Assembly (NCBI GenBank): GCA_026770705.1
Contig: JANJGN010000031.1
Location: 1,178,001 to 1,242,000 of the forward strand
DNA from: Isurus oxyrinchus
Lineage: Eukaryota
Length of the DNA stretch: 64,000 bases
Reading direction: 5' to 3'
The notes under the pieces are model-generated. The model saw only the letters and a list, made by a program, of their open reading frames with translations. It did no database searches and was not told where the DNA came from. This document shows positions 1 through 64,000 of this stretch, piece by piece. The translations under genes and the position numbers were made by a program. How positions within the stretch are numbered: position 1 is the first letter of the stretch; each line of letters starts with the position of its first letter.

Positions 1-145
1 TGCTAACATATTTCAGCAAGTTCTCGTACCTTATAACATGGCCTGTCCAACATTGTTACCTTTTTCTGATGATATTCACTAACCATCTTCACGCTTTATC
101 ATGCTGAGAAATTCTTCATTGTCCTTATGTTCTCTCCATGGAATT

Positions 146-346
146 CATTACCATAGAAGGCTGTGGAGGCCAGGTCATTGAGTGCATTTAAGACCGAGAT
201 AGATAGGTTCTGGATTCGTAAGGGGATCAAAGGTTACGGGGAGAAGGCGGGAGAATGGGAACTTATCAGCCATGATTGAATGGCGGAGCAGACTCGATGG
301 GCCGAATGGCCTAATTTCTGATCCTATGTCTTATGGTCATATGGTC
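146..346 (+). mobile_element. CR1-type LINE 3' fragment
   Basis: aggctgtggaggccaggtcattg...gagatagataggttc...gactcgatgggccgaatggcct ending in a (tatggtc)n tail; same 3' end as the longer CR1 copies in this window. Confidence 0.75.
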
Positions 347-349
347 TAA

Positions 350-850
350 CTGACACTCTCCATCCTGCTCTAGGACCACATTTCACAGCTTATAGCCCTT
401 AGAAGCTCGCTTTTCTCAAGGTCCAATTTCAGCCCCATTTAGCAAAACAAATAAAAACATAATAATGATGATTCACTACTTAACACCTCTACCCATTGAT
501 ATGCTGAGCAAATGTTTGGAGAACACATTCTTTTTCATCGCTGTTCCAGCTCCAATTTATTTATGAAAAGGTGCTTCCCAGGTACTTACTTTGTGATACC
601 ACTGATCTTGACCTCTACTTTCACATAATTATTTCTTCAAAATCTCATAACGTTCTTATTTATGTTGAGTTTCATTCCTTCATCTTTCACCACTTTATTC
701 ATTCTATCCATTACTAACTGCAGATCATTTGCTGAGCTAGCCACGGCGGCCTTATGGGCTGCAAAACTCACCACCTTAACAATTGACCTCCTATTTCGAA
801 TACACTCTGTACTTCCAAAAGGTGTTAGATGAAATGTCACATACAAACCT
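350..850 (-). mobile_element. decayed non-LTR retrotransposon RT fragment (RTE-like)
   Basis: minus-strand translation DLQLVMDRMNKVVKDEGMKLNINK resembles the post-YADD region of LINE reverse transcriptases. Confidence 0.5.
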
Positions 851-1844
851 TGTCATCAAAGTTCAATACCACGGATTAAAAGGGACAGTGGTAGCAGGTC
901 AACGACGTTGGCAGCGTGACGGGAAATAGGGAGAGTGTAGCGAACGGAATCAAAGCCGAAAATGCTGGAAACGCTCAGCAGGCCCGGGATCTTCTTTGGA
1001 GAGAGGAAATAGTTAACATTTTCGAAGCCTTTCATCTGAACCTTTCATTTGACCTCAAACTTTGTCTCTGTTCCTCTCTACATGGATGCTGTCTGATTTG
1101 TTCAATATTCCCAGCATTTTCTACTTTTATTTCAGTATCCGCGGTGCTTTACTTTTGTATCGCTGGGGCAAAAAGTTGTCGGATACCGGCATTTCATCGC
1201 ACATTTCTATACCGTCTTATGTTGCTGTGCCATTTGCGAATAAATAACCGCAAGCGTCACTGGCATCGTTTTTATATCATTCCCTTGTTGAAATACGTTT
1301 CGACCCTCCTTGTCGCAAGCCTGATTTCTGAGGAAGAATACGGCATCTCCCTGTGTCCATCTTAAAACCCCATTAAACGCGAAAAAGAGATTGAACATAA
1401 CATTCTGCTGCCAGCAATCTCACAGAGATAAACACAGGTGGTCATGTTCACATGTCTACCAGGGCTCGTAGTCACAGACCCACAGACGACCCAAATAACA
1501 ACTTACATTTGAAATGGCGTTGTGAACGTGTATAGTCAAAACTTCACAAATTCAGCCAACAATTGACACCGCGTTACACGAGGAAATATTTGTCATCCGA
1601 AACTTGCTCGGCTTTCAGAAGGATCCTAACGGAAGATAGGGAGGTGGAGTCTTTTCAGGAGGAGATTGGAGGACTCATGTTGCAGGTAGAGGAAACAAAG
1701 GGAGGAAATGAAGAAACAATAAATATTATTGAAGCAATAGCGCCACCTACGGCCCGTGTTCCGCAAATGCACTTAACTTCTTTACATGGCTGCGGCCCGG
1801 TTAAATGTCAGTAAACTAAAAGCAAACAACTTAGTCGTTTTAGA

Positions 1845-2065
1845 TTCATTCCCTCATGGAATGCGGACCCAGTTGGCGAGACCAGCATTCATTGCCCATC
1901 CCAAATTGCCCTTGAGAGGGTGGTGGTGAGCTGCCTTCTTGAATCGCTGCAGTCCATGTGGTGGAGGTACACTCACAGTGCTATTAAGGAGGGAAGTACA
2001 GGATTTTGACCCAGCGTCATTGAAGGGACGGCGATATACTTCCAAGTCAAGATGGTGACTTGCCG
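1845..2065 (-). mobile_element. 3' end of an abundant shark LINE/SINE family
   Basis: reverse complement of ttcaagaaggcagctcaccaccacc...aagggcaa...gggatgggcaat; related copies at about 10100-10260, 20160-20345 and 38150-38460. Confidence 0.7.
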
Positions 2066-2339
2066 TTCTCGAATTGTGCATTTATAACGTGACAAATCAT
2101 CTGCAACCGTAGCTCAACAGATCAATGTCAATCAGTTGGAAAGATTCCACTCGTTAGGAGAGGTGTGCCGTTTAGATTATTAGCTCTGGATTAATTGGTA
2201 GTTTGATCACCTTTAGTCAAATGTTGCGATTTCCTGTTACCGCTCCACTTAGTACCAGTACGGTTGGGCCATTTACTGTTGAATGGACACTACTGTGTGA
2301 AAGCTGAGCCGTTTGAGGAGCTGCCCAGGAGGAGCTGTC

Positions 2340-2525
2340 AAAGGGTCAGTACTGAGGGAGTGCTACACTGTCGTAGGGTCAATACTGAGGGAGCGCTGAA
2401 CTGTCAGATGGTCAGTACTGAAGGAGTGCTACACTGTAGGAGGATCAGTACGAAGGGAGTGATTTACTGTCGGACTGTTAGTACTAAGGGAGTCCTGCAC
2501 TGCCGGAGGTGCAGTTCTGAGGAGC
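2340..2525 (+). repeat. 33-bp minisatellite (gggtcagtactgagggagtgctgcactgtcgga)n, about 5-6 units
   Basis: directly visible tandem units; same unit at 16985-17085 and 55900-56910. Confidence 0.85.
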
Positions 2526-3824
2526 TTTGCAATATCGGGGCTGCTTTCTTTTGGATAGCACTTGACAGCGGCTGCCTTCTCGGGTTAGGACATAATGCAT
2601 CCCGTGGGCAATGTTAGAAGGGAAGCAGAATGTGAGGGTGGGGGAAGAGCGGAGGTGATGAGGGTTCCATTAGGTGTCCTGAACCAATAGTAGCCAGTGG
2701 CTCTCCCCCTCTCCTCTTCATTCCATCTCCCCCTCAACAAATCATTCAATCTCGTTCTCCCTCATGTCTTTATCCAGCTTCACCATTAAATACATCAAAG
2801 CTATTCGCTTCAATCACTCCTTGTGGGAGCGAGCTGCACATTCTCAGCGTACTTGCCTAGATAAGTTACTCATGAGCTTCCACTTGCAATTATAGGCGCC
2901 TATTTTATATTTACAGTCCTAGATCCGCTACAAATTGAAGCTTCTTTCATTAGCTTGCCCTACCTATCGGAAAGGCACATAATTATTAAGAACTCTATTA
3001 ACTCACAACCCTCTTCAGGAGAGTCTGGGTCTGCTCTGTTTCTCCTGATAAGTATAACATCTCCTTTCAAATATTGCAAGCACATTCTCCTTGCTTCCAC
3101 ATTCCCTTTGCGAAATAGGTACCATAATTGTCCATATCTTTCTAAATGTGGACCCACATTGCACACAGGTTTAACACAAGTGCTCATAGGTTTATTTTGC
3201 CTTTGGGGCATTTGGAAGCAACAATAGTCTGAGCCGTAATTGCTAAAGAGCAAACGGAAACACACTTAATTTAGTGACTTCACAATCATCTTCCTTTGCC
3301 AACACTTTAGATAAATGTATTCAGTTAAGATCTTCATTATTTGATGAATGCTTCTTGGAACCTATTCAACCCGAAACCTCGCGCTATATTTAGCTGTACA
3401 GCTTACTGAGCATCTAAACAAAGAAATAGCAGATCTTGTGATCTTTTAGTTCAGAGACAGGTGCGTTTTGAAGCGGGACATTTTGAAGAGAAATGAACAG
3501 AAATTAGCACTGCGCCGCACTTCAGCAGCACACCTGGGCAACCAGTGGGCTCCTAATTTTGCAAATATAGGATTCTCAGTGACGGAGCGTCCATGATTTA
3601 CTGTATAAGCTAATTGTGTCTGTTTGAGGGAAAGTGCCGGTTAATTACTGAGATCCAGCGCGTTATAGATATAATGAAGAGAGTGCCGGAGGGGACGAGG
3701 AGAGGACGGAAGAATGGTGGAATAAAGGGAGCAAGGAAGTCAGAAAAGAAGAAAGAAAAGGTGAATCGAAGAAAGGAAGGTTCAATGGGTGATGTCTGCC
3801 TCCTGTTCCAATGTAACATCTCAA

Positions 3825-4450
3825 GAGATGAATGGCCTCCTAATCTTTTCCATCAGAGTTAAGAGGCTGAATGACCGCCAGCTATTCCTGTGTACGAGCC
3901 TCAATAGATGTACTGGCCTGTCTCCGTTCCTATATAATAGGCTCATAACGGCCTAAGTGACCTCCTGCTGTTTCTGTGTAATAGGTGCAAGGGGGTGAAT
4001 GGGCCTCTTTCCGTTCCTGTGTAACCAGCTCGGGGGGGGGGGGGGTGGTGGGAGGGTGGTGAATGACGCCCTCTACTCGATTTTTAACAGGGCTGAGTAG
4101 CCTTAATGGGCCTCCTTCCATTCCTAAATAACTGGTACAAAAAGGAACTTTACTTCGGCGACGGGACAAAGTTAACAGTTTTGGGTAAGTCGACCCTGTT
4201 CCTCCTGTTGACCAAATTGTACGTCAATATGCGGTTAAAAATCGCCAGGGCTTCTGCTTGGATATGAGAGATATAAAGCTAGGAGCTGCTTACATAGGCT
4301 GAACTTTCATTCCTTTCAATACACAACATTGATGTTTGATATAATCGAGGCGTTTAAATAAATTAAACAAGAATGCCCTCTTCCTGCTCCTAGACGAGAA
4401 GATCCAGGGGATGAATGGCCATCAGTTGTAACTGTGTAAGAAGCCCGAGG
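3825..4450 (+). repeat. degenerate ~45-bp tandem array (unit like aacaggctcgaggggctgaatggcctcctcctgttcctgtgt), interrupted by a J-segment copy
   Basis: repeated gaatggcct...ttcctgt motifs on both sides of 4145-4367. Confidence 0.6.
4145..4184 (+). pseudogene. TRBJ: orphan J-beta copy without RSS (ELYFGDGTKLTVL), upstream of D
   Basis: 4145-4367 matches 5937-6159 with no indels and about 9 mismatches in 223 bp; donor gtaagt at 4185; the heptamer and first 8 coding nt of the source J are missing. Confidence 0.9.
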
Positions 4451-4509
4451 CGCTCAATAACGTTCTGCGACGTACCTAAGGTCTTACAAGCTTTCGAAAC
4501 CTCAATCTC

Positions 4510-4578
4510 TAATCACGTAACGGGATGAAGAGGCGGGGCCTTGCACTGTGTGAGTTCGCTTTTTGTATGGGTATAAAT
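4510..4578 (+). promoter_or_regulatory. candidate D-beta germline promoter
   Basis: CRE-like tcacgtaa 4513-4520, GC box gaggcggggc 4530-4539, TATAAA 4572-4577 inside the 5' RSS spacer. Confidence 0.55.
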
Positions 4579-4585
4579 TACCGTG
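4558..4585 (+). other. 5' D 12-RSS
   Basis: nonamer gctttttgt 4558-4566, 12-bp spacer, heptamer taccgtg 4579-4585. Confidence 0.93.
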
Positions 4586-4598
4586 GGGACAGGGGGGA
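4586..4598 (+). CDS. TRBD: TCR beta diversity segment GGGACAGGGGGGA (open in all three frames: GTGG / GQGG / DRG)
   Basis: canonical vertebrate D-beta core GGGACAGGGGG flanked by a 12-RSS and a 23-RSS. Confidence 0.97.
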
Positions 4599-4637
4599 CA
4601 CAGTGATAAAATACAATTCAGTCGCTGTACAAAAACC
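4599..4637 (+). other. 3' D 23-RSS (perfect consensus)
   Basis: heptamer cacagtg 4599-4605, 23-bp spacer, nonamer acaaaaacc 4629-4637. Confidence 0.97.
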
Positions 4638-5059
4638 TCAAGGCACACGCCTATCGGAAGATCAGCAGAAAGGCAGTGACAACATAGCGAAAACTTCAAC
4701 ATTTCATGGGGGTAATGGAGGGAGCATCGTCAAGGGCTTTGGCATTGCCCACCGAGGGCATTTTTATGTAAAATGAAAAGTTTTGTGTCATTTATGAAAA
4801 AAAACGGGTACTCTTCAACCTCCCATCTCTTCAATGCTCTGGCCACTATTTATCTTTCAGCCAAGATAAAACAATGACCTAGTCATTTATCACACTGCTT
4901 TTGATGCGATTCCTTGGTGAAATTCGACTCCTGCGTTACCTATAGTAATCACTCCATAAAAACTATTTCGTTGGGCGTCCTGGTGCCTTTATTGGCGCTG
5001 CACTAATGTCTAAGAGACGATGTTTGAATGGTGTTGATGTAAACCGGCCTGCTGATGTG

Positions 5060-5107
5060 CTGGGACAGCGGCCTACTTCGGGAGAGGCACCAAACTAACG
5101 GTACTAG
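5060..5107 (+). CDS. TRBJ: J-beta segment GTAAYFGRGTKLTVL
   Basis: FGxG motif; RSS tgttgatgt(5032-5040)-12-tgatgtg(5053-5059); phase-1 donor gtaaga at 5108. Confidence 0.92.
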
Positions 5108-5689
5108 GTAAGAAAATAAACTTATTTTTTCTCCAAGTACATGCACAACGATGTGTATTCCAGGCGTCCTGCCAGTCTGGACCACTTAAAAATTCAGGCG
5201 CATGTTGGATCACCAGCGAGAAACGTGCCTATTGTGAATGCATCTGTTTGCGCTTTGGTTCAACAGTTAATCCCTGGGACGGAGCTAATATTCCTGTTTA
5301 TTCGCCAGCAATAATAAGTCGTTCTATGTAAAGCCAGAATACTTAGAGATCGCTGCACCAATTGGTTTAATATGAGTGTTGAATCGACCATACAATGAAT
5401 AGAAATATCACTCGTGACTAATCGATAATTCCACTCTTATTTGGTGGTATAGAATTTATAGATCAAAATATGATCCAGAAAGACCAGAATTCAACCTTGC
5501 AGGTCCAGATTGAATCCATAGGATAGAAATAAAACATACAAGTAGGCATAACATTCACTGGTTAACATGGAATCATGTAGACTAGAATGGGCTCCATGCA
5601 ACTGATAACGGATTCATGCAGATTGGATACATGCCAAATGAAAGCAATAGCCGTTTAAAGGCTTTTTGAGGGGATGAGGTGTCACCGTG

Positions 5690-5737
5690 CGACAGATGTG
5701 AATTACTTCGGGCAAGGAACCAAACTAACAGTTCTGG
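5690..5737 (+). CDS. TRBJ: J-beta segment TDVNYFGQGTKLTVL
   Basis: RSS gctttttga(5661-5669)-13-caccgtg(5683-5689); donor gtgagc at 5738. Confidence 0.93.
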
Positions 5738-5928
5738 GTGAGCCTGTGTCTCTTTCATTTCTAGTTTATCTGCCAGGCAGTGATGAATAAGATGTTTAAT
5801 TTTATAAATCGTGCCCCATGAACCATGTGCACTTGCTGCGCGAATGTTTGTCTATTAACGGCGCAAGCTGTCTCACTTGGCAAGGGGCAACCCAGGGGCC
5901 TGTTCATGACTCAGGATTGAGCATCGTG

Positions 5929-5976
5929 CAGGGAATGAACTTTACTTCGGCGACGGGACAAAGTTAACAGTTTTGG
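5929..5976 (+). CDS. TRBJ: J-beta segment GNELYFGDGTKLTVL
   Basis: RSS tgttcatga(5901-5909)-12-catcgtg(5922-5928); donor gtaaga at 5977. Confidence 0.92.
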
Positions 5977-6605
5977 GTAAGACAATCCTGTTCCTCCCAT
6001 TGACCAAATTGTACGCCAATATGCGGTTAAAAATCGCCAGGGCTTATGCTTGGATATGAGAGATATAAAGCTAGGGGCTGCTTACATAGGCTGAACTTTC
6101 ATTCCTTTCAATACACAACATTGATGTTTGATATAATCGAGGCATTTAAATAAATTAAAGCAGTTGGTTGCATGGGCTGAGGGGGATTGCTTCTCTGGCC
6201 GGGGAGGGGGGTGGGTGGGGGAGCCCAGAACAGTTTAAATTAGAGCCAGGCCATTCAAGTGTGATGTCGGAGAGTTCTTCATACAGCATCCAGTGACAAT
6301 CAAAAAATCACTTCCTAAAAAGCTGTTGAGAATACTGAGGGTTTGAAAACTTGCAAATCCTTATAGATAGATTGTAGGTAAGCAGAAGTACTGAGAGTTA
6401 CTGAAACGAGACTGGATGAAGGGTTAAGATACATATCGGCCATTATCTATTTGAATGAGGAACAGGTTTGAAGGGCTGAAAAGCCTACTAATGTACCCCT
6501 GTTCCTACGTCCCTTAATGGTCATTAATTTAATAGAAGATCCGATAAAATAGACCTAACATTCCTGGCTTGAGGTGGATTTTTGCTATAGCCCTGTACCA
6601 TTGTG

Positions 6606-6655
6606 TTCTGCTAGTGAAGCTTACTTCGGAAGTGGGACAAAACTGGTCGTGTTCG
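6606..6655 (+). CDS. TRBJ: J-beta segment SASEAYFGSGTKLVVF
   Basis: RSS gatttttgc(6577-6585)-13-cattgtg(6599-6605); donor gtaagt at 6656. Confidence 0.93.
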
Positions 6656-8016
6656 GTAAGTGAATACATTTCTAATACTGAAGAAAGTTGTTGCAATTCA
6701 TGAATTCATGCGGGGTGGGAGAGGGGGTGAAACTACAGGTAATATCGGTGAATTAATTTCAACACTTCAGCTTACTAAGGCAGAATCGCGACCATTGCAT
6801 TCACCTCACTGTTGGAAATTAGTCTGAGAAAGAACAGAAGGTAGGATCTCCCAAATATGCAGAACAAACAACAATATAGATGCAAACAGAATGGTTTGGT
6901 CAATGAAGACAGAACAGTAAACAGAGGCCACATCTATCAAACTAAAAATGTCAGAATGAACTGTTATTTGCGCACTTTTAGCCTACATATTATAAAGTAA
7001 GTAGCAGAGGCATTAGATACAGTTGAAATATTAACAAGGATGATTGTAGAGCTGAGGGGTTATAACTATCAGGAGAAATTGAACGGGCTGGAGCTCAGGG
7101 GTGACCTGATAAAAATTAGAATGATGGAAGAGGTATCGATGGGACAGATGTAGAGAAGAGCTTTCCACTTGTGGGGAGACCAGAAGTAAGGGATGGGGGC
7201 ATCAATGTAAGATAGCCCCTAATATATCCAATTGGGAATTCCGGAGAAACGTTTTACCCCAGAGAGTGGTGTTAACTCGCTACTACAGAGTTGAGGCGAA
7301 TAGCGTAGATGCATTTAAAGGGGAAACTGTATAAAGGCATGGGCGAGAAAGGCATCGAACGTTATGGAAACTCATATTCCCCACTGACCTGTAACAGTAA
7401 TGAAATAATACCATTTAGAGGCCATGTATTTTAAAGTTACCAATCGAAATCGATAGTGTTCTTGAGCTATGGTATCTGTGCACCCTGAGGCGTTCAAGGG
7501 TTGAATTAACTTTCCTCTTTACACAAAATGATACAGCGGTTAAAAGAGTCACATTTTGACAACAGGCTCCTTCAATGAGATTTGTAATATATTAAGTATC
7601 GGTGATTAAGGGATGGTAAAATTGTTGTGTTTAAGTTGATTGTCAATAGGGGTAGATAGCAATCAGCTATTTGCTCTGGTGTGGTGGGTGCTGAACAAGG
7701 GGGTAAAATCCTAAAAGTAGAGACAGACCGTTCGGGAGTGATGTCAGGAAGCATTTTTTTTCACAAAAGGTCGAGTGGAATTCTGTACTTGGCTCCACCA
7801 GAAAGTTGTTATGACTAGAGGAATTGGGGAGGGTGTTCTCAATTGAAAATTTAAAATGTCTGATTCATTGATTTTTGTTATGCAAGATCATTAAAGATTA
7901 TTGATCAACATGTTCCTAGATCCTATGTGCCTCTGTTGCCCGTTGTTACACATAATCCCCTAGGGACACGAATCGCAAATAGCTGAGGTGTCTTATAACA
8001 GGAATTAACATTTGTG

Positions 8017-8066
8017 CTCTGCTAACATCTATTATTTTGGAGCTGGGACTAAAGTGACTGTTTCTG
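8017..8066 (+). CDS. TRBJ: J-beta segment SANIYYFGAGTKVTVS
   Basis: heptamer atttgtg 8010-8016, weak nonamer tgtcttata at 12-bp spacing; donor gtaaat at 8067. Confidence 0.88.
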
Positions 8067-8104
8067 GTAAATTAAATTTACATAAGTGTAAATTGATATA
8101 TATG

Positions 8105-8245
8105 AATGAATCGTTTTATCAAATATCTACCTGTCTGTCTGCATGCCTGTCTATCTACCTACCTAGCTACCTGTCTGCCCATCTGTCTGTCTGTCTATCT
8201 ATCTATCTGTCTGTCTATCTATCTATCTACTTGCCTACTTGTCTG
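8105..8245 (+). repeat. (TCTA/TCTG)n tetranucleotide microsatellite
   Basis: visible tctatcta/tctgtctg runs. Confidence 0.85.
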
Positions 8246-8294
8246 AACATCTGTACATCACCGCTGTGTTTTGGTACTGTTGCTTAGTATAGTG

Positions 8295-8348
8295 CAAACG
8301 GGTACAACCCTCTGAATTTTGGGGAAGGGTCTAAGTTAACGATTTTAG
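8295..8348 (+). CDS. TRBJ: J-beta segment NGYNPLNFGEGSKLTIL
   Basis: RSS tgttttggt(8267-8275)-12-tatagtg(8288-8294); donor gttagt at 8349. Confidence 0.9.
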
Positions 8349-8663
8349 GTTAGTATGATTCCTTTTTTCCCAATGAAGCAAGAATCGCGTGTTTGAATCA
8401 GAGCTGAATGCCTAATTGAGGAATATAGAGGAAATCTCGTACTAGTCAGGAGTATACCTTAAAACACTGACATACAGGGGCAGATATAGATAGACAGGAG
8501 GTATTGAGAATGCATTTCATTTTAATTGGAATGCATTTAATTCCAAGTCATTTCATGAGTTTGCATTAGCTTGTGGTAATCTCATGTGAACTAAATGTGT
8601 GGGGCAGTGCGTTTTGCCAGGAGGCTGGTGAGGATCGTTTTTGTGAAGTGACATGATGGCGTG

Positions 8664-8720
8664 TGAATAATAGTAATCAACCCTTGCACTTTGGAGATGG
8701 CACTAAGTTAACTGTTGTAG
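8664..8720 (+). CDS. TRBJ: J-beta segment NNSNQPLHFGDGTKLTVV
   Basis: RSS cgtttttgt(8636-8644)-12-tggcgtg(8657-8663); donor gtaagt at 8721. Confidence 0.93.
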
Positions 8721-9589
8721 GTAAGTGAGTTGTTGATCAAGATGTATCAATTTTTTTTCTCAATGTGCATTGAAACACTCGACTAATTTATTCTAATCAA
8801 TTTAAAGCTAAGAGAGACAGTATGAAATTTGGAAAAAGACTAAACATTGTATTAAAGAAGTAGTAATTACAGTAACTACCTGGACATAACGAAAAAGATA
8901 GGCAGGGTTGAAGGGAGAGTGAGAGAGGAATTGGCAATCATATACATAGAACGAATGTAAGGACATAATGAATAAGAGCAGGAGAAAGCCATTCGGGCCT
9001 TCCAGCCTGCTCTGCCAGTCAGAAAGAATATGTCTGACCAGACCTTGACTCAATTCCACCTTACGCCGTGTTCCCCATAATCCTTGACTCTCCTATAGTT
9101 CAAAATCTGTGTAACTCGGCCTTGAATGTATGCAATGGCGCTGCTTCCCAAGCTCTCTGAGTTAGAGAACTACAAAGATTTGTGACTCTGCAAGAAAATA
9201 AGTTCCTCCTCATGTTCGTTTCAAATGGGTAACTGCTCATTCTGAAATTAATCCCCCAGAGTTTTAGATTCCGCACGAGGAGAAACATCCTCTCCCCTGT
9301 CATGCCCTATTCCAAACCGTCTATGGTTTATTAAAATCTCCTCTCATCTTTCCAAACTCCAGATCCAGAGGGAATTTAGACAGCACTGTGGGAGGTTCGG
9401 AAATTAGAGAGATAAAACTTGGAGGGGAGGGGTGGTGGTCAAAGACGACGAGAAAAGGTATAGCAAAGAAGAAGATAAAGTACAGTAGGGCGGGATACAA
9501 CGCACTACAAAATGATCAAACCTTATTCATTAGCGAACATGTACAGAGTTGAAGAGGCACTAGTTTTCTTATAACCGTTTAAATTAGTG

Positions 9590-9641
9590 TCAGGAAGCTA
9601 TGATTATACATTTGGTATTGGTTCAAAACTCATGGTTTTGG
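9590..9641 (+). CDS. TRBJ: J-beta segment SGSYDYTFGIGSKLMVL
   Basis: RSS agttttctt(9562-9570)-12-attagtg(9583-9589); donor gtgagt at 9642. Confidence 0.9.
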
Positions 9642-11844
9642 GTGAGTTATATTGAGTTGACTTGGCACTTCTGATTAAAGTGGTATCAGAGAGAAAAATT
9701 TCAAGAGGACTTATAAAATAGGATGATTGCGGGAAAATATCACATAAAATGGGATTCTAATTATTGGAATTTAGATGGTTAAGGGGCGATTTCGAGATAT
9801 TTAGGGTAAATGATAGGGCAGATAGAGAGAAACTATTTCCATAGATTGGGTATTCGAGAACTCGGGGGTCCGATCGGGAGTGAAATTGGCAAACACTGCC
9901 ACACGCAAAGGCTATGAAAACTAGAGAAGCTGGAACTGTTCTCCTTAGAACAGAATAGGAAAATGGATGTTTTGACTAAGGTCTGGGGAATAACGAAAAC
10001 TCTGGGTGCAGAAAACAATAAGAACAACTTCCATTGGCAGGAGGATCTGTAACCAAAGGAGTCATGTTTTAGGTCACTGGAAATATATCGCGGTTCCTTT
10101 ACCGTCGGCAGTTAAAAATCCTGGAGCTCCTCCCCTAACAGAATTGTCGGTGCATCTAAACCAGATGGAATGCAACGGTTCAAGAAGGCAGCTCACCACC
10201 AACAAGGGCAACTAGGGATGGGCAGCAATTGTTGGCCTAGCCAGCGAAGCCCACAACTTCTGAAAGAATGGAAAAAGAGGGAATTGGCTAAATGCTTGAA
10301 GGGAAAGGTCAGTTTCCTGCGGTTATATATTTAAGAGCAATGGGAAATTGAAAATTAGGAGATCCTTTTGAACTCAGAGTTGCAAGAATTTTGGGGAGCT
10401 TTATCTGAACTTGAAAACGGAGTTTATGAATAGGTTCGAGTGCGATTTGTACGAACTTAGAAACATAGGAACACCAGAGGTGGATTAAACCCCTCCAGCC
10501 TGTTCCGCCATTCAGTAGGATCATGGATGATTTCTGCCCTAAGACCCAATGCCAACCTTTGCTCCACAATCCTGAATAACTTCTGTTGACAAAAACAATA
10601 TCAACCTCAGACTGAAGGTTGCCGACTAATAGTGGATGAATTGTCTTTTGCGGAAGGGAGATCCGAACTTATTCCATCCTTTGCTTGTACAAGTATTTCC
10701 AATTTCACTCCTGAAATGTCCGTCTCTCTTTGTTAGATAGTGCCTCCGAGTAACAGGGTACCCAATTTGGCAAATAGTTTCTCCCCATCTACCCCATCAG
10801 TTCCTCTCAGTATCTTGAAAGAAACCTCTCAACCTTCTAAGTTCCAATGAATAAAACCTTACTTCCTTCAAACTTTCCTGGTAATACATCCATTGAATCC
10901 CAGATGTGATCTGGTAAATCAGCTGCACTCCTTCGAAGGCCAATAAACAATGATGACTGAGAGGCAGAGTGAACTGAAGTGAAATCAGGTACAGAAACAG
11001 ACATAAAGCGAAGGAAAAAACTAATGTGCTGAGGGAGAGAGAGGGAGCGAAGGAGAGAGAGAGAGAGAGAGACAGAGAGGGGGAAAGAGGGAGAGAGGGA
11101 AAGAGAGTGAAACGAAAATCAATGAAAAAAATAAACATTTAAAAAGTCATCTTATTAACACCACTAAGAACAATTTACCACCTGCAGTAATGGAACATAA
11201 TACGTAATAATTGTTAAATTGCTGGGCCAGCAGGATTGATTTTCACTGTGTTAAGAATTGTCAGGTCGTTAAAACGGTAAACAGTTTGTTCATTATAGAC
11301 TTACCTTTATGTTCGGTGTGTCATCAGTGTTGTTTTAAACTGTTGAATAGTCTAATGCAATGGCCTAATACTCTCCAATATTCCAATCATCAATGAGAAT
11401 ATCATAAATCGATATGTACTTTGGAAAGTATACAGATAATAGCACTTCAAGCCTAATAAGCGGGAAAATGCATTGGGATGTCTAATGTAGGATATAAGAA
11501 TGGGAAGTCCTTCTTGACTTTGGCTGAATTCCTAACCAGTGGAAAGATTCATACGAAGAGGACATTTTTAAATTAATGTTAGGCCATTTAGAAGCGAAAT
11601 CAGGAAACACTTTTTCACAGAAATGTAGGGAGAAATCACTCCATCCCACCCTACCGCCCCGCAAAAAGACAGTGGGTGCTCAGGGTCAAGTGTAATTTCA
11701 AGTTTGAGACGGATAGATTTATGATGGGCGAGAGTATCAAGGAATATGAAGAATAGTAGCGAAGGCTAGAGCGCCTGAATAACCTCTTGATTGGTTCAAT
11801 AGGCTGATTGAGTTAAAGGTTTTGTAAAGGTGTGCAGCATAGGG

Positions 11845-11900
11845 TTGCACAAACGCAAAGAAATTATATTTTGCTCAAGGGACCAAAGTTAGAGCTTTGG
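11845..11900 (+). pseudogene. TRBJ: J-beta ORF/pseudogene CTNAKKLYFAQGTKVRAL
   Basis: nonamer aggttttgt 11817-11825 with 12-bp spacer, but heptamer cataggg has lost the essential GTG; FAQG instead of FGxG; donor gtgggt at 11901. Confidence 0.8.
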
Positions 11901-13033
11901 GTGGGTAAATGTGAAATACGTTGTTGGTTTAAAACACTTGATACACTATTGCTATGTTCTTCAAAACGCCGTTTCTTTCCCATGTCCCACTTAACAATGA
12001 AAATATCATGAATCTCATTACGCCTTGCAAGATTTATAACACATTCATGTGGCATCAGACCAACAAAGAAATGCACTGCGAAGTGTAACAATATATGTTA
12101 TGGTAGACATGTCGTCTTGTTTTGAAATTTGGAGACCTGTATGAGATTTTGCCTCGGGAGAATTATTGGTTAAAGTAGGATCCAGAATAGAGGAGGCTAT
12201 AAGGACTGAACCTAATTGCCTACTCTTAATCCACACTTTATGATCTTCTGACAAAAGCCAGGCGAATATGCTTCAGTTTTTAGCCTTCTTTTGAGCAATC
12301 CCATTCTTGAACAATGTTGTGCAGTTTGATAATATTAAGATCCTGATAATGAGATGTCCTGAAGTGAATATCCATTGTTTGTAATTGCAGAAAATTGCAA
12401 GGCCTAGTTGTTCTTGTTAGAAAATAAATTGACCAATGCGCTGTTAGATTATAGAACCTTACACCCCCCAAAAGGACTTTCGGCCCATCTTATTGTATCC
12501 GGCTCTTTGAAAGAGTTATCAATTTCGTCGAACTCATCCTGTCCTTTCCAAATAGCTGTGTAATTTGCTCCTCGTTGAGTATCATCCAATCCTCTGTTGA
12601 AATTTAGCATTTATCCTGTTTCCAGTACCTTTTCACGTTGAGCATTCCATGTCATAGCAACTGGCTGCTTAAAGAAATAACTCCTCATCAAAACTTCCGC
12701 TCTTTTATCAATCGCCTTCATTTTTTGTTCTCTGCTTACAAAACCTCTGGCTGGTGGAAATATCTTCTCCATAATCTACTCCAACAAAATCCTCCCTGGC
12801 TTTGAACGAGTCCACTAATTGTCCCCTTAACCTTCTCTCGGACAAGAACCTTATCTTCTCCAGTCCCTTTACATAACTGAGCTCCCTCATCCACCATTTT
12901 ATTTAATCTAATTTGCGCACTTTCCAAGGACATGCCATCTTTCCTAAAGTGTGGTGTTTAGAAATTGGTGCGCGACTCCAGCTGGGGCCTAAATTAAGAC
13001 CTAATAGTTTTACCACTGACCTGCAGCATTGTG

Positions 13034-13089
13034 CTAATCTCAGAGCTCGATGTATTCTTTTGGTCCTGGGACTAAGCTGTCAGTTCTAG
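13034..13089 (+). pseudogene. TRBJ: J-beta pseudogene *SQSSMYSFGPGTKLSVL
   Basis: good RSS agttttacc(13006-13014)-12-cattgtg(13027-13033); in-frame TAA 13035-13037; expected donor at 13090 reads AT, and the next GT (13094) is in the wrong phase. Confidence 0.85.
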
Positions 13090-14601
13090 ATAGGTAAACA
13101 ACAATGTATCATAGCATTTAACCTTTAATTTTCTACAAGTGTTCATTCCTTGTTTTGTAATTGGTTGAAAGCTCACAAATGGAAACAAAGGCTGGGTAAC
13201 TTGGAGTAAATTTGAATTGCAAGATGAAGAATGTACAATGACACTGTTATTAAATAAGCTGGTTACAAGAGTTCTCAACATGCACCTTTTCGACTCCAGC
13301 TTTCAACATCTTAAACACCTCTATAAAGTCCTACTCAGCCAAGATAAGTAGAAATATACATGGAACCAGAACTGGGACCAGTTTCTGATGTTCATATATC
13401 TGAGTTAAGTTATATTTGATACATTGTGCACAGTTCTAGAGTCCATATATCTGTGCTGCGAGTCTAGCCAAGTCACTATGTGTGTTTACCATAATTTCCG
13501 TGCTTTCAATTGCCCTACCTTTGGAATTGATTAGGCTAGGGAAGGCCAGATGAATCTAGGCATTGCTGTTAGTCAAATCAAAATTGTACAGGGGAGCCAG
13601 GTAAAAACATATCCTGCAATGATATGGCCCCAGCAATTTTGATATTGCTAGTTAACACGGTACTCTTGATCAAACTTGCCTCTCTACCTCGGCGTTCGCA
13701 AAACACTGTACTTGGGTATTATTTTTATAGTTTCAAGGGATAGGGGTATCGCGGTCAAGGCCAGCATTTGCTGCCTATCCCTCATTTCTGTTGAACTGAG
13801 TGGCTTGATAGGTAGATTCCTTCAATAAAGGATAGTAGTGAACCAGATGGGTTTTTACAACAATCGATGATAGCTTCATGGTCACCATTGCTGAGATTAG
13901 CTTTATACTCCGGGTTTATTAATTGAATTTAAATTCCACCAGCTCTAATGGGGAAGATTTAAATCCATGCCCCCAAAACATTAGCCTGGGCCACTTGATT
14001 ACTAGTTGTGGGACACTCCCAGTAGGTCATCACCTCCGAATTACACATGTAAAACTGAATAATTTCCTCTTCCAATAGTCAGTCACACGGCATTTAGTTT
14101 CATTAATTTGACAAAAGATAGGCAATGTTCAACAAGCACTCATTACTTTAAAAAAAATAAACTCAGCAATGAAGGGCTGCTATCGAGCTGACAATAGAAG
14201 CAAACCCTTGTCAACAATTTTCAAAAAGAGCTGGAATCCCGGCTTGTCTGCTCTGATCAAACATAAGAAGCTACAGAAGACCAGGAGGTGACAATTCACC
14301 CCTTGGCCCTGTTCTGTCATTCAGTTAGATCAGAGCTGATCTGAATTTTAGCTCCATCTAGCCATGTTTGTTTCTGTTACCATCCCTGCTCTTACCCAAC
14401 AAAAGTATTGCATGTAATAACCAAAGATTAGTCAAGGATTTAAAAGAAAAGATATTGGAGAGAAAAAGGCTCTTGTCTCTCTTCATGAAAATAATTACAT
14501 TGAGTAGTCAAAGATTTGTTTTTAAACCTCTGATGAACCAGAATTCAAAGCCTTGATTTCAAGCCAGAGATCAGTAGCAAGAACCAAATAGCTTAACAAT
14601 T

Positions 14602-14873
14602 CAACATCTATATCTCCTTTTGTCTATGACATCCTTTGGCTATTTCTACCAATCGCTGGCCCCTCTATCCAGCTCTACTTGCCCCACCCCCCTTAAACCT
14701 GCTTATATTTCATCTCTCTTCTATTTTTCCTTAGTTCTGTTGAAGAGTCATACGGACTCGAAACGTTAATGTGTTCCTCTCCGCTGATGCTGTCAGACCT
14801 GCTGAGTTTTTCCAGGTATTTTTGTTTTTGTTTTGGATTTCCAGCATCTTCACTTTTTTTGCTTTTATTCTTT
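14602..14873 (+). mobile_element. Penelope-like element 3' terminal fragment with 13-bp target-site duplication
   Basis: tagcttaacaatt at 14589-14601 and 14874-14886; body matches the 3' end of the GIY-YIG element at 48490-49722. Confidence 0.8.
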
Positions 14874-15824
14874 TAGCTTAACAATTTCGCTCTATATGCT
14901 AAATTAATAAAGAGTTTGAGTTACTTTCTAGGAATATGGAAATCACTGGCATTCATTTCCCATCCCCTTTTTGCCCCGAGGAGATGCTACTGGGCATGCT
15001 CTTTGAAACACTGGTAGCTGGTTTAGACACAAGTGAAGGGCTTCTTCAGAGAATAGTTAAGAGTCAAGCATGTTGTTTTGAACTGGACTCACAAATAAGT
15101 GCGGACTGAGTAAGGATGTCAGGTTTCCCTGCCTAAACCAGATTAATAAACCAACTGGGTTTTTAATGACAACCCAACAGCTTCTGCACAGAAGGATTTC
15201 ATTCAGCCCATAATATCTCTGTCAGTTTACTGAAAGAGTTTATCCAATTAGTGTTATCGGCAAGATTTCAGCATGATTTAGCAACATTTTCATTTGTCAA
15301 AATAGATGCAATCGGTTTGAAAGTTATTGTCGAACGTACTTCTGCTGATGGCCCTGATGAAACATTTCCGGTCATACCTATTCACTCATAAAAATAAAAT
15401 TCACCCCCTCACCCCTGTATTTTGGTAATGATAGCGCCTCCTGTGGTGATCAACTCATCTGCCTGTAGAAGCAGCTCATACGTTTTTACTCGATGAAAAT
15501 CCTTCACATTCTATTAAAACTCCCCTTAACCTTCTCTGTTCTGAAGAGAACAACGCCAGCTTCTCCAGTCTGCCCACATTGACTGAAGCCCCTAATCCTT
15601 GGTACTATCCTGGTACATTTGCTCTGAACCCTCTCAAATGCCTTCACATCCTTTACCAAGAGTGCAGCCCAGATGTGGAAATAATTCCTAGCTAAGTTAT
15701 TTCCAGTTAGATGATTTAAACACCAGAAACTTCATTCCAGTAGTTACTTCCCCTAGATATAAACATGCATGACGTGAAAGCAATGACTCGATTCATATTT
15801 GTAATGCAGCGGCTGTTAGCTGTG

Positions 15825-15880
15825 TTGCAATAACGCAAATTATTTTTATTGAGATGAAGCTAAGGTTTCAGTGCCAGCGG
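15825..15880 (+). pseudogene. possible highly decayed J relic (NYFY*DEAKVSVP)
   Basis: agctgtg heptamer-like 15818-15824; codons tga gat gaa gct aag gtt tca gtg align to G-D-G-T-K-V-S-V; gtaatt donor-like; no properly spaced nonamer. Confidence 0.35.
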
Positions 15881-16779
15881 GTAATTAGAAAGTCACACCG
15901 GTTATTTGCTGCTTTCTGAAACTTCCATTTCTGGTGCTAAGTGATTAGCCAACTATCGAGTTTTAGGAATGCTTTAATAAGTTACAGCTGTCAATAGGTG
16001 TGGCCAGATAATGATTTTGCACTTTAGGTTTGTACCTTATCAGAGACAGGATATTCTGAGTTTCCAAGGTTTCTGCACTCATCCAATTTCGGCCCATTCG
16101 TCAGTTCCCCGTTCCATTCTCTCTACCATTAGCTGTTTTTTCTTCAGCTGCCTAGGCCCTAAACTCTGAAATTCTCTCCTTGAATCTCTCTCTCTCCCTC
16201 TGCTCTCTCATTTCTGTCATCCATTAAGTAGAGTCTCATAAGCCACATGATTTATCATATTTTGGCCATATGCACCTGATTTGGCTCGACTTCAATTATT
16301 CGCCTGAAGATCCTCTTCTACTGAGCAACTTTGAAGGTTTTTTACAGCAACAGTGGCGCTATATAAATTAAGCGCTCGTTGGGTTTCGGCTGGAATATTA
16401 TATCCAATTCCTGGCCACCAAGCATTAAGAAGGATATCACGGCATTATAGAGGCTGCAGAGGGGGTTCAGAAGATTGGCACCATGGCTGAGAGCCTTCGG
16501 CTATGTGGTGAGGCAGTAGAAGCTACATTTATCTTCCTTACGACAGCGAAGCTGAAGAGGGCATTGATGATGTTGTTCCCTTTATAATGGTATTATAAAG
16601 TTTTATAGGCAATTAATTAAAAAAATCAGACAATATAAACGAAAAATAATTAAGGACGCATTACGGAGTGGCATGAAAGGTGTTCCTAGTGATACAATTG
16701 TTGCTGTTTGGATCAAAATTAAACTGGGGTTCAGGCTTTTTTTAATTTGAAAATGTTTCGACAACAATGCTTCATGGCG

Positions 16780-16830
16780 CTCAAGGTACTTTCTTCTATT
16801 TCGGCTCTGGTACCAAACTAAATCCTTTAA
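16780..16830 (+). pseudogene. TRBJ: J-beta ORF/pseudogene QGTFFYFGSGTKLNPL
   Basis: FGSGTKL motif; heptamer catggcg 16773-16779 (GTG changed to GCG); poor nonamer; donor gtaaag at 16831. Confidence 0.75.
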
Positions 16831-17830
16831 GTAAAGACGCAATGTCTGTCATCAGCAGCTCAAGTGGTTAAGAAAGAGATTGCTGCTCAAAATGTCCAGT
16901 GTGCAACACTCTTGCCACCAAGTCAAGGAGTCATGGATTCAAGTCCAGCTCGAGGCTTGACTCCATAACCCAGGCTCGGATTTTCAGCACTGCCGAATGG
17001 TCAGCACTGAACGTGTGCTGCGCTGCTGGAGGACAATGCTGACCAAGTACTGCACTGCCAGGAGGTTAGTACTGAGGCAGTACCATAATGTTTATTGTGC
17101 AATACTTCGGATGCGACATTATGCTAATTAGATTCTATCAGCCCTTTCGGGTGGGCGGAATCCCAGACCTAAGTGAAGTGGCTTGACCTACCGCCTTGAC
17201 ACCCTTCTCAATGCATGGTGGCCAAGGATTGTGTTTAATACTCCAGCCGAAGCCTAACCAGTGCTTAATTTATATAACGCCACTGTTGCTGTAAAAAACC
17301 TTCGAAGGTGCTCAGTAGAAGAGCAACTCAGGCAAATACTTGAAGTGGAGCAACATAATGTGCATATGGCCAAAATTTGAAAAAAGTTATGTGGCTTATG
17401 AGATGCTTCTTAACGGAGGACAAAAATGAGAGAGCAGAGGGAGCAGAGCAGAATTCCTCCACTGTGTCCTAGGGCCAATATTTATCACTCAACCAACATC
17501 AGTAATACTATGATGTGGTAATTTATCCAATTGCTGTTGTGGGACCTTAACTTTACATAATTAGGATGTAGGGCGTTATAACATTCTAACATTGAGTACT
17601 GCTCAAAACAATCAATCCTTTGCCCCTAAATTTGGTTGCATGTCGTGAAAGGAGCTCGCAAGTTCTCAATTTAAGCTATACAGTCCTCCCAAACCCAGTC
17701 TCATATCCTAAAGGAGTGAATGCATTTGCACAGCATCGATGTTAAATGCCTCCCAGATGAATGGTTGCCATACCTGGGCCGGATATCTTTCACTGTAGCT
17801 TTGTTTTACGAACGTCAAGCCAACTTCATG

Positions 17831-17866
17831 TTATTTTGGAGAACGGGATTATATTAACAGCTGTTG
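17831..17866 (+). pseudogene. TRBJ: frameshifted J relic YFG/NGIILTAV
   Basis: tat ttt gga (g) aac ggg att ata tta aca gct gtt g|gtaaat; one extra base in FGxG; no intact heptamer. Confidence 0.55.
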
Positions 17867-18199
17867 GTAAATCGCGGCGAATCAGTTGAAAGCGCCTTGA
17901 GTACGAGGAACGGGAGAAGATTCCCGTCTGCTTGTTACAGGTGTACAAATATTAATTACAAAGAATTCACAGCCTATAAATAGGCCATTCGGCCCAACCA
18001 TGCACCACCCGAGCCTCCTCCCATCCCTCCTCATCTAATCCGAAATCATGTCTTCCTATTTCTTTCGCAATTATATCTTGATCCAGCTTCCCATATAAAT
18101 GCATCCATACTATTAGCTTCAAGCCCTCTCGTAGCGAATTCTACATTCTCACCACCCCTTGAGTAAAAACGTTTTTCCTGAAATCTCTAATGGAATTAT

Positions 18200-21120
18200 T
18201 GTGATTAAAAGACCATTCAATTGCATGTTAAGTTTGTAAACGACATACTCCAATTACAAACAAGAATCTTAAGCTCAGACAAAGCCAGTTACATAGGTAT
18301 CGGGGCTTGGTTCCTCGCAATAAATTAAGGATCGTATTAGATTAAAAGAAGAGGCTTGCAATGTTGCAAAAAAAACAGTAGCAAATCAGAGGATTAGGAA
18401 TATTTCAGAAAGCAGCACAGAGCCATCAGGATTTTGATAATAAGTGAAGAACATACAATATGAGTGTAAACAAGTCAGGAATATAAAGAATATAACGAAT
18501 GTAAGACCTTTTACAAGTACATAAAGTGGAATAGGGTAGATAAAGTAAATGTTGTCCCTTTAGGAACAAAGGAGAAATTATCATGGGGAATGAGGAAATA
18601 GAGATATTGAACAGTAGAAGAAACACATTTCATACAGGAAATGGATGACATCTTAGGTGCTAAAGGGAGTGAGGAAATTATGGAAATTAATATAATCAAA
18701 GGAAAAATATTGTCGAAACTGGAGGGAGTATAATCTGACAAATCTGTGGGACCTGCGTCCTAAGTTTCTGAAAGAGATAGATGCGGAGACAGCGGATGTG
18801 CTAGCTATGATTTTCCAAAACTTTGCAGATTCAGAACGGTCACATTAGGTTTGCAGTTGCCAATTGTTGCACCACCTTTCAAGAACGGAGAGAGAGAGAG
18901 AAAAAACGTTGAACTACAGGCCAATTATCCTAGCATCAGCTGTAGGAAAACTGCTGGAATCTGTTATACAGAAGTCTTAACAATAAGCCCAGAAAAGAAG
19001 AGTATGATTAGAAGAAGCCAAAATGATTTTATGAAAGGAACTTCTGTTTGTGAAATGGAAGCTCAGTATAGTTTCCGCCACTCAGCTCCTAGCAGCATTA
19101 CAGCCTTGGTTCAAACATGGATAAAAGAGCTGAACCCCAGACGTGAGGTGAAAGTGATTGCCCTTAACATCAAGGCAGCATGTCGCCAAGTGTGACATCA
19201 AAGAGCCCTAGCAAGGGGTTGCGCTTTCAAACCAGCTGATGTTAATTGTGCTTATATTCTCTGGAGCTTAGAAGAATGAGAGGCAACCTCATTGAAACCT
19301 CCACTGGTTGGGGTCATTCCTAACAAAAAAAGGAAGGCGGTTTTGGTCGCTGGAGGTCAACCATCTCAGTTCCAGGACATCGCTACAGGAGTTCCTCAAG
19401 GGAATGTCCTCTGTCTAACCATTTCCAAACGCTTCACAAATGACCTTCCTTCGATCAAATGGTCGGTAGTGGGATGTTCGCTGATGATTGCACAATGTTC
19501 AGCACCATTCACGACTCCTCAGATACTGAAGCAGTCGTGTACAAATGCAGCAAGACCTGGACATTGTCCAGGCTTGGGCTGACAAATGGCAAGGAACTTT
19601 CACGCCACCCATGTGCTAGTAAATGATCATCTTCAACAAGAGAGAATATAACCATCGCCCCTTGATGTTTAATGGCAGTACCATCGCTGGATCCCCCACT
19701 AGCAACATAATGGGTATTGCCATTGATCAGAAACTGAACTGGACTAGTCGTATAAACACTGTGGCTACAAGAGCAGGTCAGAGGCTCGGAATACTGTTGC
19801 GAGTAACTCATCTCCTGAATCTCTAAGGTCTGTCCACCATCTACAAGGCACAAGTCATGAGTGTGATGGAATACGCCCGACTTGCCTGGATGAGTGCCGC
19901 TCCCACTACACTCAAGAAGGATGACATCATCCAGGCCATATCAGCCTGCTTGATTGGCATCCCTTCCACAAACAGTCCCTCCACCTCCGAGGCACAGTGA
20001 CACAATATGTACCATCCACAAGATGCACTGCAGAAAGTCACCAAAATTCTCCTTAGACAGCACCTTCTAAACCACGAACACTGCCATCGAGAAGGGCAAG
20101 GACAACAGGCAGATGGCACCATCACCACTGGAATCTCCATTCCAAGTGACTCAGCATCCTGACTTGTAAATATATCCCCGTTCCTTCACTGTCACTGGGT
20201 CAAAGACCTGGAACACAGTCCCTAACAACACTGTGACTATATCAACGCCACGTGGACCACAGCGGTTCAAGAAGGCTGCTCCCCATCACCTTCTCAAAGG
20301 CAACTTGGGATGGACGATAAATGCTGGCTCACATCCCTTAAACAAATCAAAAAAACATACATTTTTTTGAGGATGTAGCTAGCAGGGTAGTTAAAGCGGA
20401 ATCAGTAGATGTCTTATACCCAGATATTCAATAGGTTTGAAAAAGTTGACCACACAAGGTTAATAGGCAAGATAAAGGCTCGTGCAATTTGGGGTAGTGT
20501 TTTAGCATGAGTAGAGGATTAGCTTCCGGATAGAAAACAAAAAGTGGGCATAAATGGGAATTTGTTTCAAGTTGGCAGGCAGTGAATAGCAGAGTGCGAC
20601 AAGAATCAGTGCTCAAGCCTCAGCTATTTGCCATCTACATTAATGACTTCGATGATGGGACAGCGAGAAATATATCACAGTTTGCTTATGATACAAATTT
20701 AAGTAGGATGTTAAGCTGTGAGGAGTACGGAGAAAGGCTGAAACGTGATACAGGCATGTTAAGTCAATGGGTAACGAGATGACAGACACAGTATAACACA
20801 GGGAGGTTTGAAGTTATTCACTTTGGCCCTAAGAATAGAGAAGCAGAACATCTTTTATAACGTAAGAAACTTGTAAGTCTTGATATTGTAAGGGAACCAG
20901 TCAAAGGAACTCAAAAATCTTTGGAAATTTCTACCCAAGTGGCTTGTGCTCCATCGCTGAATGCGTTCAAAGCTGGGATAAACAGATTGTTGATCTCTCA
21001 GGGAATTAAGAGATATGGGGAGCAGCTAGCAAAATGGATTTGAATCCCAAGACCAGTTGTGATCGTACTGAATAGTGGAGCAGGCTCAATGAGCCGTATG
21101 GTCTACCCTTCCTCCTTTTC
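18200..21120 (+). mobile_element. decayed CR1-type LINE with a different LINE (about 19040-20345) nested inside its RT region
   Basis: CR1 ORF2 motifs break after ...QNDFMKG at about 19040 and resume at FFEDVASRV (about 20362) and LFAIYINDFD; the insert has its own RT motifs (GVPQGNVL, DQKLNWTSRINT) and 3' tail. Confidence 0.75.
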
Positions 21121-22283
21121 CTGTGCTGTTGTGTTCTTTCCGACTATCTTACATTTATGCTTCATTCGTGTTACATATCGCCCTAGTCCACTACCCACCC
21201 ATCCCCTACTCCTCCCCAGCACACACACGCATACACGCACATATATACATACACACATACAAGAGTAGGAAAATGTTTTCCATGCCTGTCCGTTCAAAGC
21301 TTTCAGCATCTTAAGCATTCTATTCATTCAGCACTCAGTCCACCATTTTCTAAAGAAAAGATCTCCAGCCTTTCATTCTAATTACTTCAACGAATCATTG
21401 GTTCAACATTCAGACCAAAAAATGCAACAAGATTGGGAATCATTTGCTGTATTGTTGATGGTAACGTTTCAATCGAATAAAATCCGTGTCTAATATTTAG
21501 GCAGCCTCGCAGGTAATCGATTGCAAACCCAGACACTTTAATATTGCAAAATTAAATATCTTAATTGAAAATGAAACTCACTCATTTAAGATGATTGTCA
21601 AAAAAAAGAGGGGAGATGAGGATTTTTTTTCTTAAAGTCCGAGTTGTTTAATCCGGTATGCATTGCCTGACATGGTGATCTAAGCAATTTTTACAAAGCA
21701 AATGGAAGGGACTTTGAGGAGATCAACCTGAGACCAATTTACTCTCTCATGACAGAAGGGTGAGGCGGTGGAAGTGGGACTAACTTGACACCTCTACAAA
21801 AGTGCCTGCACTCACGTGATGGGTTGAACAGCCTCTTTATTTACCATAGTAGTTTATGAGTGCAATGAATAAATTGTTGATCACATGTGGAGAGCTTGGC
21901 ATACTTAGAATTGGAAAAAAAACACTACAGGGGCAGAGTAAATGATAGACCAGTCAATTGATGACAAGTTGGTCCATAATTCAGATCACACTTTCAGATT
22001 GACAGAAAAATATCTTATGCTTGATATAGAATTACATGTCACTTAGTGATCTAATTACCGACTCACACCATTTCTGGTCAAAAAGTAAAAAGCACTCACA
22101 TCTTGCAAACTGATTCGGTGGTTTATTGTAATGCGTGGCATCGTAGTTAGGAAGCAGGTTTCCTCTGAACTTAGCATTAAGTTAATTGTTCTACGTCTGA
22201 AACGTTATATTGTTTAAACTCCTTGGACTGTTTTCATCCTCATCCATGTTCTCTCCATTTAGTTTTGTTTAATTCCCACACAG

Positions 22284-22631
22284 ATAAGAATGACAAAATT
22301 AGCAATGCCAAAGTTTCTATCTTTGAACCCTCCCCTGAAGAAATTAAGAAGGGGAAAGCGACTGTGGTTTGCCTTGTAACTGATTTCTACCCCGACAACA
22401 TCGAGATCAACTGGTTCGTCGATGACATGGTGAAGAAGGCCAACGACCCAAGCATTCAGACTGACCTCAATTCCATCTCAACTGAAGGGAACAAATCCTT
22501 TAGCATCAGCAGTCGCCTGAGGCTCGATGCCCAAGATTGGATCTGGGTTAAGACAATTACGTGCACAGTGAAGCATTATATTGGAGCATCAGATGTTCGT
22601 GAATCTAATTACACGCTACACATCAAAGCTG
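22284..22631 (+). CDS. TRBC: TCR beta constant exon 1 (Ig C1 domain)
   Basis: acceptor cacacag; (D)KNDKISNAKVSIFEPSPEEIKKGKATVVCLVTDFYPDNIEINW...FSISSRLRL...ITCTVKHY...LHIKA; FEPS-EI, KAT-VCL, FYPD and SSRLR are C-beta hallmarks; phase-1 donor gtaggt. Confidence 0.97.
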
Positions 22632-22952
22632 GTAGGTCATCAAAATGGCCCATGCCATTCCATTTTAGCTTCAGAGGAAGCAAGATCTTGCACTTATGTA
22701 GTGCCCGTGCCGTTCTCAATGAAAGAGTAACCACGTAGATGAATCTGTAAATCAATAAATGACTAAATAAATCATTCAAAAAACACATGGAACATGTAAA
22801 TGTACTCGGAAACAATGTTAAAAACTATATTAACACGACTGTCATAATGTATCGGGATGAGTGTGACTTACAAATGTGATCATCTGCAAATACACACTAA
22901 TTTCATAAAGCATCTGGTGCTAAATGGTTGCTTTTATTTTCATTTCTTTCAG

Positions 22953-22973
22953 TAACCTGCGGTGTAAGTAAAG
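22953..22973 (+). CDS. TRBC: TCR beta constant exon 2 (hinge, (V)TCGVSK)
   Basis: polypyrimidine tract + cag; 21-bp phase 1-1 exon carrying the interchain Cys; donor gtaagc. Confidence 0.92.
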
Positions 22974-22989
22974 GTAAGCCTCTATATCC

Positions 22990-23520
22990 TTTTATTTGCT
23001 TCTGGGCAACGCGCTTTAGGAAGAGTAGAGAGTCCTGAAGAGGGCGCAAAGAAGACTGACGAAAATGATTCCAGGGATGGGGTTTCAGCTGAAAGGTTAG
23101 TTTGGAAAATCTGAGATTGCTCTCCTTGGAAGAAAGGAGGATTGAGGGAAGATTTGATGGCGGTGTACAAGATAATGATAGATTTGGATAATGTAGACAA
23201 AGGCACGCTGTCCCATTACCTGATGGCATAAGGACAAGGGGACACACATTTATGGTTTTGGGCAAGAGATGCAGCTGTAATGCGAGAAAGAGCATTTCTT
23301 TCATGCACAAAAAGGTAATGAACTGAAATGGCCTTGGATGTGTTGGAAGCGAAGAATGCCAATGATTTCGAAAGGAAATTGGATGGACAATTGAAAGAAA
23401 GAAAGTTGCAGGGCTACAGAAATAGAGCAGGGGAATGGGGTTAACTGAACAGCTCTACAGAGACGGCATAGGCTGGACGAGCCGAATAGCCTTCTTTTAT
23501 GACATAATAAGGCTATGACT
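22990..23520 (+). mobile_element. CR1-type LINE 3' fragment in C intron 2
   Basis: CR1 RT C-terminal and 3' UTR motifs (ttgctctccttggaagaaaggaggattgagggaagatttgat...). Confidence 0.7.
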
Positions 23521-24654
23521 TTAAATAGCCAGAGCGCCTATATTGCAATTCTGGAATTATTATCTTATCCGGTATTGCGTGCTTAGTTATTTCAACATTT
23601 GGAAACACTTGCTTTCCATTAAAAACAAAACTACCTTTGCTGCTGAGTTTATTAGAAAACTCACTTCAGGAGAAAAATGCAGCTGGCCTTTTCAGATAGT
23701 GCTGGACCAATGAATTAGTATTGAGTTCTCCTGGATTCAACTCATAGTAATACACGTTCGCTGTGATGAGGGAAAGGAAAGGCCTGGCGGTGGATGGAGG
23801 GAGTTGAGTGGAAGTGCATCAATCTTAAAACTTAAATTTCCTTCTGTGAGATCAGCTTGAATGCAGTGCAGAAACAAGAAGTGGAGTTCCCCTCTTTGGA
23901 GAAAGGGAGTTTTATGTAGTGCCTTTCAGGGCTGCAATACATTGCAAAACTCTTTGTAGCCAATGAAGTACATTGAAAGTAAACTCGCTACTATAATGTA
24001 GGGATAGCAGAAACTAGTTTGCAAATAGCAACATACCACAAAAAGCAATGAGATACGTGAGCAGATAATCTTTGTTTTGTGACATCGGTTAAGGAATAGG
24101 TTGAGGCCCAGGGCATACTGGAGAACCCAATGGTGCTACCGGATTGTTTCATTTGCCTCAAAGGGCATCAGATCATCTGTTTAAGGCCTTATCTGAAAAA
24201 TGGTTCGTCCAAACGTGCAGTGTTCCCGCTCGACTCACACTGGGACATTTGGTCTGTATTATGGGGCTCTGGATTGGGACTTGAGTGCATGATCTGGCGC
24301 CAAAGGGAGAAATCTCCCCACTGAGTTATGGCTTACACAAGCTGCGAACCCATACAATCCTGAGCTACTAATTCAGATATTGCTTCATCTTCGGTGGGTG
24401 AGGGTGGAAATGTTAGTATGATCCCCACAGGAGATAGCAGTGTTCATAATTGGACATGGCACATCATTGGAGTAGATTTACTGTATTGGGGTAAAACCTA
24501 GAGCAACTTATCACATCAAAGGAGAACATTATCTTTTTACAACTCAACTCATAGGCTGGGATCCTGAAATGTTGATATGTTCCATTTTCTAACAATAGAA
24601 TTCCTCACTTCTAGAGAACAGGAATTCCAAAGTGTACTTATATTTACTTCACAG

Positions 24655-24761
24655 AAGCGAAAATGCAAAGCATGGGAGCAGCAAAATTGACGTACCTGAT
24701 CCTGATCTGCAAAAGCATCTTTTATGGAATATTCATCTCAATACTTGCTTGGAAAACTAAG
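24655..24761 (+). CDS. TRBC: TCR beta constant exon 3 (connecting peptide + transmembrane)
   Basis: (E)AKMQSMGAAKLTYLILICKSIFYGIFISILAWKTK; conserved transmembrane Tyr...Lys...Tyr; 107 bp; acceptor acag, phase-0 donor gtaaga. Confidence 0.96.
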
Positions 24762-25687
24762 GTAAGATTAAACTAACTAAATGTATTAAAATATGCATTC
24801 CAACAGTGAAGGTGGGTTTTTATGGTGCCCAAGCCAAGAAAAAAAAATGATTCTCCTTCATTTGGTGGGTCCCGATACCTTGATTGACTCCCATGCTATA
24901 GATTCTCTGCAGCAAAATTGCACTCCACGTTCATTCTAACTGTATCACATGATCTTACATGACGTTAATGGGAGGCCCATCTATTCATTCATAGAATTAC
25001 AATTAAATCATAGTAGAGAAATTAACCAGTCGGCCCTAATGGTGCCTGCCATTGTTTTAGCAATATAACAGCCCCACTCCACTACATCTAACATTAGCAC
25101 CATGAACTTCTGTTACTGTATATCCACCTTCCAGCATGACAGGCTCTGTGCTATTCGCCTCATAAACGCCAAATGGCGGCAAGTTCCCCATTCTATCTAT
25201 TTCTGGAATTAAAACCTTTTCCCGTTCAATTCATTATTGGATGTGTCAGTGAATATCTTATATTAGACAATCCTAGTGTTGGATTCTTATTCCAAAGTAC
25301 TCGAATGAAAAAAAACATTCCTTTTCACTCCTATTGCCCATCACACTAAGGGAAAAAAACACAGTTGAATATATTTAGCACTATTGATATTTCTGATTTT
25401 CTTTTACAAATGAATGCAGTTTTCTCCTTTTTACAATGCTTCAGCTTTACAATTTAAAAAGCATGACCAGGATTGTATGACACATCTCGACTATTACTGA
25501 TTTTGTCAGGGCAATGATGTCAAGTCACTGAACAGCAAAAATAGAATTATTCCTTGAATGGTATCAGGGATGCAGGACGTCAGCTTTGAAAAGTGAATTG
25601 TGCTCCTTAGAGCAGGGAAGTGTAAGGGAACATTTCACAGAAGTGTTCAAAATCATCAACAGAGTCAGTGGTGTAAGTGAGGAGATA

Positions 25688-26715
25688 AACGCAAAACACT
25701 GTTGATGCTAGAAATCTTAAATAAAGCAGGAAATGTTGGAAAAACTCAGGAAGCACCTCTGAAGAGAGACAGACAGTTAATCTTTCGACTCCAAAATGAC
25801 TTTTCTTTGGAATGGAAGAGAGGTAGATGTGTGATCGTTTTTAAGCTGTTGAAAAGGGGCAGGGTCAGCTGGAGAAAGTGGGAAGGTCAGAAGACTAGAA
25901 TGCGGGGGAGATAAAATAACAGATATGTCATGGAACAAAGGCAAAAATGGTGATAATAGTAAAGTAAAGGAAGAAAACATTGGTCCAGTATAGGTGTTAA
26001 TGGAAAACTAAAGGTCAGAGCTACCTGAAAACAAATGATGAGAAACAAGGTACAGGATTGCATTAGGGGAGAATACACATTGGAGGACAGGATTCACAGT
26101 CTGAAGTTGTTGAAATCAATGTTGATTCCGGAAGTCTGTAAATTGTCTAATCAGAAGATGGGGTGCTGTTCCTCAAGCTTACTTTGGGCTTTACTAGAAC
26201 ATTGCAACAGGCTGACGACAGGAATGTGAGCCTGAGAGCAAAATGCTGAATTTAAACGGCAAGAGATGGGGAGGTCAGGGTCATGCTCGAGAATTGAGCT
26301 AAGGTGTTCCACAAAGTGGTCATCCAGTCGGCAATTTGTCCCCCTAGTGCCGAGAAGAACGCACTCGATTAAAAGAAATTCAAGTAAATCACTGCTTCAC
26401 CTGAAAGGAGTGTTTGGAGCCTTGGACAGTGAGGAGGGAGGAGGTAATAGGCCAGGTGTTTGCATGGAAAGGTGCCTTGAGAAAGGGATGAGGTACTGGC
26501 TGTGATAGAAGAGTGGACCAGAGGGAACAGTCCTTCAGAATGCTTACAGGAAAGAGGAAGGTAAGATATTCTTAGTGGTGGCATGCGTCTGGAGTTGGTG
26601 AAGGTAATACATTGAATCCGGAGGCTGGCCAGATGGAAAGAGAGGTTCTGGGTGGGGTGGGGAAGGGTGAGGGCAGGAGTGCAGAAATAGCTTGGACACG
26701 ATTGACGGCCTTGTG
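25688..26715 (-). mobile_element. decayed Penelope-like retroelement in C intron 3
   Basis: reverse-complement similarity to 48490-49722 (gaattcaacaacttcag, gaggaacagcaccccatcttc, terminal ccagcatc...gttttgc). Confidence 0.7.
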
Positions 26716-27075
26716 TAAGTAATGGGACACTGATTCCAGTAGTAGTTGGATCAGTAAGCAGAGTGCAGTGGTATAAAATAATTGATCAAAGAGCCGAAGA
26801 GGAGCTGAGGGTGTATTTTTATGCAGCGTGTTGCCATGATTTGGAATTCACTGCCAGGAAGGGCAATAGAAACTTATTAAATAGTAACTTTCAATATGAC
26901 GCTGGATGTATAAGTGTTATGAAAGGGATACGGGATATGGACAGCAGAGAACTGGGATTCATTGGAGATCCCTTTAGAAATGCCAGTAGGTCAGCAGAAA
27001 GGCCTCCTTCTGTGCTGCATGATTCTGGTTTTAAAATGATGGCAACGCCGACTGTATTTTTTTATTGTGCACTAG

Positions 27076-27102
27076 ACATCTTACAGCAAAAGGTTTGACT
27101 GA
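27076..27102 (+). CDS. TRBC: TCR beta constant exon 4 coding part (cytoplasmic tail TSYSKRFD*)
   Basis: acceptor tttttttattgtgcactag; phase 0 matches exon 3; TGA 27100-27102; AATAAA at 27301 and 27852. Confidence 0.88.
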   Translation, partial: TSYSKRFD

Positions 27103-28689
27103 CCATCACAAGCCACAAGCGTTGAACGGATAATCGGTGGAAAACACGAGAGCAGGAGAAGAGAAAATATGAATACTGTGAATATCTAGGGGGTGAATTT
27201 TGCCTGATCAACTCCCGCCACACCGGTGTAAAGACAGGCGCACCGTTGCTGCGGGAAATTAATGGATGAAATGTGCACTCTGTTATCGCTTTTCGGCTGG
27301 AATAAATCCGTTCGTAATCTTGAGATTTTTTATAAGTTCCTGGTGCCTGAACAGGTTAAGCTTTGAGGAATTCGCAACATTTTTTCTAGATTATTTGCAT
27401 ATTCATTGTTATTTTGTGTCCTTTGAAACTTTATGAAGAATTATAGGATCTCTGAGCACAAAAGGAAGCCATTTGGCCCATTGCGAAAATTCTTGCTGTT
27501 TGAAAAAAAGTCAGCCATTCGTTCCACTTAATTCCAAGGCGAACAATTACAGCTGATCTAATCTCCCCATGATACAAAATCACTTTCGCCAGTCTAGTAA
27601 AGCTGTACATATTGCTGAGTAGCAGAAAGCACGCTGTAACTCAAATCCAGTTTGGTGCACATATCAACGTATTTCACTCTTGTATATTAATGCAAAACTC
27701 TTATTGTTAGTTTTAGAATTCACTTCAGATATTGTGGATGAAGGCAGGGCTCACACTTGTCCATTATTTGTCATGGGCTTCTCAGTGCATCCTGTATTGA
27801 CAAGTGACTTGTTTTTTTTTACATTTCTTGCTACTTGTTCACTGTTTAAAAAATAAATAGAATATTTCTATAAAGAAACCAATTTCTTTTCACCGTGATT
27901 TCAGCTTTCCAACCAAGCGCCATGCTTTTCAAAAATCAAAAATATGTAGACATTTTATAGATTTTTTTGAGTATGGATATAGAGGGACATCAAGCAACGG
28001 TGGGGAATGAGGCTGTGAAGCAGATCAGCCACAGTCTAATTCAATGTCTGAGCAGGTGCTGAGGACTTAATCACATCATCGTGTTCCTATGTAATATGCA
28101 CCAGAGGGATTTACCTTCTTTTCCTGTTTTTATGGAACAGACTCAAGGTTGTTGAAAAACTCCTCTTCCAGAGCAACAATTCTTGTGGGCTGTAGGGCCT
28201 CCTGCCAATTTTATCCAATAGGCTTCGTGGGCTGCGTAGATTCCCAATTCTATGACAGGTTAGAGTCGGCATCTCATTTTCCATTTCATGGGGCAGTTAT
28301 GAGTCAACTGAATGGTTCTGGGCCTGGAGGCAAATAGAGGCCAGACTGTGTAAAGATGGTATAATCCCTGCCAACCAGATTGGATTTTACAAGTATCCGG
28401 TAGATTCAAGGTCACCACTACTGATGATAGAATTTGCTCCATGTTCTCAGGCTTTAATTTGTACTCCCCAGCTGCAGTAATGGGAGTTGAATTTATATCT
28501 CTGGATTATTGGCCCAAGACTACACTTAAAGCTATGCTACAATAGCCCTAACATGCAAATTCAGCAAGAATCCTTTCTGTTGGTTCCAGGTTTGATAAAT
28601 TTCCTTCTCAGATTTGGCACGAAGGTCAAAACACCACTTCTTTCTAAATGATTTGCTGCAAATGAACAGTGGTGCTCACAGTCACTGAG

Positions 28690-31449
28690 GGAATTGTGAT
28701 ATGGTAGCCATAACAGAAACGTGGCTGAGGGAGGGCCAGGATTGGCAGCTCAACTTTCTGGGAAATGGAATCTTCAGGCGAGACAAGGGAGCGAGCAAAA
28801 GAGAAGGAGGCATTCCATTATTAGTTAAGGAGTCAGTTCATGCAGTAAGGAGAGATGATATCTTGGAGGGGGCATCGAATGATCTTTTGTGGGTGGAGCT
28901 TAGGAATAAAAAAGGGCCAGCCACATTGTTAGCTGGTTATTATAGACTCCCAGATAGGCAGCGGGAAATTGAGGAGCAAATATGTGGATAATTCGTGGAG
29001 GTGTGTTAAAACAATAAGAATAAGGTAATTATATTAGCTGATTTCAACTTTCCCAATATTAATTGGGATAGGCACAGGTTAAAGGCTTGGATGGAGTAGA
29101 TTTCTTGAATGTGCACAGGAGAAATTTATAGGTCAATATGTAGAGGATCCACCAAGGGCCGGTGCAGTGCCGGACCAAATTATGGGGAATGAAGCCGGAC
29201 AGGTGGCTGACACGATGGGTGGGGGAGCATTTTAGTGATAGCGACCGGAACATGGTACAATTTAAGCTTATTATGGACAAAGAAATAGACAAGTTGCAAA
29301 AAAAAAAGTTTTGGATTGGGGGAGAGCGGATTTGTGTCAAATAAGCATCTGGCCAAGGTAGACTGGAAACGGCTACTTGTGGGGAAATCTACAGAAGAGC
29401 AGTGGGTGGCTTTCAAGAAGGAAATGGGGAGGGTTCAGGCTCAACATGTCTCCTCTAAGTTGATAGGAAGGAGTTACAAGCCCAGAGAACCATGGATGGC
29501 CAGAGATGTGCAGGGAGCGATGAGAAGGAACAGAGGGGCTTTTAGCAGGTAAAAGGGGAGCAAATCAGCGGAGACATTAGTGGAGTACAGACAGTGCAGG
29601 GTGGACCTTAAGAAAGCAAATTGGAGAGCAAAGAGGATGTATAAGAAAGCTCTGGCTGGTAAAAGTAGGGAGGATAACCAGGGACAGAGCAGGGCCCATT
29701 AGAGACCAATGGGACAATCAATGGGTGGAGCCAGAGGCCATTGGTAGATAGTTGAATGAATTAATACTTCAACTCTGTCTTCATCCAAGAGAATGACGAT
29801 GAAGTTATGGAACTCAGGGAGAGAGACTGCGAGGTTCTTGATCAAAATGAGATAAGGTTTGGCAATGTATTGGACGTGTTGGCAGGCTTAAAAGTGGACA
29901 AATCTTCAGATCTGGGTGATTTGTGTCTCAGACGGCTGAGGGAGGCAAGGGAGGAGATCGCCAGGGCTCTGACACAAATTTTTCACACCCCTCCCCTCAC
30001 GGAGTAAGTGCCAAAGAGCTGAAGAACAGCTAATGTGGTCCTACTCTTTAAGAAGGGTTGTAGAGATAAGCCAGGGAACTACAGAACCGTGAGATCACGT
30101 CAGTGGTAGGGAAACTATTGGAGAAAATCCTGAAGGAGAGAATTTATCTCCACTTGAAGAGGCAAGGTTTGATCAGGGATAGTCAGCATAGCTTTGTCAG
30201 AGGGAGGTCATGCCTAACGAATTTGATTTAATTTTGTGAGGAGATGACCAGGTGTGTAGATGAGGGTCGTGCAGTTGATATAGCTTCTTTGGATTTTAGC
30301 AAAACCTTTGACAAGGTCCCACATGGGAGACTTATAAAGAAGGCAAGCACATTTAATACAGGGTAATTTGATAAGGTGGATTCAAAATTGATTTAGTTGT
30401 AGGAGACAGAGGACGATGACAGAAGGATGCTTTAGTGACTGGAAGCCAGTGTCCACTGGCGTACCACAGGGATCTGTGCTCGTTCCCCTATTATTTGTCA
30501 TTTATATGAAGGACATAGATGACTATGTTGGTGGGTAGGATTAGTAAGTTTGTGGATGACACAAAGATAGGCCCGGTGGTTATCAGTGAGGTTGAGTGTC
30601 TTGGGCTACAGAAAGATATAAATTGGATGGTCAAATGGGCAGATGGAATTTAACTCTACAAAGTGTGAGGTGATACACTTTGGAAGGAGTAATTTGACAA
30701 GGAAGTATTCAATGAATGGTATGACACAATGAAGTTCTGAGGATCAAAGTTACCTTGGCCATAGATCTCTGAAGGTGAAGAGGCATGTTAGTGAGGTGGT
30801 GAAAAAAGCCTATGAGACACTTGCCTTTATCAATCGAGGCACAGATTACAAAAGTAGGTACATCATGTTGGTGTTGTATAAAAGATTGGTGAGGCCACAG
30901 CTGGCGTACTGTGTGCAATTCTCGTAGCCATAGTATAGGAAGGATATGATTGCATTGGAGGGGGTACAGAGGAGGTTCACCAGGATGTTACCTGGAATGT
31001 TAAATTTAAGAACAGAAGTTGATAGGTTCGGGTTTTTTTTTGTTGCAGTAGAGAAGGCTGAGCGGCGACCATATTGGGGTGTACAAGATTATGAGGGGCA
31101 TGGACAGGGTGGATAAGGAGCAGCGGTTCCATTTAGTTGAAAGGTCAGTAACAAGGGGACACAAGTTCAAGGTGAGGGGCAGGCGGTTTAGGGGGGATAT
31201 GGGGAACACTTTTCTACCCAGAAGGCGGTGACAGTCTGGAATACACTGCCTGGGAGGACGGTGGAGGCGGGTTCCCTCACATCCTTTACAAAGTGCCTGG
31301 CTGAGCGCTTGGCACGTCATAACATTCAAGGCTATGGGCCAAGTGCTGGTAAATGGGATTTGTCAGATAGGTCAGGTGTTTCTCGCGTGTCAGTGCAGAC
31401 TCGATGGGCCGAAGGGCCTCTTCTGCTCTGTGTGATTCTGTGATTCTGA
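28690..31449 (+). mobile_element. CR1-type LINE, most of ORF2 (endonuclease + RT), disrupted
   Basis: VAITETWLREGQDWQLN, LWVELRNKKG, GEHFSDSDRNMV, GVPQGSVL motifs; tail (gattctgt)n at 31430-31449. Confidence 0.92.
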
Positions 31450-32219
31450 GAGTGTCTAAGTAAGAGATTTTGAATGTCAGGACTCGTGGAGCCCTCTTTT
31501 ATCCATGGGTGTTCTCGTCCATACTGTTGGGAGAGGAGAGAGCCAGTCAGCTCTGCATATAACCATGCCATGCCCAACCTCTATATACTGGAACCTCGGA
31601 ACAGGAGAAGCCGTTTGGCCCATAGAATCTGTTTGAAGATTCGATGTGACCTTGGCTAAACTGAGATCTAAATCCATGGAAATACACAGAAATATCAACA
31701 CAGAAAGAGACAGAAGGTGCTTCTTCTCGATACCATTGGTTCTGCTGGATCCACTCTCTTCTTCTCCCTTTCAGGTCACCACATGAGCATATCCTTTTAT
31801 TCCTTCATTTGCAGCGTATCCTGGTTCTCCTTAAATTCGTTTCTGTATTTTTCATCTCAAGCAATACCCTGTGGAAATGGGTTCCACATTCTCAGTGCTC
31901 TGTGACTCAATAGTATCTGCTGAATCTCGTTAGATTAATTAGTGGCTATCTAATTTTTAGGGTCCCTCTTTCTGATCTCCCCAAGAAATGCAGATATCTT
32001 CTCCAAATCTACTCGACAGAACCCTTTCGTAATAATGTAAACTATGAAATATAAACAGATTTTAATGAGATCGAGACTTTTGTTATCACACTGAGTGATG
32101 CATATATGATGCATTGAGAGAGACTTTTGTTATCACACTGAGTGATGGACGTATACATCAGTTTGGTAAAGTTGCAAACACAGCATGTTTAAGGATCTCG
32201 GTACACTATGTTAGGGAAA

Positions 32220-33050
32220 GTATCTCCTTCTGTCCTTCTGTTCCACTCTTTCTCTCATTGCTTGAGTCTATCTGCTCCTGTTACAACTACTTTCTTCTCT
32301 TTCCCACAAGTTATCTCTCCCTTTCAACCTCCATCCTCTCTTTTCCAAATACCTGCTTCTAAATACCTTTGTATCCTCCCCGCAGTCACTTCTCTCGCTT
32401 CCTGTCCATCTCCTCTCTTTTTTTGTTTCTTGCTCTTTGACTCTCTTCTCTCTATCTATGTCTCTATGCATCAATTGTGCCACCTCTCGCCCTCTCTTTC
32501 TCGTCTCTCCCACCCTATCTCATTTTTCTCTACCAGCTGTCTCCTTAATTCTCCTTCTTTCTCGATGTTTCTCTGCAGTTCTCTCTGACTTTTTGCCTTT
32601 TACTCCGTCTTTCTAAACCCTATCCATATCTAGTTAACTCTCCCTCTCCCACTCTCTCCTTCTGTCTAGCACACTCTAATTCTGTGTGTGCTTGTCTGTC
32701 TCTCTCCCTCACTCCATTTCCTGCCCTCTCTGCCTATTTACCTATCTCTCTATCATCTTTTCTCCCCCCGCTCTCGCTTTCTATCTCTGTCTCTCTCTGC
32801 CTCTCTCTCACCCGTCTCTCTACCTTTGACTCTCTAGCTTTCGGTCTTTCCCGCCCTGTTATTCTCTTCCCTGGCTTTGCACCATTCCTTTTATCCCTGT
32901 CTCCCTCGGTATCGCCTTTTATTTCTTTTCTCCCCAGACAGCCCCCACCCCCCCACCCCCACCTCCCACCCCCTCTCTCTCTCTCGCTCTCTTTCACTCT
33001 CTCTCGCTCTCACTGAATTCGATCTCTCATCTCTCCCTTCCTTTCTTCCA
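32220..33050 (+). repeat. long polypyrimidine (CT-rich) low-complexity tract
   Basis: composition; similar tracts at 33660-33970, 39570-40170 and 44580-44830, and GA-rich at 48000-48300. Confidence 0.85.
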
Positions 33051-33299
33051 ACACAGTTACACACCCCAAAGCGATTCTTTACTTCAACGAGCAGCCTGCA
33101 TACAAAAATGTCAACAGTAGCATTTTAAGAAATCAGTGTGGGAAGGCAGACTTGATCATAAGATCTATCTTATAGTGTGGCGAAAATATAATTTTAGTTT
33201 TGTCAATGGGTTCAGCGGCATGAGTACAAAAACCGACGAGAAAGCGATAATGTAAGCTGACTTCAAAATCCACGTCCATTGCTATTTCCGTCGGTTGAT

Positions 33300-33670
33300 C
33301 AGACTGGAAAGTACTGACTCAAAACATGTCACGAAGTCGGGGGAAAAAAACATTGAGCAGCTGCACGGAAAAAGGTGAAACGGAAGCGGTGGGATGCAGC
33401 TTTGAGCTCACAGACGTGGCACAGAGTTTCTAAAGTAGGTCGTGGGCCTGAGTTTCACTCTGCGGTTTAACGGAAAGTGCCACCTGCAGCCGCGGGGTTC
33501 TGAGTTTGGAGGATGGCTCGCTGAGATGTTGTCCTCTCATTTCCTCCTGGGTGACAAACTGTCTCTGAAAGCGTGCACCTGCCGCCCGTTTGCAAAGGAA
33601 TGTGGCTGCTGGGTGTATTTAAAAAACTTGCTGATGCACATTTCAGCTGAACATCCGCTTTTCTGCATTT
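33300..33670. promoter_or_regulatory. candidate TCR beta enhancer (E-beta-like)
   Basis: unique, CpG-containing island about 6 kb 3' of C; E-boxes cagctg 33358 and 33644, cacctg 33481 and 33576; RUNX tgcggtt 33461; ETS-RUNX composite aggaatgtggct 33596-33607; ETS cores cggaag 33381 and acatccg 33651. Confidence 0.55.
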
Positions 33671-34589
33671 TGTTTTCATGTAATTTTGCTTCCTGTCGTC
33701 AGCTCTTCGCTTCCACTTACCTTTCTAACTTTTATTGTCAATGCTTTCTGATTCTTTCAATCTTTCTTTCATGCAATCAAACTTTCCCTATTTCTATCTT
33801 TCTTTGCTTCACTTATCCTTTTTTTCATTCCTGTTATTCTTTCTTTCGCTCACATTCATTATTTTCTTCTTTCCTTTCTGCCGGTCTTTGCACCTTTCTT
33901 TCTTACTGATTCCTGTTCTTTTTCTTGCACTCTTTCTCTCCTTCTTTCTTTCTTTCTTTCTCACTTACCTGCTACTAATTGACCTTCATCCAGGAGGCTG
34001 CTAAGCCATTTCAGATGCTTAGTTAAGAGCTAACCACATTTTTTGGGCCTGGAGTCACATCTATCAACAACAATTGTCCTTCCCTAAATGGGCAGAAATG
34101 GACCAGGTGGGATTTTACAACAACTGATGATAGTTTCATCGTCACTGTCTATTCCAGATGTATTTGTTGAATTTGAATTCCACCAGATGTTATGGTGTGA
34201 TTTGAACCCATGTCTCCTTCGGTGCCTGCAATACTAGTCTAGTGGCATTATCATTCCACGACCGTTTCTTCCCTTCATCCAAACATACTCGCTTTATTTC
34301 CAGCTGTCTTTCATTCTTTCATCCCTCCTTTCTAATTGCAGCTCAAGGTGAACAAACACGAATAACAGTGTTAAGGTTTCCAGTCAGGCATGACTGTCCT
34401 TCGAAAGTTCTGAAGAGTCATTTTGGACGGGACACATTAACTTTGTTTCTCTCGTCACAGATGTTGCCAGTTTTTCCAGCGTTTTTTTTTTATTTTAGGC
34501 CTCCATCATCTGTAGTATTTTGTCTTTCTGATTAAATGTGCACTCTTGTGCTGCCTGCTCCCTGTTATGTTATAGACAAAGTCCCTGAG

Positions 34590-34725
34590 ACCTGATAGAT
34601 AAATAGATAGATTGATAGATAGATAGATGGATAGATAGACAGACAGACAGCTAGACAGACAGACAGACAGACAGGTAGACAGACTGATAACAGATAGGCA
34701 TACAGACAGACAGACAGATCGATAA
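34590..34725 (+). repeat. (GATA/GACA)n microsatellite
   Basis: visible runs. Confidence 0.9.
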
Positions 34726-35597
34726 CCAGAGGGCCCATACTTAATGTCTTTGCCAAAATAGCAAGAGGTGACATGCAGAAATTACATAGCGAGATGTGGT
34801 GATCTAGATGCATTTCCTGAAAGGTTGTCAAAGTATTTTGAATAGTCACTTTAAAACGGGTATTTGATATTTACTTAAAAGCGATAACATTTGTAGGATT
34901 ATGTGTTAACAGCAGATGATGGGGAATTGGGACTAATGGAGTACCTCGTTCAAAGAGAAAACACATGCATGACTGGCCAAGTGAATGCCTTCTATTCTGT
35001 GCTGAAATAATCTGTGACTGTTGGAAGGTTAGGAAGAAATAAGAGTTGTGGGACATTTGCTCTTCACGTCTAAGCAATGATTAGGGTTTGGTGGGGTTTA
35101 ATTCCTAATGATTATTCAGCCTGTGGCACTTAGGTAACCAGTCATTGTATTAAGTGATCCAGCTTATGCACACGCCTGCAAACAAGGTAACTATATTATT
35201 AATTTGATATGTTTCCAAACCGTCAATCAACTAGCAACAGCATCACCGGAAGGCAAAGCCGCATAGAAACAGGCAACGGCCATCATCCCCTCGAGCGTCT
35301 TCAGCCTTTCAATGACATTATGGTTAATCTCCACCTAACTCCAACTATCTGTCTCGTAACATGAGACTTAATAATTTTCCCTCACAAAAAGTTCACAATC
35401 TTGGTTTTAACATTGTTATAGACATCAATACCTCCAACCCCTCCTCCACTCCACACGCACCCTAGCCTCAACAGCTTGTTGATGGAAGTGCGTTCCAGCT
35501 TTCCACTAATCATTGTGTCGGGTGCATCCTGACAGTGCCCCCGGGCGGCATGGATCGAATTCTAAGAATAGGTCCACTTGTTCTGAATGTCCAAAGG

Positions 35598-36492
35598 ATC
35601 ATCAGATATGGGAGCAGAAATTCGGCCATTCTGCCCATCGAGTCTGCTTCGCCATTCAATCATGGCTGATAAGGTTCTCCACCCCATTCGCCTGCCTTCT
35701 CCCCATAAACTTTCCTCCCCTTACCAATCAAGAACTTATCTATCTCGGTCTTAAGTATACTCAATGACCTGGCCTCCACAGCATTCTGTGGCAATGAATT
35801 CCAAAGATTCACCACTCTCTGGCTAAAGAAGTTTCTCCTCATCTCTGTTCTAAAAGGTCCTCCCTTTACTCTGAGGCTGTGCCCTTGGGTCCTAGTCTCT
35901 CCTACTAATGGAAACATCTTGCTCACATCCTCTCTATTCAGGCCCTACGATATTCTGTAATTTTCAATCAGATCCCCCCCTCATCCTTCTAAACTACATC
36001 GAGTATAGACCCAAAGTCCTCAAACGTTCCTCATATGTTAAGCTCTTCATTCTTGGGATCATTCTTGTGAACCTCCTCTGGAGCCTCTCCAAGGCCATAA
36101 AATCCTTTCTGAGATATGGGACCCAAAATTGCTCACAATATTCTAAATGTGGTCTGACCAGGGCCTTATAAAGCCTCAGCAGCACATCCCTGCTTTTATA
36201 TTCTCGTCCTATGGAAATAAATGCCAACGTTGCATTTCCCTTCCTAATTACCGACTCAACCTGCAAGTTAACCTGAAGAGAGTCCTGAACTAGGACTCCC
36301 AAGTCCCTTTGCACTTCAGATTTCTGAATTCTGTCCCCATTTAGAAAATAGTCTACGCCTCGACTCTTCCTACCAAAGTGCGTGACCTCACATTTCCCCA
36401 CGTCGTATTATATCTGCCACTTCTTTGTCCATTCTCCTAACCTGTCCAAATCCTTCTGCAGCCTCCCCGCCTCCTCAATACTACCTGCCCCT
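35598..36492 (-). mobile_element. relatively young CR1-type LINE 3' portion
   Basis: ORF KCEVTHFGRKSR...QRDLGVLVQDSL...YKALVRPHLEYCEQFW...TYEERL and FRTEMRRNFFSQRVVNLWNSLP. Confidence 0.93.
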
Positions 36493-37659
36493 CATCTAAT
36501 CATCTTAAATACCTTGATTCGATCACTCCTAAATCTTCTGCACTCGACTGAATACAAAACTAGGAATGAAAGTGACATGGGCGTTATATTTTCTCCCCTC
36601 TCTAATATTTGATTGCAAATTTTGATTGTAAATATTTTCAAGCACTCCCAGTAGAGCACATTTCCGGGTAGATGTCATAGAACCACAGAATGTTACAGCA
36701 CAGACGAAGGTCATTCGGCAAGTCCACGCCTGCTCCTTCATAGAGCCATTCTTCTTTAAACTGTTAAATTCAATCAATCGCCTCGAATAGCTACAAATTT
36801 CACCACACTGTTTTGTTTCAATGGTCTTGTGGGAAAAAAATTGTCAAAAGCTACAGAAACATAATTAAGTAGCACAGAGATGAAGAGACAGAAAACAAAC
36901 AGCCAGGGTGTGCGGTTACCAGAGTGTAGCTGTCAATTTTTAAATAGGACAAAACATGCAACAAGAAAGATAACAGCCTGGTGTTTGTGTTGAAAATACA
37001 AGCATCACACATCACCTGCAGCAACCCACAGACATTATTTTCCACTAACATGCCTGAGGCATGAAAACAGGTTAAAGAGCGAGATAGCAGAGCGGTTATA
37101 TGACTAAACTAGTAATCCTGATTGAAGGAACTGGAGAGATGAGTTACAATTCCACCATAATACAAAATTAAATAAATGTTTTATCTTTCGTCTCTGTACA
37201 GTTTGCGTGTTCCAATACCCTTTTGGCAGATTTCAGACCCTTATGTATTGTGAATGTCCGTAGTTCCTCGTTTCCCCTTTCGACTCTGAACATATTTCCT
37301 ACAATTTCTCGTAACTACTTAAGCCCGTATCTGCTGTGTCTTCCCTATGCTGTGCATTGCCTTTTGAGACTGCACCTTTCGTGTATTTCTGGCAGTTCCT
37401 GCTTTTCCAGGTAGACCCTATGTCATTGTGTATGCCGTGCACTGAGGCAGTGAACTGCAATGTTTTGTAAAGATAACAAATGACTGAAAGTGCAATGCAT
37501 CTTTGTAATAGATAACTTATTAACATCTTCAATACCGAGTTACAAGGGAGAGAAGTGGTGCCTGAAGGAGTTAAGGATAAAGAGATAGAAAAAAAAACGA
37601 TGTTGGCCTAAACAGGGAAATAAAGGAGGTATCTTAACTCGTTGAATGTCACTGCTAAT

Positions 37660-39240
37660 GTAACAATTATTGCCTATTCCTAACCACCCTTGACAAGTGG
37701 GTAATGAGTTGCCATCTTAAACTATTGCAGTCCATGTGATGTAGACACACCCACAGTGCTGTTAGGAAGGGAGTTGCAGCATCCTGATTCAGTGGGAGTG
37801 AAGGAGCGGTGATCTAGCTTCTAAATGGGATGATGGGTGACTTGAAGGGAACGTTGTCAATGGTGGCATTCCCATGCGCCTCTTACCCTTGTCATTCTAG
37901 GTGGTGGCGGTGGAAGCTTTTGAGAGCTGTCCAAGGAGCCTTGGCGAATTACTGCCAATCCTTATTGTGGATGGTACACACTGCTTCCATTGCAAGCCAT
38001 GGTGGAAGGAGTTAATTATTCAGGAGGTGGATGAGATACCGATCAAGCAGGCTGTTTTGTCATGGTGTCGAGTTCTTTGAGTGTTGTTGCGTCTGCAATC
38101 ACCAATGCAAATGGAGAGCATTCCTTCACACTCCTGAATTGTTTCATTCTTTCACGGGATCTGGGAGTCACTTGCTAGGCCATCATTTATTATCCATTCC
38201 TAATTTTCCTTGAGAAGGGGTGGCGAGCTGCCTTCTGGAACTGGTGCAGTCCATGTGGTGTATGTGCAGCCACAGTGCTGTTAGGGAGGGGGTTCCAGGA
38301 TTTTGACCCAGTGACACTGATGGAACGGTGATATAATTCCAAATCAGGATGTTGAGTGACTTGGAGGGGAGCTAGCAGGTGGTAGTGTTGCAATGTATAT
38401 ACTGCCCTTGTCCTTTTAGATGGTAATGGTTGTGGGTTTCAAAGGTGCTGCCTAAGGAGCCTGCAGTGCATATTGTAGATGGTGCACGCTGCTGCTATTG
38501 TGCATCGATGGTGGGGGGTTTGGGGGGGAAGTGTTTGTGGATGTGATGCCAATCATATGGGGTGGTCTGTCTTGGATGGTGCTGATCTTCTTGAGTGTTG
38601 TTGGAGCTGCACTCATCCAGGCAAATGGGAAGTATCCCATTACATTTCTGACTTGTCCCTTGTATATGGTACACAGGTGCTTTGGAGTCGGAAGGTGAAT
38701 TACTGGCCGGAGGATTCCTAGCCACTGAATGGCTATTGTATTCATAACATTTATATGGCTAGTCCAGTTCAGTTTCTGGTCAATGCTAACCTCCAGGATG
38801 TTGATAGCGGGTGATTCAGTGATGGTAAACCATTGAATGTCAAGGGAAGATGCTTGGGTTCTCCCTTGTTGGAGATGGTCATTGTCTGGCATTTGTGCGT
38901 CGTGAATGTTGCTTGCCCCTTGTCAGCCCTTGCCTTTATGTTGTCCAGGTGTTGCTGCACATAGGCATGGGTTGGTCCAGTATCTGAGGAGACGTGAATG
39001 GTGCTTAGCATTGTGCAATTACCAGCGAACACCCCAATTTCTGAACTTATGATGGAAGGAAGTCCTTTAATGAAGCAGCTGAAGATGTTTGGCGTGAGGA
39101 CACTACCAAAGGAATTCCTGCAATGATGTCCTGGAGCTCAGAAGACTGACTTCCAACAAACACAACCATGTTCCTTTGTGTTAGGTATGACTCCAACCAG
39201 TGGAGAGTTTTCCTGTGATTCCCTTGACTCCAGTTTTGCT
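37660..39240 (-). mobile_element. two adjacent LINE 3' fragments of the family nested at 19040-20345
   Basis: ESPAINILEVSIDQKLNWTSHIN...IYKGQVRNVMGY; shared 3' tail. Confidence 0.8.
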
Positions 39241-40710
39241 ACGGTGGTGCTGGGAGTTACCCTGGGAGTCCATAACATTGACTTAGGACCTTATGCAGAC
39301 TCACGGCATCAGGTAAAACATGGACAAAAGGAAGAAATATTTTGTGACATAGCCAGTTGTGATCTGGTCTGCGCTTCCTGAAAGGATGATGGAAGCAGAT
39401 TCAATGAGAACTTTTAAAGGGATCTTAATGTAGATTTGAATGCAGAAAGTTTATCAGGATTGCTGGGACGGAACAGAAGAGGTAACTAAGGGAATGTTGT
39501 AAAATGAAGAATACCACTTTTAAATAGAATCAATTTATTGAATACAGCTCACCATTCCAGCTCTATGTCTCGGTGTTCCACTCTCTCTTCCTTTCTTCCT
39601 GCCTGTCATTTGTTTTCTATTTATGTTCCTCTCGCTCTCTCTCTCTTTCACATTTTTTGCCTCTCCTCCAGGCTCTTTCTGTTCCTTTTCCCCTAACGCT
39701 CTCTCCGTGTTTACCAGCACTTTTTCTTTCTTTGATTCTTTATTTGTCACTCCCTCTTTATTTTCCTTTGATTCTATTTCTTTTTTTTTCCTGTATCATT
39801 ACTGCTCACATGTTCTCTCTGCTTGTCTCTATATCCCTCTTCCTATCTCCTTATTTCTATCTCTTTCTTTCAGTCACTCTCTTAGCATGTCCCTCTCACT
39901 TTAACTATCCACACTTCTTTCAACCTGTCCATGTGCCTCTCTCTCTCGCTCTCTCGCTCTCTTTCTCTCTATATGTCTTTGTCTCCCTTGCTTTATCTTC
40001 TCTCTATTTGTCCTTCTCTCTTCCTCTCTTTGTCTCTCCTAGTCTTTCTCTCTTTTTGTCTCTATGGCCGCATCTCTTTTATTCTCTCTCGCTTTCTCTC
40101 CATTTCTCTTTTTCTCTCTACCTAGTTATGCTACCTCTCCCCATCTGACTCTCCCTCAGTCTCTCCCTCATACTCTGTGCCTCATTTGGGGATGGCGGAA
40201 ATTAAGAGACCCCTAATGAAGGCCTGCAGGGGCCCTATGTCTGGCTTCAAAGTGAATTCTAATTGGGGCCTGAAGACCTGGAGATGTTTTAACTTTGGGA
40301 AAAAAATGAATGACGTCGAATGTCCATTTGAGTAAAGCCTTTGGATATGCTGCATAACCTCACCTTCGGCACTGGATGGTGATGGTAGCCATGTAAAAGA
40401 AATTCCCTAGAGAGGCATAAAGTAGAGGTTGTTTTGTGATACCTGTTGCTTCTTATACACTCCACTGAATTAGAGATAAAAAGGACCTACAATTCAACTT
40501 GTTGCAGCTACTCTGAGTCACAGCAACAACTACATTTACTTAGCATCAGATTCCATATGCTTCCTATGAATGCAACACAATCAAGAATTGACCCACACTA
40601 GGACAGCTGATAAAACATGTGATCGATTCTAAGGAACCTTAAACTGGTGGAGACAACAGGCTTTTTGAGAGGGGTCTCAGCTTGTAGAAACTGGATAGCG
40701 AAGGGCACAC

Positions 40711-41619
40711 TGTCAGGGAGGTATAATAATTATCATAATGTTATTGGGATTATTATTAAATAGAGTAATAGTGGCACATATCAATGTGTCTACCCGTGTC
40801 TGTGTGTCTGTAGATGTCTCTGTGTGGGGGTAAAATTTAATTGAATAGAGTCTGGGTGCTTTGATGTAGGAAGAAAAGTTACATTGAAGTGTTAATTCTG
40901 AAAATATGGGGAAGATCAGAAACATAGGTGTCCAGGGAACGTTTGGATTTTAAATAAACCAGACTAGATTGTTTTCAAAAGAGGAAGTGAAATATTTCAC
41001 CTAATCTGGTGAAGTTTAGAAAGAGTGTTTTTATATTTTCCCAAAGATTATTGGTAAAACATAGTGCTATGAGTGGTTTGTATTATCAAGAACGTACTGT
41101 CCAAAGACATAGTGAAACAATGGATATTTTCTGTCAAAGGGGAAAATATATATTAAGGAATGAAGGCTGTGTGTAAGGGTAGACATTTTTAAGATCTTAC
41201 AAGTGTGAAAATCCTTCAGCATCTACGCCTCAAGCTGCTGCCTTCAAAGGGCTGAAGTTAAGAAAACTCACTTTAAATTCGAATTGTACAGCGTATCATG
41301 TTTCAGTGCCTGGGTCTTTTAAAATCTATGTGTCTTATTATTGCCTTACCGAAAGTGTAACTGGGAGTTATATTGATTGGGAGATTTAGAAGTTATCAAA
41401 CTAGTAGTTTGTAGATATGTCTATATATTTAAAGTAATTTCTTCTATTAATAAATATTTAACCTGGTTTTGTTAAATTTCTAAGACTTGGTGGTCTTATT
41501 ACTACTGAATTCAAGGCATGCATCTCGAAATGTATACAAACTGCAAAACAAGTTGTGGCAGGTGTTTCAAGTTTCTCTTTGAGATTTGAACAGCTCAGCA
41601 TTTGCTATTGGCTGTGACA
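40711..41619. mobile_element. possible solo LTR
   Basis: about 0.9-kb AT-rich block with TGTCA...TGACA inverted termini and aataaa near 41452; no clear target-site duplication. Confidence 0.4.
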
Positions 41620-41649
41620 TAGCAATATATAAAGATAAGAACATAAAGA

Positions 41650-44191
41650 AGAGGAAACTGTAGTGGTTATGTTGGGAATGGCATTTAGCAGGAAATTAGA
41701 GCTGCATGCAAAAAAGGAATATCTGTAATTAGGGGTGACTTAAATATGCATATAGATTGGGCAAATCAAATTAGTAGCAATACCGTGGAGGAGGAATTCC
41801 TGGAGTGTATACGAGATGTTTTTATGGACAAATACGTTGAGGAACCCACTAGAGAACAGGCCATCCTAGCTTGAGCAAGTGTAATGAGAAAGGAATAATT
41901 GGAAATCTACTTGTGCGAGGCCCCTTGGAGATGAGTGACCATAATATGATAGAATTCTTCATCAAGATGGAGAGCGACGTAGTTGATTCTGAGACTAGTT
42001 CCTGAATCTTAATAATAAAGGAAACTACGATGGCATGAGGCACAATTTTTCTATGATGGATTGGGAAACGTTATTTAAAGGGATGACGGTGGACAGGCAA
42101 TGACAAACATTCATATAGCGCATGAGTGAACTGTAACAATTGTTTATTCCTGTCTGATGCAACAGTAAAACAGGAAAAGTAGCCAAACTATGGCTTACAA
42201 GGGAAATTAGAGATAGCATTAGATGCAACGAAGAGGCATACAAATTGGCCAGAAAAAATATGAGGCCTGAGGATTGGGAGCAGATTATAATTCAGGAAAG
42301 GGGTCCAAGGGTTTGAGTAAGAAGGGGAAAATAGAGTACAAAAGTAAGCTTGCAGGGAGCATAAAAACTAACTCTAAAAGTTTCTGTCGGTAGGTGAAGA
42401 GAAAAAGATTGCTGAAGACAAATATAGGTCTCTTTCAGTCAGAAACAGGGGAATTTATAATGGGGAACAAAGAAATCACTGACAAACTAAATACATACTT
42501 TGGTTCTGCCTTCACAAAAGAGGACACAAATAACATGCCAGAAATGTTGGAGAACACAGGGTTTCGTGAGAGGGAGGAACTGAAAGAAATCAGTATTAGT
42601 AGGGAAATGGTGTTGGGGAAATTGATGGGATTGAAGGCCGATAAATCCCCAGGGCCTGGTAATCTACATCCCAAGTAGTTAAGGAAGTGGTCCTAGAAAT
42701 ATTGGGTGCTTTGGTGGTCATCTTCCGAGATTCGATGGACTCAGGAACAGTTCCTAAAGATTGGAGGGTGGCGAATGTAACCCCCAAATTTGAAAAGAGA
42801 GGTAGAGAGAAAACATGGAGTTATAGACCAGTCAGCCTGATGTCAACAGGAAAATTCTAGAGTCCATTATAGAAGACTTAATAGCTGAGCACATAAAAAG
42901 CAGTGGCAGAGTCCGTATGGATTTATGAAAGGGCAATCATGCTTGACAAATCTACTGGACTTTTTCGAGTATGTAACTAGTAGAGTTGATGAGGGAAAGC
43001 CAGTGGATGTGGTTTATTTCGACATTAATAAATCTTTCAACAACGTACCACGATAGAGATTGGTGTGTAAAATTAAAGCGCATGGGATTGTGGATAGTGT
43101 ATTGAGATGGATAGAAAACTGGTTGGCAGACAGGAAACAAAGCATAGGAATAAACGTGTCTTCTTCTGAATGGCAGGCAGTGGCTAGTGGGGAACCACAT
43201 GGATCGGTGCTGGGGCCCTAGTTGTTCACAATATACATTAATGGTTTAGATGAGGGAACCAAATGTAATGTCTCCAAATTTGCAGATGACACAAAGCTGA
43301 GTGAGAGGGTGAGCTGTGAGGATGCAGTAGAGATGCTTCAGTGTGATTTGGATAAGCTGAGTAAGTGGGAAAACGCATGGCTGATGCTGTATAATGTGGA
43401 TAAATGTGAGGTTATCCACTTTGGTGGCAAAAACAGGAAGGCAGATTATTATCTGAATGGCTATAAATTGAGAAAAGGGAACGTGCAACGAGACCTTGGT
43501 GTTCTCGTACACCAGCTGCTGAAGGTAAGCATGCAGGTGCAGCAGGCGGTAAAGAGTGCAAATGGTATGTTGGCCTGCATAGCCAAAGGACTCGAGTACA
43601 GGGATAGCGATGTCATGCTGCAATTATACAGGTTCTTGGTGAGAGCATACCTGGACTATTGTGTGCAGTTTTGGTCTCTTTATCTGAGGAAGGATGCATT
43701 TGCTATCCAGTGGGTGCAGCGAATGTTTAACCGACTGATTCCCGGGATGGTGGGGCTGACATATCAGGAGAGATTGAGTTGATTAGGATGATATTCGCTG
43801 GAGTTCAGAAGAATTAGGGGGGTTCTCGTAAAAACTATAAAATTCTAACAGGACTAGACAGAGTAGATGCAGGAAGGATGTTCTTGATGGTGGGGGAGTC
43901 CAGCACCAGGGGTCACTATCTGAGGGTACGGGATAGACCAATTAGGACTGAGATAAGGAGAAATTTCTTCATCCAGAGAGTGGTGAGCCTGTGGAATTCG
44001 TTGCCAAAGAAAGTAGTTGAGACCAAAATATTCTATGTTTTCAAGAACGAGTTAGGTATAGCTCTTGAGGCGAAAGGGATCAAACGATATGGGGAGAAAG
44101 CAGGAGCAGGCTATTGAGTTGGATGAATAGCCATGATCATAATGAATGGCGGAGCAGGCCCGAAGAGCGTCCTAGTTTCTATGTTTCTATG
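41650..44191 (+). mobile_element. CR1-type LINE ORF2 (disrupted)
   Basis: GLKADKSPGP, FTIYINGLDEGTKCNVSKFADDTKL, KCEVIHFG, QRDLGVLVH; tail (tttctatg)n. Confidence 0.93.
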
Positions 44192-44746
44192 AATAGGAGG
44201 AGGTCATTCTTCCCCTTGAATGTGCTCCGCCATTCAATAGGTTTATAGCTGATATACGTCAGCTCCAACTACCTCATTGACCAATACTTTGCCATCTAAT
44301 GTAACATTATTTTCTTTGGTGTCTGTCATACTTTTGTTTGATACTGCTCTAGTGAAGCGCTATGGGACCTTGTCTAACGTTAAAAGTGTAATATACGTGG
44401 TTTTGCAGTTGTTGAAGTTACTTTGCTTTTGCAAGAGGTTTAGAAGATAATGGACCGATACATTTTCTGATGCTGAAAGCATCTATGACAAGTGCATGTA
44501 TATTTACAAGAAGAGCCAGGACAGTCACACGAAGGGTTAACAATCTTTTATTCACATAAAGGCTAGTTATATATTTCTCTTGCTCTTTCCCTCTCTTTCT
44601 GTTTTATCTTCTTACCTCTATCTCTCCATCTTTGCTAATATTTATCATTTTTTGTGTTTCCATCTCTGGCTCCCAATCTATCATTTTTCTATATGTGTGT
44701 GTGTCTTGGCATTTCCATGCATTGATACCTCTCTCTCTCCCTTTCT

Positions 44747-44780
<34 letters not shown>

Positions 44781-47367
44781 TTCTCCTTAGCTCTCCCTCT
44801 CTCTAACTGCCTATCACCCTATCGATTTAGTTTTCCCGCTTTGCATCTCATTATCTCTGCTGCACTCCGTCTAGTTCCATTGGGTATAATTCTAATATAA
44901 TCCTCACTAGTCCTCTGTGTATGCAAATAATAAATCACAATACTAACGAATATCTCATTGTGAGATGGAACCCTCTCGGTGGCAGTTGTGTATAGCATGT
45001 GGCAAAAGGCTGTCATTTGTAAGGTATTGGCCCCCCCTCGTGGTGGAGGGGAGGAAACTCAGTGTTGATGAAGAGAACAAGAGCAGCTGGCATTCATATC
45101 GCCCCTTTAATTTATTGGCACACAAAGCGTTTCGCGGGAGCGCCACAGAATTCTCAGCGGCTTGTACTGGGCAATTGAAGAACGTTCAAAGAAGGTTAAA
45201 AGCTGCCCAGTGGGAACGCCAGCAGTATGTAATGAGCACTTTGCATCAATGTTCACTCCTAAAGATAATGTTCGACTATTAGAATTTATTAACAATATTA
45301 GAAACAAATCGAATAATTTTCAATTGATGAGATCATTGTTTTAGAAAGGTTTAACAGCATGAGACCAGGCGGAGCAGCCGTGCTGGGTGGTGTCCATACG
45401 TGGGTTCTCAGGAAAATGGTTGTGTTATCGCCTGGCCCGATTTTCTAATAGCTCGTTTCACTGTAGACTGGAGGGAGGCTGACGTGGCCCCCACAATTTA
45501 AAATAAAAGGAGACAAGGCAGAACTGGATAAAGATAAGCCAATAAGTTTGATGTCAGTAATTGGTAAGGTGCTTGTGAGACGCATTACTGAGGCAATAAA
45601 TGATTATTTGAATAAAGGAGGATATATTAGGGACACTCAACGTGGCTTCTAGAAAGAGTTCATGCCTCAAAAATGTGCTTATATTTTTTTGAAGAGATAA
45701 CCAAAATGATGGTGAGGGAAAGCAAAATGATGTTGCTTACAGAGGCTTTGAAAAGCTTTAGACAAGGCGCAAAGGCTTCTCTGGAAGAAGATATCTACGA
45801 TAGGAGTTATAAGTTAATGAGCTAATTGAAGAAATTCCAACGTCGTTTTAAACGGACTGTCTGGATTCTCATAATCAGTATTGTTCCAATCAATGGCCTG
45901 GATGAGTGGCTGGGGCACACTCGGCAAATCTGTTTGCGAATGAGTGTCAGGAATGTAGAAGATTTTTTACCCCCTCAGGTGGATCTAGCATTTCCTGGGT
46001 TACTGGGCTCCTTGACTGCCATGTACATCATTTTTTGGGCTTAATTTGGGAAAGTATTATGTTATGCACTTTGGTCAGAGCAAATGCTTCTGGCTGGGAT
46101 GGAGGCTCCGACTTACACAAAGTGCATAACCCCATGGGATTATTGAGCCAAAATCTTCACCTGGAATCATTTTACTTTTAATTATTTTGCTGGCTGGTGA
46201 GGAACTTAAAAGAATTTGCACCGCAAGTTATTCTGTGGTTTTCCCTGGGCGTTCGTCTATCCCAAGAGCACACATGCTAATGGCGGGTGAGCATTGTGTA
46301 TATTATCATCCACAAGCCAAGTGTGAAATAACTTGGATGGATGAGAAAATATTTCCCCTTCAATATTGTTCATTATAACAATATTAGACAGAATCTGGGA
46401 GATAAATGTATGATCACAATCTGATATTTCAGATAAGTAAAGGAGTATGGATTGGAGTGGAGTGGACTGTATAGGTTCTGACCAAGTGAACAGAATTTTT
46501 AAATTAGTGTTGGACTGTAAAGCACTGATTTTGCGAAGCACTTTCTTACACAAAGGTTAATGGGAACCTGGGCCCCTTCTCCCTCAGAAGGGTAGAAAGG
46601 TTGCATTAAAGTGAAAAGTTCAAAACTGAGAATGATAGATTATTGTTTCGCAAGGGGCTTAACACATTCATAACCACAGTAGGGGACAGAGTTATGATGC
46701 AGATTGCCTAAAATCTAGTTGAATGTCAGAGCGATCTCGATGGGCTGAATGGCCTTCTCTTGTTTCTGCATAACAAAGTCGATGAACTGAATGGTCTCAT
46801 CCTCTTCCTATTTTCCTAACTGGATACGTTTGGCGGGGGTGGGGAGGGGGTGGATGGAGTTCCAAAGTGAAAGGCATAGGCGATAGAAGCCCAGTGAAGG
46901 AAGTGGGGAATTCACAAAAGACCATACTTGAAGGAACTCAGAAATCTCAGACATCTGCTGTTTTAAGAAAATTGTCAACCTCCGCAATCCCAGTCACTTC
47001 AGTTGTTTCACTTTGGAAACTATTACAGCCTGTAGAAACAAAATGTAATTAAAGTACCCTTGATAGAGGATTCTTTATCTTGCAATTAACTCAACATTAA
47101 GCTGGCCATTGTACCAATGCTGACCCACCCTGTGTATTGACAGCCTTTTCTATTTTCTTGTCAATGGGAACCAGGCCAGTTGGATATGTGGTTCATATTG
47201 GCCACGGTCACCTGGACTATGGTCATTTGTGATCTATCACTGAGGAAGTACAGCACCCGAAGACGAGGATCAACCTTTCAGTTTTTCACCAGAGAGAGGT
47301 CGCCTCACTCTACTCTGTAACTTTCATCCTGGCCAGTCTGCCAGGCTGTTTCTAACCGATAGAGAGT

Positions 47368-47505
47368 NNNNNNNNNNNNNNNNNNNNNNNNNNNNNNNNN
47401 NNNNNNNNNNNNNNNNNNNNNNNNNNNNNNNNNNNNNNNNNNNNNNNNNNNNNNNNNNNNNNNNNNNNNNNNNNNNNNNNNNNNNNNNNNNNNNNNNNNN
47501 NNNNN
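47368..47505. other. assembly gap (138 N)
   Basis: run of n. Confidence 1.
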
Positions 47506-47596
47506 GTAACACATAAAGAGAGTCAGATCTCATACAATTCTTACCGGTTCCCTTTGAGGTTCTTATTAATTTCGCCTATCTCCAAGCATTAATGTG

Positions 47597-48007
47597 TACA
47601 CTCAGGGTGCAGTAAAACACAACCGAGTTATTGGCACACAACCCAGTGGTCTCCAGGTAAAAGTGGGTGTTGTCAGGTTTTCTCGCGGTGAAACCGTCCA
47701 CCTTATCAGTTGGATTGACCATTCTGCCTTAGGTGGAATGGGAATGGTTCTGAGGGTCATGGCCAGGATGCCATCGGTGCCAGTAGAAATAGTTGGTAGC
47801 AGCTGCTTCTGGGTAGAGGCACTCGATGCTGACTGGAGTGCCCGGGCGTTTGGATATGTAAGCGGGATCTGTTGGATCAGCACAGCTGCCACATCTGTAA
47901 GACAGAGAGGGCGAGTGAGAGGACACAGAAACCCGGGTATAGATTGCACTTCGATATCCAGCATGTAGGAGGATAGAGAAAAGAGCAACCAAGCAAAGAT
48001 GGGCCAT
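47597..48007 (-). pseudogene. TRBV: inverted V-beta pseudogene 1 (TRBV30-like family)
   Basis: leader MAHLCLVALFSILLH 47962-48007 (donor reads CT); V exon 47597-47894 VLIQQIP/AYISKRPGTPVSIECLYPEAAATNYFYWHRWHPG...ST*GR...VDGFTARKPDNTHFYLETTGLCANNSVVFYCTLSV with a frameshift and TAA 47729-47731; 23-RSS cacatta(47596-47590)-23-ataagaacc(47566-47558). Confidence 0.9.
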
Positions 48008-48489
48008 AAAGACACCAGGAGGCGGGGAGAGGACCAGAAATTGAGGGCTGCAAATAGAAAGAGGACAGACACTGAGATATGGGGAGAAAAATGTGCGACC
48101 AGTCTACACATCAGCAAGGAAAAAGAAAAAGAGAGATAGAGAGGGTGACTTGAAGACAGTGGGAGAGAGAAAGAAGGAAGAGATAAGTGCACCATCAGGC
48201 AGTGAGGCAGCCAGAAATACAAACAACCATAGACAGAGATAGTGATAGAGAGACAGAGTGAGACAGAGAGAGTGCGAGAGTGATGTGAAAACAGAGAGAA
48301 CGACAATAGATACCAAAAAGTGGTGTTGATGAACAAGTAAGGAGTTAATTCCCAAGGCAATAGCAGTGATGGCAACTGTCACCTCACGGTTCAGCTCCAC
48401 CTTACCATTTAACGTCACGATCCAGAGCTGAGACACAGCAATTCTGAATGTGTGTCTTTATTGTGCGAAATCACCGCGTGTCTGTTGCA

Positions 48490-49722
48490 TGGGCCTTCAA
48501 CCGTGTCCGGCCCATCTCCCGCGCATCCGCCCTCATGCCTTCTCCTCCTTCCCAGAAACATGATAGGGTCCCCCTTGTGCTCACTTATCACCCCACCAGC
48601 CTCTGCATTCAAAGGATCATCCTCTGCCATTTCCGCCAACTCCAGCATGATGCCACTACCAAACACATCTTCCCTTCACCCGCCCGTCGGCATTCCGTAG
48701 GGATCATTTCCTCCAGGACACCCTGGTCCATACCTCCATCACTCCCTACTCCTCAACCCCTACCTATGGCACCTCCCCATGCCCACGCAAAAGATGTAAC
48801 TCCTGCCCCTTCACTTCCTCTCTCCTCACCGTCCAAGGGCCCAAAGACTCCTTTCAAGTGAAGCAGCATTTCACTTGCATTTCCCCCAACTTAGTTTACT
48901 GTATTCATTGCTCCCAATGCGGTCTCCTCTACATTGGAGAGACCAAACGTAAACTGGGCGACCACGTTGCAGAACACCTGCGGTCTGTCCGCAAGAATGA
49001 CGCAACCTCCCTGTCGCTTGCCATTTTAACACTCCACCCTGCTCTCTTGCCCACATGTCTGTCCTTGGCTTGCTGCATTGTTCTAGCGACACCCAACGCA
49101 AACTGGAGGAACAGCACCTCATCTTCCGACTAGGCACTTTACAGCCTTCCGGAATAAATATTGAATTCAACAACTTTAGGTCTTGAACTCCTTCCCTCCT
49201 CCATCCCCAGCCCCTTTCTGTTTCTTCCCCCTTCCTGTTGTTTTTTCCAATAATTTATATAGATTTTTCTTTTCCCACCTATTTCCATTATTTTTAAATA
49301 TTTTTAAAACTTTTATGCTCCCCCCATCCTCACAAGAGCTGTACCTTGAGTGCCCTACCATCCATTCTTAATTAGCACATTCGTTTAATAATATCACCAA
49401 CTTCAACACCTCTGTCTTCTTTTGTTCTTTTGTCTGTGACATCTTTTGATGATCTGCTCCTATCACTGCTTGATTGTCCCTACAACCACACCACCCCCCC
49501 TCCACTTCTCTCCCCCCACCCATCCCGCTCCACCCCCCAACACCTTAAACCAGCTTATATTTCACCCTTCTCCTTGGATTCACCTAGTTCTGTTGAAGGG
49601 TCATGAGGGCTCGAAATGTCAACTCTTTTCTTCTGCACCAATGCTTCCAGACCCACTGAGTATTTCCAGGTAATTCTGTTTTTGTTTTGGATTATCAGCA
49701 TCTACAGTTTTTTGTTTTTATT
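48490..49722 (+). mobile_element. Penelope-like retroelement (GIY-YIG endonuclease region + 3' end)
   Basis: RVPLVLTYHP and HFTCISPNLVYCIHCSQCGLLYIGETKRKLGDHVAEHLRSV. Confidence 0.92.
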
Positions 49723-49956
49723 TTTCGGACAGTTGCATGGGCACTGAGTGGGATTTACTGCCTCCAGTATCATATGCTCGGAAATCTTAACCTGTTCATT
49801 AGCTCCCACTTTTTGGTGAGGTCATCTCTGGGGCAGAGGTATCAAGCACCGTCCCTCTGCTGGCCAGATTAACGCCCAGAGGCTGGCTCGGTCCTGGGCA
49901 CCGTTCTCTACTGCACTGGGTTTTAGGTGCTCTGATCTCTTCCTTGTGTCACTGTG

Positions 49957-50390
49957 GAACTGCCAGGCGCAGTAATACACCCCTGTGTGACTCCCTCGCA
50001 GACTGGACGCTTGCTGGTGGAAAGTAGAGTCACCACTCCTCGAGGCAGTAATACCATCCACCTCCTCCTTCGGCTCAATTTAGTCAGCGTTGGGCGAGTA
50101 GAGGAGCAGCAAGAACTCGCCATTTGTGAGCTGGTGGTGCCAGGAGAACTCTGAGCTGAGAGAACCATGTGCGGAAGAGTGAATTCGAGGGAGGAGTGTT
50201 GTGATTTGGAGATTACAGGTGGATTTTGCTGGACTATGCCCCCTCCTGCACCTGAGAATAGAAGGAAAACAATTAGATTAAAATTTGAAGGGGGTCAAAT
50301 TCAGAGCCAAACTGCCCAAGGAATTAGCGATGGGGACTCACCGTGCAAAAGAAGGGCAGACAGCAAAAATCGAGTTAATTGCCTTTTGAT
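49957..50390 (-). pseudogene. TRBV: inverted V-beta pseudogene 2 (TRBV30/Trbv31-like, ends YYCAWQF)
   Basis: leader (ATC)KRQLTRFLLSALLLH 50342-50390, start codon lost, donor gtgagt; V exon 49957-50251 GIVQQNPPVISKSQHSSLE/HSSAHGSLSSEFSWHHQLTNGEFLLLLYSPNAD*IEPKEEVDGITASRSGDSTFHQQASSLRGSHTGVYYCAWQF; frameshift, first Cys lost, TAA 50080-50082; RSS cacagtg(49956-49950)-23-ctaaaaccc(49926-49918). Confidence 0.93.
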
Positions 50391-51309
50391 TAACAGCTTA
50401 TATAAGAGAAACCGACCAGAATTTGGACAGAGTCATTTACTCCTCTGGGGATTCTGTGGCCGCTTGAAGAGCTGCAGTTCTATTTGATTGGCAGCTTCAG
50501 TCCACTCCAAGTCCACTTCTTGTCTAATTGCTGATTCCTCCAGCCTAAGCCTCCCCCTGCCATCTCCCCATATAACTGAAGAGCTCCCTCCCTTGCATCA
50601 CTGATCGACCTGCTCTGCACCCTCGCCCTTAAAAAGTGGTGCCCGGAAATGAACAACAGTAGTCCAGCTCTGCCTGGGAAAATGAGTTCCCAGTTACGAA
50701 ACATTACAACGAATCGAACTTTGAGAAAGGTGTCGCTCATTTCGATTCATGCATGATACAGCAAATGGGAGAAAATTGCAAGGTATCGTGAGGGTAAAGC
50801 GTCATCTGTCGCCAGCTGATCCTGTGAACAGTTCTGAAGAAGTTGGAATTGATCATTTTACTCTTTTCTCCCTCCACACGTGATTTGCTGAGCTTCTCCG
50901 GCAATTTTTGTTTTTTTCATTCCAAAGAAACCAGGTTGGATCGTAAATCCACATCCGTTGATTCATTATGGATTAGACGGGAAGGAATGTGTTATCTAGA
51001 CTGTTCAGTTGAGATGGAGAGCCGCTTCATGGAAGCACCTCAGTATAACCAATTAGAAAGGAGTTTTCCAGACATATAGGCCCGTCTTGTGATGGTCTCC
51101 TCTGTTCTGCATACTAACGTTTGGGACCTAGAATTACCGAAAATGCACAGTGCAAAAACGGGCCATTTGGGCAAACAGAAGCAGGCATTTCTACTGCACA
51201 CGAGTCTCCAAACAACTTTCTTCATCTCACCCATCAGCATCTCCATCTGTTCCTTTCTCCCTCATATCTTTATACAGCTTCCCCTTTAACTTGATCTAAG
51301 CTGTTCACT

Positions 51310-52090
51310 TCAAACCGCCCCCCTGAAGCAACCAACCCCCACCCACTCCACCACTCCTACACATCCCCACAACCGCCCCCACCCCGACACCACCCCCCAA
51401 AACACCCCAAAGCTCCACACAACCACCCTCCCACACCACTGTGCAAACACCCTCCACCCCATACCTCCCCATAGGCACCCACACCACCCGCACCCCCTCA
51501 GGACTATCCACCCACACCTCCCCACAACCGCCCCCCACGCCACACATCTCCTAAAAACCACCTCCATCCCACGCACCACCCCACAACTACTCCCAACACC
51601 AACACCTACCGATAGCCACCACCCACCCCGCACATCTCTAGCCAACTACCCCTCCCACACCTCCACACAACCAACGTAACTCCCCATACATCCCCACAGC
51701 CACCCCTTCCACGGCTCCCCACAACACCCCATCCCCACACTTCCCCACAGCTAGCCCCTAATTCCCAAACCTCCCTAAGTCGACCCCAAAACCCCACAGC
51801 TCCCCACAACCACCCCCTACCCACCGCACCTTCACCACAAACAAAGCCAATCCTCCGCGCATTCCGTCAGCCACCCATCCCAAGCATCCACACAAACCCC
51901 TCCCCACCCCCACAATGATGCCCCGCTCCCCACACCTCCCTAAGTCCACCCCAAAGCCCTGCACCTCCCCACAACCAGCCCCACCCCACACAACTTCCCC
52001 ACTACCATCCCATATCCCCACACACCGCCCCCCAAAGCCACCCCTACCACGAATGTGCCATCCCCTCCCCCCCCACCCCCCCCCCAACAC
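51310..52090 (+). repeat. C/A-rich low-complexity tract (G-run-rich on the - strand)
   Basis: composition, many C3-C7 runs. Confidence 0.85.
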
Positions 52091-52552
52091 TGCCCGCTCA
52101 TGATAGCGAATTTCACATTGTCATCAGTCTCGGCTTCAGTGAAGAGACAAATGTGCTGTGGCCAAATTAGTTGATGAAGTAAAGATATTAGGGAAACCAG
52201 GCTGGGAGGAGGGCACCTTGGCAGCCCCTGCCACTTCCGTGTTCCTGAGAGCTCCAACCCTAACAATATGATAATGCCCCCCGCCCCGTGCATTTTGATT
52301 AACATACACCCACAGCTCCCCACATCCCCCCACCCCCCCACTTCCATCATTCTGATTGCCCTAAGTCTCAGTGACAGACCAGCCTCACCCTCTGTACTAA
52401 GTGTAGTCAATAGTCATCCTGCTCCCTAGCAGTGTGGATAACAAGGCCTGGCGCCCTGAGAGCCATTCGCCTAAAACTGAATGGTTGAAGAAGGCTATCT
52501 TTTAATGATTAGGGGTTTTTTTCATGACGCAGAACTGTTCTCAAGCACTGTG

Positions 52553-53296
52553 CTCCATCTCTAGCTGCACAGTAATAAACTGCTGTGTCTGACCCTTTGA
52601 CGCTATTCAAGCGGAGCTTGGATTTCTTATCCCTCGCAGTTAGGGTGATGGTAAACCCGGCATTAATACCCTTTTTGTAGTTTTCTTGGCTCCCCATCAC
52701 TTTGTACCGGATCAGAGCGAGCCCTTCCCCGGGGCGTTGCCGATATCAGAGCATGGTAGTGCGGGCTGTTTGATTCTGGTAACAGTTCAGTTCAGCAGCT
52801 CGTAGTTCTTTGACGGCGGGTGCATCCGGCCACTGATGCAGCACACCTATCGAGGGACCATCTGCAAATAAATTTCGCACATTATTAAGTAAATGTTAGA
52901 CCAGGCAACCCTAAAGTTATCTTTGAGAAGAAGCTACCCTGTGAAATTAAGAGCAATTTCATTTGTCCCGTAGTGATACAAGCCTTTCCCCTTTTCACCT
53001 ACATATCAAGTCTCATTTTGAAAGTTACTATTGAATTTGCTTCCACTGCCCCTCCAGGCAACGAGTTGCAGGTCAAAACAACTCGCTGCCTGGTGCAAAA
53101 TCCGCCTTATTTCGCTCCCTCGTTCATTTGCCATATGCTTTAATGGCATGTTGTTACGTTCATCTCTTGCTGCGGCTTGTTTGTAAAATGTGCCTTTAAT
53201 AAGAGTCGCACAATTAACCCTACCGAGATGTCAATATGTCCCCTGCTTACATGGTACCAGAAGAAAAATGATGAGGGTGAGACAATCTGAAGGCAT
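52553..53296 (-). pseudogene. TRBV: inverted V-beta pseudogene 3 (single stop at the conserved Trp)
   Basis: leader MPSDCLTLIIFLLVP 53251-53296, donor gtaagc; V exon 52553-52861 VLHQWPDAPAVKELRAAELNCYQNQTARTTML*YRQRPGEGLALI...SDTAVYYCAARDG, TGA 52746-52748; RSS cacagtg(52552-52546)-23-aaaaaaacc(52522-52514). Confidence 0.94.
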
Positions 53297-53359
53297 CGTG
53301 GATTGACCCTGAATCCAAGGTCCATCAGGTGCATTGTCATTAAATGCTGTACTGCGTGA

Positions 53360-53420
53360 GGCCGCCTATGACGTTGATGCAACGTGAGTGCGTCAGATTG
53401 TAAAAGGATGAGGAAGTGCC
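53360..53420 (-). promoter_or_regulatory. V promoter with CRE-like and ETS motifs
   Basis: tgacgt 53369-53374, tgcgtca 53389-53395, gaggaagtg 53410-53418; about 70-120 bp upstream of the leader ATG. Confidence 0.5.
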
Positions 53421-55899
53421 AAACGGCGGCTTCAATCTCTCACACCAGCGAAATTCAAGCTTCGCATCTGCGTCTATGTGAAAGACCAGTGCAAATCTTG
53501 TCCTTATCGGCCACATCGCAATATATCCTTTCAGCAAGATGTAAATTCAACCCTGAGCGCTAGTGTAAAGTGAGTGCCCAGACCTCGCATTATTCCTCCT
53601 GGATTCCAACTTGAGCTACTCAGGGGATCACAAGTGTATCCAAGAATCACTGCAAGGAGTGAAAAGAAGAAAGGAATAGATGGGTAGCATGCCGTGGGGT
53701 GGGCGGGAAGGCAACCTCATGTGGATCACAAACGCCGGAACAGAAATTTGAACTTAGATAACGCCGTTACTGTTATCAGACGCTCCAGGGCACGTCAAAG
53801 AGACATTATTAAACAAAATATGACACCGAAACACAGGGGACCAAAAGCTTAACCAAAGAGGTTGGCTTTAAGGAGTGTCTTGTAGGAAGAAAGTGGGGTG
53901 AACCAGGGACCTAGACAGATTAGATGGTGAGAAAATGTTCCCGTGTGTGAAGGGGTGGAGTACGAGATGTAAAGTTAAGTCTGGAATCCACTGCCTGAGG
54001 GACTGGTGGAGGTAGGTTCAATCAAAGCATTCAAAATGCAGTGAGATCTATCTGAAGCGGAAGAATGTGCAGGGTGACGGGGGGGATGGCAGGAGAATTG
54101 CAGAAGAGAATGAAATTTCTCATTTGCAGTGATGGTGTAGCAGGATGGCCCAAATGGTCTCCTTCTGAGCTGTAAAAATTCTGTGAGCAGGGTAGGAGGG
54201 AACAGCAGAGCCTGAGGCCCAAGGAACTGAAGGAACCAATGGCGTAGTGATTATAATGGCGGATTCTCAGAATTAGAGAAGCACAGTTGCCTCGCAGGGC
54301 ATTGGGACTGGAGAAATTACGGAGACAGGGACGGGAGAGGCAATGGAAGCATTTCAAAGCAAGGATGTGGATTTTGAAATCAAGACTTTACTTGACTGAG
54401 TGTCAATGTACGTCAGCGAGCAAGGAGTGATGGGGAAATAAGACTCTGTGCAAGTGAAGACATGGGCATCAGAGTTTTGGATGACCTCCAGTTTACAGAG
54501 GGTGCAATGTGGCAGAGCAGCCAGGGGTGTGGTGGAATATGAAAGCCTATTTGGAGCAAAGACATGGATGAGAATTTCAGCAGCAGGTGATTGAGAAAAA
54601 GGAGTTGTGCAACATCAAGGGTTTGCAGGGGTGGAAATAGGTGGTTTTACTGCTGACACAACAGGAGGCGGAGCGTTCATCTCGGCGTGAAAAATGACCC
54701 AACGTCAATGAATAGATGGGTTTAATTCCAGATTGCAGCGAGGGAGAGAGATGGAGTCAATAGGTGGGTAAGGGAGTTTGCAGAGGGACTGGAAACAAGA
54801 TCTTCAGTCGTCCCACTATTTAACTGGACTGAATTTCTCTTCATGCAGTACTGGATGTCAGATGAGTCGTCTGATAATATAGCACCAATGGAGGCGGTGA
54901 GGGAGGTCCTGGTGAAGGGGAGGTGCTGATAGGGTGAAGTGGAGATAGATGGGAAGGGTTTATATGGATGATAAGCATTGGTTACCTGGGTGCAATCGCC
55001 CACTTTGCAAAGCAGAAACTTTATAAAATAAATAATAAGATCAGCTGAGGTTGGATGGGTGAATATTACTGACCTACATGTATTGTGTTTAAGCCATTTA
55101 AAGATAGCGGCACCATGAGGGTCTGGGGTTAACCAAGCCTCTGTCATCTCTTAGTTAATCTCAGACGTTTCCACTCCAAAAACATGAGATTGCCCAAACC
55201 CCAGTTTCCCTGAACCTTAACACCACCACCACCCTCTCGCCCCCCACCACACCAATGTCCATAGATTTACTTTGGCTCCTGGTCAGGCAATGTCTCGATT
55301 TTGAATTATTCTTGTGTACAAATATTCTCATAGCCACGTCCCCTCCTTTCGCTGTAAACTCCTCCAGCCCATACAGCTCCCCCTATTCCAGGAAACTCCT
55401 TCAGTCTCTACAACCCTCCCTATCTCTGTAATCTCCTCCTGTAGATATAACCCCCTCGATCTCTGTATTGTCCTCGAGCCTATGCAAAACTCCTTACATA
55501 TATAATAGCTCTTCCAGCCCATACGACTCTCTGTATCTCTGGAAACTCTTCCAGCTCCAAAAACCTTTCGTATCTTTGCAATCTACTCCAGCTCCTAGAA
55601 CCATCCAAGATCTCTGCAACCCTCAATTCTGGCCGCCTGAGCATCCATCTGATTTCCATTACTCCATCATGGCTCTCCACGCCTGGGAACTTAAGTTCTG
55701 GAATTTCACCCTAAAGGGTCAAGATTCTCTCTCCTCCTTTAAAGTGTTTCTTAACTCTCTACACATTGATCATTTTTTGTTTAATTCTCCAGATCCCTTC
55801 TCATGTAGTTATATGGCAAGTTGTATCTTTCTGGTTAATGATTCCGTGCAGCTGGTTCATTTACAAAAAGAACATTAGTGAGTTTACATATTACAGAGC

Positions 55900-56975
55900 A
55901 GCATTGTCAGTGGGTCGGTACTGACGGAGTGCTGCAGGATCAGAGCGTCAGTACTGAGGGAATGCTGCACTGCCAGAGGGTCGCTACTGAGGAAGTGCTA
56001 CACTGTGAGAGGGTCAACACATAGGGAGCACTGCACTGCCAGGGGGTCGGTACTGACGGAGTGCTGCAGTGCCAGAAGATCATTGCTGAGGAAACGTTTC
56101 ACTGTCAGATTGTCAGCACTGAGTGAATGCTGCACTGCCTGAGTCTCAGCACTGATGGAGTGCTGCACTGTTCGAGGATCAGTACTGAGGGAGTGCTAAT
56201 CTGTTGGAGGATCAGTACTGAGGGAGTGCTGAACAGTGAGGCTCAGCACCGAGAGAGTGTTGCACTGCCGGAGGTTCAGTGCTGAGGGGATGCTACACTG
56301 ATTAAGGATCAGGACTGTGGGAGCGCTGCATAGTTGGAGTGTCACTACTGAGGTAGTGCTGCAAAGCCTGAGGGTGAGCACCGAGGGAGCGTTCCATTGT
56401 TGGGTGGTCAGAACTGACAGAATGCTCCACAGTTGGAGTGTCCATACTCAGAGATCGTTGCACAGCTTGACGGTCAGTACTGAGGGGCCGCTGCACTCTT
56501 GGAAGGTCTATCCTGAGGGAGTGCTTCAATGTCTGAGGGTCAGTACTGTGGGAGTGATGCACTGTCGGAGGGTCAGTACTGAGGGAGTGCTGCACTGTCT
56601 GAGATTCAGTACTAAGAAAGATCTGCATTTGCTGAGCGTCAGTAAAGAAGAAGTGCTGCTTTGTGGACGTTTCATTAAAAGAGATCGTTGTGCTCTCAGT
56701 GGGAGATAATGAGGAGAGCTGTACCGTTGGAGGGTCAGTACTGAGAGAGTGCTGCACAGCCTGTGGGTCAGTACCGATTAAGGTATGCATATTCTGAGGG
56801 TCAGTACAGATGCAGTGCTGTACTGTCTCAGGGTCACTAGTGAGGGAGCGTTGTACTATCAGAGGGAGGTACTGGGGGAGTGCTGCACTGCTAGAGGGAG
56901 GTACTGAGGTTGTGCTGTTTTTTTTTCAGAGTTTTCCGTATGAGGCGTTCATCCGAGGCCCCGTCTCTTCTCTTG
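55900..56975 (+). repeat. large 33-bp minisatellite array expanded from a SINE core (DeuSINE/SacSINE-like)
   Basis: about 30 degenerate units of cagtactgagggagtgctgcactgtcggagggt, running into tccgtatgaggcgttcatccgaggccccgtct. Confidence 0.85.
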
Positions 56976-57473
56976 GGGGATCTGTACCCAGCTCCTCCGC
57001 TCCTATTGAGGGAGCAGCTGGAAACACTGGGCCTTCGTTCACAACAAGGCATCTTCGCTGAAAGGCACATAATCTGGTTATATCTTTCATTCTTTCTCTG
57101 TGGGATCTTACTGTGTCCCAAAATTTCAAAAGTCACGAGAGGGTTTTTCTTTGATGGGGAGGTATTTTACCGGTAGATCTATGGAAGAGAATCAAAGTTA
57201 GCGTTTCAGGACAAGGACTATTCTTCCAAACCTTAACTGGAAATGTTAACTCTGTTCCTCTCTCTACAGATGATGCTGAGTATTTCCAGCATTTTTCATT
57301 CATATTTCACATTTCCTGCATCCGGAATATTTTGTATTTTGTTTTATATTATGGGCTGGGGCGTGTCGAGGTTGTGAAAGTGGCTACAGAAATGCAGGCT
57401 CTATCTCTCTTCCATTGCGTTACGAGGTGGTGAGGGTTTTTGAAGGGTCGTTACCCCATACTACACCGCTGTG

Positions 57474-58972
57474 CATCACTTGAGGCACAGAAATACATTG
57501 CCGTGTCTGCAGGTGAGGCGCTCGGGAACTTCAAAGCAGAGTTTCTATCACCGTAACCAGTGATTTCAAACCGGGTTTGTTCCACCACGTAATGGATCGT
57601 ACCTCCGATCCGAATGTACCCGATCAACGTGAAACCCTGACCAGCTGAATGGCGGTACCAGAGCATGGCTTGAGGAGTGGATTCCCGTTCATTGCAGTTA
57701 ATTGTTGCCAGCTCGCCCTCTGCTACCACCAATGTGAGTGGAGTTTGCAGAGGCCGCAATCCTTGCGTTAGATCTAAGAAGAACAATGAAGCGGTTCATC
57801 GAATCTTAATGCAGATTAAGAGCCATTCGGCTATCCGCAATTAAACATCAGTAGTGATGCAAGCACGTGCGGACAGTTTCCACTTTACGCTGGCTTTATT
57901 ATTCATTCAAAAAACAATAAAAACATCAATTTATTTTTGAACCAGTGGAATATTAATCGACGCTTACAACCCCCATTCAGGCGATCATCAAATCCATTGA
58001 CTGAATGTTAGCCGGGTATCAAAGATTAGTAGTTTAGTCTAATCGAATTGTTCATGTCAACACTGATGTTATTTGTAAGAACATAAAATTGTTTCCCGCC
58101 GGCTCTCTATATCCCTTATGCCCTGATAAATCAAACATCTACCCATCGCAGCCTTGAATATACTCAGTAATGCAGGAAATACAACCCTCTGGGTTACAGA
58201 ATTCCAAGTGCTCACAGCCCTTTGAGCGAAGAGATTTCTCCTCACCTCAACCCTAAATGGTCGGCGCCTTATCCCGAGGTGGTTACCCCATGTTATAGAT
58301 TCCCCAGCCAGGAGAATAGAACCTCTCAGTGTATTATCTTTTCAAACCATTTCAGAAGTCTATGAGTTTCAGCAAAATCAACTCTAATTCTTCTAAACAC
58401 TGGAGAGCATATTTCTAAATTATTCAGTATCGGAACACAGGACCTTCCTGTCATTCCAGAGACGAATCCAGTCAACTTTCTCAATGCTGCCTACAATGGT
58501 TCTTTCTAGATGCAAACCAAAATTGGACGCAGTTCTCGTGGTATCGTCTCACCAAGGCCCTGTATAGTCTTAGTTACTTGTGTACACCATTCCCGAACAG
58601 TAAAGGCCGACATTCGATTTGCCTTCCTCATCACTTCTTGTAACGTGGGCGCTAGATTCTGTGTTCCTTGCACAAGTGCACCCAGGTCTCCCGGAATATA
58701 AGCATTTGGAGGTTTCACGCCTCTCGCAAGTGAATAAACTCACATCCCCCATATTATTTTCCCATCTTCTACGTTTTTACCTATTCACTTCACCTGTGTA
58801 TGCCTCTGCAGCTTTTGTCACGCCGCAGCTTACTGAGGAAGGTCTGTATTTTCTCAACAAACTTGGACAGATTTCTCCCGGTCTCTTCGCCCTAGTATGT
58901 AATATAATCGTACGGAGGATACTTATACGGCAGAAGTTGTATAGAGATAAAAGAGATACAACATATTTGCAT
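57474..58972 (-). pseudogene. TRBV: inverted V-beta 4: open V exon but leader splice donor mutated (ORF/pseudogene)
   Basis: V exon 57474-57773 LTQGLRPLQTPLTLVVAEGELATINCNERESTPQAMLWYRHSAGQGFTLIGY...ADTAMYFCASSD with both Cys and the Trp intact; RSS cacagcg(57473-57467)-23-tcaaaaacc(57443-57435); inferred leader MQICCISFISIQLLP 58927-58972 followed by ATAAGT instead of GTAAGT. Confidence 0.88.
58085..58850 (-). mobile_element. decayed CR1-type LINE in the V4 leader intron
   Basis: DLGALVQGTQNL...RKANRMSAF; CR1 3' UTR motifs. Confidence 0.7.
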
Positions 58973-59809
58973 ATTTGGATGGAAAAATGCTAAAATTGAG
59001 GGCTGCAATGAACGTGTCCTCATGCCAAGTGACTCGATTTCTGACTGAAACTGCAGGTCAGTGCAGATATGCACCCAAGACCTACCCCGGAAATGTCGTT
59101 CTTCTAGATGCTGTAGCCACGTTAATGATAAACAGGTGTAACAATGTGCTCCCGTGTGTTTTCCTGGAATTTTAAAGCATGTTGAAATTAGCCTTGGCTT
59201 GGGTGCACACTGCATTGTGAGCCAGCCTATAATCTATATGTAACTTAATAAAAAAGTGCCAGAAAGGTTGCACAGGAGCGTTCGCCATAACCCTTTGAAC
59301 ACAGAGCAGCGTATATCGTTGTAGCTCATTAAGTAGCCGTCTGGCCTCCGGGCGGTCGTACATTAAAGACCGGCCTCAGATACTAGAGTACAAGTATCTA
59401 AGCGGATATTGCAATGTAGAGCTGAGGGCTTGCTGAACTGTCTGTGGGGCAGTATGAAGCGAGTGCAGCGTTTCAGCAGGTTGAGTGCTAAGGCGTCTTA
59501 GGTGTTGACACACAGAATGTTCGGGGAAATATTTTCACCCTTAATTAACAAGATTGAAATGTTGCTATATGTGGGAGTTTATAGCGTAAATTTGAGACGC
59601 TATCTCCGAGATGACAGCAATGCCTGAACTTTAAAATAGCTGATTTATTGGCTATAAGGGGCTTTGGGGGGATGCCAAGGTTATGCAGAGTGGCACAGAA
59701 ACGGCTGATTACGATAGGTCAAAGGGCTGCGCATGTGCAGCCATACCCACAGTGCACATGGTGCCGAGGAGGTGTTGATGTCAGCCTGTGACAAGTTTGT
59801 ACCGCTGTG

Positions 59810-60088
59810 CCAATAGATGGCAGAGTCTGTCAGCTCGGGGTTGTTCAGTTGCAGGGTGAATTTATTGCTTCCAACATCGAGCGGGGCGGCGATTCGCTTC
59901 TCGAAATCGGGCCCAGACATCGTGCCCGCTGCATATCCACTTCATCGCGGCTCCCTCTTTCCGCTACCAAAACATACAGTAGAGAGTCATGCTAGCTCCC
60001 TCCAGACTGCAGCCCAGACTGAAGGGCTGTCCCGGGCGGATGACAGACGCCGATGGAAACTGGACCACAGAGGGTGCAGCTCGAACCC
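59810..60088 (-). pseudogene. inverted V pseudogene 5 with IgH-V-like features, truncated at the RSS
   Basis: PSVVQFPSASVIRPGQPFSLGCSLEGASMTLYCMFW*RKEGAAMKWICSGHDV/GPDFEKRIAAPLDVGSNKFTLQLNNPELTDSAIYW, followed directly by cacagcg(59809-59803)-23-atcaacacc(59779-59771); TAG 59964-59966; frameshift; decayed leader probably about 60995-61049 with donor gtaaga. Confidence 0.88.
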
Positions 60089-60389
60089 CTAGACCAGAGT
60101 TAAAGAAAGAAACACGGCTTAGAAAACAGGATGATCCAGGAAAAAAGGCCATTCCGCCTACCATGACGCTGCTAGCTCTTTAAAAGGACTGTCCAATTAC
60201 TCCCACCCTCTGCCGCTTGCCCTCAGCTCTGCAAATTCCATCTTCACCTTTTAATTATGTACCTATTTAGTTTTTAATCGTATTACAGTTTACATAGATT
60301 CACGCATTTCCCCGTATTTTATCGTCGGTGGAGAATATTTGAGAGGTTAACACTTAAAATAGATCGAATGTCCCACCAATAAGGTAAGA

Positions 60390-60938
60390 CAAAAGCAAAC
60401 AACTGCGGATGCTGCAAATCCAAAACAAAAACAAAAATACCTGGAAAAACTCAGCCGGTCTGGCAGCATCTGTGGAGAGGCGCACAGTCATCTGTGGAGA
60501 GGCGCACAGTTAACGTTTCGAGTCCACATGACTCTTCAACAGAACTAAGTAAAAATAAAAAAGAGGTGAAATATAACTTAGTTTATGTGGGGGGGGGGGG
60601 GGGCAAGAAGAGCTGAATAGAGGGCCAGTGATAGGTGGAGATAACCAAAAGATGTCACAGACAAAAAGGAAGGACACCTTCAACACCTCTTTGTCCTTTT
60701 GTCTGTGAGATCTTTTGGTTATCTCCACCCATCACTGGCCCTCTATCCAGCCTTTCTTGTCCCACCCACCACCACCCCCCCCCCCCCCCCCCCCCCACTT
60801 AAACCTACTTATTTGTCACCTCTTTTCTATTTTTACTTAGTTCTGTTGAAGGGTTATTCGGAGTCGAAACGTTAAGTGTTCTCCTCTCCACAGATGCTGC
60901 CAGACCTGCTGAGTTTTTTCCAGGTATTTTTGTTTTTG
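60390..60938. mobile_element. Penelope-derived inverted-repeat insertion with 12-bp target-site duplication, in the V5 intron
   Basis: aataaggtaaga at 60378-60389 and 60939-60950; the two halves are reverse complements of the Penelope 3' terminal region. Confidence 0.85.
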
Positions 60939-61069
60939 AATAAGGTAAGAAAGCTGAAGGACATTCTAGACGAGAAACCCATCGCATTTCTTACGAGGCG
61001 ACACGGAGGAATAAGGTGCAAACACAATGAAAATTCAGCCAGATGCAATCGAACTGCGCCTGAAGATCG

Positions 61070-61195
61070 GACAACCAATCGCGTGTTTGGACCACACAGA
61101 TCAACAGCCTGAACCAATGAGAAGCGTATAATTCGCTTATGATGGATTTTTGTTTTTGAGAAATCAGTACAGAAGGCCACCTGTGATGTCAAAAG
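61070..61195 (-). promoter_or_regulatory. candidate V5 promoter
   Basis: tgtgatgtca 61182-61191 resembles the V-beta CRE-like decamer AGTGAYRTCA; two ccaat motifs near 61075 and 61114. Confidence 0.45.
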
Positions 61196-61399
61196 GACAT
61201 TTTCGGAGGAGGAAATAATTAGAAATGCTTCTCTATCAACCGAGATATCGCTCTGAAGAAGAGAAAATGAGTTGGACATTGCATTGGCTAATTGTGGAAT
61301 TTTCCTCTGTCGACAGTCCGCTGCCTTTCCTACATTATGGGGGTACCTGGTCTTCCAAAACGTAGTAGCAGAGCACAGGGAGTGAACAAGGCATATGAA

Positions 61400-62055
61400 C
61401 TGTTGGCTTCGTAAAGAGATATGTTGAGCACAAAACGCGAACGTTATAGGAGCTCTTTATAAAGTTCTGTTTGAGCAATATCTCGAGTATTGCGTCCAGT
61501 TCTGGTCACCAGACGTTAGGATGTGAGAGTCCTTGAGAAGATGCAGAGGGGATTTAGCCAATTTGGTTCAGGTTGATTCTCACGTGTCGGACTTCTGCAC
61601 CGTGATTCTGTGATTCTGTTTGATTCTGCGAGGGCAATTTCATGATTTGGTTAGGTTGAGGAAGCTGGGACTGTTCGCCTTGGAACAAAGGAGATTGAGG
61701 GCAGAAGATGAGGACAGGTTTGGATAAGTTTGACAAAGAAAAGATGGTTCCATTGGCTGATGGTGCAAGAACGAGGGAACACTGGTATAAAGTTTTTTTG
61801 CTGGGGGAACGTGGGGAAGAACTCCTTGACGCAGCGAGTGGGGATGCCTTGAAAATCGTTGCCTTCAAGGCAGTGGAACCGGAGATGATCGCAATCAACT
61901 CCAAAGGTAATTGGATGGGTACTTGAGGGAAGTAAACTGCAGAGCCACAGGGAAGGAGCGGGGTGAATGGCACTGACAGGACTGCTCTGCAGAGAGCCGG
62001 TGTGGACTTGATGGGCCGAATAGACGCCTTCTATCCCGCATTGAGCTATGACTAG
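61400..62055 (+). mobile_element. CR1-type LINE 3' fragment
   Basis: ctcgagtattgcgtccagttctggtcacca...GLDKFDKEKMVPLADGARTREH. Confidence 0.7.
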
Positions 62056-63419
62056 CTACTTGCAAAGCGTTTGGGGGCGCCTTGGGGTTACACCATTACT
62101 ACAGGAATACACATTTTCTGATTCTCTTCCTGAGCTTTGTATATGACGCAAGTGTATAGAGTGTCAAACCATTGAGATAAACCTGCCCGGCCCAAGCAAG
62201 CCCCCACCTTCCTGGTGAAAAGACACGCCCCTCTTTCTGTGATTGGCTCTAAGTGGGCGGGATGTGGGCTAGGACAGTCACTGGGTGATGTTCTGCTTAA
62301 GGTGTTACAGAACTTAGGGCAGAAACTGGAATCGTCCGCTCAATCTGGGCAAAGCAAACCAGGAAGGATATAGTAGGCTTGGAGGGATTGCAAAATGGAC
62401 TCACCAGAATGATACAGGGTATTTTATGCACATATTCTTTCATGGGATATGGGGATCGCTGGCAAGGCCAGCATTTGTTGCCTATCCCTAATTGCTCTTG
62501 AATTGAGTGGTATTTCAGAGAGTAGATAAGGGTGAACCACGTTGGACTGGAGTTAAATGCAGGCATTAGATATTTTTTCACCGCAGACAATAATAGAATT
62601 GTTCCATAGTCAGCATTACTCAGACTAGCTTTCAATCCCATATGTTTTTATCATTCATTGCATTTAAATTCCTCCAGCCCCCGTGTTAGGGTATGAACCT
62701 ATATCCCCTAGAGTATTACCACCACACCACACCCTCCACTGTTATCAAGAAATAACTGATTAAGTTAATTTACATCTGCGTTTCCTTGAGTACAGAAAAT
62801 GCGGGCGGCGAACTGATGTGAGTTTTTGGCATTTTAGAAGGAGTTTCAGGTGAACAGATGAAGCTGTTCTTTCCTCCAGAGTCGGGAACCAGAACAATAT
62901 AACTTCACAATTAGGACCAGACCGTTCAGGGAGAGGTCAGGAAACATTTGATCAGACAAAGCAAAGGGGAAAACTGGAACTTTTGCACCCCCCCCCCCCA
63001 ACATAAAAAAGGATGGTCATTGCTGGTGGTCGATTGGGCATTTCAAATTAAAATTTATAGATTTTCCTTCTTTAGTTTATTGAGCAATGTAGACTGGTTG
63101 CGATTGAATAAAGGTCATCTATCATCTAATTGAATTAAATGACGCATTGCATAGTGGCAATGTCATTGGACAACAAATCCAGAGATGCAAGATAATGCTC
63201 CAGACCACGGGTTCCACTCCAACCTTGGCAACTGGAGGAATTTGAATTCAATGCATTAATAAACATCTTCAATCTTGAGCAAGGAAACCTTCTGCAGATT
63301 AGCAACTACTGCCAGATCCAGTTGCCCATCCCCACCTCTCCGCCTTAACTCACCCACCATCCAATTCAGTTGATGAATCAGTAATCCTCCATGTCGAATT
63401 CTAATTGTAAAAAAAAAGC

Positions 63420-64000
63420 TGAGCATGCCAATCAAGGACACAGAATGTTTACAGTGCTGGGCGCTTCAATGTCCATCACCAAGGCTGTCTCAGTAGCACC
63501 ATTACTGGCTGAGTCCAAAGGGTTATAGCTTCGAGACTGGGCCTGCGATAGGTACTGAGGAAGCCAAGCAGGAAACATTTACCTGACTTCATCCTCACCA
63601 ATCTAACTGTCGCAAATCCATCTGTCCATGACAGTGTTGACAGGAGAGACCACTGCAAGGTCTTCATTGATAAAATGTCCCATCTTCACATTAACAATAC
63701 TGTCCATTGTATAGTGTGGTACTATAACTATGCTAAATGGATTTCAAACAAATCAACAACTCAAAACTGGGCATCGACGAAGTGCTGTGGGCCATCAGCA
63801 GCAACGGAATTAAAATCGAACACAATCTGTAACCACATGGCCCCACATATCCCCCCCATCCCCCACCCACCACTCTATAACATTACCATCAAGCCAGGAG
63901 AACAAACCAGGAGTTCAATGACGAGTCGAGAAGGAGGTGCCCAGGCAACACCAGGTACAGCTAAAAATGAGCTATCAGCCTGGTGAAGCCACAACACAGG
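63420..64000 (+). mobile_element. LINE endonuclease-region fragment (runs off the window)
   Basis: cttcaatgtccatcaccaag...cctgacttcatcctcacc...agagaccactgcaaggtc, similar to GDFN-H / LDL-L / SDH motifs of APE domains. Confidence 0.6.

Follow-up and report, generated by a model that had tools for sequence, protein, structure and literature searches.

The window analysed here, a stretch of 64,000 nucleotides on scaffold C31 of Isurus oxyrinchus, contains a complete plus-strand D-J-C unit followed by five V exons on the minus strand. Its features, and those that continue it downstream, are as follows.

345..42301, plus strand: left arm of an inverted duplication, whose mirror image at C31:1351602-1308317 holds a second complete D-J-C unit on the minus strand
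4586..4598, plus strand: D-beta 1, GGGACAGGGGGGA, with a 12-spacer RSS 5' and a perfect 23-spacer RSS 3'
5050..13095, plus strand: J-beta cluster of unit 1, nine J segments with the FGxG motif, downstream of D
22283..24764, plus strand: C-beta 1, with Ig exon 22283-22632, hinge exon near 22953 and transmembrane (TM) exon at ~24654-24764
47368..47505, no strand: 138 N, a masked stretch or an assembly gap, the two being indistinguishable
47558..47894, minus strand: V1, pseudogene, exon 47894-47597, CTLSV end, PAYIS subfamily of the CAWS clade
49918..50384, minus strand: V2, pseudogene, exon 50251-49957, CAWQF end, 90-nt intron
52514..53296, minus strand: V3, pseudogene, exon 52861-52553, CAARDG end, leader and 389-nt intron present
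57435..58972, minus strand: V4, open exon 57773-57474, CASSD end, good RSS, leader ATG at 58972
59771..60088, minus strand: V5, pseudogene, exon 60088-59810, AIYW end, an atypical V
62161..64000, minus strand: start of CAWS-family repeat units, in which three more V pseudogenes, also on the minus strand, lie a little beyond the window
C31:1243850, 1247709 and 1250079, minus strand: these three further V pseudogenes, mirrored by plus-strand copies at C31:1290-1302 kb

The plus-strand unit belongs to a TCR-beta (TRB) locus, as indicated by a D segment with 12/23 RSS and a GGGACAGGGGG core, J segments with FGxG, and a C-beta with a TM exon. C-beta 1 shares 96% identity with a Carcharodon protein and 49-62% with those of other sharks. 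Degenerate J-like copies are also present at 4154, 11872 and 16800.

In human (TRBV30) and mouse (Trbv31) an inverted V gene lies 3' of C-beta, and human TRBV30 joins by inversion. V1-V5 are likewise placed 3' of TRBC in the opposite orientation, the join across the N being supported indirectly. The original prediction of five minus-strand V exons with these ends was borne out for all of them at the places given, and its count of at least four families was exceeded, with pairwise nucleotide identities of 52-61% separating five. As predicted, each of V1-V5 has a heptamer, a 23-bp spacer and a nonamer facing D-J-C. The RSS of V3 and V4 are close to consensus and the other three are weak: that of V2 reads best with a spacer of 22, and those of V1 (CACATTA..ATAAGAACC) and V5 (nonamer with three mismatches) are degenerate. 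V5 was missed by the V profile and added to the V set by hand, and a search for its leader found none. Measured from the D 5' RSS, the distances to V1, V2, V3, V4 and V5 are 43.0, 45.4, 48.0, 52.9 and 55.2 kb, in agreement with the proposed inversions of about 43-55 kb. The suggestion that the array extends past the window also proved correct, three more minus-strand Vs lying outside it.

The duplicate D-J-C unit lies 130 kb downstream and tail-to-tail with the first. Its C-beta, on the minus strand, is 92% identical to C-beta 1 at the amino acid level and is accompanied by an intact D, nine J segments and a TM exon, so that the locus holds two complete D-J-C units on opposite strands. The arms are 85% identical over 37.7 kb aligned, and an assembly or haplotype artefact was rejected because a difference of 15% is too great for one. 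The layout is not the head-to-head one with shared middle Vs, and a decayed head-to-head partner survives only as C remnants, at C31:912 kb and 1099 kb. Signs of rearrangement are plain in the locus, which has three tandem relic blocks, a palindrome and a tandem expansion, and it contains the CAWS family in both orientations.

Between the two Cs lie 13 V genes, eight on the minus strand and then five on the plus strand. Twelve of these have broken exons and the thirteenth, V4, has a broken leader donor. Three central pairs mirror each other (85, 82 and 84% nucleotide identity), and therefore the inverted block existed before the duplication; mirror copies of V1-V5 were not found in the second arm. 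An open exon is retained by 1 of the 13 central Vs versus 36 of 81 in the outer same-direction arrays (Fisher p 0.013, in a test that counts each recent tandem copy separately and takes no account of leaders).

Two objections foreseen originally do not apply. Mirror symmetry and bamboo-shark synteny support the join at 47368-47505, which had been suspected of leading into a mis-oriented contig, and a downstream minus-strand D-J-C to which the Vs might belong does exist but lies behind them. Under established V(D)J rules, recombination between the 23-RSS of a minus-strand V and the 12-RSS of D1 would invert the intervening 43-55 kb, D-J-C included, and the signal joint would stay on the chromosome, as it does with human TRBV30; joining to D2 would place the coding joint on an excised circle. 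Because the second D-J-C lies behind the Vs and offers no productive use, inversion to D1 would be their sole route, and D-beta 1 is the only productive joining partner for V1-V5. The inversion had also been expected to carry the enhancer, but conservation between the arms and among three units identified none: there was no motif cluster, only a likely last-exon acceptor near 27843-27905.

None of the five inverted Vs combines the leader, splice sites, open exon and Cys23/Trp41/Cys104 of a functional gene. The exons of V1, V2, V3 and V5 are broken. V1 has a frameshift and a TAA at 47731; V2 has a frameshift, a TAA at 50082 and AGG as start codon; V3 has a single stop, a TGA at Trp41 (52748); and V5 has a TAG at 59966, a frameshift near 59913 and a deletion of Cys104. 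In V4 the leader donor has changed from GT to AT and reads ATAAGT at 58926. A contig from a DNA run, possibly derived from the assembly's own sample, matches 57345-60390 with no differences and no gaps. The lesions of V4 and V5 are thus not assembly errors, as this contig repeats the region exactly; those of V1-V3 are known from the assembly sequence alone. V1-V5 are all predicted from sequence to be non-functional in the Isurus oxyrinchus genome and are likely dead as a working system in it, the loss of V3-V5 being probably recent.

Searches of 47660-61300 against a raw DNA run (of which ~4% was read) and three RNA-type contig runs were swamped by repeats, with no usable coverage of the V exons. 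Neither a rearranged read nor a signal joint was observed, and a V-exon piece is listed for none of four RNA-type runs from Isurus, a result uninformative on expression. None of the listed holders of the sequence is on record as RNA, and their missing V cover is no evidence on expression either.

The closest known arrangement is that of the bamboo shark, Chiloscyllium punctatum, whose TRB genes are tabulated by Giorgetti et al. 2023 (PMC10322711, Supplementary Table 3, supplementary file 16). In this table 15 inverted Vs face each of two outward-pointing Cs. The last four Vs before C1 have RSS offsets of 17, 20, 16 and 16 and introns of ~809, 377, 88 and 407 nt, three of the four are labelled 'transcribed functional', and the 35 kb between TRBV11 and C1 contain no D-J-C (PMC10322711). 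In Isurus, V4, V3, V2 and V1 have offsets of 17, 20, 16 and 16 and introns of 1153, 389, 90 and 419 nt. Order and offset therefore agree for all four and intron size for three, the exception being V4 (1153 versus ~809 nt); the V1 donor site is a guess, and hence its intron size too. An offset of 20 occurs in just one of the 35 Vs in the table (PMC10322711). A V with the table-unique offset of 18 stands before D2 in the bamboo shark and before a C remnant here. V1, V2, V3 and V4 are thus likely the counterparts of TRBV11, TRBV10, TRBV09 and TRBV08, respectively, a matching that rests on order and gene anatomy and not on tabulated sequences.

Consecutive bamboo-shark gene models on one strand run from a CAWS-type V through a V4-like to a V3-like gene, and trees support orthology for V4 (100/100) and V3 (98/95). 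V3 is 61% identical to a bamboo-shark V, and V4 is 69-70% identical to its orthologues in bamboo shark and catshark, which represent two other shark orders, a level above that of C-beta. For the catshark, the one C-beta match found lies on a 226 Mb record and the V4 orthologue on another, of 24 Mb. Because V4-V3-V2-V1 agree with the last four bamboo-shark Vs in order and RSS offset, and three of them in intron size too, the inverted block is likely ancestral in these sharks.

We consider it highly probable that V1-V5, of five families, are what is left of an old and decaying inverted V array, whose members would once have joined D-beta by inversion. In its favour, the eight V4 substitutions listed for a close relative create no stop, and RNA-type contigs of that relative cover V4 and V5. 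Ancestrally, these sharks may have carried a pair of D-J-C units arranged head-to-head, with an inverted V array of several families behind each, as in the bamboo-shark table. In the lineage of Isurus one unit would have decayed to a C remnant, and the other half would have been duplicated in mirror image. The central Vs, usable by inversion only, would then have lost function, while the outer arrays would have kept or expanded theirs.

Among the families, only the CAWS type, comprising V1, V2 and the three Vs that lie directly beyond the window, can tentatively be tied to the TRBV30 lineage. The best single-V-domain TCR matches of its CAWSLH subfamily are Mel5 beta (TRBV30) and 5XOV V-beta, the latter with 80 bits versus ~55 bits for the next single TRBV chains. 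V1 and V2 join the shark CAWSLH clade at 97/98 and V3-V5 fall outside it, in trees built without a TRBV30 sequence. TRBV30 was absent from the 60 best solved structures for the V1 subfamily and from the 18 matches of a homologue search with a 12-V alignment. None of the 14 Ephrin_lbd matches is on scaffold C31, and synteny with the amniote 3' flank, marked by EPHB6 and TRPV6, is not supported because no EPH-receptor exon lies there. The proposal that the mammalian singleton may be the remnant of a larger ancestral block stands in part: the block is probably old, given the bamboo-shark order, but the tie to TRBV30 is limited to the CAWS type and tentative.

V5 scores 36-37 bits against the VH genes of this shark and at most 14.5 bits against 11 TRBV of its own locus, with only 31-34% identity to VH. 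The tree places it in neither the VH clade, from which it is excluded at 99/97, nor the TRBV clade; its nearest neighbours are atypical Vs from eel TRBV-type gene models (88/70). A plain IgH V is unsupported by this tree, though the AU test rejects neither V5 with VH (p 0.22) nor V5 with TRBV (p 0.315). Ig-like V genes in TCR loci, namely VH-delta, TAILV and VH-to-TCR-delta trans-rearrangement, are named in two papers (PMC12227049, PMC12529555), and salmonid TRBV6 is an example of an atypical teleost TRBV (PMC10464911). V5 resembles both kinds as an atypical V inside a TCR locus; the known Ig-like Vs, however, belong to TCR-delta, and V5 sits in the TCR-beta locus. It is unlikely that the inverted TRB block dates back to the origin of jawed vertebrates and carries, with the TRBV30 lineage, an IgH-type V5 that, where intact, would invert to D-beta and produce VH-type TCR-beta chains. 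If so, such chains would be the beta counterpart of VH-delta, which current models expect to be selected against. RNA-type contigs of the close relative show a spliced 5' end of V5 only. V5 is an inexpensive lead to test for an unusual V of TCR-beta.

It is quite improbable that the inverted block is a working repertoire, in which V4 would be expressed through a cryptic splice site or an intact allele and the lesions would be private to one animal. The V4 exon and RSS are intact, its conservation across shark orders exceeds that of C-beta, and V3 has one stop only. An RNA-type contig of the close relative departs from V4 11 nt before the RSS with seven unlike letters, like a V-D junction. However, the GT positions near the end of the V4 leader are out of phase, V1, V2 and V5 have two or three lesions each, and the DNA contig repeats the letters of V4 and V5.

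It is very improbable that V1-V5 form the usual 5' array of a D-J-C unit on the minus strand, one either lost by deletion or concealed within the N at 47368-47505. Unplaced contig C2826 is a candidate, with an intact third D-J-C (57% amino acid identity to C1) and no V in the 23 kb upstream, and paralogues of V2 and then V1 lie upstream of the two C remnants on the minus strand (C31:912 kb and 1099 kb). A position of C2826 inside the N was rejected, its ends sharing no near-identical sequence, and no overlap, with the N flanks; its GC content is 53%, compared with 39-50% in the 4-kb bins of the window, and unplaced scaffold C163 has TRBV-type genes that could be its own array. To the left of the N, the sequence goes on mirroring arm 2 in the order expected, and the bamboo-shark interval before C1 is likewise free of D-J-C. 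That the inverted position is a young by-product of the mirror duplication in this lineage, lacking ancient ties to the inverted V found 3' of C-beta in other vertebrates, is the least probable reading, for which the rearranged state of the locus, the CAWS family in both orientations and the failure of the V1 subfamily to retrieve TRBV30 speak, but against which stand mirror pairs older than the duplication, the same V order facing a C in the bamboo shark and the CAWSLH matches to TRBV30-bearing Mel5 beta and 5XOV.

The tie of this shark block to that of the bamboo shark strengthens the case that inverted Vs behind C-beta have an ancient origin and used to be numerous, with mammalian TRBV30 as what is left of them. 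The tail-to-tail locus may be read as a natural experiment, in which Vs limited to inversion are all defective and those on the deletion route are often intact.

Inverted arrays of several V families are already known among vertebrates. Five inverted Vs are known in tuatara (PMC11754216) and inverted V families 9-14 in newt (PMC12698447), and multi-gene or multi-family arrays have been published for axolotl cluster A and alligator. A squamate study followed the inversion back no further than amniotes, some amphibians and salmonids (PMC11754216). The contrast drawn originally with the single inverted V of mammals therefore holds as to the array but was overstated as to novelty, since such arrays are published for other vertebrates including the bamboo shark. 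New features here are the tail-to-tail arrangement of the units, the decayed state of the central block, and V5.

Like the inverted TRBV of tetrapods, the Vs described here lie 3' of TRBC in opposite orientation with a 23-RSS, and inversion is their predicted joining mode; unlike them, they comprise five unrelated families, some in the CAWS clade, none functional, and no EPH receptor gene accompanies them. The double TRB loci of salmonids and pike (PMC10464911, PMC9247247) also place two full V-D-J-C sets on the same chromosome in opposite orientations, but the salmonid sets are head-to-head with middle Vs and near-identical Cs, whereas in Isurus they are tail-to-tail with Cs 92% identical in amino acids and non-coding arms 85% identical. 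With the bamboo shark the locus shares V arrays of several families directed towards the 3' end of TRBC and two D-J-C units in opposite orientation. There the units are head-to-head with the inverted arrays outside and mostly transcribed, whereas here they are tail-to-tail with the block inside and defective.

The plus strand of the window carries a TCR-beta D-J-C unit with nine FGxG J segments 3' of D. Its C exon shares 96% identity with a Carcharodon protein and 49-62% with 18 other shark proteins. Upstream of D, at 4154, there is a duplicate of the J at 5946 and of the flank 3' to it (window 4100-4200 and 5890-6160); the duplicate has no clear RSS and is also included in a Carcharodon gene model.

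Features of the D-J-C units (C31, the contig holding the window at 1178001-1242000; C2826, an unplaced contig)
Window 4586-4598, plus strand: D with 12/23 RSS
Window 22283-22632, plus strand: C exon
Window near 24654-24764, plus strand: TM exon
C31:1347-1328 kb, minus strand: second complete D-J-C (C 92% at the amino acid level, D identical, nine J)
C2826:19078-35490: third intact D-J-C beta unit (D core GGGTCAGGGGAGC, at least six J)

All five minus-strand V exons predicted 3' of C-beta (V1 to V5, ending CTLSV, CAWQF, CAARDG, CASSD and AIYW) were found at the places and with the features first described. They are as divergent as was claimed (pairwise DNA identity 52-61%), and their distances of 43.0-55.2 kb to the D 5' RSS agree with the proposed inversions of roughly 43-55 kb. 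Mapping of V genes across C31:708-1712 kb gave 103 matches in addition to V5, every one inside 844-1601 kb. The locus consists of two mirror-copy arms, which differ by 14.8% across 37,708 aligned bases, whereas the source shark differs by about 2.9% (66 of about 2270 bases) from organism B, a close relative with read-run contigs, which makes the duplication an old event. Between the two C genes lie five plus-strand and eight minus-strand V genes, the latter comprising V1-V5 and, continuing the array past V5 as anticipated, three members of the CAWS clade (to which V1 and V2 belong) before the second C. Three V pairs in this interval mirror each other with 82-85% identity, and no mirror copies of V1-V5 were found between the two C genes or in the other arm.

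At the palindrome axis lies a 12 kb repeat element (C31:1265955-1278352); C31:813749-825876 holds a second, inverted copy of it, 85% identical. The region C31:844-1120 kb holds three tandem relic blocks, two of them 96-97% identical, with V genes on both strands; two of the three carry a broken minus-strand C, with no D or J detectable. At C31:1439-1601 kb, the CAWSLH subfamily (TRBV30-like) has undergone a recent tandem expansion that repeats about every 22 kb and is the source of most open V exons in the locus, all likewise inverted relative to the first C.

A further D-J-C unit may be hidden inside the N stretch at 47368-47505, the sole N within 1 Mb. However, the mirror of arm 2 carries on through its left flank, in the order predicted from the right side, and the third unit, on C2826 (58.5 kb, 53% GC, no V; C divergent, 57% amino acid identity to the first C), has no overlap with the flanks and is GC-richer than the 39-50% of the window's 4-kb bins. 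Three unplaced scaffolds, C163 (1.1 Mb), C1481 and C1134, are rich in V genes, and four tested from them group with horned-shark TRBV. They probably hold the V genes of another TRB locus, of which C2826 is perhaps a part. In horned-shark gene models, near-identical C-beta sequences occur on at least four scaffolds, some with one or few V genes, which suggests not a single translocon but multiple TRB units.

The downstream minus-strand D-J-C named in the original prediction as a possible owner of V1-V5 does exist, but lies behind them on their own strand. According to the 12/23 rule for V-D joining, their joining to its D would excise the coding joint. Since this unit is behind V1-V5 on the same strand, inversion to the plus-strand D is the only productive route. 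TRBV30 is described as joining by inversion with the signal joint retained (PMC11264764).

Four of the five exons are broken: V1 has a stop and a frameshift, V2 a stop, a frameshift and an AGG start codon, V3 a stop at Trp41, and V5 a lost Cys104, a frameshift and a stop. V4 has a good RSS and an open exon, but its leader exon, located via the leader of the catshark orthologue (E 2.5e-5), ends in ATAAGT in place of a phase-1 GT donor, and the GTs close by are out of phase. Read-level confirmation covers only the V4/V5 stretch 57345-60390; this stretch is matched letter for letter by one DNA-run contig, whose sample is possibly the assembly's own. Open exons make up 1 of 13 in the centre; the outer arrays, for which joining by deletion is possible, have 36 of 81 (Fisher p 0.013, a count that recent tandem copies inflate). 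The five-V feature is real and was correctly seen, yet is defective in this genome. V1-V5 are probably what is left of a decaying, ancestral TRBV block, inverted and made up of several families, that became trapped in the middle of a tail-to-tail duplicated locus.

V5 is single-copy and was translated with X at the breaks for similarity comparisons. Among solved structures, it matches antibody heavy chains, or constructs with them, best; within the genome it scores 39.8 bits against a non-rearranging VJ exon, 36-37 bits against nine VH genes (identity 31-34%) and at most 14.5 bits against 11 TRBV. The best match lies in a cluster at C2:2.25-3.61 Mb, whose exons hold V and J in one frame without RSS. 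In a tree of 57 rows and 96 columns, V5 falls outside the TRBV (93/93) and VH (99/97) clades and weakly joins atypical V domains of eel gene models (88/70), which also hold TRBV-type domains; AU tests left both the VH and TRBV placements unrejected. Judged by the description of salmonid TRBV6, the eel domains appear to share with it a long CDR1 and a short hydrophilic CDR2. Organism B has three RNA-type contigs here (depths 2.5-8.2, RNA status being the tool's guess): one over V5, in which indels restore the frame; one whose match ends at the V5 acceptor, the 158 letters upstream being unlike the genome, as expected of a spliced leader; and one over V4 that overhangs by 7 letters on the junction side.

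Orthologues of V4 were identified in bamboo shark (70%) and catshark (69%), the two matches among three candidates. Two consecutive bamboo-shark gene models run from a CAWS-type V to a V4-like V and from a V4-like to a V3-like V, and trees (55 rows, 91 columns) support both the V4 and V3 orthologies. The catshark orthologue, annotated as 'secreted immunoglobulin domain 1', is on a 24 Mb record, apart from the sole C-beta match on a 226 Mb record. For the bamboo-shark trb locus, Giorgetti et al. 2023 (PMC10322711) tabulate 15 plus-strand V genes, a minus-strand C1 with J and D1, three minus-strand V genes, then two plus-strand V genes, D2, J and a plus-strand C2, and 15 minus-strand V genes. 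The final four before C1, TRBV08 (F), TRBV09 (ORF), TRBV10 (F) and TRBV11 (F), agree in the tabulated data with V4, V3, V2 and V1 in order and RSS offset (17, 20, 16, 16), and three of the four in intron size. The only offset-18 V in that table precedes D2; on C31 the minus-strand C remnant at 1099 kb has such a V in front of it. By these comparisons the inverted V block appears old. The shared order and offsets, together with the offset-18 V, suggest an ancestor with head-to-head units, the second of which would have decayed in the Isurus oxyrinchus lineage before or around the mirror duplication.

The best single-V TCR chain matches of an intact CAWSLH-type V are 5XOV V-beta and Mel5 beta (about 80 bits versus about 55 for the next chains), and Mel5 is reported as TRBV30 (PMC5887915). 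This match pattern was not seen for the V1 subfamily, and the trees contained no TRBV30 sequence. No EPH receptor exon was found on C31. A search mostly of literature outside subscription found no publication describing the TRB locus of a lamniform shark or a TRB arranged tail to tail. Published descriptions report five inverted TRBV in tuatara and a weakly supported clade of inverted TRBV (PMC11754216), and, in newt, three inverted clusters that hold families 9-14 and are mostly expressed (PMC12698447), a paper that also remarks that alligator and axolotl have several inverted genes; a TRB map is available for axolotl (PMC12529555). Inverted TRBV number one or a few in zebrafish and catfish (PMC9247247), salmonids and pike have double, head-to-head loci (PMC10464911), and the beta and delta loci both have an inverted V behind C, which has been cited as a sign of their common origin (PMC12227049). 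Given the tuatara, newt, axolotl, alligator and bamboo-shark arrays, a multi-V inverted TRBV block is of a known kind, even in a shark.

What the first reader, a model, noticed from the sequence alone, without database searches (positions are those of the whole stretch)
49918..50390. Shark V segment that looks like a positional and sequence counterpart of mammalian TRBV30/Trbv31
Seen: the repaired translation has LLLYSPNAD(*)I...GITASRSGDSTF...SHTGVYYCAW. From memory, human TRBV30 reads LLFYSVGIGQI...NLSASRPQDRQF...SDSGFYLCAWS, and the CAW ending is characteristic of that gene. The neighbour at 47597-47894 (GFTARKPDNTHFYL...CTLSV) looks like the same family. Inference: the inverted CAW-type V has kept family identity, orientation and C-proximal position since the common ancestor of jawed vertebrates.
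Basis: partly seen in the sequence, partly recalled or inferred. Interest (0 to 1): 0.72.

Follow-up and report, generated by a model that had tools for sequence, protein, structure and literature searches.

The report
Broken shark gene of TRBV30 lineage
This is a broken shark T-cell receptor gene segment that likely belongs to the ancient lineage mammals keep as one backwards-facing gene, but it is one of about 74 relatives facing both ways in a duplicated locus, so its backwards position likely comes from shark-specific rearrangements rather than from 450 million years of conservation.

Summary
The V segment is real and lies inverted, 3' of a TRBC. It is a pseudogene: start codon lost, 1-base frameshift, Cys23 lost, stop codon, 22-bp RSS spacer. 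Family call largely holds: it falls in a clade (97/95) of shark CAW-type and bony-vertebrate TRBV30-type V and scores 60 bits on that profile against 36 or less on others. AU tests on it alone are inconclusive. The positional claim is not supported. Over 1.06 Mb there are two tail-to-tail D-J-C clusters and 109 V; 74 are of this lineage, 9 of 13 between the two C genes and 65 of 96 elsewhere, so there is no enrichment. All 27 intact ones face their D-J-C directly, and intact members are much closer to TRBV30 (47/96 against 26/92). Its closest paralogues sit in upstream cassettes, and the outer inverted block is an 82% DNA copy of the array's 5' end. The scan noted a similar expansion in another genome. 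An ancestral inverted cluster is not excluded.

The parts
50342..50384 (-). Leader exon of the finding (V2), start codon decayed to AGG
   Evidence: in register with the ATG-led leader of the paralogue at C31:1119k
50252..50341 (-). Leader intron, GT-AG, 90 bp
   Evidence: sequence
49957..50251 (-). V exon of the finding: TRBV30-lineage pseudogene of a divergent shark subfamily (K); frameshift near 50184, Cys23 lost, TAA at 50082-50080, ends YYCAWQF
49919..49956 (-). RSS: perfect heptamer, 22-bp spacer, nonamer with 2 mismatches
   Evidence: 23-bp spacer in a relative's second copy
47558..47894 (-). V1, pseudogene of TRBV30-lineage subfamily B with decayed RSS; the V nearest to C
52514..52861 (-). 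V3, pseudogene of a non-CAW TRBV family (stop at the Trp41 position)
57435..57774 (-). V4, non-CAW TRBV with open V exon and good 23-RSS; the only intact-looking V between the two C genes (leader not checked)
   Evidence: orthologue in Chiloscyllium
59771..60090 (-). V5, strongly decayed V remnant, family unclear
   Evidence: 12.7 bits
4558..4637 (+). TRBD1 (4586-4598) with 12- and 23-RSS
5030..16821 (+). TRBJ cluster 1: 9 clear J segments and 2 weak ones
22287..27099 (+). TRBC1: Ig exon 22287-22638, transmembrane exon about 24654-24761, last exon about 27076-27099
   Evidence: (58% to horned shark TCR, 50% to nurse shark TCR beta)

Best explanation
The segment is a non-functional T-cell receptor beta V pseudogene that likely belongs to the TRBV30 (CAW) lineage, and it likely came to lie backwards behind TRBC through duplications and inversions within sharks. 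Shown: five lesions; inverted position; 74 lineage members among 109 V; two tail-to-tail D-J-C clusters; three broken paralogues upstream. Inferred: sharks and bony vertebrates inherited the lineage from their common ancestor; sharks expanded it into several subfamilies by birth and death while mammals kept one gene, so the relation is many-to-one. Mechanism, from the 12/23 rule: while intact it would have joined D1-J1 by inversion, since its signal and the 12-RSS of D1 point the same way. A join to the second cluster would leave the coding joint on an excised circle. Today it cannot encode a chain.
For: Tree of 105 rows: starred clade (97/95) of 51 rows holding all shark CAW-type and bony TRBV30-type V, split into shark (94/88) and bony (80/61) halves. 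With the CAW motif cut off (75 rows) the clade is recovered at 91/43 and the bony half at 96/94. Profile scores 60.1 bits (bony TRBV30-type) against 35.6 or less; 52.0 against 32.6 without CAW; 5 of 5 non-CAW controls prefer another profile. By DNA the exon is hit by 4 CAW-type queries (E 1e-10 to 2e-13) and by none of 8 non-CAW queries at E 0.05. An intact relative's best single-V matches in the PDB are TRBV30 chains, 84-89 bits against 57-58 for the next TCR beta chains (MEL5 = TRBV30, PMC5887915). Counts: 9 of 13 V between C1 and C2, 65 of 96 elsewhere; 27 intact, all in direct orientation. C31:1243-1278k mirrors 847-814k at 82% DNA identity, including a decayed last exon of the C1s-like gene whose whole copy flanks the array's 5' end. 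K paralogues at 933k and 1119k lie 5' of same-strand TRBC remnants. A catshark gene model joins a CAW V to J and C on one strand.
Against: For this decayed segment alone the signal is thin: AU tests without the CAW columns do not reject grouping with amniote CASS-type TRBV (p 0.116) or TRA/D-like V (p 0.349); identity to mammalian TRBV30 is 26/92, no better than to some TRAV; no TRBV30 chain is among its best 60 PDB hits nor among the 32 hits of an intact B-type V. Reference rows were fetched with a CAW-type query, which biases sampling. On position: inverted CAW V stand behind both C genes in mirror image (77-79%), so an inverted block predates the locus duplication; the inner block V1-V5 has no flanking DNA homologue that would date its arrival; no other shark locus map could be read.
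Confidence: 0.68

Rival explanations
1. The inverted block behind TRBC1 is the shark remnant of an inverted TRBV30-lineage cluster already 3' of TRBC in the ancestor of jawed vertebrates; direct-orientation copies spread from or alongside it. The segment would be one dead member of that cluster, not a unique counterpart.
For: Inverted 3' TRBV form a weakly supported clade in amniotes, and tuatara has five (PMC11754216, passages); newts have inverted clusters (PMC12698447, passages). The block predates the locus duplication. The order 'I-type V then V4-type V' on one strand recurs in a Chiloscyllium gene model. A related species holds a second K copy with an open frame in the differences listed.
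Against: No excess of the lineage 3' of C; the block mixes four or more families; its members are not one clade; its outer part is an 82% copy of the 5' end; none of 14 Eph ligand-binding matches is on this contig; V3-type V are joined to J-C on one strand in catshark and sevengill gene models.
Confidence: 0.22
2. This very segment is the one-to-one orthologue of TRBV30/Trbv31 and has kept its place since the common ancestor.
For: Inverted and about 23 kb behind TRBC; ends in CAW; an exclusive clade with mammalian TRBV30 is not rejected (p-AU 0.52, held tree 1.7 log units better).
Against: Long branch with three broken paralogues elsewhere; intact A-type V are far closer to TRBV30 (47/96 against 26/92); bony TRBV30-type rows group without sharks; another V lies between it and C.
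Confidence: 0.04
3. The segment belongs to another V family and the CAW ending is convergent or from gene conversion.
For: AU tests do not reject other placements; support falls to 91/43 without the motif.
Against: Profile and DNA similarity outside the motif still favour the CAW lineage; all 26 rows most identical to it are in that clade.
Confidence: 0.06

Closest known systems
Human TRBV30 / mouse Trbv31 / opossum TRBV28 (group F; PMC2275272, passages)
   Same: Same V lineage by tree and profile; CAW ending; inverted and 3' of a TRBC; would rearrange by inversion.
   Different: Mammals have a single gene at the 3' end next to KEL/EPHB6. Here the segment is dead, one of 74 relatives, lies between two convergent C genes, and no Eph gene was found on the contig.
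3'-inverted TRBV clusters of tuatara and newts (PMC11754216, PMC12698447, passages) and chicken TRBV2 (three upstream, one inverted; PMC10972964, passages)
   Same: Several inverted V behind C; chicken shows one family on both sides of C.
   Different: Those inverted genes are reported as used; here all 9 lineage members between the C genes are defective and the only intact inverted V is of another family.
Inverted duplicated TRB loci of salmonids and pike (PMC10464911, passages)
   Same: Two V-D-J-C units in opposite orientation on one chromosome.
   Different: Salmonid units are head-to-head with V in the middle; here they are tail-to-tail with C genes facing each other and small V blocks between them.

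Membership tests
TRBV gene segment | Leader exon, intron, V exon, RSS, in a locus with TRBD, TRBJ and TRBC | tested here: met
Functional TRBV | Start codon, open frame, Cys23-Trp41-Cys104, 23-bp spacer | tested here: not met
   AGG start, frameshift, Cys23 lost, TAA, 22-bp spacer
TRBV30 lineage (group F) | Clade with TRBV30 excluding other TRBV and TRAV in a maximum-likelihood tree | tested here: met
   97/95; 91/43 without the motif
TRBV30 lineage (group F) | Other placements statistically rejected for this segment | tested here: inconclusive
   p-AU 0.116 and 0.349
TRBV30 lineage (group F) | Best profile score, independent of the CAW motif | tested here: met
   52.0 against 32.6 bits or less
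One-to-one positional orthologue of TRBV30/Trbv31 | Single-copy, or confined to the 3' inverted position | tested here: not met
   74 of 109 V; 65 lie outside the inter-C region
One-to-one positional orthologue of TRBV30/Trbv31 | Inverted and 3' of TRBC | tested here: met
   but second V after C1, and C1 is not the last C
One-to-one positional orthologue of TRBV30/Trbv31 | Exclusive sister relation to mammalian TRBV30 | tested here: inconclusive
   Not found in either free tree; not rejected
One-to-one positional orthologue of TRBV30/Trbv31 | EPHB6/KEL beyond the inverted V | tested here: not met
   0 of 14 Eph ligand-binding matches on C31; a second C-J-D unit follows instead. KEL not searched.
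One-to-one positional orthologue of TRBV30/Trbv31 | Same position in other cartilaginous fish | not testable with these tools
   No other shark genome is held; only gene models and short contigs were seen

The most novel reading that the evidence does not exclude
An inverted cluster of TRBV30-lineage V genes already stood 3' of TRBC in the ancestor of all jawed vertebrates; this block is its decaying shark remnant, a relative may still carry an intact K gene there, and sharks built most of one TRB array from this lineage in a tail-to-tail duplicated locus with a further separate D-J-C unit.
Probability: 0.22. Interest if true: 0.55.

Novelty: new member of a known kind. Interest (0 to 1): 0.32.

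Why it matters
It extends the TRBV30 lineage to cartilaginous fish with a tree, a profile test and a 49% identical intact relative, which makes it one of the oldest traceable TRBV families. It also shows why position cannot be read from one window: what mammals hold as a lone inverted gene is the majority family of this shark array. If other cartilaginous fish show the same inverted block, the inversion proposed for tetrapods (PMC11754216) would move back to the jawed-vertebrate ancestor. The locus map itself (two convergent D-J-C units, a third elsewhere) was not found in the papers searched.

Tried and rejected
PDB search with the pseudogene fragment gave only generic V hits. Homologue search with an intact V gave 2 Chiloscyllium proteins only. 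No RNA holder listed for the segment. Four RNA-labelled contig sets laid on the J cluster showed no read or contig bearing on use of inverted V. I considered that the unplaced D-J-C contig C2826 belongs between C1 and the inverted V, which would make them direct: rejected, since its end satellites are absent from the C31 stretch and one continues on C163 behind a TRBV array. No decayed D, J or C was found on the - strand between C1 and V1. The window's one N run lies between C1 and V1; whether it is an assembly gap cannot be told, so contiguity there is assumed. Trypsinogen-type clusters were not found in the locus (best 150 of 640 candidates scored). One search used a wrong frame for the first part of the segment and was redone; the break was moved by two codons. 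One search printed a wrong frame and was redone. Paper searches found no shark TRB locus map and no statement linking shark V to TRBV30; subscription papers are not covered, and PMC3222143 (nurse shark TCR) is not held. I recall older cDNA papers noting fish and shark V beta similar to human V beta 20; recalled only, not checked.

Full report
Observation. The segment is on the - strand as described: leader exon 50384-50342, intron, V exon 50251-49957 ending YYCAWQF, heptamer at 49956. It has five lesions: AGG for the start codon (a paralogue has an ATG-led leader in register), one missing base near 50184, Ser at the Cys23 codon, TAA at 50082-50080 and a 22-bp spacer. A contig from the possible source sample agrees but for one letter. 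In three runs of a related species from three studies, a 97% identical copy shares the frameshift, the lost Cys and the short spacer but not the stop; a second copy, about 89% identical, has the extra base, both Cys, no stop and a 23-bp spacer. That frame check used only the differences listed; 56 were not shown and the start codon was not seen. So the gene died before these species split, and the subfamily may be alive in the relative.

Setting. The window holds D, J segments and a constant gene that is TRBC: 96% to a Carcharodon protein, 58% to the horned shark TCR, 50% to nurse shark TCR beta. The animal is therefore a shark close to Carcharodon; I did not determine the species. Five V lie inverted behind C in the window; the finding is the second. 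I read C31:658,001-1,722,000 and a further 170 kb of flank without V. There are 109 V or V remnants, a second D-J-C on the - strand at 1,330-1,347k facing the first, and two TRBC remnants upstream. The two units are an inverted duplication, 82% identical in non-coding DNA. One RNA-labelled contig joins an upstream non-CAW V to a J of the window's cluster, so this cluster is likely in use.

Family. An intact CAW-type V from the locus has TRBV30 chains as its best single-V matches in the PDB (84-89 bits; next TCR beta chains 57-58); MEL5 is TRBV30 (PMC5887915, passages). A search of 1.8 billion representatives gave relatives named TRBV30 in donkey, lizard, crocodile and reedfish, and unnamed ones in turtle, newt, caecilian, sturgeon, gar, teleosts, sharks and rays. 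Database names are automatic and the genomic positions of those genes were not checked; unnamed rows were grouped by motif, which is my inference. For the tree I took 67 of 353 V domains from that search, 8 from named shark chains and 30 of 109 locus V (11 degenerate or redundant rows dropped from 116). The finding falls in a starred clade (97/95) of all CAW-type rows, inside the shark half (94/88), next to its paralogue. With everything after the second Cys removed and 75 rows, the clade persists at 91/43 and the bony rows group without sharks at 96/94. Profiles agree: 60 bits against 36 or less, 52 against 33 without the motif. Against this, AU tests reject no alternative for this one decayed sequence (p 0.116 with CASS-type TRBV, 0.349 with TRA/D-like, 0.52 for an exclusive clade with mammalian TRBV30), and its identity to TRBV30 is only 26/92 against 47/96 for intact A-type V. 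The lineage is well supported; membership of this segment is likely; its place inside the lineage is unresolved.

Position. The lineage makes up 74 of 109 V: 9 of 13 between the two C genes and 65 of 96 elsewhere (family by best seed match, 'intact' = open V exon with both Cys and a near-consensus RSS, leader not checked). All 27 intact members are upstream of a D-J-C in direct orientation; all 9 between the C genes are defective; the only intact inverted V there (57.5k) is of another family. The inverted members do not form a clade but pair with different paralogues. The outer part of the block, 1,243-1,278k, is an 82% DNA mirror of the array's 5' end and carries a decayed last exon of a C1s-like gene whose whole copy lies at 734-816k; non-coding identity of that level cannot date from the jawed-vertebrate ancestor (inference). 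The finding's three paralogues are all broken and lie in upstream - strand cassettes, two of them 5' of same-strand TRBC remnants. In gene models of other sharks, a CAW V and V3-type V are joined to J-C on one strand. No Eph gene was found on the contig. In favour of age: inverted CAW V stand behind both C genes in mirror image, and the inner block has no flanking homologue to date it.

How it works. By the 12/23 rule (established knowledge) an intact V here would join D1-J1 by inversion; a join to the second cluster would be lost on a circle. As it stands it encodes nothing. It is a product of birth-and-death evolution in a locus reshaped by segmental duplication and inversion (inferred).

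Known work. Mammalian and opossum single inverted TRBV: PMC2275272 (passages). Amniote inverted TRBV as a weakly supported clade, five in tuatara: PMC11754216 (passages; supplement search shows nurse shark cDNA V in its trees; figures not seen, so their placement is unknown to me). Newt and axolotl clusters: PMC12698447, PMC12529555 (passages). Duck and chicken: PMC5278385, PMC10972964 (passages). Salmonid inverted duplicates: PMC10464911 (passages). PMC6795676 (passages) says only that shark TCR loci are translocons. Nine searches found no shark TRB map or shark-TRBV30 link in the held library.

Verdict. A new, dead member of a known ancient lineage. Family identity: likely. Conserved orientation and position: not shown, and less likely than shark-lineage rearrangement. 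Interest 0.32.

Noticed in passing
G000:C31:1,182,000-1,348,000 (window 4,500-27,100 and beyond): Two complete TRB D-J-C clusters face each other tail-to-tail, 82% identical in non-coding DNA, each with its own upstream V array.
   Followed up: yes
G000:C2826:19,000-35,500 and C163:200,000-1,003,000: A third TRB D-J-C (C 54% identical to the window's), spliced J-to-C in an RNA-labelled contig; a shared 36-bp satellite suggests it follows a TRBV array on C163 made of horned- and nurse-shark-type families, with no CAW-type V seen (100 kb of C163 sampled).
   Followed up: partly
G000:C31:734,000-816,200; decayed copy near 1,276,000: [quoted passage not shown]
   Followed up: partly
G000:C31:1,447,000-1,601,500: Recent tandem amplification of a roughly 22-kb unit of CAW-lineage V; five open-frame copies end in CPRSL instead of CAWSL.
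   Followed up: no
G000:C31:912,000-934,000, 1,004,000-1,026,000, 1,099,000-1,120,000: Three decayed reverse-oriented cassettes inside the upstream array, two ending in TRBC remnants of a further type.
   Followed up: partly
window 57,435-57,774 (-): Single-copy, intact-looking inverted V of a non-CAW family with a Chiloscyllium orthologue; the best candidate here for inversional joining.
   Followed up: partly
window 4,142-4,190 (+): A J-segment copy without a clear RSS lies upstream of D1; a Carcharodon gene model contains the same piece.
   Followed up: no
runs X5, X7, X8 laid on window 49,740-50,600: A related species has two copies of this subfamily, one apparently intact; the second copy was not found in this genome.
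   Followed up: partly

What the first reader, a model, noticed from the sequence alone, without database searches (positions are those of the whole stretch)
59771..60088. IgH-V-like V gene with a very short CDR2 inside a TCR beta locus
Seen: RPGQPFSLGCSLEGASMTLYCMFW*R...MKWI...(Y)GPDFEKRIAAPLDVGSNKFTLQLNNPELTDSAIY. The G-x-S-x-x-x-Y-x-M-x-W CDR1, the (E/K)WI framework 2 end and the D-x-x-x-N-x-F-T-L-Q-L-N-N framework 3 read more like VH or VH-delta than V-beta, and only about 6 residues separate WI from the inferred YG. Established: sharks use IgH-type V segments in TCR delta (IgHV trans-rearrangement, TAILV, NAR-TCR), and VH-delta occurs in several tetrapods. These are described for the alpha/delta locus, not beta. 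Inference: this may be an Ig-like V lineage usable by TCR beta, or a very old V-beta family retaining ancestral VH-like features. This copy is dead, but intact orthologues may exist elsewhere.
Basis: partly seen in the sequence, partly recalled or inferred. Interest (0 to 1): 0.8.

Follow-up and report, generated by a model that had tools for sequence, protein, structure and literature searches.

The report
Dead mosaic V gene behind TCR-beta
A broken variable-gene segment lying backwards behind a shark's T-cell-receptor beta constant gene mixes antibody-heavy-chain-like and T-cell-receptor-like features, but it is dead here and could not be shown to be a true antibody-type gene.

Summary
On the minus strand at 59771-60090 lies a germline V segment. 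It has a splice acceptor, Cys23, Trp41, a FR3 ending D-S-A-I-Y and a 23-spacer RSS. It sits in a shark TRB locus 3' of D-beta, ten J-beta and C-beta, among four other inverted Vs.

It is dead. There is a TAG after Trp41, a frameshift in CDR2, no Cys104 codon and no convincing leader.

The VH reading is only partly supported.
- FR1-CDR1 has antibody heavy chains as its nearest solved structures, with the same Cys-Trp spacing. Equivalent pieces of two sister Vs lean to light chains or TCR, and a third gave no V hit.
- The FR3 motif is not VH-specific. A true V-beta and another sister V also rank VH first there, and a fish TRAV-like V scores about as well.
- FR2 starts TCR-style: W, then a stop one change from Tyr, then R-K.

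A sister species carries a version with two extra letters at the frameshift site. These put the FR2 and FR3 frames in register, so the short CDR2 predates that lesion.

The decisive tree could not be built. The scan's earlier notes describe VH-type Vs only in this genome's TCR-delta region.

The parts
60089..60090 (-). Splice acceptor AG after a pyrimidine-rich tract. The V exon starts at 60088 with two bases that complete a codon (phase 1).
   Evidence: Read from the sequence. The reading frame continues as G-V-R-A then A-P-S-V-V-Q.
59967..60088 (-). End of the leader (L-part 2), FR1 and CDR1 up to Trp41. Cys23 is present and Cys23-Trp41 is 15 residues inclusive.
   Evidence: PDB phmmer: best single-domain hit is a Fab heavy chain (23.3 bits, E 5.3e-4), and none of the 60 rows shown is a TCR chain.
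59964..59966 (-). In-frame TAG stop at the residue after Trp41. It is one base change from a Tyr codon.
59934..59963 (-). Rest of FR2: R-K-E-G-A-A-M-K-W-I. A Trp sits where VH has its conserved FR2 Trp. The stretch is one residue shorter than usual.
   Evidence: The comparison with VH and TCR FR2 motifs is recalled.
59912..59933 (-). CDR2 remnant of 22 nt with the frameshift. Some contigs of a sister species carry two extra letters between 59913 and 59914, which put the FR2 frame and the FR3 frame in register.
   Evidence: tables 4 and 8: X8 32.9 of 32.9 depth, X15 40.7 of 118.2, X9 0 of 5.61. The frame arithmetic was done by hand.
59813..59911 (-). FR3: P-D-F-E-K-R-I-A-A-P-L-D-V-G-S-N-K-F-T-L-Q-L-N-N-P-E-L-T-D-S-A-I-Y.
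   Evidence: PDB best single-domain hits are VH4-like heavy chains at 21-23 bits. Pfam V-set reaches 14.1 bits, below its cut-off.
59810..59812 (-). TGG codon where Tyr/Phe-Cys104 should follow. The coding end with Cys104 is missing. All sister-species contigs stop aligning at 59812.
   Evidence: table 8: records 6, 7, 22, 23, 29 and 30 all end at 59812, with 23 or 9 further letters that do not fit.
59771..59809 (-). RSS: heptamer CACAGCG (59809-59803), 23-nt spacer, nonamer ATCAACACC (59779-59771, 6 of 9).
   Evidence: The intact neighbouring V has the same heptamer variant (CACAGCG-23-TCAAAAACC).
60091..60241 (-). Upstream region without a convincing leader exon.
- The short ATG ORF at 60241-60200 is not hydrophobic, and its two GT sites (60206, 60200) are out of phase with the V exon.
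- Two ATGs (60164, 60152) are in frame with the V exon but read through the presumed intron.
- A run of six T (60146-60141) is eight T in a sister-species contig.
   Evidence: table 4 (AA put in behind 60140).

Best explanation
This is a decayed germline V segment of the shark TCR-beta locus. It is one of five V segments that lie 3' of C-beta in inverted orientation.

An intact copy would work like the mammalian inverted V-beta. Its 23-spacer RSS would pair with the 12-spacer RSS 5' of D-beta, the intervening DNA would be inverted, and the V would be expressed on a TCR-beta chain. That mechanism is inferred, not shown.

The segment belongs to a divergent V family of its own, with a mosaic make-up.
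- VH-like: a long CDR1, a Trp near the end of FR2 and a D-x-x-S-N-x-F-x-L type FR3.
- TCR-like: a Q-x-P start of FR1 and a W-Y-R-K type start of FR2.
- A CDR2 about 3-5 residues shorter than in its neighbours.

In this genome it cannot make a protein. It has a stop after Trp41, a 2-nt loss in CDR2, loss of the coding end with Cys104, and no usable leader. I read the VH resemblance as retained or convergent features of an old V lineage resident in TRB, not as proof of an IgH-type V.
For: Locus context:
- Ten FGxG J motifs lie on the + strand at 4154-13059, and a C1-set exon lies at about 22.2-22.7 kb.
- That exon aligns over residues 2-124 with a TCR beta chain.
- A perfect CACAGTG-23-ACAAAAACC site lies at 4599, just before the J cluster.
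- The intact inverted V at 57454-57795 ends YFCASS. Its best single-domain PDB hits are TCR beta chains at 46-47 bits.
- A bamboo-shark relative of that V is 70% identical.

V anatomy and RSS.

Own family: tblastn of the three pieces finds no other V in the window (other hits E >= 2.5).

Mosaic make-up:
- FR1-CDR1 aligns without gaps to VH chains. None of the 60 rows shown is a TCR chain, and the rows whose names tell are heavy chains.
- The FR1 pieces of the intact V-beta and of the 47.7-kb V give mostly light chains plus some TCR chains.
- The FR1 piece of the 52.5-kb V gives no V hit.
- The FR3 ranking is unspecific.

Not an Ig mini-cluster: no D or J with an RSS within 2 kb downstream.

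Decay is neutral-like. The sister species differs at 11 of 233 positions in the V, against 11 of 297, 12 of 513, 8 of 370 and 20 of 716 in the flanks (table 8).

The assembly is backed by reads: four runs of the probable source sample hold all 62 sampled words.
Against: - No similarity to any V-beta was found, neither to the Vs of this window nor among the 60 best solved chains. Calling it a 'V-beta' rests on place, orientation and RSS only.
- FR1-CDR1 and the FR2 Trp do point to VH.
- No RNA evidence exists. None of the 20 runs that hold the stretch is on record as RNA.
- No tree could be made.
- Whether the sister-species version is intact at the stop codon and at the 3' end could not be read, because the table was cut.
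Confidence: 0.6

Rival explanations
1. It is a true IgH-type V, of the IGHV / TAILV / VH-delta clade. It was copied into the TRB locus, used there for a time by inversion to D-beta, and then lost.
For: - FR1-CDR1 has VH as its nearest solved class, with ungapped alignment from FR1 to Trp41. The sister Vs do not show this.
- A Trp sits in the FR2 position typical of VH (motif recalled).
- FR3 aligns full-length with VH4-like chains.
- This genome carries VH-type Vs inside TCR loci elsewhere, according to unchecked scan notes.
Against: - FR2 opens W-stop-R-K. The TAG is one change from Tyr but at least two from Val or Ile codons.
- FR1 starts with Q-x-P.
- The FR3 motif is shared with a fish TRAV-like V and a shark multi-V protein. 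It also ranks VH first for a true V-beta.
- A VHH (VH3-like) scores only 8 bits per domain.
- There is no D or J of Ig type behind it.
- A passage of PMC12227049 argues that VH joined to TCR-beta would be disadvantageous.
Confidence: 0.2
2. It is a member of another V lineage, alpha/delta-like or an unassigned ancient one, that happens to lie in TRB. Its VH-like and TCR-like traits are simply what a basal V looks like.
For: - The best per-domain match of FR3 in the 1.84-billion-protein library is a cyprinid TRAV-like tandem V (19.1 and 18.2 bits; 44% identity over 34 residues).
- No close relative was found in any family.
Against: Only FR3 supports it, and VH4-like chains score slightly higher (21-22 bits). 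The FR1-CDR1 piece does not match that fish V.
Confidence: 0.17
3. It is not a V gene at all but a chance ORF pattern.
For: Pfam gives no hit above threshold for any piece.
Against: - Two independent pieces hit V domains at E below 1e-3.
- The acceptor, Cys23, Trp41, FR3 and an abutting 23-RSS stand in the right order and spacing.
- RSS-like sites are rare: 7 in 128,000 positions.
Confidence: 0.01

Closest known systems
Inverted V-beta 3' of TRBC (human TRBV30 / mouse Trbv31 type; several inverted TRBV in tuatara)
   Same: Place (behind C-beta), opposite orientation, 23-spacer RSS and hence joining by inversion. Passages of PMC11754216 and PMC10464911 describe this layout in amniotes, salmonids and some amphibians, with five inverted TRBV in tuatara.
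   Different: - No sequence similarity to the other inverted Vs of this window.
- Longer CDR1 and shorter CDR2.
- A Trp in late FR2.
- It is dead here. Whether it falls in the 'inverted TRBV' clade was not testable.
TAILV / VH-delta (IgH-type V segments resident in TCR alpha/delta loci)
   Same: A V with VH-like traits sitting in a TCR locus. FR1-CDR1 is nearest to VH.
   Different: - Those are described for the alpha/delta locus (passages of PMC12227049 and PMC5931798).
- Those have typical VH frameworks (recalled).
- This one lies in TRB, has a TCR-style start of FR2, and its clade is unknown.
IgNAR / NAR-TCR V domains
   Same: A W-Y-R-K type start of FR2 and a much reduced CDR2 region (both recalled).
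   Different: No IgNAR chain appeared among the 60 rows shown for either piece. The candidate keeps a C'-C''-like stretch and a VH-length FR3. Not tested further.

Membership tests
Rearranging germline V segment (V-set) | Leader intron acceptor, Cys23, Trp41 and an FR3 D-x-A-x-Y in the right order and spacing | tested here: met
   V-domain hits of both halves.
Rearranging germline V segment (V-set) | Second cysteine (Cys104) and an open reading frame | tested here: not met
   TAG at 59966-59964, a frameshift near 59913, and TAT-TGG running straight into the heptamer. It is a pseudogene.
Rearranging germline V segment (V-set) | RSS abutting the coding end | tested here: met
   CACAGCG-23-ATCAACACC. 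Only 7 such sites occur in 128,000 positions.
TRBV (V-beta) | Lies in the TRB locus, with a 23-RSS able to pair with the 5' 12-RSS of D-beta | tested here: met
   J-beta cluster, C-beta exon and sister V-beta genes. RSS. The 12-RSS of D-beta itself was not examined.
TRBV (V-beta) | Sequence grouping with known TRBV | tested here: inconclusive
   No hit to the window's Vs and no TCR chain in the 60 rows shown. TCR chains are scarce in the PDB, and no shark TRBV set could be fetched.
TRBV (V-beta) | Expressed joined to D-J-C beta | not testable with these tools
   No RNA run holds the stretch, and this copy is dead.
IGHV / TAILV / VH-delta clade | FR2 starts W-V/I-R-Q (recalled motif) | tested here: not met
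   It reads W-TAG-R-K. TAG is one change from Tyr codons and at least two from Val or Ile codons.
IGHV / TAILV / VH-delta clade | FR2 ends G-L-E-W-I/V/L (recalled motif) | tested here: inconclusive
   It reads A-M-K-W-I. The Trp and Ile are present, the rest is not, and the stretch is one residue short.
IGHV / TAILV / VH-delta clade | Nearest relatives are VH domains | tested here: inconclusive
   Met for FR1-CDR1, with controls. Unspecific for FR3.
IGHV / TAILV / VH-delta clade | Falls inside the clade in a tree with shark IGHV, TAILV, TRDV and TRBV | not testable with these tools
   The word searches found nothing.
IGHV / TAILV / VH-delta clade | [quoted passage not shown] | tested here: not met
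   It lies in TRB, with no D, J or RSS within 2 kb downstream.

The most novel reading that the evidence does not exclude
A V family with an antibody-heavy-chain-like front half and a naturally very short CDR2 was recruited to the inverted V cluster behind shark C-beta. It still segregates in a sister species as a version without the frameshift. If that version is intact, some sharks would build TCR-beta chains with a VH-like V domain. A 2025 paper argues that evolution avoided this.
Probability: 0.12. Interest if true: 0.75.

Novelty: new member of a known kind. Interest (0 to 1): 0.4.

Why it matters
V segments of antibody type are known to serve TCR delta in sharks and several tetrapods. 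For TCR beta, which must read MHC, this is thought to be disfavoured (passage of PMC12227049). A VH-like family in the TRB locus, even a dying one, would bear on two questions: how strictly V types were partitioned between receptors early in jawed vertebrates, and what the ancestral V looked like.

As it stands, the evidence shows a dead V of its own family with mixed traits. That is useful for annotating shark TRB loci. It also gives a concrete lead, the frameshift-free version in a sister species, but it does not overturn the current picture.

Tried and rejected
1. Pfam on the pieces gave nothing above threshold. V-set reached 14.1 bits for FR3, and the other two pieces had no family.

2. 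Word-index protein searches with the FR3 piece and with the 52.5-kb sister V found nothing (1 candidate each, none scored). The index seems to hold few vertebrate V segments, so these blanks say little.

3. The big HMMER search with the 44-residue FR3 piece gave 9 hits at E <= 0.001. All had 2-7 matched stretches, and none was a close relative. A single V domain cannot reach that threshold with so short a query, so moderate relatives are not excluded.

5. Fetching the bamboo-shark contig that holds the neighbour's relative (P0010) was the best chance of finding an orthologue 2-3 kb away.

6. Promoter motifs (both recalled). The octamer has 5 matches against 4.5 expected, and the V-beta decamer has 17 against 16.3 expected. 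Neither has a match in the 400 nt upstream of the V exon. This is uninformative.

7. I first thought that the short ATG ORF at 60241 was a phase-compatible leader. Recounting showed that both GT sites are out of phase, so I dropped it.

8. An alternative model holds that a larger deletion just after W-I made both the frameshift and the short CDR2, with frame 0 being the true CDR2 reading. It is not excluded by sequence alone. The sister-species version differs by only two letters in that stretch, which favours a short CDR2 that predates the lesion.

9. Literature. Seven searches listed no paper describing a VH-type V in a TRB locus or a shark TRB locus annotation.
- I read passages only, by 'find', of PMC12227049, PMC5931798, PMC11754216 and PMC10464911.
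- PMC7909615 and PMC3222143 are not held.
- Subscription journals and supplements, including accession tables of shark TRBV, were not visible. A described shark V-beta family matching this one may therefore exist.

10. The joined steps were left out. All searches used the pieces apart.

Full report
**What is there.** The minus strand of 59771-60090 carries a germline V segment.
- After a pyrimidine-rich tract and the acceptor AG (60090-60089), the frame reads G-V-R-A, then A-P-S-V-V-Q-F-P...G-Q-P-F-S-L-G-C-S-L-E-G-A-S-M-T-L-Y-C-M-F-W (59967-60088).
- A TAG follows (59966-59964), then R-K-E-G-A-A-M-K-W-I-C-S-G-H-D-V.
- After a shift of frame it reads G-P-D-F-E-K-R-I-A-A-P-L-D-V-G-S-N-K-F-T-L-Q-L-N-N-P-E-L-T-D-S-A-I-Y-W.
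- The TGG runs directly into CACAGCG, a 23-nt spacer and ATCAACACC.

This is not chance.
- The FR1-CDR1 piece and the FR3 piece each hit V domains of solved structures on their own. The best single-domain chains score 23.3 bits (E 5.3e-4) and 22.9 bits (E 8.4e-4).
- The window holds only 7 RSS-23-like sites in 128,000 positions. Four of them abut the 3' ends of minus-strand V segments, this one included, and one perfect site at 4599 stands before the J cluster.

**Where it is.**
- On the + strand there are ten FGxG J motifs between 4154 and 13059.
- A C1-set exon lies at about 22.2-22.7 kb (Pfam E 9.3e-18). It aligns over residues 2-124 with a TCR beta chain, although multi-domain Ig constant chains outrank it in the PDB list.
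- On the minus strand lie V segments at about 47.7, 49.9, 52.5, 57.5 and 59.9 kb.
- Only the 57.5-kb one is intact. It ends YFCASS, its best single-domain PDB hits are TCR beta chains (46-47 bits), and it is 70% identical to part of a Chiloscyllium punctatum protein.

So this is a shark TRB locus with a cluster of inverted Vs behind C-beta.

**The copy is dead, in four ways.**
- The TAG after Trp41.
- A frameshift in CDR2.
- The missing coding end. T-A-T T-G-G meets the heptamer where the intact neighbour has T-A-T T-T-C T-G-T ... before the same heptamer variant.
- No convincing leader. The only short ATG ORF upstream (60241-60200) is not hydrophobic, and its GT sites are out of phase. The two ATGs that are in frame with the V exon read through the presumed intron.

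Four runs of the probable source sample hold all 62 sampled words of the stretch, so the lesions are unlikely to be assembly slips. The contigs laid from one of those runs left a hole over the V itself.

**The sister species.** Sixteen runs labelled organism B hold 24% of the words, which fits a few per cent divergence. I laid three of them, together with one run of organism A. Over 59812-60044 organism B shows two versions.
- One has 11 other letters and no gap.
- The other has 18 other letters, a pair of compensating one-letter changes in CDR1 (59983, 59986), and two extra letters between 59913 and 59914.
- The second version makes up all the depth in X8 (32.9 of 32.9), part of it in X15 (40.7 of 118.2) and none in X9 (0 of 5.61).

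By hand count, two extra letters at that point put the FR2 frame and the FR3 frame in register. A random indel would have the right size class and fall in the 22-nt gap between W-I and P-D-F only a few times in a hundred (my estimate). I therefore take the frameshift here to be a 2-nt loss.

It follows that the CDR2 region was already short before the lesion. Trp41 to the FR3 Tyr is 53 codons with the two letters, against 56 in the intact neighbour and 58 in the 52.5-kb V.

Two things could not be read.
- Whether that version also lacks the stop, because the table of other letters was cut.
- What lies at the 3' end. All sister-species contigs from both sides stop fitting at 59812, exactly where the coding end is missing here, with 23 or 9 further letters that do not fit (table 8). 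Something differs there, but I cannot say what.

Divergence in the V (11 of 233) is not lower than in the flanks (11 of 297, 12 of 513, 8 of 370, 20 of 716). There is no sign of constraint.

**Is it VH-like?** I used the PDB ranking with controls, because heavy and light chains are about equally common there while TCR chains are scarcer.

For FR1-CDR1, only the candidate ranks VH first.

| V segment | FR1-CDR1 piece: top PDB rows |
|---|---|
| Candidate (59.9 kb) | No TCR chain among the 60 rows shown; the rows whose names tell are heavy chains, the rest scFv, diabody, nanobody or unlabelled Fab entries |
| Intact V-beta (57.5 kb) | Mostly light chains, a few TCR alpha or beta chains, and Roundabout Ig domains |
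| 47.7-kb V | Light chains and TCR alpha |
| 52.5-kb V | No V hit at all |

The candidate's alignments run without gaps from FR1 to Trp41, so the Cys23-Trp41 spacing (15 inclusive) is that of VH. Its three sisters have 13, 13 and 14. The front half is therefore distinctively VH-like within this cluster.

For FR3 the ranking is not specific.
- The candidate's 60 rows shown are again antibody heavy-chain type, VH4-like.
- The FR3 piece of the true V-beta also ranks VH and VHH first, if weakly (16.6 bits or less).
- The FR2-FR3 half of the 52.5-kb V ranks VH first at 40 bits.
- In the library of 1.84 billion proteins, the best per-domain match of the candidate's FR3 is a cyprinid tandem V whose domains end Y-Y-C-A-L, which is TRAV-like by my reading. 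It scores 19.1 and 18.2 bits, with 44% identity over 34 residues.
- Next comes a shark multi-V protein. A camelid VHH reaches only 8 bits per domain.

The D-x-x-S-N-x-F-x-L motif is thus a widespread V feature.

FR2 is mixed. It opens W-stop-R-K. The TAG is one change from Tyr, which gives the W-Y-R-Q/K of TCR, light-chain and NAR domains, but two or more changes from the Val or Ile of VH. It ends M-K-W-I, with a Trp where VH has one (motifs recalled). FR1 begins with Q-x-P, as TCR and light chains mostly do (recalled).

**What it is not.**
- It is not a stranded Ig V-D-J mini-cluster of the kind noted elsewhere in this genome. There is no J motif with an RSS, and no D-type RSS pair, in the 2 kb downstream.
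- It is not a copy of another V in the window. blastn finds only itself, and the other tblastn hits have E >= 2.5.

**Most likely explanation.** This is a relic of a separate, old V family resident in the inverted V cluster of TRB. When intact it would have joined D-beta by inversion through its 23-RSS, like the mammalian inverted V-beta. That step is inferred from place, orientation and RSS, and is not shown.

Its VH-like front half and late-FR2 Trp, together with TCR-like FR1 and FR2 starts, make it a mosaic. I give about 0.6 to 'divergent TRB-locus V, not of the IGHV clade'. I give 0.2 to a true IgH-type V moved into TRB, and about 0.17 to another or unassigned V lineage.

**Comparison with what is known.**
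- Inverted V-beta segments behind C-beta are described for amniotes, salmonids and some amphibians, with five in tuatara (passages of PMC11754216 and PMC10464911).
- Ig-type Vs in sharks are described for TCR delta and possibly alpha (passages of PMC5931798 and PMC12227049).
- PMC12227049 argues that VH joined to TCR beta would be disadvantageous.
- My seven literature searches listed nothing on a VH-type V in TRB or on an annotated shark TRB locus. Much of the shark TCR literature is not in the library, and supplements were closed.

**Verdict.**
- The most useful new fact is the frameshift-free version in a sister species, which makes the question testable.
- The joined steps were left out: no leader-plus-V model, and no single protein across the stop and the frameshift.

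Noticed in passing
window 52512-52895 (-): The inverted V at 52.5 kb has a stop codon exactly at the Trp41 position (ML*YRQ) and an otherwise open frame with a perfect CACAGTG-23 RSS. Its FR2-FR3 half ranks antibody heavy chains first in the PDB (40 bits single-domain), while its FR1 piece hits no V at all.
   Followed up: partly
P0010 (Chiloscyllium punctatum GCC33705.1): The bamboo-shark 'hypothetical protein' is a gene model that fuses the back half of a V ending YYCAWS with the orthologue of the 57.5-kb V-beta. At least two inverted Vs therefore lie close together there too.
   Followed up: partly
window 57494-57645: In the intact neighbouring V-beta, one sister-species contig (X8) differs at 19 of 152 positions over FR2-FR3, against 3 of 167 over the adjoining FR1 part. 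This may be a divergent allele, a paralogue or fast evolution of CDR2/FR3.
   Followed up: no
window 59812: All sister-species contigs from both sides stop fitting at 59812, the junction of the truncated coding end and the heptamer, with 23 or 9 further unmatched letters. The sister species differs structurally at the very site where Cys104 is missing here.
   Followed up: no
window 60296-60500: A very highly repeated element (summed contig depth 1e5 to 1e7 in all four runs) begins about 200 nt upstream of the V exon. It may have displaced the promoter or leader.
   Followed up: no
window 4599 (+): A perfect CACAGTG-23-ACAAAAACC site on the + strand lies just upstream of the J-beta cluster. 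It is presumably the 3' RSS of D-beta.
   Followed up: no
window 54511 (-): A weak RSS-23-like site (CACATTG, nonamer 6 of 9) on the V strand has no obvious V reading upstream. It may be chance or a sixth, more decayed V.
   Followed up: no
P0004 (Chiloscyllium, XP_043552676.1): A 781-residue shark protein, annotated as heparan-sulfate-proteoglycan-like, is a chain of V-J-like domains with a transmembrane tail. Its FR3 shares the D-x-S-x-N-S-F-x-L-T-I motif.
   Followed up: no
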